Shown here: positions 1-64,000 of the stretch, piece after piece
Position numbering within the stretch: the first letter of the stretch is position 1
How the letters are laid out: every line of letters starts with the position of its first letter
From: Antedon mediterranea
Lineage: Eukaryota > Animalia > Echinodermata
DNA length: 64,000 nucleotides
Assembly (NCBI RefSeq): GCF_964355755.1
Contig: NC_092678.1
Coordinates: 4,294,422-4,358,421, forward strand
Direction of reading: 5' to 3'
Translations under genes and position numbers: made by a program
Notes under the pieces: model-generated
Told to the model about the DNA's origin: nothing
Databases searched by the model: none
Seen by the model: only the letters and a program-made list of their open reading frames with translations

Positions 1-1232
1 TTATAAATTGTGATATACACTAGGAAAATTATATAAATGTATCTACTGTATGTTTCTAGAAATGATGTTTTAATATACAAGAAAGCCTAGCCTAAGTCTC
101 TTGTTTCTGGATGTACTGCTGCAATGCCATTAGTGAACTCTCTGAAAACAAACATCATTAAGGTCCTGAATGCTAATGATACAAGATATTTTAGGACAGC
201 CTAAAGATATCAGACTGTCGTAGTAGTATCTAGCATATGCTGCGTTGATTTGTCTCCAGCAGTTCTACTACTTTAAAGTTGGTGATTCAATTAATTTATC
301 GTAATTTTGTATGGATAAGTGAAATTTACATTAATATGTTTATTTCGACAAAAACTTGACCCCTTAAATGTGGAGAGAAATAAAATAATTTGTTTACATC
401 CATGTGCACAAAGAACTTGTAACTTGTGTTCTAGGGACAGGATATTTCAAACTTGTTTGTGCAGGGGCACATGACATGCAAACAGGGTCACTTCCCCCAT
501 CTGTTATAAGCAAATATATGTAATCTTACAATAACCAGATTTGCATACGTTAGAGTCCAGGTACTCTCTGACAAAAACATGTAAATTGTAGTAGTAGTGA
601 AATTGTTCAGTAAAATTAACATAATTAATTTTTTAAGATAATATAAATAAATAAATTGCCAGTATTTGACTTAGTATAATTAGGCCTAGTATAATCTTAC
701 TGTATGGTTGAGTATAAGCCCACCCCTAATTTAGGCTAAATTTAGACACACGACTTTGGTAAATCAATTGTTAAAGTAATCCATGTATAATAATCTCATC
801 TCTCATCATAATTTCAGCCAAATTCCGTACCTAGGTATACCAGTACTATATACTACTACATTAGGTCATGATTAAGCAAAATAACAAATACATTAATTAT
901 AAAATATTATACATTTGTTTTTTAACTACAGTACCTCGATACCACCCACATGCAAGACTGTTTGATGTGGTTAAATCTACCACATCTAAACTTCTAACCT
1001 ATAGTTAGTAGTACAGTAGTAAGTCTATACTCTTACTTACACACCAACTACATGTGCTGTCCAGAACATAATAACAATAAACTAAACATGGTTTTGTGGT
1101 GGTAATCACCTAAGCATTTTGTGCACGTAATTCATTGATGGTGAACTTTATTCAGCCATTTATTTAATTAAAATGAATTTAAAATCAGTTATGAACTAAA
1201 TACTACTCATTAGAGACTTACATGAAGTCTTA

Positions 1233-1884
1233 GACCCCATTTACACTTACGATTTAGGCGGCCCTGGGTCGGCCCTGGGTCGGCAATTGATAAGTGTAAA
1301 TACTCCAAAAAGTTAGGCCGGCCCTGGGCCGGACGCAGATCTGGGCCACCTCTCCAGGTAGGTTCAGGAGCGGCTTTTACGTTTGGGCCGGCTTACGCAG
1401 TGAACCGTGAACAACGTTTGACCTTTTTATGAGGTTGTTGTTATGACGATCCGACATTCTCAGTACATATATCTTCCTCCTTTTCGAGCGACAATTTGTT
1501 TTCTTCATTATATAGTTAAATTTATTTTCAGACATCTTCTTTCAATAAAGTATTCCTCCGCTTGTTTCGCATATACATAAAATATAGCCATACTATATAT
1601 AAAACAGTGGGGTTCATTTTGTTTTTAATGGGACAAAAAACAACAATACAGTATAAATATAAAACGGTCGGTTCGCGCGGAGAGAGTTGAATTGATGATC
1701 GAGAGAGAAAAAATGTAAACAAACTGTACTTCGTATCCCAGCATGTAATGGTACTTCCGATAAAATTATTTACGACCAGTATTCTGCGTCGCTAGTGTAA
1801 ACGCTCTGGGGCCGGCCTAAAAGGTAAATATTTGCAACCGGCCCAGGACCGGCCCTGGACCCAAACGTAAGTGTAAATGGGGTC
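1233..1884. mobile_element. Non-autonomous PIF/Harbinger-like MITE (~650 bp)
   Basis: TIRs GACCCCATTTACACTTACG.../...CGTAAGTGTAAATGGGGTC, TTA on both flanks (1230-1232, 1885-1887), subterminal GGCCCTGGGTC repeats; no transposase ORF. Confidence 0.85.
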
Positions 1885-3228
1885 TTACTCTTTGGTAGTG
1901 TACTCATTTCATTCCCCTCTCAATCAAATAGAAAAACTCAAAAGTTTAAATACACAGGGGTGCACATCAAACAAGCTGGTGTTGGCACCAAAGTGTGTGC
2001 GAACCTCATAATAATTTTGCTTCAAGGCAATGTCAAAGAGAAGATAGAATATTCATCCTTTCGAACTTGACCTTAGTGAAGGGGTCAGACTCACAAAGTT
2101 TGGGTGTCAGGGTTGAGGAGATAAAAATAAATATTCTTTTACTTTCTTTGTAGATTTAATTGATACCAATAAGCTTAATATTAACAAATACCTAATGAAA
2201 AAATCAACCTCTCTGTTTATTTATTTTATTTATTCTTTCTTTAGACTGGATTGCATTTTCAGTAAGGTAGTCTAGTACTGCTTTTTAAAATGGTCCCGTT
2301 TACAAGGTTTAAAAGTAAAGAAAAGTTATAACATCTAATACAGAAAAAAAAAAGCATACATAATTTTGAAAGATATACAGAACAATTAAAAACAAAAAGA
2401 CATACATACAAAGTAAAATTAAAATTGGTTGTCTCACTACAAAGTCTGTTATGTTTTTGGCAAAGGCTATAAATAATATTCTATAAATCCTATTTATATT
2501 TCTAGCAGCTAAAGGTATTTAGATAAACCCTAATCGATTTGGCACCCACTTTAAGTAACTAAGTAAGCAAATAAAGATTGGCAATGAACATGAAAAATGT
2601 GCACAATAACAATAATTGAGACCTAGTTTAAAATAAAATGAGCTTATTTATGGACAAAGGTTAAAAGAAATGTGTTGAAATTTAACTAATTACAAAAAAT
2701 TGTTTATTATAGTCGTCAGCCTAATTTTAAAGAAAGGTCTTCAACCCAAATGATGAAAAGATAAGAGAATATCTGCAAATTGACGTAAATAGTATAAGCT
2801 TTGAGGAACAGTTGCTGAAGTGTATAACCTTTCTGGTTGGCAAGTACAAAACAGGTTAACTCGGGATGGTAACAAAGGCATCCCCAGGGTAGGATTGAAC
2901 TTGTTAAAGGGGATCAGTGATATTAGATATTATAATGACTGGTGTTTACATCTGGGGTTTTCAGATTAATCTACCTATTAAAGTTGACTCTCTTGGGAAC
3001 AGCTGTCTCAATTTCCTTTGATAACAGTACAAATTTAAAGTAAATACCAATAAACAGCCAGTATTTTCCCTTGTTTTCCCCAGTTTTAGATAAAATTCTG
3101 ACGTACTTTATGAAGTGAACTTTTGCATGCAAAAAATAATTATGATTTAAACTATGATTTAAAGTTAACAAACTTTAAATGACTTTTATGCATGGGTTGA
3201 CTTCCAATTTTGGACATTTTACAGCTTA

Positions 3229-3374
3229 AGCTCTGTTTACACTATCAAACAAGTTTGACAAAAATGTGTTGATGTGCCCAAATATGGTAGTGATATGACC
3301 AAATATGGTAGTGATATGACATTGACATCATTATATCTATATATGGGCACATCAAATGTTTTTGTCACATAAAG
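3229..3374. mobile_element. MITE family A, partial copy (Harbinger-like, 21-bp internal repeat)
   Basis: Left end AGCTCTGTTTACACTATCAAAC plus CCAAATATGGTAGTGATATG units shared with copies at 6784, 10525, 18429, 48258 and 55240. Confidence 0.75.
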
Positions 3375-6300
3375 GTACAATACATGCATACAGGAAGGGG
3401 TTTCAAACATCTACTGTAGCCTCATTTCTAAGACTACAAAAATAAACACTACAAAAATAAAAACAGCAAAAGAAAAATAAATTGACAAAAATGTAATAAT
3501 AATTGTGACATGATAGCCTTAATGCTTTTAACTGGAACATCATGCTATTTTTTTGGAAACAGAAGCGTTTTCTTTGCAGCATTGCACAATTTCAGTTTTT
3601 AGTATGGAAATAAATTAGGTAAAACCCAAATGAGCATTGAAAATCACCCCACAGCATGCCTGGTATTTATTTAATACAGCAAAGTATGTTTCAACAGTTT
3701 ATCCAATAATTTATCAATTTTAAACAAGCTAACTTAAAATTTATAATGTTATTTTATGATATGTATAATGAAGTAAAACAGTAAACGGTTCCCGAGAGAT
3801 AGAAGGTATTGTGGCAGCTGTAGAAATAGTTATTTTTTGCATAACATTGTTGTTGTTTTAATCTAATTCACCGGAGGTATTTAACATAGCAAACATAGAA
3901 ATTTATATGCTTCATCGCATAAAATTTGTGAAATTAGGACGCATAATATAAATCAAAGTCCTTGCACAAGTAGTAGAATTATTACATAGGGAAATGGTGT
4001 TAAATCAATTATATTTAATAATGTTTATGGGTTTACAAGGGAGGTTAGGACTGTCAAAATGAAGGTTGAGGTATGTGTACATCCTAAAAACAGGGTACAA
4101 TGTACAAAGGACTACATTTAAAAAAATTATAGTGGGGTGTTTTACTTGCTTTTGTACACCCATCAATCAATCAAGAATTTATTTACAGTATAAGTTATAA
4201 TAAAGAGTTCATTGTCAAAAAAGCACAGGTTTAAGAGCAGCAAGGCGATTATTATTAATAGATACTATTATTAATAGATACTTTTTCTACGTAACGATAG
4301 ATAACAAGTACAAGATGGTAAAAGCCAACAAACCAAAAAAAGGAAAAGGGGAAAAGTCAGCTAATCATCTACATCATTAAGCAACTGTATTTTCTTTATT
4401 AATTAACCAACAATGTACCATCTGAAGAATGAAGCAATGATGGTAGTAAAGGCTTGTTTAAAGATCCATGCAAGATACTGCTTTGTTGTACTAGTAATTA
4501 ACTTGAACCTGGTCTGATTTGTTACAAACTGCACAACTTCAACTGCAGTAGTACAGTACTTTGGAAAACAATCTTTTATTAGTACCTGGATGAATGGGAA
4601 GCAATACATACAATAAACTCATCACAGCATGGGGTCTAAAACTTCATAAATCATCAACTGACAGCCTAGAACATTGACTTCATCTTCAACAAAAAGATGT
4701 AAGTCTTTAGCTTCAATGGGTTCAGAATGTGCTTGAAAAATAGATCACTTAAAAAACATGGTTCTTCAAATAAAGTACAGTAGGCAAAAAAGAAATGACA
4801 GTTGACTCTGATGAAAATACATTGTGATCTGATAATACAAATCTTAACATTCTTTATTTACTAATATTGACCAGTTTATGCTACCAAATATCTCAAATCT
4901 ATTTTGAAAAAAAACTAAAACAATATTTTGTTTCATATTCAAAACAAAATTCAAGATAGGAATAGAAGCTGAGCCTATAAATGTTTTTACAGAAGCAGGT
5001 AAATATGTCAACAGAGTGGTTGAACATTCTACTTTCCATGAAGTTACTGTACCTGCATGTATAACACAAACATTGCACCTGGATTCTGAGAATATATAAT
5101 ATCAATAATTTGTAGAATGCAACATTTGAGTGTTTCTGTGCGTCATAGAAACTACGGAAAAGTTATATTTATGAAGTAGTTACTTCAATTCTGTCAGAGT
5201 TGACGATCCTTATGTACAAGTTAATCATATTTCACTATGAATGACAGTTTACAAACTAACAGTACTTGACAACAAGTAGGACGCTTGCTGATAGGTTTAA
5301 ATTGCTTTCCATGTTTCTAGAATAAACACGTTGGAATAAGGGTATGTTTAGATCCATGGAGTTATGCTTTCGTATCGCAAGCAAGGTTGTAATATAAATT
5401 AAAGCCGTAAACAAGTATGGAATATTGTACTATACCTATACTTTTGCAAAGAAATAAAATCAGTCTTAATTAGGAGAAAAAATTGCCTAAAAATACCCTT
5501 ATACAGACCCCTGTCTCTATACCAGTGTGGTATCTTCCGAACAGCAACGTTACAGTATATCTTGTTAAACCGATATCTGCACTAGGATTGATACTGTTTT
5601 AATCTCTGACTTTAGATTTGTTGCTGATTATTCAAACAGCATCAATTGTCAAATTAATACACTACTTATCTAAGACTTCATAGGGGACTTCCCTTACGAA
5701 GCTCAGTACAATGAAAATAAACATGTGTCTGGCATTTTCAAATGAATTGTCATATGACAATTTTGCTTATGTTTGAATGAAACTAGTTGCATTTTGCAGC
5801 AATTCTTTTTTCATATTGTTGAAACAGATTTTACAAGAACTGATGTCAATATTCTAACCAATTGAAAGTGAACATTAATAATCGAAAAGATGAATCCTAA
5901 GCCAATCAAAAAGTTCCATATGGAACAAATATTTAAAAAGTTTAAACAGGAAACAAAAATTAATGTTAATTTCACGATCATTGACCAACTTAACCATACT
6001 GCTGTGGAAAATATCAAAAGATGATTTTTCACATTGAAAAGTGATTTCCTGCAAATTAATGCTGCTCATCACTTGTCCAGTTGATTTTAGAAAACTTCAT
6101 TTTATTTAAAATGTTATTGGGGGTGGCTATGAAAAAAAACAATTAAATGTCAACAGCTGTTTCCAAATTTGTGGACAATAAATTTATTTATTGACTTGAC
6201 ACCAACAGGCTATCAAAATTGACCATAACTGTAATATTAAATATGTCCCGCAGATATTTTTGACATGCTTAAAGTTCCTTACATAGAGGGCACTGTTGAT

Positions 6301-6783
6301 ATAGGCCTATTAAAGTGTAAACAAAATGTAAGATTGATTGTTTTGATTCAAAGATTAGGACATAATGGGTTCAATCAAAGCCTTCTAATAACTACAAATA
6401 TTTGTACAAAACATACAACTTGTATTAATGTGTCATTATGACAATTTTATTAATTGATGTTTAAAGATGACTACATCCTTAAAATAAATGATGTATCAAA
6501 CTTCATTTTATAAATGACCAACGCATGTTTTAAATAAACATACAAAAAGTGGTTAATAATCTTACTCATGCACCAAAAATGTCAAAATCATCCATAAAAA
6601 AAGACATTTGGTAACTATCCATAGGAGGATACAGTCCATGATGTTGGCATAAACATGTTTCATGGTGCCTTCTTTGCAGGGTTCCAAATATTTGAAGAAT
6701 GTGACAATGAGGATTTTACAACCATTATAACTTATAAGGAACAAAACACATGACCTTCTATAAATGAAATTATCACACTATAA

Positions 6784-6986
6784 ATCTATGTCTACACTAT
6801 CACAGCTAGTTCAACAAAAAAATGTTTGATGTGCCCAAATATGGTAGTGATATGCCCAAATATGGTAGTGATATGCCCAAATATGGTAGTGATGTGCCCA
6901 AATATGGTAGTGATATGCCCAAATATGGTAGTGATATCATATGACATCATCATGTTCACATACAGTTTGATAGTGTAAACAGAGTT
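6784..6986. mobile_element. MITE family A copy with five 21-bp internal units
   Basis: Ends TGTCTACACTATC / GATAGTGTAAACAGAG; internal (TGCCCAAATATGGTAGTGATA)x5 explains the GHITTIF-repeat pseudo-ORF. Confidence 0.8.
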
Positions 6987-7540
6987 AAGGAAATATGAAA
7001 TTGGTTGGAGTGGCATGAGAAACTCAATCCACAGATAAACAGGGGCACTTTTTTTATAACATTTTAAGTTCAACAAACAAGTTACTTTGACCTTGAAAAG
7101 AAAACCAGTGAACACATTCAACATCATGCTCTACTTTTTTTAACGAAAATAACATTTACTACACTCATGTGTTTTTGTAAAATTTTGACCTTTTCTAAAT
7201 CTTCAAAACACACTTAAATTTGCATTTTAAACTCACTATATTACATTAAGTATTCTGAAAAAACATGTCACAAGATAAAAACAAAATCACAAATCTATGA
7301 CAAGCTAATTTTCAGCATTTCTGAATAAAAATTTCCAAGTGGGCGTTAACATGTTTATTATTAAACTACACTAAGTTCATAGAAGATGGTGTTCACTTAT
7401 CTATGGAAATCTAGCAATCAATTAATTGAAGATAACTCATTACTACTACTTGAAGTAAATGTCAAGAAAACAAATTCATCAAAACAACTTGTTTTGCTAC
7501 TTAGCAAAATGCATACAAAATATAAGGTAGGTATTTTTCC

Positions 7541-8503
7541 ATGGGAGGAGGAGGGGTGTTGAATGGAGGAGGAGGGGTGTTGAATGGAGGAGGAGGGGTG
7601 TTGAATGGATGAGGAGGGGTGTTGAATGGATGAGGAGGGGTGTTGAATGGATGAGGAGGGGTGTTGAATGGAGGAGGAGGGGTGTTGAATGGAGGAGGAG
7701 GGGTGTTGAATGGAGGAGGAGGGGTGTTGAATGGAGGAGGAGGGGTGTTGAATGGAGGAGGAGGGGTGTTGAATGGATGAGGAGGGGTGTTGAATGGATG
7801 AGGAGGGGTGTTGAATGGAGGAGGAGGGGTGTTGAATGGAGGAGGAGGGGTGTTGAATGGAGGAGGAGGGGTGTTGAATGGAGGAGGAGGGGAGTTGAAT
7901 GGAGGAGGAGGGGAGTTGAATGGAGGAGGAGGGGAGTTGAATGGAGGAGGAGGGGTGTTGAATGGAGGAGGAGGGGTGTTGAATGGAGGAGGAGGGGTGT
8001 TGAATGGAGGAGGAGGGGTGTTGAATGGATGAGGAGGGGTGTTGAATGGATGAGGAGGGGTGTTGAATGGAGGAGGAGGGGTGTTGAATGGAGGAGGAGG
8101 GGTGTTGAATGGAGGAGGAGGGGTGTTGAATGGAGGAGGAGGGGTGTTGAATGGAGGAGGGGTGTTGAATGGATGAGGAAGGGTGTTGAATGGATGAGGA
8201 AGGGTGTTGAATGGAGGAGGAGGGGAGTTGAATGGAGGAGGAGGGGTGTTGAATGGAGGAGGAGGGGTGTTGAATGGATGAGGAGGGGTGTTGAATGGAG
8301 GAGGAGGGGTGTTGAATGGATGAGGAGGGGTGTTGAATGGAGGAGGAGGGGTGTTGAATGGAGGAGGAGGGGTGTTGAATGGAGGAGGAGGGGTGTTGAA
8401 GGGAGGAGAAGGGGTGTTGAATGGAGGAGGAGGGGTGTTGAATGGAGGAGGAGGGGTGTTGAATGGATGAGGAGGGGTGTTGAATGGAGGAGGAGGGGAG
8501 TTG
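7541..8503. repeat. 21-bp G-rich minisatellite (GGAGGAGGAGGGGTGTTGAAT)n, ~46 units
   Basis: Direct tandem repeat with few variants (GAT/GAG, GTG/GAG). Confidence 0.98.
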
Positions 8504-9398
8504 GATGAAGGTGAGGAAGTTGGATGAAGGAGTGGGATTCAAGGAAGGAGAGGGAGTTGGATGAAGGAGGGAGAGTTGGATGAAGGAGATGGGATTCAAG
8601 GAAGGAGAGGTAGTTGGATGAAGGAGAGAGGATTCAAGGAAGAAGAGGGAGTTGGATGAAGGATGGAGAGTTGGATGAAGGAGATGGGATTCAAGGAAGG
8701 AGAGGTAGTTGGATGAAGGGGATAGGATTCAAGGAAGGGGGGAGTTGGATGAAGGAGAGGTAGTTGGATGAAGGAGATGGGATTCAAGTAGGAAAGGTTG
8801 TTGGATGAAGGAGGAGAGATTCAAAGAATGAGAGAAAGTTGGATGAAGATGGGATTCAAAGAAGGAGAGGAAGTTGAATGAAGGACATGGGATTCAATGA
8901 AGGAGAGGTAGTTGGATGAAGGAGATTGGATTCAAGGAAGGAGAATGAAGGAGAGAGGATTCAAGGAAGAAGAGGGAGTTGGATGAAGGATGGAGAGTTG
9001 GATGAAGGAGATGGGATTCAAGGAAGGAGAGGTAGTTGGATGAAGGGGATGGGATTCAAGGAAGGGGGGGGGGAGTTGGATGAAGGAGAGGTAGTTGGAT
9101 GAAGGAGATGGGATTCAAGTAGGAGAGGTTGTTGGATGAAGGAGATGAGATTCAAAGAATGAGAGAAAGTTGGATGAAGATGGGATTCAAAGAAGGAGAG
9201 GAAGTTGAATGAAGGACATGGGATTCAATGAAGGAGAGGTAGTTGGATGAAGGAGATTGGATTCAAGGAAGGAGAATGAAGGAGATGGGATTCAATGAAG
9301 GAGAGGTAGTTGGATGAAGGAGATGGGATTCAAGATAGGAGAGGAAGTTGGATGAAGGAGTGGGATTCAAGGAAGGAGAGGGAGTTGGATAAAGGAGA
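8500..9398. repeat. Compound purine-rich satellite (GTTGGATGAAGGAGA / TGGGATTCAAGGAAGGAGAG modules)
   Basis: Alternating ~17-21-bp modules forming ~38-bp units; a ~330-bp block is duplicated. Confidence 0.93.
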
Positions 9399-9465
9399 TT
9401 TAATTTTTAATTCAATTTTTGTATATATAAAATGTAAACTCTGAAATGAAAAATGATTGACTTAC

Positions 9466-11482
9466 TTTCATGTTGAGACTGCAAATACTTATGTTATCGC
9501 CATCCTCGTTCCGCTTCCAACGACTTTTTGAAGGCTGAAACATAAATACAGATTTAGAGATGGTTACGGAATGCGCCAAATTTCTTTATCATGCATTTCA
9601 TTCTCTGCTACATTATATATACATCCATTTTTATCTTGTTATATAATATTTATTTGTTTAGTAAAATATGTGTGTATGTAAAAAGCCATATGAAGGATAA
9701 CATGAATGTTAATATCATTAAACGGTTCAATCATTTAACCTTTCATTACTGTACACAATGATCTAGAGTTCAAATGTGCACTTAATCATTTGACATTGCA
9801 CATAACAGTAAAGGTTTAAAGATTTGAAAAATGATATAAATGATATTAAAATGATATAATTAAATACTAAAATAAATAAAATAATAAATTGGGCATTACA
9901 AGGGTAATTCATCGCTCTCATACAAGAATAAGTATATTATTTTAGGTATAGTGACATTAAATAAGGCCAAGTACTGTAAAATTAGTTTCCTCATTCATCA
10001 AATTTTAGAGCCGCATGAACACTTTAATAAATAAATAATGTGAATGGCTGTACACATTTTCAATTGCGTATGCCCATATTTATCTTACTAATAGCCAAAT
10101 TGACTTGGCCTAATGTGACTATAGTTACTTACCTTTATGTTAAGACTACAAACACTAATATTATCATCATCACGATTACTTCTTTTTCTGGAAAATGACT
10201 ATAAAATAAATAAACTTTGTAAACTAATTAAAGAAAACAAATGATATTTGATCTAATAAAGAGAAAAAAATTACTAATAATTGTATACTAATACAGTACT
10301 AGTAAAATTAGGAACCAAGTTTGCTTTGAAATATTTTCTCAAAATTTTCTAAAAGTACATACCCCATATCGGAAGAAGCTACTTCCCTCTTCTTGTTTGG
10401 CTTTCTTCTGCAAAGAAAATACACATTTCTAAATAACAAATACAAAGTGGGGCACCACTAACTAAGGTTACATTTTCCGTGAAACGAACAATAGGTAATA
10501 TATGAGTCCTAATAGTGTAAGCCTTGTGATGTGCCCATATATGGACAGGATGATGTCATATTACTACCATATATGGAGATATCACTTCCACATTAGGGGA
10601 TATCGCTACCATATTAGGGGATATCAATACCATATATGGGTATGTTTGATAGTGTAGAAAGAGCTTAAAACTATAATATCTTTGTAAGACGGTTAAACTT
10701 GAATTGTTCATATCAAGTCCTGACCTGTTGGTTTGCTCCTGATGGACTATCACAGATATCAGGCTGATCTTCCCGTTTTCTTTTCCGATCCTAAGAAAAA
10801 GAAACAAACATTAAGTTCAATGAATAGGAAATCTAAACTTGTCAGATTTATTGTAACATTTAGTTAAGTAAAAATAAAGCAAAGCAAACTAAACAACTCA
10901 TAATCTGGTTGGAAAAAATTTGGGAATGTCCCACCCATTTCCGTCCATTCGACAAAATGATCTTACCCTCAAATCCATACTATGAACGCTGGGGCTGCGT
11001 TCTTTGAATGAATCTAGACTCTTTCTTTTCATCGCTGGTTTGGTTTTCTTTTCCACTGTGTTCTGAGTTTCTTGCTGTTTTTGAATGTCCTGTTGCCATT
11101 GGTAATGCTCTTCTCTTCGTTTCTTCATGTACTCAAGTCTATCCTTTCTGTTTTTTTCTTCCTTTGCTCTTTTCTTTTTCCGTGGCTGAAAATTAAGTTA
11201 AAAATATACTTAAAATTAGCACAATCTGGCAATAACACATGGTTTTCTTTCCAATTTTATTAAATAAGTTGATATATTTTTATCACTATTTTTGTCTCAC
11301 TTAAAAAGAATTAGTTCTTCTGATTCTACATTCCATTTTGTACTTACTGGTGGTATAGGACACACATCTTTCTCATTGTTGGTAACTGGTGAGCCATGTA
11401 GCGATGAATGAGAACCTCGGGAAGACATGGACCATAGAGAAGCTCGCGACGATGAAGGTTTCAGTGATGTCCGTTTTGACAT
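9466..11482 (-). CDS. Unidentified multi-exon charged/low-complexity protein (>=200 aa, last exon not located)
   Basis: Six GT-AG exons joined in phase 0: 11482-11348, 11185-10967, 10790-10725, 10407-10363, 10198-10133, 9534-9466, giving MSKRTSLKPSSSRASLWS...PRKKKRAKEEKNRKDRLEY...DRKRKREDQP...KKAKQEEGSSFFRYG SFSRKRSNRDDDNISVCSLNIK PSKSRWKRNEDGDNISICSLNMK. In-frame stop just upstream of the ATG. Confidence 0.7.
10525..10665. mobile_element. MITE family A copy (intronic, partial)
   Basis: GTGCCCATATATGGAC...21-bp units...GTTTGATAGTGTAGAAAGAGCT terminus. Confidence 0.75.
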
Positions 11483-11845
11483 TGGTGCAATGTTTTCTCT
11501 TTAAGCGTTTCCCTAACAATCAGGAAAAATTATATGAAGTATTAAAATCTAAATATTTTTCTACCAACTATTACCATAACTGACTTTAAATTCTATTTAG
11601 CCTTAAAATACCGATCTTCAGATAAGGAACACAATGGAGAGGTTATAGCACATCACAATCACATAACAATTTCTTTTGTTGTTTGTGAATGTTGATGATA
11701 TTATTTCCTGTTTCACCGTCTTTCTTTTTACTAGATATAAGTACCATACTTTATTAATATGCCTGGAGGTATTACATAAAACGTTCAATTCTTAAATAAA
11801 TTTTCTAATTGTTACCCTGGGATATTATTCGTTGATTGTTTTTTA

Positions 11846-12722
11846 GGGTGGGTTACTATTAGAAGGGGGTTACTAATAGAAAGGGGTTACTAATAGAAAG
11901 GGGTTACTATTAGAGTAGTCACGTGGGTTATTTGAGCCTATTACTAATCTTAAATTAGGTACCTTAAAATATTAACCCACTCCTAACTTTTCCGGTTAGC
12001 AACTCAAAAATGATAAAACGGTACCGTACGATCGAATAAACAAAAATTTGTTTGAACTCGAACTTTATTTATAAACTCATAAAGACTCAATCCTCTCCTA
12101 CTCCTGAGATCAACATGCATCTCCTTATTTTCAAAATATGGCTGTCATAAACGACCAGTCATAAACTTCCACAGATTTAAATGTTTTTAGTTGAGCTTTA
12201 TATTATCATAATGTCATTTTGTCAATAGTTTTTGTGACTCTAATAGTAACCCCCCATGGGTTACTATTAGAGTAGTGGGTTATTATTATAGATTGTCTTA
12301 TAAGGTTGGTTACTAATTAGAAGGGGGGTTAATATTAGAGTAGTGGGTTATTATCATAGATTGACTTATGAGGTGGGTTAAAATTAGAGTGTGGGTTACT
12401 ATTAGAGTGTGGGTTATTATCATAGATTGACTTATAAGGTGGGTTACTAATTAAAGGGGGGTTACTATTAGAGTGTGGGTTATTATCATAGATTGACTTA
12501 TAAGGTGGGTTACTATTAGAGTATGGGTTACTATTAGAGTATGGGTTACTATTAGAGTGTGAGTTATTATCATAGATTGACTTATAAAGGTGGGTTACAA
12601 TTAGAGTGTGGGTTACAATTAGAGTATGGGTTACTATTAGAGTGTGGGTTATTATCATAGATTGACTTATAAGGTGGGTTACTATTAGAGTGGGGGTTAC
12701 TATTATTAGAAGATTTACGGTA
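11846..12722. mobile_element. Degenerate pogo/Tigger-like non-autonomous element with expanded GGGTTACTATTAGA subterminal repeats
   Basis: Arrays of ~17-18-bp GGGTTACTATTAGA(GT) at 11846-11920 and 12238-12710; right end AGAAGATTTACGG-TA resembles a CCGTA-type terminus with TA; left terminus not found. Confidence 0.55.
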
Positions 12723-13559
12723 TTATTCGTCTGTATAATATCAGTATAAATTGGATTAGCCACAGTAAACCTAGAATAGGCCAATTCTAATCGCATTCTT
12801 TCAAAAGAAATAACAATAATTAAGGTAAATTACTTGATTTAGAGCCTAGGGCCACCTTTTATTTTATGGTTTGGTCAACTGTACTAATAGCACGATCAAC
12901 CAAGCATGTAATCATTATTTTGTAAAATTAACTAATGTTAAAGGTTTTTAATTATCAGTACAATCGGACATCCACCAAGTTTAAGATGACAGACAACTGA
13001 ATAAAAGCTGCTCGGTAGAAAACATTAGGCTTTAGGCTCTACCAGTATCGATGAATGTTTGACTGTTCAACTAAAATAATAATAAATATTTTAGTTAGGC
13101 CTGCCACCTAGCTAGGCTAGGCCTAGCCTAGAAATATTTTTACATTTTTGGCATTTTAATTAATTAACACTGAATGGCAATACGTGGTCAGGAAATACCA
13201 CAAAAAGCCTGGTCCTTGCAACATATGATTGTTATCAATATTATCATGTACTAAAACTAAGTCTAGGCCTAGACTTTAGGCCTAGCTAGGCTAGTAGAGT
13301 GAGCCGCAGGGGAGCAGGGCAACATTTTGTCATCATCATCACAGGCTACAGCAGAGCCAGAACAGAGAGATTGAGAGGTGAGAGGCGCGCCGGTGAGATG
13401 ATGTTGTCTTTATCACTGCATTATAATACAATTATAATAGGTTGAACAGATAACATTACATAATAATAAGTCAATTATATATAATAAATTAAATATTAAT
13501 TACCAAAATAGTGTTTTTCACGTATTTTTCTTACTCAGTTTAAGCCAAGGCTGCGAAAA

Positions 13560-13969
13560 ATGCTTCCGCAAAATCAATCAAATGGTGTTCTCCATTTTAT
13601 CCAATCAAAATTCGTCAAAATTTTATGAAACGTCATCGCTGCCTTTTGTTAATTTGTATAAGTAGATATCAATTATGTGTAAATGTTTTAAAAGTCATAA
13701 CAATTCCAAAATGATGCCCCTTCCTTTCCTATCAATCCTATTTTTTGTTCGAATTATCAACAATTTTACAGTAAAATAAATAGAATCCTAACCATTTGAT
13801 CAAAAGCATTATGTCGGCAGCGGCGTGTACTACTCCCATCAATTGTTGAACTACTGCGCAAGCGCATTGTGAAGGACGCCAATTTAAATATGGATGGTCG
13901 TTTTATTTATTTGTTTACGTTTTAAGTGTTTTTAAAGGTTACTTGCTACTTTTATAACAATAACATAAA
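13560..13969. promoter_or_regulatory. Probable bidirectional promoter (MDM1 / minus-strand unknown gene)
   Basis: NRF1-like TGCGCAAGCGCA at ~13855, ACTACTCCCA (ZNF143-like) at ~13829, CCAAT at ~13601, ACGTCA; minus-strand donor-like sites at ~13503 and ~13534 suggest a 5'UTR exon. Confidence 0.5.
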
Positions 13970-16900
13970 ATGCCTGCAATAAATGTAAGTTCTTAATGGA
14001 TTTTTGATTTTTAAACCAGTATATAATTAAATAAAGCTAAACATTTTTTCTAATTTATTCTGACAAAAATGCTAGGCTAGGCCGGCTAATAACGGCTTGC
14101 ATTGTTTGTGACTCTCTGTGGCGGAGCGGCAGCGGTTAGGTATTGTGTGGTAGGTAAAAGATAGGCCTAGCTAACTTTTATAGCCTAATGTTGTTCAAAA
14201 ACTTTTTATACATGTATAAATTGTTATTTTTACCTTTTAAACCTTATTTTAGCCACATTCAGAATACAAGAAAAAGTTTCGTTGGCATGATTCTTTTAAA
14301 TCTGCATCGTTTACGCCAACAAAACAGCAATCTGCAGAAACTGCAGGCTTGTCATCTTTTGATTTTGGTAAATATAACTTAAATATTCACACTGCACTTA
14401 TTAAGTGTATTATTAATAATATAGGCTAGTAAAGCCACATACTAAATATTAGTATTACTAGCCTATTATATATGTTATGCGCGATTTGAACGATTTGCGC
14501 AATTTAAAATTGCGCAAAAAAATCCTTGCGCAATTTGAAATTGCGCAAAGAATTCTTGCGCAATTTAAAATTGCGCAAGGATTTTTTTGCGCAATTTCAA
14601 ATTGCGCAATCAACTTGCGCAATTTCAAATTGCGCAAGAAAATCTTTGCGCAATTTTAAATTGCGCTGCACAATTTGTAAATTGCGCAAGATAGTTCTTG
14701 CGCAATATGACACCTTTGCGCAATTTGAAAACGAACTGTAAATTTTCCCATACATGGCTAGGCCTAGGCAGAGGAGTTTAAAATTTAGTATTTTATTATA
14801 TAAATAAGACCATTTCAATGAAGATAATGTTTAATACTCACTTTTTAAGTTTTTAATATTAGTTTAATAAGCTAGGCCATGTAACCTAGTCAGTATCAGT
14901 AGTCCAGACCCTAGCTAGGCTAGAGTAGTATAGCCGACCGCCCGCGCCGCGCCCGCCTGGTGGAACACCACCGCTTCGTTTTCCTTCGTCGGTTCTTCGA
15001 CGGTATGCTAACTTATAACAATATTTGCACTACTAAAATAAGGAAATGCGATATTTATCTTTAATTTTGAATCATTCTTAGAAATTACTATATAAATATG
15101 GGTGTGCATGATTTCACAATCTGTCGAAAAACCTTGCGCAATTTGCAGATTACTTGCGCAATTTAATACGTTGTTTGCGCAATTTGAAACACATGTTTCA
15201 ATTCAAATTGCGCAAGGATTTTTTTTGCGCAATTTCAAATTGCGCAAATCGTTCAAATCGCGCATAACATATATATAAAGTACAGTAAAGGCCTTGCACT
15301 GATGAAGGGCTAGTGTTGCCCGATAGCTCTGCTAACTTTTCTGGCTGTTTTACTTCTCGTTTTGATTTAGCTTTTCGCTTTTATTTTGTATCTCCATTGA
15401 GATCCAGCCACTGATACCCACAGCATTGTCAGTTTTTCAGTAATTTGCCTTTGGATTTATAAAGTAAAGGCCATGTATTGTACGGTAGTAAAGTTGTAAA
15501 CCAAATTTAATGGCTCACATTTGTATTTCCAATGCAAATAGGAAATTAATCACCAGATTACCTGAAAGATCATCAAGCTTCAAAATTAATCAAATAGGAA
15601 TTATAATACAGTAATGTATCTCTTTAATTATTTTTTCAGCCAAAACATTTGCAAAAGTACGGGAACCAGCTCTCCAACATAAGAAGCGGCCGAACTTTGA
15701 AACAACGTATAGCACTCGGATCCTTCCAGAACCGCTGGTAGGACATGAAAATGACGACCTGCAGCCTTCGCCATTGAAGTCAGCATTACGACATCCCCCT
15801 AAGGCAGCCCCTACTAGGCCTAGGAATGATTCTAATTTCAATAATAATTCAAAAACGAGGTTTGTTTGATAACTTTTACCCACTGTCCAAAAAAATTGGT
15901 TGGTAAATTTATAGTGCTTAATATTGTTTTGTTTTTTTAATTTCTTTATTAATTTAGTACTTTATCATATAATTTTAGGGTAATTTACAGCAAGAAAGAC
16001 AAGGAAAATGATCTTGCAAGTAATACACAAAACTTAGTGATGGACAAGAAAAATGAGGACAAGCAAGGAACCAGGAATGAAAAAGAAAAGAACGAGGTTA
16101 GACTCATGCTCTGACAAGTTTGATAGCAAGCTCATGCAATGCAAAACCAAATGTGTAACTGTAAATTGTCAATAATAGGAAACTCAAATACATTAACTCT
16201 CCTAAAGCGTACAACCCAAATTATGAATAGAATTTGGGTATTTAATAATGTTAAATTCCGAGCTGACTTTACTACTGACTGTAGGTGCACTCTTCTGGGT
16301 GGTTTCCTCTTCTAAAGTTTCTATCTGGAGTTTTAGGGTAGTATTCAATTCATCTAATAGTAATAATGTGTTATAATAATTTACATAAACTTCAGGTGAA
16401 CAGAGCTATGCAATTCCAGGCTGGAATAAGAGCACCACAATCAGGAGGTCCCAAATACAACACAGAGTATCAGCGACAGTTTGCTTGGAAAAAACCAATA
16501 GTTAAACAATCACCATTAATTGCTGCTGAACAAGTAAGGGTTTTTTATTGTCTTTATTGTAGTCAACTTTTTACTTGAACCAGTTAAGCACGGTTTACCA
16601 ACAAACCAACCTGAGCAAACTAGTGATAACAATAACTCAGTCACTTCCAGAATTCTTAAACTTTTCCTAAACTTTTCAGATGGTTTATAGTTCAAATACC
16701 AACATATCCCCATATGTTCCTGACAAAATTCAAAGAAGCAGTGAATACCAAAACCAATTTCAACCCTGGAAGATACAGGGTCCCAAAAATGAAAGAGATA
16801 AACTGAAGAAAATTGCAGAACGGGAAATCAAGGCAAAGTACAAAATTAGAAATAAGGTTTGTACTCTATAACATATATTCAAGTTGTTAAGTACTTTGAT

Positions 16901-19900
16901 ACTAATACTAAAGATACCTTGGGATCTTTATATGTATTTGATGTTTTTTTAAATATCTCTTAGAAAAAGAAGAAACGTTTATCTCCAGAGAAAATGACAG
17001 CAGCTGGTGTGCCATCAACTATTGTTCATGAAGATCCAGGTCTATTGAAAAGGATACAGAATCCACAAGCACCGTTCTTTCCACACGCTAGTCTTAAGTA
17101 AGTTCTATCATATAAATTTGTCTTAAGTAATTTCTACCATAACTTACACATATTAAAGATCATTCTTAAACCACTTGACAGGCAGTGTACAACCATCATA
17201 GAATGGTTTAACCAAAACCAATGAGAGAAACTGGTAATGACAGAAGATTCACTCTTTATGCTTCTATTTTGGTCTTGTTACTTAGAAAATGGAAATCAGA
17301 ATACAACTCTAACTTTAAGTCTCCAGCCAAATTCAAGTACAGTCATGGTGCCTGGAAAGGTGCGGATCCCCCTCACATCCAACCAAGAGACGATAGTTCT
17401 TACAGAGGTCAAATAAATGATAAAGGAGATAATATTCAGACATCAAATAATCAAACTTGTCCAAACTGGTTTAAGGAGGTTTGTCTAGTTATGTATTTGG
17501 TTCTTTTCTTCAAATTTCTTTTATGTATTGATAGCAGGCAATAGTTTTGAAAGAATAGAAATTAAAAGGCAAACACCAAACAAGCAAAATGGAAGAAAAA
17601 ACCTGTATATAAATGTTGTTTTCCATTGTTTTATTATATTGTATAGGTAGCAGAGTTAAGAGAACGTGCAAAACAGTACAAAAAACGTGCTAGAGGAACG
17701 CATTTCTCGCGAGAACATCTGGCGCAGTTATTGGCAGAACAAGCTAAATTATGGGATCAACCAGCAGACAATGGAGATGATACCACCAACAAAAATGACA
17801 AGGACCAGAATATGTATGTACAGTGGGAATTGATAAATTTTAAATAATTATATACACTTTTTCTGTAGTGTAAGTTAGATGAGACATCTCCGCTTCAACT
17901 TTTCTTGTTTGAAATTTAGAATATTTTTATGATTTAGGGTTCCAGCAGGCAAAGCAAGCAACCAAGATGATCTAACGCCACATGTTGAAACCAGTGAAGA
18001 TGATACAGAGAAACCAACAAGAAGGAAGCTAGCCTGGGGCAGGAAGAATAATCAAAATGATAACAACAATGATAATGCTTCAAGGTATGGTTAATGAATT
18101 GCTACAGCTAGAGTTCTATTTTATATCTCCAATTTAAAGCACGAGAAATTATAAAATAGTTTATCCATCCTGTAATTGGTGAGTTACTCGCTGTTGGATG
18201 CGTATGGAATAAAAAAAATACTATTCTTCTTTAGTATTGGTAGCATCCCAACGCCTCCAGACCAGAGAGATTCAGTTTCATCCAGTAGCAACTTAGAAAT
18301 CACTGATGAGAATGGAAGAGTGCCTACACCAGAGCTGCCAGATAAAGGAATCAAACGAAGACACCACTTTGATAGAACCACGCCATATACAGGTACAGTA
18401 GGAGTATAGAAATAATGTCATTTCTAAAGCATTATCAAACTTTGTGTGACAACAAAATGTGATGTGCCCATATATCGATATGATGATGTCATATCACTAA
18501 CTATATTTAATCATATCACTACCATATTTGGGCACATTATACTTTTTTTTTAAACTAGTTTGATAGTGTAGACAGAGCTTGAAAACATTGGTAAAATATT
18601 GACAGCTTGAGTAATATTTACATTTAGTAATGTAGATAGTCTAAAGTTTTGAGAATAATGTTGAAGTTTTTAACGATATCATTTTGTTATTTTCTTTATA
18701 GGTGGTGCTTTATTAACATCACCACAACCATCAAGAATTGCAGTTGTTTCGTCGCCAGTTCCAAAAGACCCACTAGCTGAACCAATCTACAGACCTGGTA
18801 ATCGTGAATATGCCGTTGACAAGTCTCCACCTCGGTACAAAGGAGGTACTGTGATAGTTTAATTTTGGCATAAAGTTGGCCCTGCTTCCCTCAAAGAAGA
18901 ACATAAGTGTATAGAGCTTGAAAAAATCTTATTAGTTTTTTATAATTTTTATTTACAGGACGTATAAAACCAGGTATTACATATAAAAAGGATCAAGGCA
19001 GTAGTGATGAATGCAACAACGATGATGACGATGTCACACCGGTAAAAGCGACTTCACGCCCATCAAAAGCGACAGAGGTAAGTCAATTGATAAAGTTGTA
19101 CCAAAAACTGTTGCATCATGATGTATTACTTGCACACTATCTCAATATTGGAGACCTTGGGAGACTTTCTGGTTTCAGACTTTCTGTTTTTAGGAGAATC
19201 AACAGTACGTTTTGTCTATTGTATTTACTTGTTTTGTTTTAATTTTCAAGCCTCTTGCAGCATCGCCGACAGCAGGGGTAAGATCTAGAGACCCAGACCC
19301 GTTGAACGATGATTTGTCCGAACATTCATTCAACAGACATTCCAATAACTACTTCCAAACAAGTCCTGGTGTGAAGTACCTCCCAGGTACAGGTTCACCA
19401 CCAAGAACGTGGGCAGCTCCACGTCAACAAGCAATACACAGGGAACAAACTAGGCCTAGTGGAGGTAACAAACACATTGGATATAGTACTAGTCTATCTT
19501 TAGGAGAAGGGTTGGTGAATCCACCAGTCAGGAGTTCTTCTCATGGCAACTTGTTTACAAGCAGATTGTCTGAATAGCACCCCTAGACAACTTGTTTACA
19601 AGCAGAATGTCTGAATACCACCCCTAGACAACTTGTTTATAGGCAGAATGTCTGAATAGCACCCCTAGACAACTTGTTTACAAGTAGAATGTCTTAATAG
19701 CACCCCTAGACAACTTGTTTACAAGCAGAATGTCTGAATAGCACCCCTAGACAACTTGTTTACAAGCAGAATGTCTGAATACCACCCCTAGACAACTTGT
19801 TTATAAGCAGAATGTGTGAATAGCATCCCTAGACAACTTGTTTATAAGCAGAATGTCTGAATAGCACCCCTAGACAACTTGTTTACAAGCAGAATGTCTG

Positions 19901-21058
19901 AATAGCACCCCTAGACAACTTGTTTACAAGCAGAATGTCTGAATAGCACCCCTAGACAACTTGTTTATAGGCAGAATGTGTGAATAGCACCCCTAGATGA
20001 CTTGTTTATAAAGCAGAATATCTGAATAGCACCCCTAGACAACTTGTTTATAGGCAGAATGTCTGAATAGCATCCCTAGACAACTTGTTACAAGCAGAAT
20101 GTGTGAATACCACCCCTAGACAACTTGTTTACAAGCAGAATGTCTGAATAGCATCCCTAGACAACTTGTTTACAAGCAGAATGTCTGAATAGCACCCCTA
20201 GACAACTTGTTTATAGGCAGAATGTGTGAATAGCACCCCTAGATGACTTGTTTATAAAGCAGAATATCTGAATAGCACCCCTAGACAACTTGTTTATAGG
20301 CAGAATGTCTGAATAGCATCCCTAGACAACTTGTTACAAGCAGAATGTGTGAATACCACCCCTAGACAACTTGTTTACAAGCAGAATGTCTGAATAGCAT
20401 CCCTAGACAACTTGTTTACAAGCAGAATGTCTGAATAGCACCCCTAGATGACTTGTTTTGTCAGCATGTTCATGTCTGTGGGACTGCCCAGGTGTAGAGC
20501 ATACATAATACAGTAGATTGATAGAAATTGTGCATGAATTCAATTATGGTTATCTTTCATATCCTAAATCTAAAGGAAAACAAACCCAGGAAACGAGCAT
20601 ATTAGGGTTGGTGCTTGAAAGTTGTTTAAATACGGTACTGAAGATCCTTGATTTCAAATATTCATATCTACTCTTCTTTCTTATTTACAGGTCCTTTAGA
20701 TAAAGCACACACTAAAAACCTGCAAGGAAGACCTCTGACAGCAAAGCCGATGTCACGTGACCAAGCTAACCAGATAGAGAATCAACTATCAGATGACGAT
20801 GTTTCATCCATGTCCTCTGCCAGACAAGCGCGGGGAAAGTTAGCAGCCAAATCTACAAGAAATTCACGCCCAAGGACTGATCACACTAGAGACAATATAC
20901 ATCCATCTTTGGGCGTATCGAAATTAGACGATAGTCCGTCTAGTGATCAATTGTCCGCAATATCAAGTGTTTCCAGTTGTTCATTAGCGTCCGATATACT
21001 TGATCGAGCACGGAACCGAAGGGACAAATTTTGGGGAAGTAGTGGACAGACTAAATAA
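13970..21058 (+). CDS. MDM1: Nuclear protein MDM1 (centriolar microtubule-lumen binding protein), ~15 exons
   Basis: MPAIN|PHSEYKKKFRW...EPALQHKKR; repeats TEYQRQFAWKKP, SEYQNQFQPW, SEYNSNFKSP; WFKEVAELRERAKQYKKRARGTHFSREHLAQL; C-terminal SSCSLASDILDRARNRRDKFWG, all matching MDM1 motifs. Exons ~13970-13984, 14253-14367, 15640-15859, 15980-16096, 16396-16533, 16680-16857, 16964-17098, 17286-17478, 17647-17813, 17939-18084, 18235-18392, 18702-18847, 18959-19078, 19251-19463, 20691-21058. Confidence 0.92.
14473..15269. mobile_element. Non-autonomous TIR element with TGTT...AACA termini and TTGCGCAA subrepeats, in MDM1 intron 2
   Basis: TIR TGTTATGCGCGATTTGAACGATTTGCGCAATTT / AAATTGCGCAAATCGTTCAAATCGCGCATAACA inserted in (TA)n; about 20 TTGCGCAA palindromes. 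Confidence 0.85.
15294..15461 (+). mobile_element. Penelope-like pseudo-LTR repeat, copy 1 (hammerhead core mutated GAAA>GATA)
   Basis: Near-identical to the reverse complement of 44685-44854; begins GCA-CTGATGA-A-GGGC...GCCC-GATA-GCTC-TGC. Confidence 0.75.
18429..18579. mobile_element. MITE family A copy in MDM1 intron
   Basis: TATCAAACTTTGTGTGAC...TATCACTACCATATTTGGGCAC...GTTTGATAGTGTAGACAGAGCT. Confidence 0.8.
19547..20457. repeat. 41-bp minisatellite (CAACTTGTTTACAAGCAGAATGTCTGAATAGCACCCCTAGA)n, ~22 units, last MDM1 intron
   Basis: Head-to-tail units with no spacers; a ~6-unit higher-order block is repeated. Confidence 0.98.
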
Positions 21059-21548
21059 TCAGCTTAGTAAATGCTAAGACCTGAAATTTTTATAGTCAAT
21101 TGTACATAATTTTTACTAATGTAATTTTAATTATGCAAAGTAGCTTTTAAAAAATCCAAATGTAATTTATTTTAAATGGTTTTATAGACACTAATCTTTT
21201 TTAATGTAAATTTTTAATGAGGTTTTATAAGATCCCAAAATGTAGTTCTGTAACTGTTTTCTAATTCTAATAATAATACCCATCAAATTATTAAAACATT
21301 ATTATTTTTGTATTTGTACTTAGGGAAGGAAAATCATTTTATTTCTGAAAAAAAAAAGAAAACCAAAAATGCTGATTTTAGTCAGATATGCTAGTAGTGT
21401 AAGACATGTGTGATCTGTTTTTCAAAATGTAAAAAACAATCGAAATTAAACCAAACTGAAACACTGTGATTCATGTAAACTTTCCTTTATTTACGCCATT
21501 GTTCACCAGCAGCAATTTACAGTAACAATCCAAATTAAAAGTGATGAT

Positions 21549-22875
<1,327 letters not shown>

Positions 22876-23037
22876 CTTGTTTTTTAGGTTGATCGAAAAG
22901 GTCTAATCAATCCCAAAATGCAATTCACCAGAGCAAGCGCTAATCAAATGATAGAGGGCAGCATTCCCTGCAAAAAAACAATAACAAAAATCTAATCATC
23001 GCGGCGGCCCAACCCACATTAAAAATCTGCAGAAAAT
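22876..23037. promoter_or_regulatory. Compact bidirectional promoter RPS23/copine
   Basis: Only 162 bp between divergent ATGs; TCT/TOP-like CCTTTTC (22901-22895, -), Staf/ZNF143-like TCCCAAAATGCA (22911), AGAGGGCAGC (CTCF-core-like), YY1-like AAATATGGC over the copine ATG. Confidence 0.75.
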
Positions 23038-30380
<7,343 letters not shown>

Positions 30381-32325
30381 ATCATTTTACAGAGGCTAAA
30401 GAAGCTACGAGTGAGTTAAACTAAACCATTTAAAGAGGCTAAACCGGGCTACAATCGATTAAGTAAATTATGAGTTGAAATCTTTTACAGGGGTTATTCC
30501 TAGCCGTCCAGTAGTCTGCTATTTACAATAGTTTTATTCTACTGCATACTGTATTACAACTTGTTTATATTACTTATTTTGTGGCATTTGTTTTTAAAAT
30601 GAAGGTTGGTGCTTGGTTTAGTGGATCATTATCATTGTGATATGCCACATTTTTAACTCTAAGATGGAGTATTTGTTTGTCATTCAATTTATTCCAGGTA
30701 TAGGTACTATCATATAAATTACCCTCTTGCCATTTTAGTGTGTTTTTCTTCCAGAACAAAATTCAATATCTAGCTCAACAGAACTATGTTTTAACGGTAA
30801 CCATTTGAAATTCAGAAAATAAGAAACAAAAATAGTTTTCATCAATAAAAATTGAAAAAGATTTTTTTAGTGGAAGATTTGAATTAACCTGCTCTACCTT
30901 TTGAAATTATTACATAACTTCTTAAATAGATAAACTTATTAAATAACTTAAATATAGAAATTCTATAGCAAGGTACAGTATGTGAATGTGTTGGACTAGG
31001 AGAGTTTAGAAGTACTACTGATAATGTTTACCCATTCCCCTGCTGTGTGGATCGTAAAACACACTCCCAATTGCTCATATTTTGATATTTAAATTAGTTA
31101 TTGTGTGTTGTGTTATAATTATAATAGTATCATGTTTTAATAATGAAAATATTACAATTATAGTATTAGATCGTAACATTAGTGAAATAATTTTTAGTGT
31201 TTTAAAATTCAAGTTATAATTACTGTTTACATAATTATGTAATACAGACTTAGATACAAACAAAGTGCAATCTTAAATTGTAACTATTTGCATAAAATGA
31301 ATATGCAAGTGTCAGTTTACTGAGCTGCATTTGCATACATGTGTGAACATTCTCATTTAATATAATACCTTGCCCTGATATATAATATCACATTTAAAAA
31401 AGGAATTGTATTTATTTATTATTTAAAGTTTGACCAACATAGTATTGGTGATTACCATTCCTTACTGTAAGCCGAATTTAATTTCATTATGTTACTAATT
31501 ATTTAAATCATTTTGATATAATCAATTTTATAAAATACTATTTTAGTATAATATTGTTTGTTTATATACGTTTGCCCTAAAGACCAAACCACTTGTTTTT
31601 CATAATGGAAAAATGTTCCTATTTATGCAATGTGCAAATTTACATAATGTAATGCATTTATCAATTATATATATATATATATATTTGAATTTTGGCTTTT
31701 TGTATATTATATCATGAAGGTATCATGATTTGATTGCGTAGTTATTATAAATCTTCTTACTCATAGATAGATAGTTAGTATTTAATGTGGCTTTTTTCTA
31801 AATACAATATTTCGTGTATTCTATGACATTTAGTGACCTTCATTCTTCAACTTATGTGCAATATTATGTAAGTGTATAGTGCCTGATTATCTGTATTACT
31901 TTCCAGGAAAGTAACTGAATTGTTGCAGAGTAAAAACATTAATAATAATAACAGTACATCATATGTTTACTATAATAATTGTTGTAATTTGATATGTTTG
32001 CCATTTTCTGAGTAGAGTAGAATTGAAGATTTAGTTGCCTTTCTCCACCTATTTACAGTATAAGCAAACACCAATAGTTCAAGTGAAGATAAAGTTATTA
32101 TCATCGTTTTAAGGTCCACATGACGTTGAACATTTTAAGCATCTCTCAGGAAATAAGAATTGCGTGGAGCTGGTTCACACTAATCATGACGCTAAACAAA
32201 TACGCTCTGCTGTGAACCATCCTTTTATTTCACAATTTGTTTTAGTCAGAACAAAATCAGCTTCGTGATTGTTGCCAGATTCTCGTTTTAAACTTTTTAT
32301 AGGTTTAAAATCAAGAAATCAAGTA

Positions 32326-32511
32326 CAGTCAACTCTCCCAATACCGGACACCTTTGGGCCGGCCAAATAAGTCTGGTTTTCCGGAAAGTCTGGTATTCGG
32401 AATGTGTTTTTAATGGTAAATATAAATTTGGGACCTTTTGGTCCTCAAAAAAAGTCTGGTATTGGGAGAGTTTCTGGTTTTCAGAGAGTCCGGTATTGGG
32501 AGAGTTGACTG
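32326..32511. mobile_element. Tc1/mariner (pogo-like) MITE, 186 bp
   Basis: Perfect TIR CAGTCAACTCTCCCAATACCGGAC / GTCCGGTATTGGGAGAGTTGACTG with TA on both flanks. Confidence 0.92.
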
Positions 32512-33199
32512 TATCAACCAAAATTCTTTAAAGTAGATTAGTTGATAATATTTCATGGATATAAGGGGGATGTCAAATTATTCTACTACAGTAACTACAT
32601 TTTACTGCAGTAATATATGACTTCAGTTTTAATGTAAACGTTCACGAGTTACTGCAATATTCAACAATGTGTATTATTACTCAAAAATTCTAAATAACTT
32701 AGGTTAAAGAGTAAACAACTGCAGTAACTGCAGTAGAATAACGTTGTCATGGTCCCCAATCCTTAGTTGATATAGTATAGGTTAATAAAGACGAGTGTAC
32801 AATCTTTTAAATATATTGAAATATGAAATTCGGACATTTTATCTATGCAGTAATATATACACACCTAGTAAATATAGAGAATAGAATGCTTAATCAAATA
32901 TTATATAAGAGGACCATTATCATATGGTGCTTGGGTAATCGTATTACATCACTGAAAATGTGATGAATTTTATTCCTTAAAAGTTCTGTTATGTAAATCA
33001 TCAAATTACTTAAGTAACTATTATATGAAGTTAGTTTTGAAACTTTCTACTATTATACGTTCTATGATAAGTAGAAAAAATCTGAAGAGTAGGTAACAGC
33101 CCATATAGACTACCTCAAATATGGCGATCATGTAGCAACGGGATCATGTCAAAATCTTACGTATTCGGTATCATAAACTGAAAACCAACTTATTATTAT

Positions 33200-33460
33200 C
33201 ATAATGCCCACTGTTTGAATCTGCCATTTTTAAATCCTTGTTCTAAATCCTTGTTCCAATTTGGTCTTCCCCAGTCCTTATCTATCTCATCCATCCGTCT
33301 TTGGGACAATCCTTTTTAACCATTCAGGTAACCATCTGTTGACCTTCTTCATGACCAGCCTATTTGCATGGTTTAACATTTTCTTTCCAGGATTCTCATC
33401 ATTCTTATTCTATTTAAACATCTGAATGTCAGTTGTCTATTTATACATTCAAGCATAATA
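33200..33460 (-). mobile_element. Degenerate RTE-like LINE 3' fragment
   Basis: Minus-strand translation gives K*AGH...RW..EW...WMDEIDKDWGRPNW...KWQ with frameshifts, resembling the RTE ORF C-terminus. Confidence 0.4.
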
Positions 33461-34455
33461 CACATCATTCAGCCAATCAATTAAATAAATCTGTTATAAT
33501 AATTCGAATATGTAGAGGGTTCCCAACATACCTATTTGGATCTGCTTGATGGTTGGTTGAAGTATTTTAGTATTTCAGCAGTATTTGACTTTTTATCAGT
33601 ACGATTCTCATATGCTTCTAGCTTGTGAATTTTTTGTATTTTTCTTGGTTATACAGTAGTAATGACTAATATCGAACAATTATAAACAATTTCTTCAGAA
33701 TTTACATTGTAGTATTGTGTATGTGTGTAATTTTAACTTTGTATCGTATTAAATGAATTTAATTCCAGTATGTTATTCGCATTTTATTATATAATAAAAC
33801 TATTATGAGAAATCATTGAAGAAACATTAAAAGATTAAAACAAAAGTTTGTTTTTGATTGTATTGTGTGGTTGTAGCAATGTAGAGTTGTTGAAAGATTT
33901 GCAAGGCCGCGAGTAAGCAAGGTTTGCAGATCACTAGGCTACGTGGTTAAAAGAAATGAAATCTGTCGTATTCGATTGGAAACTTTTGTTGTCAACATAA
34001 AGATTCATTTTTTCCTTTTTGTATTCCGAATGGTAAATTGTAAACGAATTGTATGGTGCTCAATGGAAAATCATTCGAATAAATAACGTTAACAACGCAA
34101 GCTTTTTTCTTAAGAACAATCTTAACGTTCAAAATAGGCATAAGTACTCAACGGAAAAATTATACTCAACGGAAAAATTATACTCAACGATAAAGCTCCT
34201 AATCGAATACGACATTGAAACAAAATGAATAGACACCAACATTATATATGAATTGTTGTATTTAATAAAAAAGAGTTTCGGAAAAATTAATCATTAATCA
34301 AAATTAATATTATGATCATGACGAAATACAGAATATAATATTTAACATTTTAGAGCATGAGTCCTTAGTAGAGTTCTAATATGAAATGTAACGGTGTTAG
34401 GGTATACAAAATGTCATGCCATCAAAGTGAAGAAAATTATCTTTCTTTTTGCAAC

Positions 34456-37400
34456 TTAACAGTTCGAGTTGTCAGTATCGCACGATGATGTCACTTGATT
34501 GAAGTATAAGCCAGAAATACACAAATGGAGAGTTGATACACCATCGTAGCATTGATAGAATTTCTCACAGTCGTCTGGATTTTCATAGAAACCATTTGCT
34601 TTACCGCTGCATGAGAATCCTGTTGAAACCTGAGCTGCCACTTGGACTCCTTTGCACTCCAGAAATGCTGCCTGGCTACAGTAAGAAGGGGGGTTGTTGA
34701 ACCCACAAATGTAAAAACGCCCACAAATGTGAAAACAACCACAAATGTGAAAACGCATCACCCACAAATGTGAAAACAACCACAAATGTGAAAACGCATC
34801 ACCCACAAATGTGAAAACAACCACAAATGTGAAAACGCATCAACCACAAATGTAATAAACAGCGCCCACAAATGTGAAAACGATCATCGCCCACAAATGT
34901 GATAACGCCCACAAATGTAAAAAAAAATGAGAATTTTTCGGCCACAAATGTAAAAAAAAAAAAATCAGATGAAATTTAATGCTAGACTCAAACAATTTTG
35001 ATCGAGGTACTACATTATATCATGATTGTATTGAGTTGTTTCAATAATTGTTTGTTCACGATACGTCTGTTAGGGTCGTGGTTAACACGTTGGATTATTA
35101 TAATTTTCTGCTCATGCGCGCGATATTTGCACGTTAACTCGTTTAATGAACGTAATAGTTCAAGACGATATTTGTTATTTGCTGCGCGCGTGCACGATAC
35201 TTCAAGGTCAAGGCCATGTTATATCATTGTTGCTTCTACTGGTTATTATAGTTATTAACTCGTTGGCTTACTGTTAAATGTACGTATAGTTCCAAGTCGA
35301 TGCTCGATTCGATGTTTTTTTTGCGCGCACACGATACAACAAGGTCAATGTTAAATTGCTACTTGTATGTAGTGTGTGGTTATTAACTCGTTGGCTTACT
35401 GTTATGACTTCTAATGCTCATACAATTAGTGTTATAGGCATCTCCAATCAAGTGTAAGCCTACTATTAGTAGATAACATTATTTAATCGCATTGCAACTC
35501 CTCCTTAAATATTTTGTTAGGTAATTCATGAAGCCAGTTTGTTCCTCATTAACAATACCGTTATACCTTGTACGTTGACTTATTTACTTATAATTATATT
35601 ATACATAAAAATTGTCGAATATACGTTTGATAGTAAATCAGTTAAATTGTAATGCATTCAATAGGTAATATTATTCTCCGTATATCTTTATAATTATCCG
35701 CTAAAAATAGATATACAAATTAAACAATAAGCATCAGATTAAACCACGAATGTAAATAGTAGTAGGCCTATAGTAGGAAGTTTTGTCCATTAGTATAATT
35801 GTTATAGATTTCATAGTATGTTTTATAGAATACATGTTCGTGACAAGTTTGATACTATCGTATCGTGTATTATGTTTGGTTGGATATTGGTGTTACGGTA
35901 TTATTCTATGTTACAATTTGTTTATCGCTCTAAAATAAAGAAATATTCTTTTATTAGTTGTTCTTGCTCTAGCTCTTGTATTATTATCTTGTGGTTATAG
36001 TTTTGTAAAAAAATTGAACATTAGGAACTACTGCAATAACTGAACGACGAGTATAGCATTGATCTTGTAGTATCGTGTACACCGAGCATCGACTTGGAGC
36101 TATAATACGTACATAATACTAATAAATATAGTAAGCCCAACTGCACTTCAAGCAGCAATGATATATGACCTTGTAGTATCGTGTACGCGCCCAAAAACAT
36201 CGAATCGAGCATCGACTTGGAACATACGTACATAACAGTAAGCCAACGAGTTAATAACCACACACTACATACAAGTAGCAATTTAACCTTGACCTTATTG
36301 TATCGTGTGCGCGCAAAAAAAAAATATCGAACATCGACTTATAACTATACGTACATAATAGTAAGCCAACAACCACACAGTAGAAGCAACAATGATATAA
36401 CATGGCCTTGACCTTGTAGTATCGTGCACGCGCGCAGCAAATAACAAATATCGTCTTGAACTATTACGTTCATTAAACAAACGAGTTAACGTGCAAATAT
36501 CGCGCGCACGAGCAGCAAATGATTATTATCCAACGTGTTAACGACGACCCTAACAGACGTATCGTGAACAAACAACTCAATACAATCATGATATAATGTT
36601 TGTCTGAATCTAGCATTAAATTTGATCTGATTTTTTTACATTTGTGGGCGAAAAAGTCTCTCTTGTTTTTACATTTGTGGGCGTTATCACATTTGTGGGC
36701 GATGATCGTTTTCACATTTGTGGGCGCTGTTTTCACATTTGTGGTTGATGCGTTTTCACATTTGTGGTTGTTTTCACATTTGTGGGTGATGCGTTTTCAC
36801 ATTTGTGGTTGTTTTCACATTTGTGGGTGATGCGTTTTCACATTTGTGGTTGTTTTCACATTTGTGGGCGTTTTCACATTTGTGGGTTCAACAGGGGTTG
36901 TTGGCATCAAAGGCGTAGTAGGACGAGCACCGGTGATGTCCGGGGACTCCTGAAGAACAGTTATAGTACCACTCACACATTCCAGTGAAGGGGTCGGGAT
37001 AGATACCATCATTTTTACCAGAGCAAAACGGGTCAGAGTTTGCCTGAGATGCTGAAATATACAACAGTGGATGATTAGATTTTACGGTGCCTGGTAGATC
37101 CAGAAATTTCACACATGGGGTAGGGGGGGGGGGCGGCTGGGTGACTGTAGGCATCACAAATAAAAACACTATACATTTTTATTAATAATTTATACTATAC
37201 TACTATTAAAATCAAAATTGTGAGGTATTTGATGAATAGGTGTTTATTTGATGATGAGAATAGTTTCTTGAAACATGTCACGGTATCTTAAGGCAGTTTG
37301 CCCGTTCATCAAATGCCTAACAATTTTGATTTTAACCCGAAGGTTTGGTGGTATCATACATGATTTATACTAAGTTACTTTAACATTCACAATTGAATGA

Positions 37401-37704
37401 AGTTAAACATTGATTTTAAAATCGATTATATATGCAGCATGTTGGAAAACAAGAATCTGATTGTATTAATTATGGTGAGGATGTGCTTCCACGAAGATCT
37501 TGAACTTAACTTTTTATTTGAAGAAAAGTGAATTCGTTAAGACCATCTTGCTATCTGTCTGTCGATGAATTACTCCAACAGTCTTCACATAAATCATGTC
37601 TTTAATAGCTAATTTAGTTATTATTTAATAAAAATTCAGTACTTACCAGCCGGCATTAGGCCAATGTTGATAACAATAACCAGTAGTGTAGTTGCAATAC
37701 CCAT
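34456..37704 (-). pseudogene. Secreted protein with two chitin-binding peritrophin-A (CBM14) domains, interrupted by a transposon (disrupted allele)
   Basis: Exon 1 37704-37647 (signal peptide MGIATTLLVIVINIGLMPA); exon 2 37051-36894 plus 34694-34456. Removing 34695-36893 and one TSD restores FCSGKNDGIYPDPFTGMCEWYYNC...YAFDANNPPSYC...FSCSGKANGFYENPDDCEKFYQC...CISGLYFNQVTSSCD with no other lesion. Confidence 0.85.
34695..36893. mobile_element. 2.2-kb foldback-type non-autonomous DNA transposon (TGTT...AACA, ~700-bp TIRs, 5-bp TSD GGGGT)
   Basis: Termini TGTTGAACCCACAAATGT / ACATTTGTGGGTTCAACA; arrays of CCACAAATGTGAAAAC in both arms; arms mirror each other to ~35405 / ~36190; GGGGT at 34690-34694 and 36894-36898. 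Confidence 0.93.
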
Positions 37705-37803
37705 ATACATCTTGGTTTGAATAAGTTAATAGTGATGAGAATGTACAGTTGTCTTCAACGATACAGGTTAGAGAAGTTTGATTATTAAATTTCGTTTCAA
37801 CTC

Positions 37804-37810
37804 TTTTATA
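37804..37810 (-). promoter_or_regulatory. TATA box of the chitin-binding gene
   Basis: GGTATAAAAGAG on the minus strand ~100 bp upstream of the ATG. Confidence 0.55.
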
Positions 37811-38666
37811 CCTTTCTTTCAGTTTGAACCTTGAAAATCGATAAAGTTACGGATTATTGATGAATCTTTACAGATCCTGGTTTGATGAAATTTCGGATAT
37901 TGTACTTAACAGTATAAGAAGACACAAGGTTAAAATCAATCTTATGTAACTCTCATAATAATATATGTTTCAGCGATGGATAACCTTCATTTGTATCCGT
38001 GCCAATAGTTGTAGGCCTACTTCATAAAACAACATAGAAATGTACCTGGTCCTTGTGTGAGCTTTCATCACCAGTAAGCATGTACAGACGTCATGGGGAA
38101 AATGGCAAAAGGCTTCCTACTTTATAGGAGTTTTATTAGATAATCTATATTGTTTTGAATACGGTACTCTTGTAACATGAACACAGTTCTGATTTTGCCA
38201 TTTCCTCTAACTTTGTATGTCTACCTTGCACACCTTTTAGCATTATCCCAGGCAACGTTTCCTGTTTACAATGTTGGATATATGCCACTCACCTATAATG
38301 TTTAGGAAACCAGCCAAATACCCCGTTGATGACTCCATAAAGATTTAAACTTATCCCATAACTCCAGGATACGGTAATCTATTGAAATATTAATTCAACC
38401 TTTTCAAGGAGTTTTTGTTTTAACTAATATTTAAAATCTTCTCTAATCTGTGTTTTGAGGTAGGTCCCATCAGTATAGCCTGAAATAAAATATGAATGCA
38501 TTACTAATACTTATTTTCATTTCTTAGTACATTATCACGTGTCACCGTTCAGTACGTTTATTATTTATCTTTACAATTATAACAATTGAATTATAATTAA
38601 TATACCGGTATTTATCTCATGATTGAAATTCAAAGTTAGAATAATAATTTTTAATTTTAGTTAATT

Positions 38667-40081
38667 TACCTCCGCCAAGGAGGTATATGCAATCGGTAGC
38701 GTGTATTTGTTTGTTTGTTAGTTGGATTACTCAAAACGTAATTACTTTACCAAAATGAATATACAGATAGATATGTGGTCAAGGACCATTCCACTAAATT
38801 TTGGGACCATTTTGGACTATGGTCCCAATTCTGGACCACTTTTTAGTATACTTTTCAGACCTGCTAGTGTTAAAAGATAGGACAGAATGTTTCAAAAGCC
38901 GGCGAGCAGTCTTAAAGTGAAACTGAAATTGCATTTTCTCGAGAACTACTTGTCAAAAAAACTTAATTTTTGTACAAGAGGCAAGAGTTATAATTTGTGA
39001 TTTCTAATTTTAAAACATAACTTGTTTAAATGTGCACGTTTTTTTACGCGAGTAGTTTAAAAACATATTTCTTTTCAAATTCACAGTTTGTGTTTGGTGC
39101 AACACATACCCCACAAACCTTAATAAATTGCATACCCTCCAATAGAAGGCTATCAGAATTATATCTGGCGCGCCTCCGCTTTCCCATTCCTCTCATTTAT
39201 TTTCAAATCTTAATCTCATCAAACTTAATGATGATATCAATTTAATTCAACAAACCATTTTTGTCTACTCTGCCTTAAACAACATCCTTCCTTACCATCT
39301 TTATTATCTTTTTACTTCCAATTCCTTCTTTCATTCCCATCACACACGTACTAAAAATAAATTATCTATACCTTCCCATAGAACAAATTCTTTCCAACAT
39401 AACATTCGCTACTCTGGACCCACCCAATGGAACAACCTACCACCCTCCATTTTAAAATCTGCTTCCCCTAAGATACTTATCTCAAAATTTAAATAATACA
39501 CCTTTTCTACTTATTAAATGTTTATTAATCGGTCATGTCTCGATCTGCAGTACCAACAGATTTATTTTTTTTCTGTTATTCATATTTTAGATTATGAAAT
39601 TTATTATTATTTTTATTCAATGCATTTCTTTTCTCTTTTATTTGTTTCAAGGCTCGCCCATCACAAGATGTTTACCAACATCTTCCCGGGCCCTTTGCCT
39701 TCATTTTCTGAAACATATTTTTATAATTCTGTACAATCCTGTTTCTTGTTTTCCTATGTATTCAGATTATGTAAATAAATGTCTATTGAATCATAGAGAT
39801 AATAATAATAATAATATCTCTATGATTGAATGAATGAATGAATGAATGAATGATTTTCGCGTTGCTGTTCTATTGTTAGTCAACTGAAGCTATTGTTAAT
39901 TGAAAGGCTTGTTACATAACCATTACACCAAACTCGCATACACAATGCTTGTAGTGAAATTAGCCTAAATCACAAACAGCATTAAGACACACACAGATAT
40001 ATATATATATATAGGCCTATATCTCTTTTTTTTTTTACCGGAGAAATTTTATGTAGGAGAATTTTACAGTAGGCGGAGGTA
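38667..40081 (+). mobile_element. Helentron/DINE-like non-autonomous element carrying a nested LINE fragment
   Basis: 5' TACCTCCGCC-AAGGAGGTA hairpin followed by (TTTG)n; matching inverted subterminal GGCGGAGGTA at 40072-40081. Confidence 0.55.
39090..39852 (+). mobile_element. 5'-truncated L2/CR1-clade LINE
   Basis: Translates KLHTLQ*KAIRIISGAPPLSHSSHLFSNLNLIKL...HHTRTKNKLSIPSHRTNSFQHNIRYSGPTQWNNLPPSILKS, typical ORF2 C-terminus; 3'UTR stem-loop and (AAT)n/(TGAA)n tail. Confidence 0.8.
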
Positions 40082-40213
40082 TTTATTTTGTTTTACTGAT
40101 TTCGCGTCAACAACCCAGTAAGTTTCATTGAAGTAAAACATAAATAGGCCTACCGGAAAACCTCGAAAAGAAGTCCATTTCGAAAGGACCCCGCTTCTTA
40201 ATTTAATGACTAA

Positions 40214-40330
40214 CACTGAAGATTAGTGCTACCAAAAAACAATTATTTTACTTTCTCGTTTTGATTTAGGCCTAGATTTAATTATTTGTATCTCCATTGA
40301 GATCTAGCCACTGATATCTACTGCATTATT
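40214..40330 (+). mobile_element. Degenerate third copy of the hammerhead-bearing repeat
   Basis: CTCGTTTTGATTTAG...TGTATCTCCATTGAGATCTAGCCACTGATA shared with 15294-15461; ribozyme core decayed. Confidence 0.65.
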
Positions 40331-41092
40331 TGTTTTTGATTTAGTTTATTTCTTAAGAAATAAATTTATACTTTATGATGAGTTCGTGTTATACATTTCT
40401 TTTGTGATTTCCGATATTATACACAATAGTTTACTGTACTTATGTTACATTGATTTATACCTATTGAAAATACATTTTGCCTATATTTAATTTGTGCTGT
40501 TGTTGTAGTAGTAGCCGTGTTCGTGCAAACAATCAGATAACAATAATAATAATCATAGCAGGATGGAACCAATGCTCAATAATGACAGTTAAAAATCTTT
40601 TCCGATAAGTTCCTAGTAATATGCGCTTTATCCGATTATTGTTCTTTGTGTTCATAAGAAGATAGTAAACGATAAAGGAAATGATTAACTCAAACTCGAT
40701 GGGAGTGCAAATCGATTGAATCAATAGCTCCAAAAACTGTGATGTATTTAATATGCAAAACTATACTTATTTTCTTTCATCAACATTTAGACGAAAAGCA
40801 CATTTAAAACATTAACATAAGATTAATATTAAAGTATAATTAAATTTCCGATCGTAGCAAACTTAGGCAACTCATAAAAATTAATAACGAGGTAACAAGA
40901 TGTATTAATCACTGGACTAATTTATAGAAATAAATAAATAAATAAGGATGTACCTAGATAGTTTATTTATACAAAACCTGACAATACGAGTTTCAAACCT
41001 CATTTAGATTTCACTAGAAATAGTCATTTAAAACATTTTAACCACTGTTCACATTGTGCGCTTTAAGTTTGTTTTCTTTTGAAGCATACTCG

Positions 41093-42677
41093 ATGATCAT
41101 GTTTTATCTCATCTGTTTGTTGTTTTTCACGTCTCAACTGAATATTATTGAAGGAGCGAATAATGGTAAGAATTAACTTTTGTTTGTTTCTTCCGAATTG
41201 TTCTGAAGTTCCGATTATCGCCCAATCTACCACATATACAATGTACAGTGAATACACCGTGTTAATTCGAATACATTTTCTTACAACAGAATGTACATAT
41301 TTCCAGTACAACTCATCAATGTACAGGGTAAATAGTTTAACCAACACGTCAACAGAGACATGGCAGGATCTCAAAGACATCTGCAAGGCATCTGGTGGTT
41401 ATCTCATGTGCATTACCACGTCTGGGGAGTTGCAGTTTGTTCTGGATCGTCTTAATATGAGTTGTAGCGGCCATAGGTTCGGAATTGGACTATCACGTCA
41501 ACCTGATTTGGAAATTAACGTTGATGCTAACTGGAAATGTGAGGGAGATGGTACTACACTGGACACCAAGCTGACACCATGGGCAGATAATGATGACAAA
41601 GTACCTATTGGCACTTTTGCTGGGACGAGAATCATGACGAATGCGGAAAATCTGAGAGATATAAACACCCGGATTGAATTTGCTAAACGGAACGATGGAT
41701 ACATTTGTGAATATGGTATGTTGATATTTTCTTGATGCTTCATTATTTTAGTTATCTTTTAAGGATATTTCAAGATTGTTTTGCCGATAAGTATAGGCCT
41801 AGTTCGTTTTTAGTGATATTTTATTAAAGAAAATACGCAATACGTGATAATGGTCTTGTAGCTGACCAAACATAGTCGACAGTACAGTGTCGACAAAACG
41901 ACAATTACAATCCTGTTGGTGCAGTACCCGCTGCTTACTTGGGCTTGAATCTAACCACTAGCCATCAGCGCAAAGCTCGGTGGTCTAGAGATATGAACGC
42001 CAGGCTAGTGATCTGGAGGTCATGGGTTCGAGTCCCACCGGAGAACTACTTTTTCTCAAATGTACTTTAGTATAAAGTACAAATTACGTCAGAGTAGGGC
42101 AAAACATCTAATTAGAAACATTTTATTTTTTTTTAAATCCGCGGAGATTCGAACCAGCTAGTAGGCCTAGAGCTGCGAGAATCATTGTCTCGATGCTTCA
42201 TTTAAGTTCTTTTTAGTGATAAGGGCCTATTAACAAAGAAAATACTCAATTTGTGATAATGTTGGATCTGACCAATTCAAACATAGTCGACACACTGTCG
42301 ACTTAAGGTATATAACAAATTCAAGAAATAAGTGCATTAGATTTGGATATTAAACAAGTCCATGTTGCGTAATTGTTGGTGTAGTGGTGGATAAGACTAC
42401 TACTGATAGAGATGGCCATTTGCCGCATGATTCTTTATTTTAATTCATATTTATAATAGGCCTACCTATTGTTTTTTTAGATACAGTCCTTTTTCAAACT
42501 GTGACGTTGTCTGGTGGTGTGAATGATTGGAAGATGTCTCCTATACGATGTGCCCAGCAGTGCCGAAGGAGGTATGATTGTCAGGGATTTCACGTGGATG
42601 CTGCAGGTTGTCAGCTCAGATATAAACCGAACAATGATGAAACAAATCATTATAACAAAATTATCTATCACCTGTAA
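41093..42677 (+). CDS. Secreted atypical C-type lectin domain plus C-terminal PAN/Apple-like domain protein, 3 exons
   Basis: Exons 41093-41165 (signal peptide MIMFYLICLLFFTSQLNIIEGA), 41290-41715 (YNSSMY..TWQDLKDICKASGGYLMCITTSGELQFV..FGIGL..W..DGT..W..YICEY) and 42481-42677 (SPIRCAQQCRRRYDCQGFHVDAAGCQL); both introns phase 1. Confidence 0.78.
41972..42060 (+). mobile_element. tRNA-derived SINE head / tRNA pseudogene in the lectin intron
   Basis: A-box-like TGGTCTAGAGA, anticodon arm CCAGG-CTAGTGA-TCTGG, T arm ATGGG-TTCGAGT-CCCAC; acceptor and D stems are poor. Confidence 0.6.
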
Positions 42678-44106
42678 ACATTTGTATTTTAAATATACTG
42701 GTATTTAACCAGAACAAGTGTATACACTAGGCCTATTGTAAGACGGGTAATTATGTCTATCTAAACAAGAAATATTTCTCGCTTATTGAAAAATATTTTT
42801 TATTTCAAATGTTTTCAAATGTATCATTTTATTGTCACATAGGCCTAATAGTTATTTTACCTGAAAAAATGTAGGAAATTTAAAGCAACAAATACTTAAA
42901 TTGTCTGTCAGACAATGGTTTTTGGGGTTTCTTTTCTATTTTTATTATGTGAATAAATATTATTTTTTTGTTACAGAAGTGAATACTCAACTTTCTGTTA
43001 ATTTTATTGCTAAGGTACGTCAAGTCTGGGGGTCACTTCATCACCCTAGATATTTCAAGTGTGAAGTATCCTATTACAAACACAAACTTTAATGGACTTT
43101 CGATAAAAATTCAATGAATAGGCTATCTGACAGTGAATTACAGTCAAAAGTCAGTATTACAGTCAAATGGGAGTCATAAATACCAGAAATGCTTTGTTGG
43201 GATTTGTAATTTTAGCATGACATGTCCTAATCCTCTTTTCCCAGACGTTTTGGGTCTAGCAGCTGGAAATCTATAAATTATAGTGGAGTTTCCATTTTCG
43301 CAAAGTCGTCCTTAGAACTATAACTGCTGCTTGCTTTAGCTTCTGATTGAGTAGTCCTAATGGGACGTAGCGGGATAGAGCAGAAGCGTAAAAAAAAATC
43401 TAGAATTCCGAACAAAATATCACGAATGGGGTGGGGGGGGGGGGGGGGGGAGAGAATAATGGAGGATATGAACCTGTGATTGGTGGGATATGGCGGATAT
43501 GGGGTTAAGGTTCATTCTTATTACAAATCATCACCGCGACACGAGGCTAGGCTGTGTTGACAAAGCACGTTAAAAAATCAACTTATAGTATGCGCCGTCT
43601 ATAATTGTTCTGCTGCGCGTAGAAAAAATTAGGCCCCTTGTTATAAAATAAAAAAGTAGGTGTGCTATAAAACAAATAATGCATGTTTTATATTCATGTA
43701 ATTGATCAAATAATTTAGTTCGATAAAAGATAAACTGTTCTATTTTCACCTCATTACATTATTTGTACCATTGTATTCATAAACAATCTGTTTTTGTATA
43801 TTTATTAATATCGCAAAATATGAATATGTGAACAGATTTAATAAATACTCATATAGCGCCCTCACCCTTAGTAATGAGGTTGTTGTTGACGATACGTCTC
43901 CGAGTCCGAATTGTTGTGTTTTTGTGAGCTCTCTGATCGTCGCGCTGCAGGTCTAGGCCTAGACTAGTAGGCCTCTTTAGTATAGTACATTTCAATTCAT
44001 TTTAGGGCTACATTACGTATGACAACAAAGCACAGCTTATGTCAAAATGAATATTAAGCACAATGTTGAAAAATGCTGCCTAGAACTGTCATAGAGAGAT
44101 GATTGC

Positions 44107-47100
44107 ATGGCGCGAAATGGGCTAGCCTCTGTGTCGAAACGCAACCTGAAGCTTGAGAATTTCCTGAAGGTGAACTTAGCCCAGGATGTCTTTGACCGCG
44201 TACAGGCCTACGAAGCCTGTATTGTAAACTCCGCAAAAGAAAAAAAGGCTTTTAAATTTAAATATGCAGTTCTTGGGGATGAACGCCTGTATATTACAGA
44301 AAATCCACCAAAAGTTATTAAAGAAGAAGAAAGCTTACACCTTCAAGATGTAATTGCCATAACATTGGTAAGAAAGTAAATTGTTTGTTTTTGTTTGTTT
44401 GTACAGTAACTGTACTGCTGTAGTCTGTAGGCCTAGTTGATGTGTGAACAACAATATTATGCCTAATAATAAAATGTGGTTTGTAGTTTGGATATGTTAG
44501 GCCTAGTTAGTTAGTAGGCGTTTTTGCTATCTAATCTAAAGTTGATTGCAAGTTGAAGAATTTATTTTTGAAAAATTACTAAATAAATTAAGCACTCAAT
44601 TAACAATCGCTATATTATTTCTTTTTTGATAATAATGTTTCTCTTATTGGTATTAATAAATTAAATAAAATAATATGTATAATATATAAATCCAAAGGCA
44701 AATTACTGAAAAAAATGACAATTCTGTGGGTATCAGGGGCTGGATCTCAATGGAGATACAAAAAAAAAAGCGAAAAGCTAAATCAAAACGATAAAGTAAA
44801 CAGCCAGAAAAGTTAGCAGAGCTTTCGGGCAACACTAGCCCTTCATCAGTGCAATATATATATATATATATATATAAATCAAAATAAAAAACCTGTTTGG
44901 AAAAACAGTGACATTTTGCACCTCCCCACAGCAAATTCAAAACTACAGTAAAGTATCAACTGAATTTTGTCTAAAGCTATTAATTGTTTTGATGAATGTT
45001 GGTTAGCTTTTCACTATATTGCTTCTCAGGGTCAACAAGTTTAACCTCCAATGTGAACAATTGATGATTCTTGTTGCTATTGATATTTTTATGATGTAGT
45101 TGGCCTTTAATTAATTGATTTTCTCCTAGTAGTATGCTACCGCGCCTAAAAATTTATAGTATTTTTGTTTTACAATAATCACCATGGTAGTGCCAGTAGA
45201 CTGAATGAATGCCTTTATGTAACTGTCACTAAATATAATTACAAGGTTAAGTATAGTCTTTTGATTAGCTCCATAGATGCGTATAAAACAACCTTTCTAG
45301 AGTTTTGTCAATGGGATTAAAATTTGATACGTTTCAGTGCAAACTAATACAGATGTTGTCAATTTGTAATACAGTAGATTACAACACACATTGTTACAAG
45401 TTAATAAATTAAAGTAACTACTAGTGTAAAAAAATAGCAGGTTGTTGTTGGTCTCTATGGTGATAGCAAACGAGATTAGTAACTATTTCTGCCATTCAAA
45501 TCATTCTTTTTAGTAGTTTGCTATAAAGCTTGGTTCCCACTAGAGACGCAACGCAAGGACGTAGACGCAAGAGAGTTAACCAATGACAAGCGACAGTTCG
45601 AATAATCCATCGCTTGTGATTGGTCAAATCACTTAGGTTGCGTTACGTCCTTGTCTTGTGTCTCAAGTGGGAACCAAGCATAATGGCTCAAAGTGGGTGT
45701 GTTTGCTATTTGATACTACATTTACTCAGTTATTATTAATAATATACTAGAAATTGCAAAATATAATTATAATAACTGGAGTTCTCACTAGAAGTTAAAG
45801 CTTGTCTCTTAAAGATCCCAATTACGGACTCAACAGTATAGCAAAAGTATGAATAAAATTTACAATCTAAAAAAAAGTGCAAGATACTCATTTATTTAAA
45901 ATATTTGAGCTAAAGCACTGTGGAGCAAACTATAGTTTGCACTTTTATTCAATTGGTACACAATCTTTCACTTTTTAAAAATATTTAGGTAAATGATTTT
46001 CCAGACTTCTTGAGCGGTGAGGAGCGTGAAAATGCCCAGCACATTTTGATAAAACATTTGCAGGAAAAGTCTATTCCTAAGACACGAAAGAAAAATGTAA
46101 AGAAAGACTCAAACCAGGAAAAGCAAAACGGTAGAAACACACCAGAACTTTGCGTTTCCGATCCTTCTGGGAAAAAATTCCACAGAGATGAATCGGATGT
46201 TGAAGAAGAAGAGAAGAATGGTAGTGGCTTACATCTTAACAGAAGTTTTGATGAATCCGCCCTCTACATGTTAAAACTGGAGGATGAAGTTTCATCCGAA
46301 GGGGAAGATCAATTATCAGTATCACTACCAACCTCCTCATTTAAGACACTCTCAAGTGACCAAAAGTCTGGAAAAGATGAATCAACTTTAAAGTCATCAA
46401 AGCTAACTAAATCATTGGTAGAAAGTGTTGGAACATGTCGTCCTTTACCTCAAAGACCTTTACATAACAAAGACTCAGCCCCACGTCTAGATGTTTCCAG
46501 CACATTTTCAACAGACATTGCTTCAACTTTGGTTAATAGAGACAAAAATTCCAATAAAAAATTACAAATGCGCAACCTTCCCTCACCAGACAGTCCTAAC
46601 AACAAGAAAAAATCAATGCCTTTCAAATTCAATTTGGATGCATCACAATCTAAAGAAACTCTAACAAAGAAAAATTGTGATGGTAATACTAAAAGCCGAC
46701 AGAAAAAAGTGGTACCAAAACAGAGAAGCTTAGATATTGAGATAAGCACTAATGATTCATCTGTGACAACAGAAGAGTTGGAAGATACGACGTTTGTGAA
46801 AGAAGAAGTTGAGACACATCTCTACATTTTGTCACCGTCTTCTACATTTCTCATGCAGTTTCAAAGTACATGGAACAATTACATTATTGTAAGTTTTTTT
46901 TTCTTATTTTTTGGTGTTCAACACGTGACCATAATATTCTAGTATAAGTCAGTCATTCATCATACATAAAATTACAAATACGGTACTTTTTATTTTCAAG
47001 CTAAAAGTATCAAATTCTCAAAATACAGTAAAGTCCTTGATAACCAGAGTAAAGCATTATTTAATTAAATTGTTTAATATATTACAGTTTACGCTATAAT

Positions 47101-50100
47101 GTATTCTATTGTGCTGGTGTGAACCAATGAAAAATCAAGATATTCTCCTCTTTTATGCTGTAATTTATTTATTTGTTCCAACAATAATTTACGAAGGTGG
47201 TCCATCCAGCCGAAGCTGATCATTAGGGACTCTCACAAAAATACAATATGACTATAAACATGCAAAAATTAATATACAGTAAGATATAAAATAAAATAAA
47301 CAATCAAAAAATAGAATCCTTTACAAAAGTCTGCACAATATTTTATCTATTTAAATTATTACAGTACAATACAACTAAAGATATTACACGCTAATAAATG
47401 AACAATTTACTGTACAGCTGAAATGATTGAAAATGATATCATTAAGCTTACTCGGAATAACATCCACTGTTTAGACAACATTCAAGCGTACTACTAGTAA
47501 TACATCATCATTATTACAATAAGGCTGTAAAGAATGAATGTACGATGGCCATCACATTTTGTGTTTCCTTACATCAAGTGTATATTTCCCCAGCCCATAT
47601 AGCTAGTTTTAAATCAGTATGTTGCAATATCATTCTTTAGGTTCAGGTAAGTCTACTCTCATCACTAGCGTACATAAAGATTAACCCTGTAACCACAGTC
47701 TTGACTGATTTCGGTCATGTATTGCTCATTCAAATTTTATAATTATTAAAATTTTTCCAAATTTGATTTCTTTAGCGATCAACAAGAATGTTGGAAAATG
47801 CGGAGTCCGCTGGAAATTCTCTGAAAAAGCCATCAGGTTCTACCAGGTACAGTATATCATAGAGTACTATGTATAAACACAACGAATGTACATTGTGATA
47901 GCTTCTGCATCCACCACCCTACTGTCACAATTTCCATAATTGTCACAATTTTAATCTATCCTAATTTATAATATATTTATGACTCAAATTGGTTTATAAT
48001 GTTATCTGTTTCTTTTGTGTCATCACCTGCCATTTAATACAATATTAATCATTTTTCAAAAGAGTACGTGATACTACTGTAAGTAATAACTTATAAAAGA
48101 TATTTGTGTTATTAATGGATACTACTGTAGTAATCTGATTTCCAAAAGGGAATACAAAGTATGGTTTAGAAAGTTTCAACATTCCAGTTGCTACATCTTC
48201 TGGAGTAAAGTTGACGCAAATAGAAAACATAATCAAGTTTATAAAAAGGTTTAAAGCTAAGTCCAAATATGGTAGTGATATTCCCAAATATGGTAGTGAT
48301 ATGACATCATCATGTCCATATATGGGCACATTACATTTTTGGTCACAAAAAGTTTGATAGTGTATACAGAGTTTAACAAAAATTTGATGAATTCATCGTC
48401 CCAAGATACTGTAACCATCCAGGCATTTTACTTCTTTTCAGGTAATGTCATGGTAGCTACTGTATATAAAGATAACATGAAAGAATATACAGTTATTATT
48501 ATATATTAATAAAGGTTATTATGGTAATATAAATAATAAAATGAGTTTAATTCATTCAATAGACATGGCCATGTGGTTTTAATACACTTTTTTGATATTA
48601 TAGTTATTGAATATAATGAATAAATATTGAACAATAAATTAAGTATGGTACGGTACGGTAATCAATAAGAAGACCAATGCCCTCTAGCAAGTTTTGACAT
48701 TTTGTGGTTATTATATAAAATATTAAATTTTGAATATTCTGTTATCTGACATAATTACATTCTGTTCATAAAAGCTTTCCGTAAAGTAGCAAATTTTAAT
48801 ATTCATACAGGGGAATCTATGAATTGAAAAATATATATATTTTTTTAAATGTTCACGTAAAGATTGAATCACTTATCCTTAGTTAGTACTTTTAAATTAA
48901 ATACTTTTAAAAATGAATGAAAAATATTATGTTGTTCATAACAGCCTTTTTTTGTATGAAAATTGAGATTGTTTGCGCAAAGTGTTTGATTACATTATGT
49001 GTTTTTGACCGACGTTTTAAGATTTACCGAAGCCATGGTGATTGAACAACATAGCATGAGAGAGACAAAAGCTTATTTCTTTAGAACATTGTTGAGGAGT
49101 GAATTTGGTAGCTCTTTGGGGAAAACCGTGTTCGAAGCAAATAATGGATGTGAATCAACTCTGTAGGGAAAACAGCACTTTATAATAATATAATATGGAC
49201 AGGTTTTGTTCAGTAATTACAGTACAATCTTCCACTTATCAATCGATCATTTGTCTTTTAACTGTCGTTCGTGAACAAACTGTAGATGTAGAACAACAAG
49301 CTAGTGAAAAAATTAAAATGCATTCTTATAAACAAAAAAAAATAAATTAGACATTTTATAATACTCTACATTTCATTTAATCTTCCACCTCCAAAAATGA
49401 CTAACATTTAGACCTATTCTATCTTTTCTTCATTGTATGTAGTGCCTGGTATGTTTAATCCCCCCCCCCCCCCCCCCACTTTTAAATTAAGTACAGTGTA
49501 ACCTTCTCATGTCTAAAACACAGACTGAAATATCTATATTGCCTCTCATCCAATCATCAATGGTGTTAGCTTATCATTATCATACTTTAAACAAAGTTTA
49601 TCGGGCAGACGGGCTAAATGTAAATAATATTTTGGAAAATCATGAGGACTAAGTTCATGTTTAAGTTACTGTAGCTCTGTAGCATATCATGGTATTTCCT
49701 AATAGAAGTAGATAAAGTTAGCAATACAGTGTAATTAATTTTTTATGTTTGTTAAAGATGTATTGTCCCCCAAAAACATGAAAAATGAAGATTAATTAAA
49801 TTAGACTTTGAATATGTTATTTTGTAGTTTTAATCAAGTTAATCACTTCCATAGAAAAAAAAAGATTTTTTTTCACTTATGAAATGACAAAATAAATGGT
49901 TAAATTCAACCAAAAATCCATTGGCTGGCAGCCAATTTGACCATTTTTTGCTTTAAATTACATTTTTCTCTGGTAAATACATTTTTTTTTCGATACAATT
50001 TTTGGTCAAAGTGGATAACTATTATGTTACATTAAAATGGAATATTCAGCAAAAATTTTTTTAAGAATTATTTTTTTCAAGGGGACAATACATCTTTAAT

Positions 50101-53100
50101 ACTATTATTTTTTTTGGTCAAATTTCAAAACTAACTCATAAAAATAGATTTCTTTTATCATTTACTTTTAATTATGTTCTTAAATTACAATAACATGTCA
50201 TCATTCAATGTAATTAATATTTCAAATTTTAATTTAATTTCATGCTTCTTCATTGGTCAATATAAATCACCTTGGTAACATCATAACATCTTTTTCATCG
50301 TGATTCCAGTCCAGTAAGATTTGATAGGTATGGCATTTCTTCATTAATCAAAGAGGTTAAATAATATACTAGAGTGTGAACTAGTCAACAACGAAGTGAT
50401 ACCAACACGACAGAGACTCCTTTAAAATGGCTGCCTTACAATATATCTGTTTCAAACATTATTTAATAATAATGACCTAAAATATTACGAAGAATGATGC
50501 AGCCATATTGTATGTTTCAGCTGTGATTAAATTGGAGTTTAGACTCTAGTTTATTATTTTAACCTCTTTGTCTTCATTAACTCTCACATTTTAATTAAGG
50601 CGAAACATTAACAATATGTGTCATTAGTTTCAAACTCCAGAAACTTCAAGTGCTTCATGTCATTCAGAATACTAAGTCATCATAAAATCTCATTAACATA
50701 TTTCAAGTGTTTTCTAAAAATACTGTACTACTGTAGTATTTCATCAATTTTATATAATTTTCTTCACTTTTGTACAAGTTTTCAAATAAAGTTTGCTAAT
50801 TCTATGATTATCCAGACCTTGTTTAAAACTTTTAAAATCTATGTTATTATATCTAATCTAATGTTATAAGGCCGTGCTAGGTTATAAGATAAATAATGTG
50901 ACAGAGTCATGACTTGAACACAGGCTCCACTTACTTACAGAGCTCAGTTGCAGCGCCAGTTTCAACAGATGAAGGAAGAGATACTAAATGCAACTAACGA
51001 CATTGAGAAGTTGTTTGAATTGGTTGCAGAACTTGGAACGGCTGCAGCCAAGTACTTTATTGTTAAAAAGCTCTTCTGGAAGGTAATTTTATGGCAACCC
51101 ATTCAAACCATGTGCCATATACTTAAATTAAATTTACAACCATGGGGTGGTTTCCCAAAAATTTCGTATTTGAAACTTTTTTAAATGAAATTATTAACAT
51201 TTTGACCTTGAATTAAGAATTATATGCTGATATTTGTATCGAAGTTCAACAAAATTAAATTTGAATATTGTCCTGTTTATTGCCTTCATAATACATTTAG
51301 CATAATAAACTGTAATTTATTCTTCCATTTTTTCAACTCATAATTTAAATAATTTTTATCTTCGTAGAGCGTTGATCTCTTTGAGTTTTTTGTCAATAAA
51401 TTACAGTGTTATCTTCCAAAGTCAACTTCTAGTGATGCACATTCTAGAGCTGATGAACTAGAGTAAGACTTCATTTTATTTTGTATCATATATTCTTCAC
51501 AAAATATTTACGATGTATAAATCTACGATACAATGTGCTGTATTGTATGCTGCATATGAATTATGTTTGTACATCATTTATCTATGGCACAGATACATAA
51601 TTATATTCGGCTCCTATAGAATATTTGAAATTCAATATAGTAATCCATAAACTCCATTAGAGTTATATTCTTAATGTTGATCAATAAAATGTACATTCTT
51701 GCCTTCTATGAAAATAAGAATAAGCAGAAGTACTTTTTATGATATAATAATATTTATTCTGCTGCGCTGCAAGTTGAACAAACATTATTCACCAGGAGCA
51801 AACAAAATGCAGAGACAAATCAGAATAACTTTCTCCAACATTAATACCAATAAAATACATTGAATGTAGTAATAAAAATATTGTTACCGTTATGTGATAA
51901 ATCTAAGCACAGATACCTCCATTCAATATGAATATAATATTAATATACATCTGTTATTATCTGAATGTTGTACAATAGAGTGATGAGTCATACAGTAGCT
52001 TTTGCTTTTCCATAATGATAATATTAAATGGAGTTTATGTTTGTAATTTATCTGATTTTGTAGACAATTTTCTTTGACTATTAGAAGATTTAAATCAACT
52101 TTTTTTTTTTAAAGGATGGTTGTGATTATTTTCAACACTCTGGCACAAATGTTACGGGAAACTGAGATGCTACCTGATCGACTAAAAACGCTACAAGCAA
52201 ATAAGTAAATACTGAGTTACAAAAATATAACCCTTGTAAATCTCCTATATTATCAAACTGTGCCCGATGAGTACTCCCTGGCTATGTCCGATGAACACAC
52301 TGAATACCCACCCTGTACTCCATGGTCACTCCCTGAAATCCACGCCTTCTGGCAACTGTATGTCCCATGAGAACACTAAATGCTCACCTATACCCCATGG
52401 GCACTCCCTGAAAGCCACGCCTTCTGGCTATGTCCGATGAGCACACTTCATATCTCTAGATCTACCAATGATATCGCTTACTCGTAGATTCAAATGTATT
52501 TTTATTTATGAAATAATAATTTCTTTTTGATACAGTGGCAAGATGGTCCTTGATCTACTGGTGATGTTGACATGTTTGCCTGAGGTTCCACAAAGATGGC
52601 GCCCTCCAAGTTTCAAGATGTCCAATACGCTACTAGAGACTGATGCTCACCACTGGGAGACTTATTCGGATGCTGAGGTAGTTTTTTGTTGTTTGCTAAA
52701 CAATTCAAGAAATCTTTATTATCAAATTGAAAGACATATTATGGTAATAATTTTCTTTTTATTGTAGATTTCTAAGCTTGTGCAGGAGATCACCAACATA
52801 TCCACTGCTGTCACTTTTGAACTAATACTGATAGCACTTCAGGTGAGTTATGGGTTTATCTTTCCAAAATCATCATAATTTTCTCAAGATTTTTTTATCT
52901 GAAAATGACACACAACCACTCTGTTCCACATAGTCTTTAATTTTAGAGTTTATATTTTTTTTTATCTTGTTTCAGGCTAACTGGGGAAATGATGAAGGAA
53001 AATTCTTCAACATTTGTTGGCTTGTAAAGGTTCTAGATACATTTTCAACAACTGTAAGTTTTTTGTACACAATACTCTCAACTTTTGCACAATCCTTAGG

Positions 53101-53653
53101 CAAGCCCAAAAAGGACTTTATGTTTTTTTTTATTGTTTCTTTCCATATGTATTTAAAGAAAATGGAAGTAAGTTCTGGTATTTTTGGAGAGTAACGGTTG
53201 GCCACATTACACAATTACGCATAGGAATATTTATTTTCCACCTTGTATGGTTACATACTGCAAGTAAGCAGTGATTGGCTATACCATTCGTTGAATTAAT
53301 TCATGTTGAGTCTCATCCTGGTTTTTTTAAAGGAAAAATTTGTGGAAAGGTTGTTGGCACAGGCTATGAAGCTACTGCTACCATCCAAGGATTCAGTCAT
53401 ATCTCCTGATGACGCTGTCCTTCTGTTCCAGCAGTTCTTTGTCTTGCAGACCTTGATAGAGTACAGTTCCAGTATAATATCCCATATCAGGAACAATTAC
53501 ATGGAAGAATTCCGGTACTATGTGCAGTCGCCTCACATACTGGTGAAGTTCCCGGCTAACTATCCAATTAGGAGGATGACGCTACAGATTATAGATGAAG
53601 TTCTGTCCTGCGTACTGCAAAAGAACACAGTGTTGAAAGGCCATAAGGTGTAA
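44107..53653 (+). CDS. C12orf56: C12orf56 (DUF4551) homolog, ~10 exons
   Basis: KRNLKLENFLK..VQAYEACIV..KYAVLGDERLYITENPPK..DVIAITLVNDFPDFLSGEERENAQHI and C-terminal NNYMEEFRYYV..YPI match C12orf56. Exons ~44107-44367, 45989-46888, 47776-47845, 50942-51082, 51368-51462, 52116-52204, 52536-52677, 52768-52842, 52977-53053, 53333-53653. Confidence 0.9.
44685..44854 (-). mobile_element. Penelope-like pseudo-LTR repeat, copy 2 (intact hammerhead), inserted in (TA)n
   Basis: Reverse complement of copy 1; flanked by TA microsatellites in C12orf56 intron 1. Confidence 0.78.
44816..44852 (-). ncRNA. Minimal type I hammerhead ribozyme motif (Penelope type)
   Basis: GCA-CTGATGA-A-GGGC-TAGTGTT-GCCC-GAAA-GC-TC-TGC: full core, stem II, palindromic AGCT in place of stem III, 3-bp stem I. 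Confidence 0.75.
45527..45680. mobile_element. Harbinger-like MITE, 154 bp
   Basis: TIR GCTTGGTTCCCACT / AGTGGGAACCAAGC, TAA flanks, largely palindromic body. Confidence 0.85.
47160..47330 (-). mobile_element. Probable LINE 3' tail remnant
   Basis: Minus strand CAGC-TTCG-GCTG hairpin followed by an (AAAT)n tail. Confidence 0.35.
48258..48374. mobile_element. MITE family A copy (right half)
   Basis: CCAAATATGGTAGTGATAT x2...GTTTGATAGTGTATACAGAG. Confidence 0.78.
49756..50095. mobile_element. Kolobok-like MITE (family B) complete copy, 340 bp
   Basis: TIR AGATGTATTGTCCCC / GGGGACAATACATCT with TTAA on both flanks; AG terminus argues against piggyBac. Confidence 0.88.
52258..52450. repeat. 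Short ~85-90-bp tandem duplication in a C12orf56 intron
   Basis: CCATGG(T/G)CACTCCCTGAAA(T/G)CCACGCCTTCTGGC twice; TATGTCCGATGA-like motif three times. Confidence 0.7.
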
Positions 53654-54335
53654 CACATCACATTTCTGATCTGTAAATGCAACAATAAAACTAAACTGAA
53701 ACTAAAGTCTAGCTATTTCGTTTGGTCATAGAAAGGTGATAAATGATGGGGAAAGGTCCATCATTTAATGGTGAGATTCAATTTGCACCCCATTCTCTGT
53801 ACTGCTCTGTACTTTCAATGACAAATTTAAGTCGTTTATTTTTATTTACATCTTTAAATGTTTTGTATACAATGTTATGCAACTAGATTGACTCTTTTGT
53901 ATCTATATTTACTTAAAAACAAGACTTGGTGGTGAAAGTCAAACAAGTTTTTTATTTAGAATTAGGAAGAATTTTATTCAAATAATATTAAAATATAAAT
54001 TTTATTTATGCATTGCCTAATTTGCCTAATTTAAATCTTGCTTTCATTCATTGAAAATGTGCAAAATATTATATATTATAATTATCTTTAATTCTTTTTT
54101 GTATGTAATGTTTATTTTTTCTCATCAATTTCTTTCATATGTGTTTGTGGTTGAGTGCAGCAAAGATTAAATATACTTTGTTATTTTTTGGGGGGTTTTC
54201 AAATGTGTAAATACGAATATTAGGGCCAACAAGAAATGGACCAAACTGTTTACATTCTATTAATAAAAGATGGTATAAGGATTGCACTCATGTTGGTGTT
54301 CTCCGTCAGGAACACAACGACAAGTTCTTCTGTAA

Positions 54336-54603
54336 AGCCTGGTTTCCATTAAAATCGCTACAGCGTTTCCATTAAAATCGCTACACGCGCAGATGTCGCC
54401 GACACAATCGGGAAGGCTCCCCGATTCATCGCAGTCAAATCGGCAAAGTTCAACCATGTTCAACTTTGCCGATTTTGTCGGCGATGAATCGTATACGCGT
54501 ACCAAAGAATATTTAGCGCTCTCATACTAGATCCCCGATAAATTCTAGCGTTTCCATAGAATCGCTACGCTCTGTCGTGTAGCGATTTTATGGAAACCAG
54601 GCT
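54336..54603. mobile_element. Harbinger-like MITE, 268 bp
   Basis: TIR AGCCTGGTTTCCAT(T)AAAATCGCTACA / TGTAGCGATTTTATGGAAACCAGGCT, TAA on both flanks. Confidence 0.9.
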
Positions 54604-55239
54604 TAACAATGCAAATTACCTATGATTTACAGGTTAAGTCCTGAATTTTGCACCTCACATTTTTGTCACAATTTATTGCAAAAATCCGTCCATAATTAAA
54701 ATTACTATATTGATTATATAATGTTGTGTTTTTTGTATCAATAGTTTAATGTGCAAATTTATAAGACGAAAACAATGCAACTTTAACCTCATTTGAAGTT
54801 CATTTGTTTATGAGTAGTTGAGTAGTCAAATTATTGGTTTTAAAATGTATAATCTTCGACAACACATAATTTGGTATTCGCTTCTTTAATACATAAATAA
54901 TTGTCAGTTTCTTAGTATTGTTTTAGTAGGTTTTGGTGTGCGTATATTACATTTAATCGTAAATTTATCTTATTGTATTTTATTCTACATTTTCTTGCAT
55001 TGATCTAGTAAATTCCGTCCAAAAGTGTTTTCAGAAAATGACTTCTATAATGTAGAGATCCAGATTCATTTTATTTTGTTATAATTTGGACAAAAGTTCA
55101 CAATTGCCATGATTATAGTCAGGTTGGAAAAGTCATTTTCTTTTAATCAATTAGACGATATAGATGTTATGTCACCTCAGTAAAGATGAATGTCTGTTTT
55201 ATCGACATATTTATTATTGTTCTAGGTTTACCTAGATAG

Positions 55240-55340
55240 TATACACTATCAAAAAAGTGTGACGTGCCCAAATATGCTGGTGATATGACATCATCATGTC
55301 CATATATTTCGAATACAATTTGATAGTTTAGACAGAGTTT
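55240..55340. mobile_element. MITE family A short copy
   Basis: TACACTATCAAA...GTGCCCAAATATGCTGGTGATATGACATCATCATGTCC...TTTGATAGTTTAGACAGAG. Confidence 0.72.
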
Positions 55341-56650
55341 AAGACATTTTATCCAAATCAAATCTATGTATTTCCTTTAAAATCCTAAATAATGGAAAAA
55401 GAAAATTTTAATTGGAGATGTGCGAAGTAATTCATTATTTCGGTGACCTTTTATCTATAACTCGTGGCATTGTGTTCGATTAAAAGTATAAATTATTTAA
55501 TCAAATGGTATACTCTTCTGTAGGCCTATTGTTGATATATTTCGGTGTGTAGTTTATACTTTTTAAGCTAATACTAAGTATGGTTTTATGTCTTGTTAAA
55601 CTGCATTTAATGTCTTTGTATGTTAAGGCCCATAGACTGAACTTGCCAATAATAATAAAATCAATTTTAATACAGTGATTATATTTTGTCGTTTTTGACC
55701 AATCTACACACAGATTAGGCGCACTTTCTTCACATAGTATACCATTCGTGTCCTAATTTTTCGTGAGATTTGCAATGTACTTATTAGTACGGGTACAAAT
55801 TACGTCGGAGCAAACATTACGCAAAGCTACACCACAGTAGCTACAAACAATGACAATCCGATAAGGATAATGATAAACAAAGAAACGATACATAAAATAA
55901 AAGAAAGGCCAAGTAAGTTGGTCTTAGTGCCATGACGTATGGTTTCATTGTTGACAAAGTACCGTATTGTACTTTGATTGTTCTTTTAGGCTACGATGCA
56001 CTCGTTGTCTTCTCTGTATATTTGTTTTGTGATCATTGACTCGTATAAATCGATATCCAAATCCAGACTGCTTTTATGATACATACATACCTCCTTCCGT
56101 GTTCCAAGTTTATTTGTTATTACCACGCAGTATAGCCTATTTGTACTGGGAATAAGATTTTAACAGGGGGTCTATTTGGGTTACACTGGACCGTTAAGAA
56201 GGATTGCGTTGGAATGTATTTACTTTGACAGCAACCTGATTCACAGCCTTCTCGGCGGGAGAGCAGGTGTTATTTTTCAAAGCTTATTGTAAAATTGTTA
56301 ATATATCTTGATGCAAAGGTCGATATAGGAGGTAACTCGTCGTTGTTAACATAGGAATAATGCAGTGAATATTATAACTATGGAAATGTAGAGGTAATGC
56401 TATGCCATGTTTGATGTGACTGATTGCTTAAATTGGAAAGCATCAAACCAAAGACTTGGAGATTGCGATTATTTCTATACATACAGAATGTTTAGCAGCA
56501 ATGCATAAATAGCCTAAAATAGTGGGTTCTTCAATGATGCTGATACAACTGTCGACTATCAAAATGGCATCGAACTGTAACTAAAAAAGCCACCAGTAGG
56601 CCTAACACTGTTAATATTTTTGCGGTAAACTTGAAAAGCCCGGACGGAAG

Positions 56651-58382
56651 ATGGATAAAGAAATACGTGATCCTTCAGCAGAACTGGTGAAGTCGCTGGA
56701 AAAGTTGAATATCGTGCCATTTAGAAGCACTTCTCAGTTTGATTTGAGAGTGGATTTGAATTATCGACACTTACAGAAGCTGCCTGCTGATGTCTGCAGA
56801 CTGACAGACCTTCAGTGGTTAAATTTAAATGTCAATAGGCTGTTTGATCTTCCAGATGAACTTCAGCAACTTGTTAGATTAAGATGGTTGTATTTAGAAA
56901 GTAACAAGTTCGAACATTTCCCAAGAATTCTTTGCAAAGTTCCGTCTCTTGTCCGTTTATATTTCAGCAGTAATGCCCTGTCAACTCTTCCAACTGATGT
57001 GAAAGATCTCAGATGTCTAAGACTCTTGGATCTTTCAGACAATAATTTTAAAGATTTTCCCTCTGCAATATGCTGCTCAGAATTAAAACTTCTTGACAAA
57101 CTGTTTATAGATAACAATCAATTGAAGTGTATTCCATCTGAGATCAGTAAGTTAATTGGACTTAAGTCACTCTGGATGAATAACAATCAAATAGAATGGC
57201 TTCCGCAAAGCACAGCTGAGCTGGTGAATCTCGAGGAACTTCAGATTAAAAATAACAGTCTTCACGGCTTGCCAGCATACCTTGCCCCCGGATTAAACAA
57301 ACTTACTTCGATAGAATGGGAGGGTAACAGATTAACTCTAGCACTACGAGGACCTATTTCCCGTGGTGTCGGTGATCTTAGACAATACCAGATATGGGCT
57401 AGAGAGATGGCGTTGTCAAAAGAGATGGTTGAATTTCGGAGCAATCGAGAGTCAGGGATGGAGCGTCCATGCTATAGGATGCGAACGAGACCCAGGGGTG
57501 TGGCCGTTATCATAGATAATTTTCCAGCAGAAGACATTAATGAGGACAATAGTGAAACAGGTAAGAGGATCTGGGTGACATTTTGTTAATATGGAGGCGG
57601 TGGATGTCACATGTCGTATTCTGAGCGAAAGACCTCCTACTATTTTTTGAGAACTATGTATTTCTTTAAAGTAATGCAATTTTATTGTTATCTAATTTAT
57701 TTTCACAGACAAGCTTCGAAGTGTTCTGATAAAACTAGGATTCAACGTTCGTATAATGAAGGGATTGATATCCCTCGATATCATATCCGCTCTTCGTTTT
57801 ATATCGATGGAAGATCATCGCTATGTTGACTGTATCGTTGTTGTTCTCCTCTCGAAGGGGTCGAGTAATGCAGGAAATGTCCGAGGCAATGATGCCATCA
57901 AAGTAGAAATACGGCAACTCACAGACATCTTCACCGCTGCCAACTGCCCGACACTCGCAGGAAAACCGAAACTGTTCTTCTTGCAATTGCTAGAAGATAA
58001 AACAATGAAATCAGTTGGGAAGAAAGACAATGATTCTTCTTCTAAAAGTGATAGCTTAAAAGATCTAATACCAGATGAAGAAGATTTTTTGTTGACCGTG
58101 GCAGGTATCCCGCATACGATGTTACATGAATCAAAGACGAGAGCGTATACACTGTACGTTTCGTTATTGTTTGACATTCTGGAAAATTACGCACGTAAAT
58201 TGAACTTATTAGATTTGCTGGCTACGGTACATTCTCAAGTTAGTAATATCCAACTTACTACTGATATAACAACACAAAATGTGTGCCATAATGAAGCCCG
58301 AATTGTACCGTTTATTCAATCATCGCTACGATATAACCTCTACTTAAGCATTTACAATAGTACTAGAGAAAACACCAAGTAA
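56651..58382 (+). CDS. Leucine-rich repeat protein fused to a catalytically inactive caspase (peptidase C14) domain, 2 exons, 527 aa
   Basis: Exon 1 56651-57560, GT-AG intron 57561-57708 (phase 1), exon 2 57709-58382. About nine LxxLxLxxNxL repeats, then CYRMRTRPRGVAVIIDN..DKLRSVLIKLGFNV..DCIVVVLLSKG..NCPTLAGKPKLFFLQLLED..IPDEEDFL..SSLRYNLYL. Confidence 0.9.
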
Positions 58383-58699
58383 ATAATGTATCTAGACAGC
58401 AGTAAACTTTTTTAAATAAATTATAATTGAGAGAAATAAATACTTTTATTTTATGTATAATAAAAATAATTTTATCTTAAAGAGATATGTGTACTGTGTG
58501 TTATGTACTCTGTTTTTCTTTAATTTTTCGCAATTAAAAACTTGCATTTTGTGAAATTAGTTTGCACTGAATATAAAATGTAGGTTGAAGGGCCGAAATA
58601 TAAAAACCAAATTATACCAAATGGAAAACTTTTACAGAAGGCATGAATGGCGTTCCATGAATTGTAGCTCCTCGACGAAAAATACAAACACGCTTAAAA

Positions 58700-61600
58700 A
58701 TGGAAGACAAATTTCTAGATTTGCAACAGCAAATGCGCCACAATCAGGAAGATCTCAAAGACTTCCTTCGTGATTTAGATAATTGGGAGGATACTATAAA
58801 AGAAAAAGATATTGAATTACAGACAGGAAGCTCTACAAAACAACAAGTAAGTCTAGGCCTATTAATACTCTGCTGGCATTATTTTTGCCATGACGACAGA
58901 CGCTGTCCGCTGGGCGGGCTTGTGATGTCAGTATTATGCTATATGTAGGCCTAGCCCTGGGGCCTACGTTTAGACCTAGGTCTGCTCTTTCTATCATTCA
59001 GTTTAATAGTCCTACAACTTGACATGGCTTATCTTATTTAGTATTTATATTTTCTTGTCCCCCCACTTTACTTACATTACAGATAAAGTATGTCTCGGTT
59101 TTGTACTAAAAACTAAATCGTATTAATAATATTATAATATTCTTTTTATAGAAATTGCCACCAGTTCGTAATAAAGTAAAGGAAAAGCCAAAACGAAAGA
59201 AAGATCAATCCAAAGCAGCAACAAATACGAAGGAGGAGGCAGACTCATCTTCAGTCAAACAACAAAGAATCAAGGCCTATGACTACAGAAAATGGGATAC
59301 ATTTGATGTTGTAGGTGAAATTAGAGTACTGTTGCATTTAATAAATTATATAATTTATGCAACAAACCTTATATTTAACCAGTATTTTTAAATCTTTAAC
59401 CAGTATTTTTAAATCTTTATTACACTCTTTAATATTATTAATGTTTTTTATAATTGTTTTCTCTAAAGGAAAAAGCTTGCGCTGAAGTTGAAAGTGGAGG
59501 AGAAGAAAATAGGGTTAGTTCGGAATATGAAACAGACAGCGACGAAGAAAGAAAGGAAAATGCTAGACAGCAGAAAATGATGCAAGCTAATATGGAAAAA
59601 GAAAAGGTTTGTTTAGCTGGATAATTTCATTCTTTTAGTAAACAATTTTATATTTGTTTTTGATTGATATAGAGATCTGGTTGGTCAATAGTTTTCATTA
59701 AATAGTGTTTTCTTTTTTTGGGTATTCCAAGTCTCGACTATGAAATAGTAAAGTGCCTATCAGAGAAGTCTGGAGAGCTTGTTTGTGTATAATAGTCAAT
59801 CATCTAATCTACCATTACTTATATTACATTATATTGTTTAAGGTTTGGTACTAATATATGTGGTGTACCACAAACTTTATATATCAACATTATATGACAT
59901 TGTCATTAATAAAGTTATTTGGTATTTTAAGGGAAATGACTTTTTCAAGAAAGGCCAGTTTGATGAAGCTGTGTTGTGTTACACCAGAGGAATGGAAGCA
60001 GATAATACTAATGCAATCCTACCAGCTAATAGAGCTATGGCTTTGTTAAAACTTAAAAGGTGAGTTCCACCATACATTAGTCAATAGTATGACCTTGGTA
60101 ATACTGTCTCTGGTATTGATAAAGGCTTTACCAAAGCCTACAAGATTCATACAATGTGACGTTATTATATTATATGGTAATTACTGTTAAAGCTTCATGT
60201 GTTTGAATATACCTACAGATGCACTACATTAAAATGTTGATTAATTAAATAATATACTTTATTTTGACAGATTTGAGGAGGCAGAGAGTGACTGTAGTCT
60301 GGCGTTATCCCTAGATTGCACTTATGTAAAAGCAGTTTGTAGAAGAGCATCAGCAAGGCTAGGCCTAGGAAAACTTAGTGAAGCAAAGCAAGGTATATAA
60401 TGCACTTCACTGTCAAATCATGTTTGGGGTTGTGCTAGGGTGTACTCCTCATTGGCTGGAAGAACAAAGAATTTATATATGAATATTTGTTCATTCATTT
60501 TCTTTTTCTAGACTTTGAACAAGTACTTTTATTAGAACCTTCTAATAAACTCGCAAAAACAGAACTTAAAAAGATTGGAAAGTTGGAGAAGGACGAAGAA
60601 GATAAACACAATTCAGCACCAACAAATAGAATATATGCAGTTGACAAACCACCTCATTTAAGGTCAAAGGTGAGATAAAAAGTGTTAAGTGTTTTTCTCC
60701 ATGAGTAACTCAGCTGCAGCACTTAGCGAAATTAGTCACAGCTCTTTCAATTATTGCATTCTGATAGTGTGTTACCAATTTTACATTTTTAATTAGTAAT
60801 GACACACTGTTTGATGTTTTAACAGAAACCATTAAAGAGGATTCATATAGAGGAGATTGGGACAAATAAAGAGGAGAATATAGATATTGAATCTACAGCA
60901 ATGGAAACAAAAGATGATCAGCAAAAAGTACCCAAAGAAACAGAAATATCAACAGATACAGAAACACATGAAAAGAGAGTGAATGCTGACACATCTGAAA
61001 AATCACAATTGTAAGATCAAATAGAGTGTTCTTTATATGCTATATATATTATGTTAAAATGTTTAGAATTTTTTTTTTGGTGTTCTATAACTATTTAAAA
61101 TTGCACTAGAATCAAAACAGTTCTTAGATAAACATATTCTACATGTTTTTTTATATAAAATTTTGCAGAGACAAAACAAAGACAGCCTCAGAAGTTGTAA
61201 CAGCTGATGTTCCAGTAATTACTCCCCCTCCCTCTGTTCCCCCCTCACCTCAATCTTCTTACCACCTTCTTGCTGATTGGAAACGGCTTGAAAAATATCC
61301 AACACAACTTGTTCAATATTTTAAAGTAAGTTTAATAAATATTCCAATATATTGCTGAGATAACTGATTACTGTGTTACATATTGTATTTACTAAATTGT
61401 ACAAATTTCTTGAATTTTAAAGTTAGTACCAATCTTCTTTCAGTAAATATTGATAAAACACTTATTTTTTTTCACCAGCAAATTAATCCAGAGACATATC
61501 CATCATTATTCAAGCAATCCATGGATTCTGATGTGTTATCGAAAATTCTAATATTACTACATAATCATTATATTCCGTAAGTTCTTTCGATGTTTTCACT

Positions 61601-62295
61601 ACAACTTTATTCCCTTTACTTGTAATAAGATTTTTTTATGTAGGCCTACTGTTGTTTCATAATCATTATTTCTAATGGGCTAAGCTCTGTTGGTTTCATT
61701 ACAACATGTATTAAATATACACTTTGTTTCATCAGGTCAAATGAAGCAATGTTTGCAGTCATAAGTAATCTTACAAAGGTCAAACGATTTGACATGAATG
61801 TCATGTTTATGTCATCAGAAGAAAAGAAATGTAAGTACTTGATTATATATTTACACTGGCTTCCTTTTCTATTAAATGTATTTATTGAGGTGGGGAAATG
61901 AAAAGATCCAATTTAGTTTTTAATAAATACCATATGTACCAATAAATAATGTGCTTAAAATAACATAAACTACACCACAAAGTTGACATGGTTAGATAAG
62001 CTGAATACCAATATCAGTACAGATGTTTCACAGCACTGGCCCACTTGAGACGCACCCGGCCTACGACTGGAGTAAATGGCACAAACTAGTAGAACGTGTT
62101 GTGTCTAACAATGATGAAGCGTGTTAATATATTTTGCAGCAATTTCTTTCTGGTTATTTTTTCCTGCTGCTTTTCAATGTTTTATATTTTCCACTTCTTT
62201 TTATAGTGGTGAAAAATATACTAGAACACATTTCAAAGAATGAGAACATTAATGAAGCAGTATTGAGGGATGTATCAAGGAAATATGGAATATAA
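58700..62295 (+). CDS. RPAP3: RNA polymerase II-associated protein 3 (R2TP co-chaperone), ~11 exons, single TPR domain
   Basis: LQQQMRHNQEDLKDFLRDLDNWE; LPPVRN; RIKAYDYRKWDTFDV; EKEKGNDFFKKG..LPANRAMA; KPPHLRSKKPLKRIHIEE; C-terminal LTKVKRFDMNVMFMSSEEK. Exons ~58700-58846, 59152-59310, 59469-59607, 59932-60059, 60271-60391, 60512-60669, 60826-61010, 61169-61325, 61479-61576, 61736-61830, 62207-62295. Confidence 0.95.
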
Positions 62296-62376
62296 CATGA
62301 AATAATGATAAACATGATAGAATGAGGACATTAATGATGCGGTATTGAGGGATGTATCAAGGAAATATGGAATATA
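62237..62376 (+). repeat. Tandem duplication of the last ~57 coding nt of RPAP3 into its 3'UTR
   Basis: AGAATGAG(A/G)ACATTAATGA(A/T)GC(A/G)GTATTGAGGGATGTATCAAGGAAATATGGAATATA occurs twice. Confidence 0.9.
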
Positions 62377-64000
62377 TCATAAAATACTACATTGTTTGCT
62401 GGAAGACTTCAATTTTAAAATAACATTTAGAAGTGGTTTATATTCTATTTGTTTAGTGCCAATTAAAGCAATAAATTAGAAAAAAAGTTTGATTTAGTTG
62501 GTTGTTTGGTTTTTTTTTCAGCTCACATAAATAAATAAGTAAATATACAGTATGATAAAATCACATTTGGAAATGTACAATTTGGTATCTATAATTTTTA
62601 ATAATATACGATAATATAAAAAATTCATTGTCTTCAGGTCATATGTTAACACGCCAATTAGGAACAAAGTGGTATAAATACATAATACAACAACTAAACA
62701 ATAATGGATTACATATGTTGACAATGTGAACAAGGAAGAAAGGGAATAAAATTACAAACAAAAGTGTCGGTGTAGCATAACAGCCACCTACACGTCGATA
62801 CATTCTCAACTTTATTTCCTTTTTTGGAAACTAATGGTTTACCGCAAACCATATTTTACATCACAGGAGATTGAAGAAAAAAAATCCGTATGAAATACAA
62901 TACTCAATTGTTTAAGAGAAGCAAGAATATAAAGGAAATTCTCAGGCCTTTAAAATGTATTTTTTTCTTTCTGTACGATGAAATCCTTATCAGACGATTT
63001 TTAGTCTGAAACCGGAGAAAATATGGAAAAACATAAAAAAGTAGTTGTAGGCCTAAAGGCCTGTTATTGCATTGCAAGTATGCAACTAGTTACTCGACAG
63101 TTGAACGATATCGCTGTATTGTACGGCCCAAGATATCTGATTGCACCACCAGCATGTAATACTGCTACATATTATGTGAAGTAACATCCCCTCCGGAATA
63201 TTAAATCGTGACGTAGGCCCAATTATCTTCTCGCCTTGACTTGCACTACCGGCCCACCTCCCCTACGTCGAACTGTGATTGGAGGAGGTCGAAAAGCTAA
63301 GTTAATTTTATCCAAAAACATTTATTTGTTAATAACTATTCACTTATAGCCATTTTCATAAATGTTTTAGTAATTTATCAATCGTCAATCGGGTCCACCC
63401 ACCACGTCAATACTGGTATTAAATCTGCCCCTCGTGTTCTTTCAAGTAGGCCTACAGTGTCTTATAGCCGAGAACCATCGGTACTTGGTACCGGAAAAAC
63501 CCAGGTTTCAACCGGAGTTTCAGCTTAAACATCCGTTTGATTGTTAGATTTTGAATGAGTTCCGGTGATAGGATGAAAACGTTTTCCACCACCCTTGAAA
63601 AACATTAAAGCGTAAAATACCCGTACTGATCTGTGACAGGTGCTGAAACGTAACACACTGTTAACAAAACGGTTTTATCGATCCTCCTACAATTACTATA
63701 TCTCATTTTAAAATTCCTTATTACAAATATTTTTTATATATATTCCCGTATATATTATTTCATTTCATTGATTTATTTGACACAATCGGTCAAGGGGATG
63801 CGACCGTCAGCAACAATGCGCCATAACAAGAAAGTGTACACAACTCCTACAAAATACTATTATAACAACATTTAAAACAAGATAAAATTACATAAAGAGA
63901 ATATTAATATTATATACAAAAATGAATTAAAATATAATGTACTCATCTGATCAGTCTAGTTTTATTTATCGGAATGATTTATTTACAAGATTTTAAAATA

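Follow-up and report, generated by a model that had tools for sequence, protein, structure and literature searches.

The host gene and the repeat copies

On the plus strand of the window, by which we mean the whole 64-kb stretch of DNA that was analysed, positions 44107..44367 hold the first coding exon of a DUF4551 gene, which matches PF15087 (E 4.6e-21, profile positions 2-75) and ends in a GT donor. Intron 1 (44368..45988, +, GT...AG, phase 0) separates it from the next exon, which starts at 45989 and matches PF15087 positions 75-285. Within this intron, on the opposite strand, lies an intact copy of a dispersed repeat that carries a hammerhead at its 5' end (44685..44854, -). BLAST aligns this copy to a second full copy (15294..15461, +) with 93.5% identity over 170 bp, which sets the ends of the unit, and the contig depth described below is limited to about 44670-44858; the length of ~165 bp given in an earlier note on this DNA is thus corrected to 170 bp. 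Both full copies start 2 bases ahead of stem I of the hammerhead and share their last base, which lies 134 nt 3' of the predicted cut. An older partial copy, 79-82% identical and consisting of the body only, was found by BLAST at 40246..40337 (+). A decayed hammerhead sought ahead of it was unconvincing, with 66 of 1,971 random segments reaching the score of the upstream alignment, and was rejected. The window contains no tandem copies of the repeat.

The second full copy lies in sense between exons of MDM1 (matches at 14253-14426 and 16342-16575, +, from a scan that covered 40 of the 66 candidate frames). Its hammerhead core is broken, A14 being T at 15324, a change expected to cripple the ribozyme, so that one of the two full copies in the window has an intact core. 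The intact copy is antisense to its host pre-mRNA, as the earlier note had stated, with the DUF4551 exons on the plus strand and the hammerhead on the minus strand. That the antisense copy is intact and the sense copy broken is a comparison of two copies only, too few to establish an orientation bias.

We looked for features of a promoter in the repeat. The Rfam scan gave no tRNA match there, and neither Pol III A and B boxes nor a tRNA-like head were seen, the boxes being judged by eye against the consensus. The hammerhead strand has several T-runs of at least 4, and no internal promoter is evident in the 170 bp.

The window holds further repeats and genes. The region 14467-15275 is MITE- or foldback-like, with palindromic 15/31-bp repeat arrays and matching 74-bp inverted ends (97%); its arrays are the origin of all the miRNA-type noise in the Rfam scan, and the second hammerhead copy lies 18 bp from its right end. 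A foldback-like structure at 34695-36893, adjoined by a chitin-binding CBM_14 exon (-), consists of a 716-bp inverted repeat (88%) that contains 18/41-bp tandem units. Comparison of the window with itself revealed a further family of short dispersed repeats, whose members contain a 21-bp tandem unit and number at least 6 (3226-3374, 6783-6994, 10525-10668, 18430-18589, 48263-48384 and 55259-55347), and minisatellites occupy 7544-9399 (21-bp purine-rich unit, about 1.9 kb) and 19547-20458 (41-bp unit, 22 copies). The LRR and caspase-domain gene at 56615-58382 has a 100% match, spanning 94% of the query, to a protein of the feather star Antedon mediterranea, which marks the genome as that of a crinoid, and relatives in other echinoderms and a hemichordate. 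At 39146-39853 there is what we take to be a 3' remnant resembling the end of a LINE ORF2, which has no Pfam match and after which come short runs of (ATA)n and (ATGA)n. This LINE-like remnant (~39.1-39.85 kb) was considered as a partner of the hammerhead repeat and rejected, the two sharing no sequence at word size 7.

A minimal hammerhead at the 5' end of the repeat

Read directly, positions 44852-44816 of the minus strand form a minimal type I hammerhead that is complete. Stem I pairs 44852-44850 with 44818-44816 and is 3 bp long; the next position is a U-U mismatch, and one more pair follows. The catalytic core C3-A9, CUGAUGA, occupies 44843..44849 and is separated by a single extra unpaired A (44842) from stem II, which together with its 7-nt loop spans 44827..44841, is made of 4 G-C/C-G pairs (44841-44838 with 44830-44827) and opens with the G10.1-C11.1 pair, G44841-C44827. 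The GAAA segment comes next (44826-44823), and in place of stem III there is the self-complementary AGCU at 44820..44823, the predicted dimer interface. The cut is predicted 3' of C17, at C44819. This is the reading that the earlier note had offered, and it holds position by position: the direct reading puts the predicted cut at the same C, and the palindrome test bears out the reduction of stem III to AGCU.

In hammerhead numbering, 44816-44852 carries the formula of the class, C3UGANGA9 ... G12AAA15.1 ... U16.1 H17, with stem I closing the ends. It also has two traits of the minimal hammerheads of Penelope-like elements (PLEs), namely an unpaired base separating position 9 from 10.1 (A44842), a trait described for that group (PMC4209133), and the lack of a stable stem III together with a palindromic 15.1-16.1 segment (AGCU). 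The G10.1-C11.1 pair is likewise a feature of the group, all of whose published sequence features the stretch shows. Judged by these features, the stretch is, as a motif, a PLE-type minimal hammerhead, its cleavage being predicted.

The earlier note had proposed a motif scan, and the two forms of scan gave different answers. When a structural descriptor required stem III to be palindromic and stem II to have at least 4 bp, it found 44816-44852 as its only match in the 64-kb window, and matched in 2 of 300 shuffles, compared with 4/300 for a weaker palindromic form and 32/300 for the loosest version; the pattern formed by the core and GAAAGCUC likewise occurs once in the window and in none of 100 shuffles. 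An Rfam scan of the whole window returned 21 matches at E<=1, none of them to a hammerhead family.

The folding energy of the motif is no better than that of shuffles (z -0.8 to -1.0). When the motif is folded by itself, both stem I and stem II are computed to be near-certain, with a pair probability of 1.0 for stem II, and in the RNA of the whole 170-nt element the probabilities are 0.24 for stem I and 0.83 for stem II. An intermolecular AGCU duplex is predicted at -2.5 to -3.9 kcal/mol. Unconstrained co-folding of two motif copies exchanged the strands of stem II and did not return the active dimer, so that folding speaks neither for nor against cleavage as a dimer. In published assays, single minimal hammerheads showed no cleavage in vitro and that of dimers was poor (PMC4209133); of 9 dimers from Xenopus, only 1 was cleaved (bioRxiv 10.64898/2026.07.22.740005).

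Abundance, insertion sites and a comparable family

To place the repeat in the genome we aligned to an 801-base stretch the contigs of four of 11 public sequencing runs (X1, X5, X6 and X10). X1 contributed 3,391 aligned contigs, X5 1,443, X6, which is from a second organism, 7,610, and X10 only 4. Depth summed over the element reaches 3.1-7.2 x 10^5 in X1, compared with 22-30 on its flanks; overlapping short contigs inflate this depth, which does not equal copy number, so we restrict the estimate to its order and infer at least about a thousand copies, perhaps ten thousand. The loose ends on the 3' side, at 44681-44683, are AT-rich and agree with one another at 0.45-0.56 only, which points to many unrelated insertion sites and hence to dispersed copies. 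The description of the repeat as dispersed is therefore supported, both by thousands of contigs and by their unrelated AT-rich 3' flanks. No unit-length head-to-tail joint occurs among the 15 joints listed of 36, with the 5' end (44847-44892) masked as repeat.

There were at least 40 rows of substitutions among the contigs; none of those listed falls in 44816-44846 and 23 fall in the 131-nt body, a distribution that, the rows being clustered, is suggestive of conservation of the core. One minor 1-nt insertion among the contigs does fall inside the core. It belongs to a minor variant in 44789-44824, with changes at 44809, 44813 and 44815 and the 1-nt insertion at 44824, of which the change at 44815 would extend stem I. 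This variant is near one-copy depth or absent in X1 and X6, is represented by one low-depth contig in X10 (organism C), and reaches a depth of about 4,150 on 2 contigs in X5, which is an RNA run by guess only. The variant might mark a source locus or be carried by an abundant transcript; depth on contigs measures expression poorly. Separately, 4 long diverged contig pieces among the 28 listed (records 4, 5, 16 and 22, of which 5 and 16 are possibly one locus) have alignments that break off at 44811, some 8 nt past the predicted cut on its 3' side, with at least 30 unaligned letters beyond; this is a weak hint of a truncated class without the hammerhead.

The flanks of both full copies bear on how they were inserted. 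A (TA)n run, the likely target site, adjoins the 5' side of the intact copy (44855..44876), its 3' flank is a decayed TA-rich run, and a TA 7-mer is repeated on either side; by their sequence these flanks fit insertion into a TA microsatellite. The preference for (TA)n sites put forward in the earlier note is thus confirmed for the 5' flank of this copy, and the 3' flanks are AT-rich across the contigs. The second copy is bounded by an exact 10-bp direct repeat (15284..15293 and 15463..15472, +), which we regard as a target-site duplication. Such an exact 10-bp duplication is present at 1 of the 2 full copies, and was found in 33 of 17,534 segments of a random control. Rotifer PLEs are described with target duplications of 8-10 bp (PMC3846280).

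When stem II is left free, the motif also matches 27 metagenome loci (L001-L027), 23 of them distinct once 4 duplicates are removed. They form one family from another animal, which shares the core, stem I and AGCU with the Antedon motif and has a 6-bp stem II (3-6 bp in 22 of the 23 distinct loci). Beyond the core it has no BLAST match to the Antedon repeat, so the comparison is an analogy. The viral and prokaryotic collections gave 6 pattern matches (2 viral and 4 prokaryotic) with a stem II of only 0-1 bp, which we rejected as chance.

In 1 of the 27 loci, L010, the hammerhead stands directly ahead of a Penelope-like ORF on the same strand, with DKG and broken reverse transcriptase pieces including YVDD; in another, L007, an RVT_1 match (E 1.7e-11) lies in inverted position beside the hammerhead. 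A protein atlas search with the L010 ORF gave DUF8422 clusters only and no PLE name, and we call it a PLE because of its DKG and YVDD motifs and the RVT_1 match in L007. DKG is given in the literature drawn on here as a diagnostic motif of PLEs, and such an inverted arrangement as typical of them. Inverted partial copies adjoin several of the metagenome loci.

Twenty loci had enough flank to place the 5' end of the repeat. Of these, 13 begin at most 15 nt from stem I, another begins at 16-40 nt and the other 6 start farther upstream; the pile-up is biased by a search that demanded an intact hammerhead. The 3' ends of the family lie near +85 and +118, about one tail apart, and with these rough end points none of the 17 loci tested has a target-site duplication of at least 7 bp. 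By analogy, then, ordinary PLEs appear to shed pieces with a geometry like that of the 170-bp repeat.

Origin of the repeat

The results described above lead us to an explanation that we hold, on balance, to be probable: the repeat would be the hammerhead-to-tail piece of the pseudo-LTR (pLTR) of an endonuclease-bearing PLE, with uncut RNA as its template and TA-rich nicks as its insertion sites. This RNA would begin a short way upstream of stem I; starting internally, some 134 nt to the 3' side of the cut, the PLE reverse transcriptase would run off the 5' end of the RNA and give a short unit of fixed length. The template would have to be uncut (or circular), because a cut type I hammerhead leaves nearly all of itself on the 5' fragment. 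Integration of the short cDNA would then take place at a TA-rich nick and would duplicate about 10 bp. The lone antisense copy in the DUF4551 intron would be a passenger, and probably a catalytically silent one, because its stem III has no partner and single minimal hammerheads fail to cut in vitro.

Several observations support this origin in a PLE piece: the minimal hammerhead traits, a 170-bp unit that starts at stem I, the dispersal, the AT-rich flanks and the 10-bp duplication. The earlier note had suggested either a solo pseudo-LTR or a small non-autonomous element, a suggestion that these flanks, the dispersal, the duplication and the published traits support, and of the two we favour the solo pseudo-LTR. 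Most published minimal hammerhead motifs are single, dispersed PLE pieces (PMC4209133). In the Poseidon element of Anolis, the hammerhead lies at the junction of pLTR and ORF, and reverse transcription begins some 85-130 nt to the 3' side of the cut; the start is placed at +111-118 and the cut at +26, and another start lies beyond the first by one tail of 30-40 bp. The element's endonuclease favours AT-rich DNA, catalytic mutants were inserted normally, and protein was required for cleavage (PMC11167929). The distances fit the 170-bp unit; as for the optional 30-40-bp 3' tail, both full window copies have the same end base. No parent element was found in the window, which holds no coding remnants of a PLE, tblastn with three PLE pieces giving nothing below E 0.78, and the 170-bp repeat has no ATG-open frame at stem II of the kind present in the Anolis element. 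A further point against a PLE piece is that so uniform and very abundant a unit would also fit a self-propagating SINE-like family.

Such a family, a 'Penelope SINE' of short masters derived from the pLTR and retroposed in trans by PLE proteins, is a possibility that we take seriously while thinking it improbable. The very high abundance in two organisms, the fixed length of the unit and variant sets that are common to contigs and suggest subfamilies all speak for it, and non-autonomous derivatives of PLEs have been published (among others in bioRxiv 10.64898/2026.07.22.740005). It lacks an evident internal promoter, and its T-runs would stop Pol III; as promoter it could use part of the (TA)n target that is TATA-like and is duplicated immediately upstream of each copy. 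In the second copy a TATA-like run does end about 18 nt ahead of the start of the hammerhead core, a spacing that resembles the TATA-20 bp-Inr of a rotifer pLTR (PMC3846280). Against it stands the metagenome analogue, in which ordinary PLEs shed such pieces. A bolder form, which we consider unlikely, would have a ribozyme-headed 'Penelope SINE' propagate from its own short masters by way of PLE proteins, borrow its TATA from the target and keep its hammerhead for a role other than cleavage. If this were true, selection would be keeping the hammerhead in thousands of solitary copies although cutting destroys the copy, and the hammerhead would then need another role, for example as a protein-binding or RNA-start signal.

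It is unlikely that the copies are dispersed monomers of a non-LTR retrozyme, produced from tandem masters by cleavage and ligation of dimers into a circle and then copied at unit length. A length of 170 bp falls inside the 150-450 bp range of such elements (PMC7229834), solo monomers are described as common among retrozymes, on its 5' side the intact copy has a flank similar to the element's own 3' end with (TA)n after it, and a circle would account for the retention of the whole hammerhead. The window is nevertheless without tandem copies, no unit-length go-back joint occurs among the 15 joints listed (with 5 at repeats dropped), and the hammerhead is minimal, with a 3-bp stem I and no stem III, rather than of the canonical type with a 6-bp stem I and loop 1-loop 2 contacts. 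Adoption of the 44685-44854 copy by the host, as a regulatory ribozyme in the DUF4551 intron, seems to us very improbable. This copy is intact and the sense copy in MDM1 has a broken core, but that contrast comes from two copies, the intronic copy is one of very many near-identical ones, the host pre-mRNA is without the ribozyme because the copy is antisense, and single minimal hammerheads showed no cleavage in vitro in the assays reported (PMC4209133). We give just as little credence to a chance match of the motif within an unrelated repeat: the Rfam scan found no hammerhead and the folding z-score is weak, but the strict descriptor is matched in only 2 of 300 shuffles, the motif lies exactly at the end of the repeat, and its stem II has 4 bp compared with the 0-1 bp of the 6 viral and prokaryotic matches.

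Taking the repeat as a PLE piece, we compared it with the known systems that resemble it. Set against the minimal hammerheads in the pLTRs of metazoan PLEs (Cervera and De la Pena 2014, PMC4209133), those of schistosomes and Drosophila have a stem II of 6-8 bp, whereas that of the crinoid repeat has 4 bp. Poseidon of Anolis (PAc; Frangieh et al. 2024, PMC11167929) is alike in having its hammerhead about 90-130 nt upstream of the 3' end of the insertion and in its AT-rich targets, and there an uncut RNA template would fit; in PAc, however, the ORF begins at stem II and continues, whereas the crinoid repeat is without an open frame. With the non-LTR retrozymes of animals (Cervera and De la Pena 2020, PMC7229834; Li et al. 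2026, bioRxiv 10.64898/2026.07.22.740005) the repeat shares its short, non-coding, low-GC sequence, its type I hammerhead, duplications longer than 4 bp, a relation to PLEs and the occurrence of solo monomers; retrozymes are defined by tandem arrays, usually canonical hammerheads, and circular RNAs, whereas the crinoid copies are seen solitary and with a minimal hammerhead. The SINE-like hammerhead elements of schistosomes (PMC6765202) are also abundant short retroposons with a hammerhead, but they place a Pol III promoter before a canonical hammerhead, and in the crinoid repeat the hammerhead is itself the 5' end and no tRNA-like head precedes it. Placed in this way by the features of its sequence, the crinoid repeat would work like a solo pLTR piece. 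We found no crinoid family of minimal hammerheads in the literature searched, and the supplements to PMC4209133 and to the bioRxiv report could list echinoderm families.

The class of minimal hammerheads has been in print since 2014, and the crinoid repeat adds a taxon to it, not a new kind. It bears on the puzzle of why PLEs retain hammerheads at all, given that monomers do not cut and that cleavage is dispensable for insertion in vitro. Young, abundant and sharp-ended, the family is good material for mapping the start of the RNA and the start of reverse transcription, and it is also suited to testing for selection on the hammerhead core.

What the first reader, a model, noticed from the sequence alone, without database searches (positions are those of the whole stretch)
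56651..58382. LRR-pseudocaspase: a sensor-type LRR array fused to a fully dead caspase-8/9-like domain
Seen: two ORFs listed separately join through a canonical phase-1 intron into one intact 527-aa protein with ~9 LRRs followed by a complete p20+p10 caspase fold. Catalytic His (SHG) reads SKG at 57852-57860 and QACxG reads QLLED at 57984-57998. Both Asp-pocket arginines also appear lost (RxGTxxD to EDNSETD; SxR to LHE), while structural motifs (YRMRTRPRG, CPTLAGKPKLFF, IPDEEDFL) are kept. Established: animal initiator caspases and the dead paralog c-FLIP use DED or CARD prodomains, not LRRs. Inference: loss of every active-site residue in an otherwise open frame suggests a selected pseudoenzyme, for example an LRR-gated decoy or allosteric partner that heterodimerises with an active caspase in an invertebrate immune or cell-death pathway. 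I cannot confirm from the sequence that it is undescribed.
Basis: partly seen in the sequence, partly recalled or inferred. Interest (0 to 1): 0.9.

Follow-up and report, generated by a model that had tools for sequence, protein, structure and literature searches.

The report
Ancient dead LRR-caspase of echinoderms
A feather-star gene is spliced into one protein that joins leucine-rich repeats to a caspase fold lacking its cutting residues; the same dead form is kept in all five echinoderm classes and an acorn worm, so it likely works as a binding partner that would tune cell-death caspases, not as an enzyme or a microbe sensor.

Summary
Exons 56651-57560 and 57709-58382 give an open 527-aa protein: nine LRRs plus a caspase-8-like fold with His, Cys and both Asp-pocket Arg gone. 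RNA-like contigs skip exactly that intron; three other runs do not. Orthologs with the same architecture occur in all five echinoderm classes and in the hemichordate Ptychodera. Catalytic Cys is absent in 22 of 22 full-length proteins, His kept in 8, so this is an old, selected pseudoenzyme, not decay. Two corrections. LRR-caspase fusions are not new: reported in amphioxus in 2008 with intact QACxG, and I found intact ones in hemichordates; one such group is the likely sister (LRR reciprocal best match; caspase tree 95/66, unstarred). And the LRR does not look like a variable sensor: its concave face is conserved, as is a caspase surface (alpha1-beta2-alpha2, 84% versus 36-38% in caspase-8s). 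AlphaFold2 predicts a rigid LRR-caspase unit (pTM 0.77; intact sister 0.48). Best reading: a FLIP-like regulator of caspase-8-type enzymes, evolved independently and recruited by a host partner. Binding is untested. I found no paper on the dead family in ten searches.

The parts
56651..57560 (+). Coding exon 1: N-terminal helix, 9 LRRs, cap, linker, start of caspase domain (aa 1-303 plus 1 nt)
57561..57708 (+). 148-nt phase-1 GT-AG intron
   Evidence: skipped in run X1, not in X2-X4; read-through fragments of relatives stop at the matching place
57709..58382 (+). Coding exon 2: rest of the caspase-like domain to the stop
56741..57334 (+). LRR array, aa 31-228, 9 repeats (23 aa; one of 25 aa shared with the intact hemichordate sister)
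56741..56947 (+). LRR 1-3; concave exposed residues RDNY and WNNV invariant in 11 of 11 sequences shown, including Ptychodera: likely binding site for a conserved partner
57335..57460 (+). Helical C-cap and short linker, ordered in the model (hairpin aa 260-275); about 26 aa shorter than in the intact sister, where the linker is disordered
57461..58349 (+). Caspase-8-like domain without catalytic residues, aa 271-517 (spans the intron)
57524..57559 (+). Loop L1: RxGxxxD motif (first S1 Arg) lost; variable in length and sequence in the family
57560..57827 (+). alpha1-beta2-alpha2 (aa 304-343, spans the intron): family-specific conserved surface, 0.84 identity across classes vs 0.36-0.38 in caspase-8 groups
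57852..57860 (+). SKG in place of SHG (catalytic His; K/T/R/Y/Q or H in relatives)
57984..57998 (+). QLLED in place of QACxG (catalytic Cys to Leu in 21 of 21 echinoderm proteins, Asn in Ptychodera)
58122..58130 (+). LHE in place of SxR (second S1 Arg lost in all dead members aligned)
58191..58346 (+). alpha5 and beta6, the caspase dimer face (assignment recalled): conserved, with family-specific invariant changes (ARKLN, H478, Y512)

Best explanation
This is a spliced, conserved gene for an LRR-caspase-8-like protein that lacks the catalytic cysteine and both aspartate-pocket arginines, and it likely acts as a FLIP-like regulator: the LRR would bind a conserved host partner, and the dead caspase domain would then pair with a caspase-8-type enzyme (or with itself) and set its activity. 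Shown: splicing, architecture, loss of the active site across echinoderms and a hemichordate, and conserved non-catalytic surfaces. Inferred: origin by duplication of an intact LRR-caspase before echinoderms and hemichordates split. Predicted: LRR and dead domain pack into one rigid unit, probably through the alpha1-beta2-alpha2 face. Untested: the partner, the dimer, and whether it damps or promotes caspase activity.
For: Cys absent in 22 of 22 full-length family proteins, which include near-identical pairs; frame open in all, and 4 of 5 coding differences between run X1 and the window are synonymous. Conservation is inverted against caspase-8: alpha1-beta2-alpha2 0.84 vs 0.36 (molluscs) and 0.38 (vertebrates); substrate loop L3 0.37 vs 0.82 (molluscs) and 0.43 (vertebrates). 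Dimer-face segments are as conserved as in caspase-8 groups (beta6 0.65 vs 0.68 and 0.75; alpha4-alpha5 0.64 vs 0.61 and 0.67). LRR concave face 0.69 vs convex 0.31 (28 vs 56 positions). Dead family is one group, 100/97; its LRR profile and that of the intact hemichordate group P0162/P0295/P0296 are reciprocal best matches among 151 LRR proteins in hand (158-166 bits vs 127 or less; reverse 128-168 vs 108 or less). Model pTM 0.77 with ordered linker vs 0.48 with disordered linker for the intact sister at equal pLDDT. c-FLIP domain 3h13 is among the tied best fold matches (Z 25.0, rmsd 2.4, 204 aligned). FLIP(L) precedent: PMC7586951, passages.
Against: Dimer-face residues that are near-invariant in intact caspases are replaced (N to H478, K to Y512, Q to I502), which could suit a homodimer or a non-caspase partner better. 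The intersubunit Asp (33 of 36 comparison caspases) is not conserved, whereas FLIP(L) is cleaved at Asp376. There is no DED, by which FLIP is recruited beside caspase-8, and no intact LRR-caspase was found in echinoderms (weak, see full report). The strongest conservation lies away from the dimer face. Sister grouping in the caspase tree is unstarred (95/66, 83/30), and grouping with the two intact echinoderm caspases in the tree was not rejected (p-AU 0.09). The pTM contrast is confounded by alignment make-up, and the Atlas's own model of P0001 has pTM 0.50.
Confidence: 0.5

Rival explanations
1. Caspase-independent scaffold: the protein left the caspase pathway and works like Rsu1, SHOC2 or SDS22, as a rigid LRR adaptor that holds conserved host proteins, the dead caspase fold giving a second binding face and perhaps a homodimer.
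For: Best LRR fold matches include Rsu1, SDS22 and SHOC2 (generic LRR matches). Highest conservation is on the LRR concave face and alpha1-beta2-alpha2. Dimer-face changes are family-specific and invariant. No intact LRR-caspase seen in echinoderms.
Against: Dimer face and core are as conserved as in working caspase-8s; the known animal pseudo-caspase of this lineage acts through its active paralog.
Confidence: 0.33
2. Pathogen-sensing decoy: the LRR binds a microbial ligand and gates a caspase.
For: The amphioxus paper proposes LRR-caspases as shortcuts from pathogen recognition to apoptosis, untested there as far as the passages show. A receptor for an invariant microbial molecule can have a conserved face (established knowledge).
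Against: Concave residues are invariant from crinoids to a hemichordate; one or two near-identical records per species, no expansion seen (copy number not tested). No control on a true sensor family was run.
Confidence: 0.12
3. Residual or relocated protease activity.
For: His is kept in 8 of 22 proteins; a Cys two residues before the SxG motif region (column 349) is present in 16 of 18.
Against: That Cys lies in a core strand and is Val in this species; His is freely replaced by K, T, R, Y, Q; both S1 Arg are gone.
Confidence: 0.03
4. Decaying gene or gene-model artefact.
For: X1 is RNA only by the tool's guess, one study, contigs only.
Against: Same fusion in named models of all five classes and Ptychodera and as one unbroken frame on short Logan contigs (P0008, 568 aa on 2162 nt); 69% identity across classes in structured parts.
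Confidence: 0.01

Closest known systems
c-FLIP(L) / CFLAR (vertebrate pseudo-caspase; PMC7586951, passages read)
   Same: Caspase-8-lineage fold without catalytic dyad; fast-evolving after duplication; its domain 3h13 is a tied best fold match.
   Different: LRR instead of tandem DED; Cys to Leu rather than Tyr, His variable rather than Arg; no conserved intersubunit Asp; grouping with the vertebrate caspase-8/10 group is rejected (p-AU 0.015; no FLIP sequence was in the tree), so probably an independent origin.
Amphioxus LRRs-caspase proteins (Zhang et al. 2008, PMC2575513, passages read; supplements S6 and S7 unreadable)
   Same: LRR array directly joined to a caspase domain.
   Different: Those keep QACXG; this family has lost it. 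No amphioxus sequence was retrieved, so orthology is untested.
Intact hemichordate LRR-caspases (P0162 Glandiceps, P0295 Ptychodera, P0399 Saccoglossus; also P0156, P0233, P0269, P0186, P0188)
   Same: Same architecture, repeat register with a 25-aa repeat, matching intron place; likely sister group.
   Different: They keep His, QACQ(N/G) and both Arg; different concave-face residues (EIRG/KSQG vs RDNY/WNNV); longer, disordered linker.
LRR adaptors Rsu1, SHOC2, SDS22; PIDD (recalled: LRR protein that activates caspase-2 in trans)
   Same: Intracellular 23-residue LRR arc with a conserved concave face.
   Different: None carries a caspase domain; fold matches to LRRs are generic.

Membership tests
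Caspase fold, Peptidase_C14 (PF00656) | Profile score above the curated cut-off | tested here: met
   93.4 bits vs 21.4
Caspase fold, Peptidase_C14 (PF00656) | Complete large and small subunit fold | tested here: met
   Model aa 271-518 aligns to 3h13_A (204 aligned, rmsd 2.4) and 4jj7_A (210, rmsd 2.6)
Active caspases | His-Cys dyad | tested here: not met
   K353 and L398; Cys in 0 of 22, His in 8 of 22 family proteins
Active caspases | Two S1 arginines and intersubunit Asp | tested here: not met
   Lost in the 9 dead rows aligned
Caspase-8/10 lineage | Nearest relatives and tree position | tested here: inconclusive
   Best PDB and database matches are caspase-8, but the trees hold few caspase-2/9/3 rows and deep branches are open
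c-FLIP / CFLAR | Tandem DED prodomain | tested here: not met
   Only LRR families in exon 1
c-FLIP / CFLAR | Descent from the vertebrate caspase-8/10 duplication | tested here: not met
   AU test rejects dead + vertebrate caspase-8/10 group, p 0.015; no FLIP row was included and the dead branch is long
c-FLIP / CFLAR | Heterodimer with caspase-8 that changes its activity | not tested
LRRs-caspase (amphioxus type) | LRR array directly N-terminal to a caspase domain | tested here: met
LRRs-caspase (amphioxus type) | Intact QACXG | tested here: not met
LRRs-caspase (amphioxus type) | Common descent with the amphioxus proteins | not tested
   No amphioxus LRR-caspase among the rows listed; supplements S6 and S7 unreadable
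Diversifying LRR pathogen sensors (TLR, NLR, VLR type; features recalled) | Variable concave face and gene expansion | tested here: not met
   Concave 0.69 vs convex 0.31; copy number not tested, no genome held
Pseudoprotease (pseudoenzyme class) | Conserved fold, catalytic residues lost in all orthologs, sequence under constraint | tested here: met
   lack of activity is inferred from sequence, not assayed

The most novel reading that the evidence does not exclude
A second, independently evolved FLIP-like control point: an LRR-caspase-8 duplicate that died in the common ancestor of echinoderms and hemichordates, locked its LRR onto the caspase helix face, outlived its active sister in echinoderms, and now links an unknown conserved host signal to caspase-8 activation.
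Probability: 0.35. Interest if true: 0.82.

Novelty: new variant of a known kind. Interest (0 to 1): 0.64.

Why it matters
Animal pseudo-caspases are known mainly from vertebrate FLIP. Here is a second old one from the caspase-8-like lineage, kept across echinoderms and a hemichordate (a split over 500 million years old, recalled), with intact relatives alive in hemichordates: a natural before-and-after pair for how a protease becomes a regulator. It is directly testable in sea urchin and sea star models (Strongylocentrotus LOC100893970). Databases label the orthologs caspase-2-like, caspase-7-like, caspase-8-like, RGA4 or PHLPP2-like, so caspase counts and expression studies in echinoderms may be treating a non-enzyme as an enzyme; a 2023 study found no caspase-2 in Ambulacraria (PMC10959488, passage).

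Tried and rejected
No whole genome is held, so copy number and an intact sister in this species could not be searched. Complex prediction (LRR against own caspase domain) was not available: no verdict. No run on record as RNA was listed; X1 is RNA by guess only. ESM Atlas: no usable feature hit; structure hits were generic LRR clusters. Viral fold search: generic LRR proteins and one ascovirus caspase among 50 rows, no LRR-caspase named. AU test of dead + the two intact echinoderm caspases in the tree (Patiria DED caspase, Amphiura kinase-caspase): not rejected, p 0.09. LRR-only tree: careful search unfinished; quick tree gave dead + sister + one long row SH-aLRT 85, and all LRR-caspases against 20 generic LRRs only 40. 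Search for intact LRR-caspases outside hemichordates: none among 150 of 4842 or 120 of 289, but one search did not list 3 of its own 4 query proteins, so this absence is weak. Nineteen other donor/acceptor pairs also keep the frame open (20 listed); only 57560/57709 has a strong donor and read support. The c-FLIP/caspase-8 structure paper was not held, so residue-level comparison with the FLIP interface was dropped. Earlier-findings look-ups by sequence and place gave nothing. Pfam gave no hit for the first exon of the downstream gene.

Full report
Observation. The window encodes one reading frame in two exons, 56651-57560 and 57709-58382, 527 aa, joined by a 148-nt phase-1 intron with a strong donor and a pyrimidine-rich acceptor. 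Exon 1 matches LRR families and exon 2 Peptidase_C14 at 93.4 bits. A database protein P0001 (XP_071960765.1, named Antedon mediterranea, a feather star, by its source) has this sequence. In run X1, whose RNA status is the tool's guess, one contig of 1582 nt skips exactly this intron, and three more GT..AG joints belong to the neighbouring genes; the three other runs (one sample) have contigs that run through the intron and show none of these joints. Of five coding differences between X1 and the window, four are synonymous. The gene is real and spliced.

Family. A search with exon 2 among longer proteins gave 19 hits, 10 of them LRR + caspase proteins of 527-568 aa: crinoids, sea stars, a brittle star, sea urchins, a sea cucumber and one unnamed contig. 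A profile search added a hemichordate, Ptychodera flava P0036, and three exon-1-only fragments among 120 listed of 304; a cluster look-up added Strongylocentrotus purpuratus LOC100893970. In 22 full-length proteins, some of them near-identical, the catalytic Cys is absent in 22 (Leu in the 21 echinoderm-type proteins, Asn in Ptychodera) and His is kept in 8. Both S1 arginine motifs and the intersubunit Asp are lost in the 9 dead rows aligned against 36 intact caspases. So the enzyme died once, long ago, and His drifted afterwards. Read-through fragments of relatives stop at the matching intron place.

Origin. A full scan of 50%-identity representatives with the caspase-domain profile listed 150 of 4842 hits. 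Eight carry an LRR array: two dead members and six with SHG and QACQ(G/N); all six are hemichordate (Ptychodera 3, Glandiceps 2, Saccoglossus 1). A follow-up search found P0295 and P0296, and a full-length Saccoglossus form P0399. The P0295 model has an insertion inside QACQN, probably a retained intron. In a caspase-domain tree of 45 rows chosen from my hits (20 of 65 extracted rows dropped as fragments, near-copies or multi-piece domains) the dead family is one group (100/97) and sister to P0162 + P0295 at 95/66, unstarred; without four long rows the grouping stays but at 83/30. Grouping with the vertebrate caspase-8/10 group is rejected (p-AU 0.015); grouping with the two intact echinoderm caspases in the tree is not (p 0.09). 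Independent support comes from the other domain: the LRR profiles of the dead family and of P0162/P0295/P0296 are each other's best matches among 151 LRR proteins in hand, they share a 25-residue repeat in the same register, and the Saccoglossus fragment ends at the same intron place (caspase-8 genes may share that intron, recalled, so it is not diagnostic). The LRR-only tree is weak. I infer duplication of an intact LRR-caspase before echinoderms and hemichordates split. No intact LRR-caspase turned up in echinoderms or amphioxus, but one search missed three of its own four query proteins, so loss in echinoderms is only suggested.

What is conserved. In seven central repeats the exposed concave positions have 0.69 identity across echinoderm classes, the convex ones 0.31 (28 vs 56 positions; positions are not independent); in repeats 1 and 2 they are invariant out to Ptychodera. 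The intact sister group has its own, different, conserved set. That fits a fixed partner rather than a changing pathogen; I ran no control on a true sensor family. In the caspase domain, alpha1-beta2-alpha2 is 0.84 identical across classes (25 pairs) against 0.36 in mollusc (10 pairs) and 0.38 in vertebrate caspase-8 (6 pairs), and 0.65 in the sister pair; substrate loop L3 is 0.37 against 0.82 and 0.43. The dimer face (alpha5 and beta6; assignment recalled) is as conserved as in those groups but carries invariant family-specific changes: ARKLN, H478, Y512.

Structure. AlphaFold2 with 21 rows gave pLDDT 79, pTM 0.77, nine LRR strands, a helical cap, an ordered hairpin linker and a complete caspase fold, with the active-site loops L1, L2 and L4 poorly defined. 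Rough arithmetic puts pTM near 0.5 if the two domains had no fixed orientation and near 0.76 at 5 A inter-domain error. The intact sister, whose linker is about 26 aa longer, gave pLDDT 78.7 but pTM 0.48 with a disordered linker. This predicts a rigid unit in the dead form. Against it: the two alignments differ in how many close rows they hold, the Atlas's own model has pTM 0.50, and I could not see coordinates, so which face touches the LRR is inferred from conservation alone. Fold searches gave caspase-8 first and c-FLIP, caspase-8 and caspase-9 tied for the caspase domain, with Rsu1, SDS22 and SHOC2 among generic LRR matches.

Mechanism. Shown: no dyad, no S1 pocket, conserved surfaces. Most likely (0.5): a FLIP-like regulator, brought by its LRR to a conserved host protein, that pairs through its caspase face with a caspase-8-type enzyme. 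FLIP(L) does this with a dead domain and can either block or promote activation (PMC7586951, passages). The close rival (0.33) is a scaffold that has left the caspase pathway: the dimer face is remodelled, there is no DED or conserved cleavage Asp, and the best-kept surfaces lie elsewhere. A microbial sensor (0.12), hidden activity (0.03) and decay (0.01) are less likely.

Literature. Ten searches of the held library. The architecture is in print: amphioxus LRRs-caspase proteins, all with QACXG (PMC2575513, passages; its supplements S6 and S7 are .doc files that could not be read, and bear on orthology). Phrase searches for LRR-caspase gave only that paper and an unrelated genetics paper seen as a listing; six ortholog identifiers gave 0 papers. 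I also read passages of PMC2246300, PMC10959488 and PMC12409990; the passages shown do not describe this family. Other papers were seen as listings only. Most subscription journals are not held, so a mention in an echinoderm caspase survey cannot be excluded. Two earlier AI notes on unrelated LRR-caspase-like fusions in a protist and in gut bacteria (unchecked) suggest the pairing has arisen more than once.

Verdict. A real, old, unstudied pseudo-caspase family: a new variant combining two known things, the LRR-caspase architecture and the pseudo-caspase principle. Interest 0.64.

Noticed in passing
window 44095-54360 (+): Multi-exon DUF4551 (PF15087) gene directly upstream, hits at 44095-44376, 45989-46939 and 53300-53650; spliced and covered in run X1.
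   Followed up: partly
window 58700-60000 (+): Next gene starts 318 nt after the stop; X1 joins exons at 58846/59152, 59310/59469, 59603/59929. Its N-terminus looks like RPAP3 (recalled; no Pfam hit for exon 1).
   Followed up: partly
window 54350-54600, 55240-55310, 59850-59882: Short interspersed repeats with very high summed depth in all four runs.
   Followed up: no
window 7421-10000: G-rich tandem repeat, GC skew 0.76 in 8001-10000, giving long low-complexity open frames.
   Followed up: no
P0162, P0295, P0399, P0156, P0233, P0269, P0186, P0188: Hemichordates carry several LRR-caspases with intact catalytic motifs, in at least three groups in the tree; I found no paper on them in the searches listed.
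   Followed up: partly
P0036, P0186, P0158, P0187 (Ptychodera): Dead LRR-caspase, an intact LRR-caspase, a related caspase without LRR and a DED caspase-8 all list a longest contig of 44,037,996 bases, so probably one chromosome; adjacency not tested.
   Followed up: no
P0337, P0325, P0013: Other odd caspase fusions among hits: kinase + caspase (Amphiura), PF04598 (gasdermin, recalled) + caspase (Dreissena), ankyrin + caspase (Schistosoma); may be gene-model artefacts.
   Followed up: no
P0151, P0155, P0157, P0160, P0183, P0278: Proteins with two or three caspase domains of which one lacks the catalytic Cys motif: further possible built-in pseudo-caspases.
   Followed up: no
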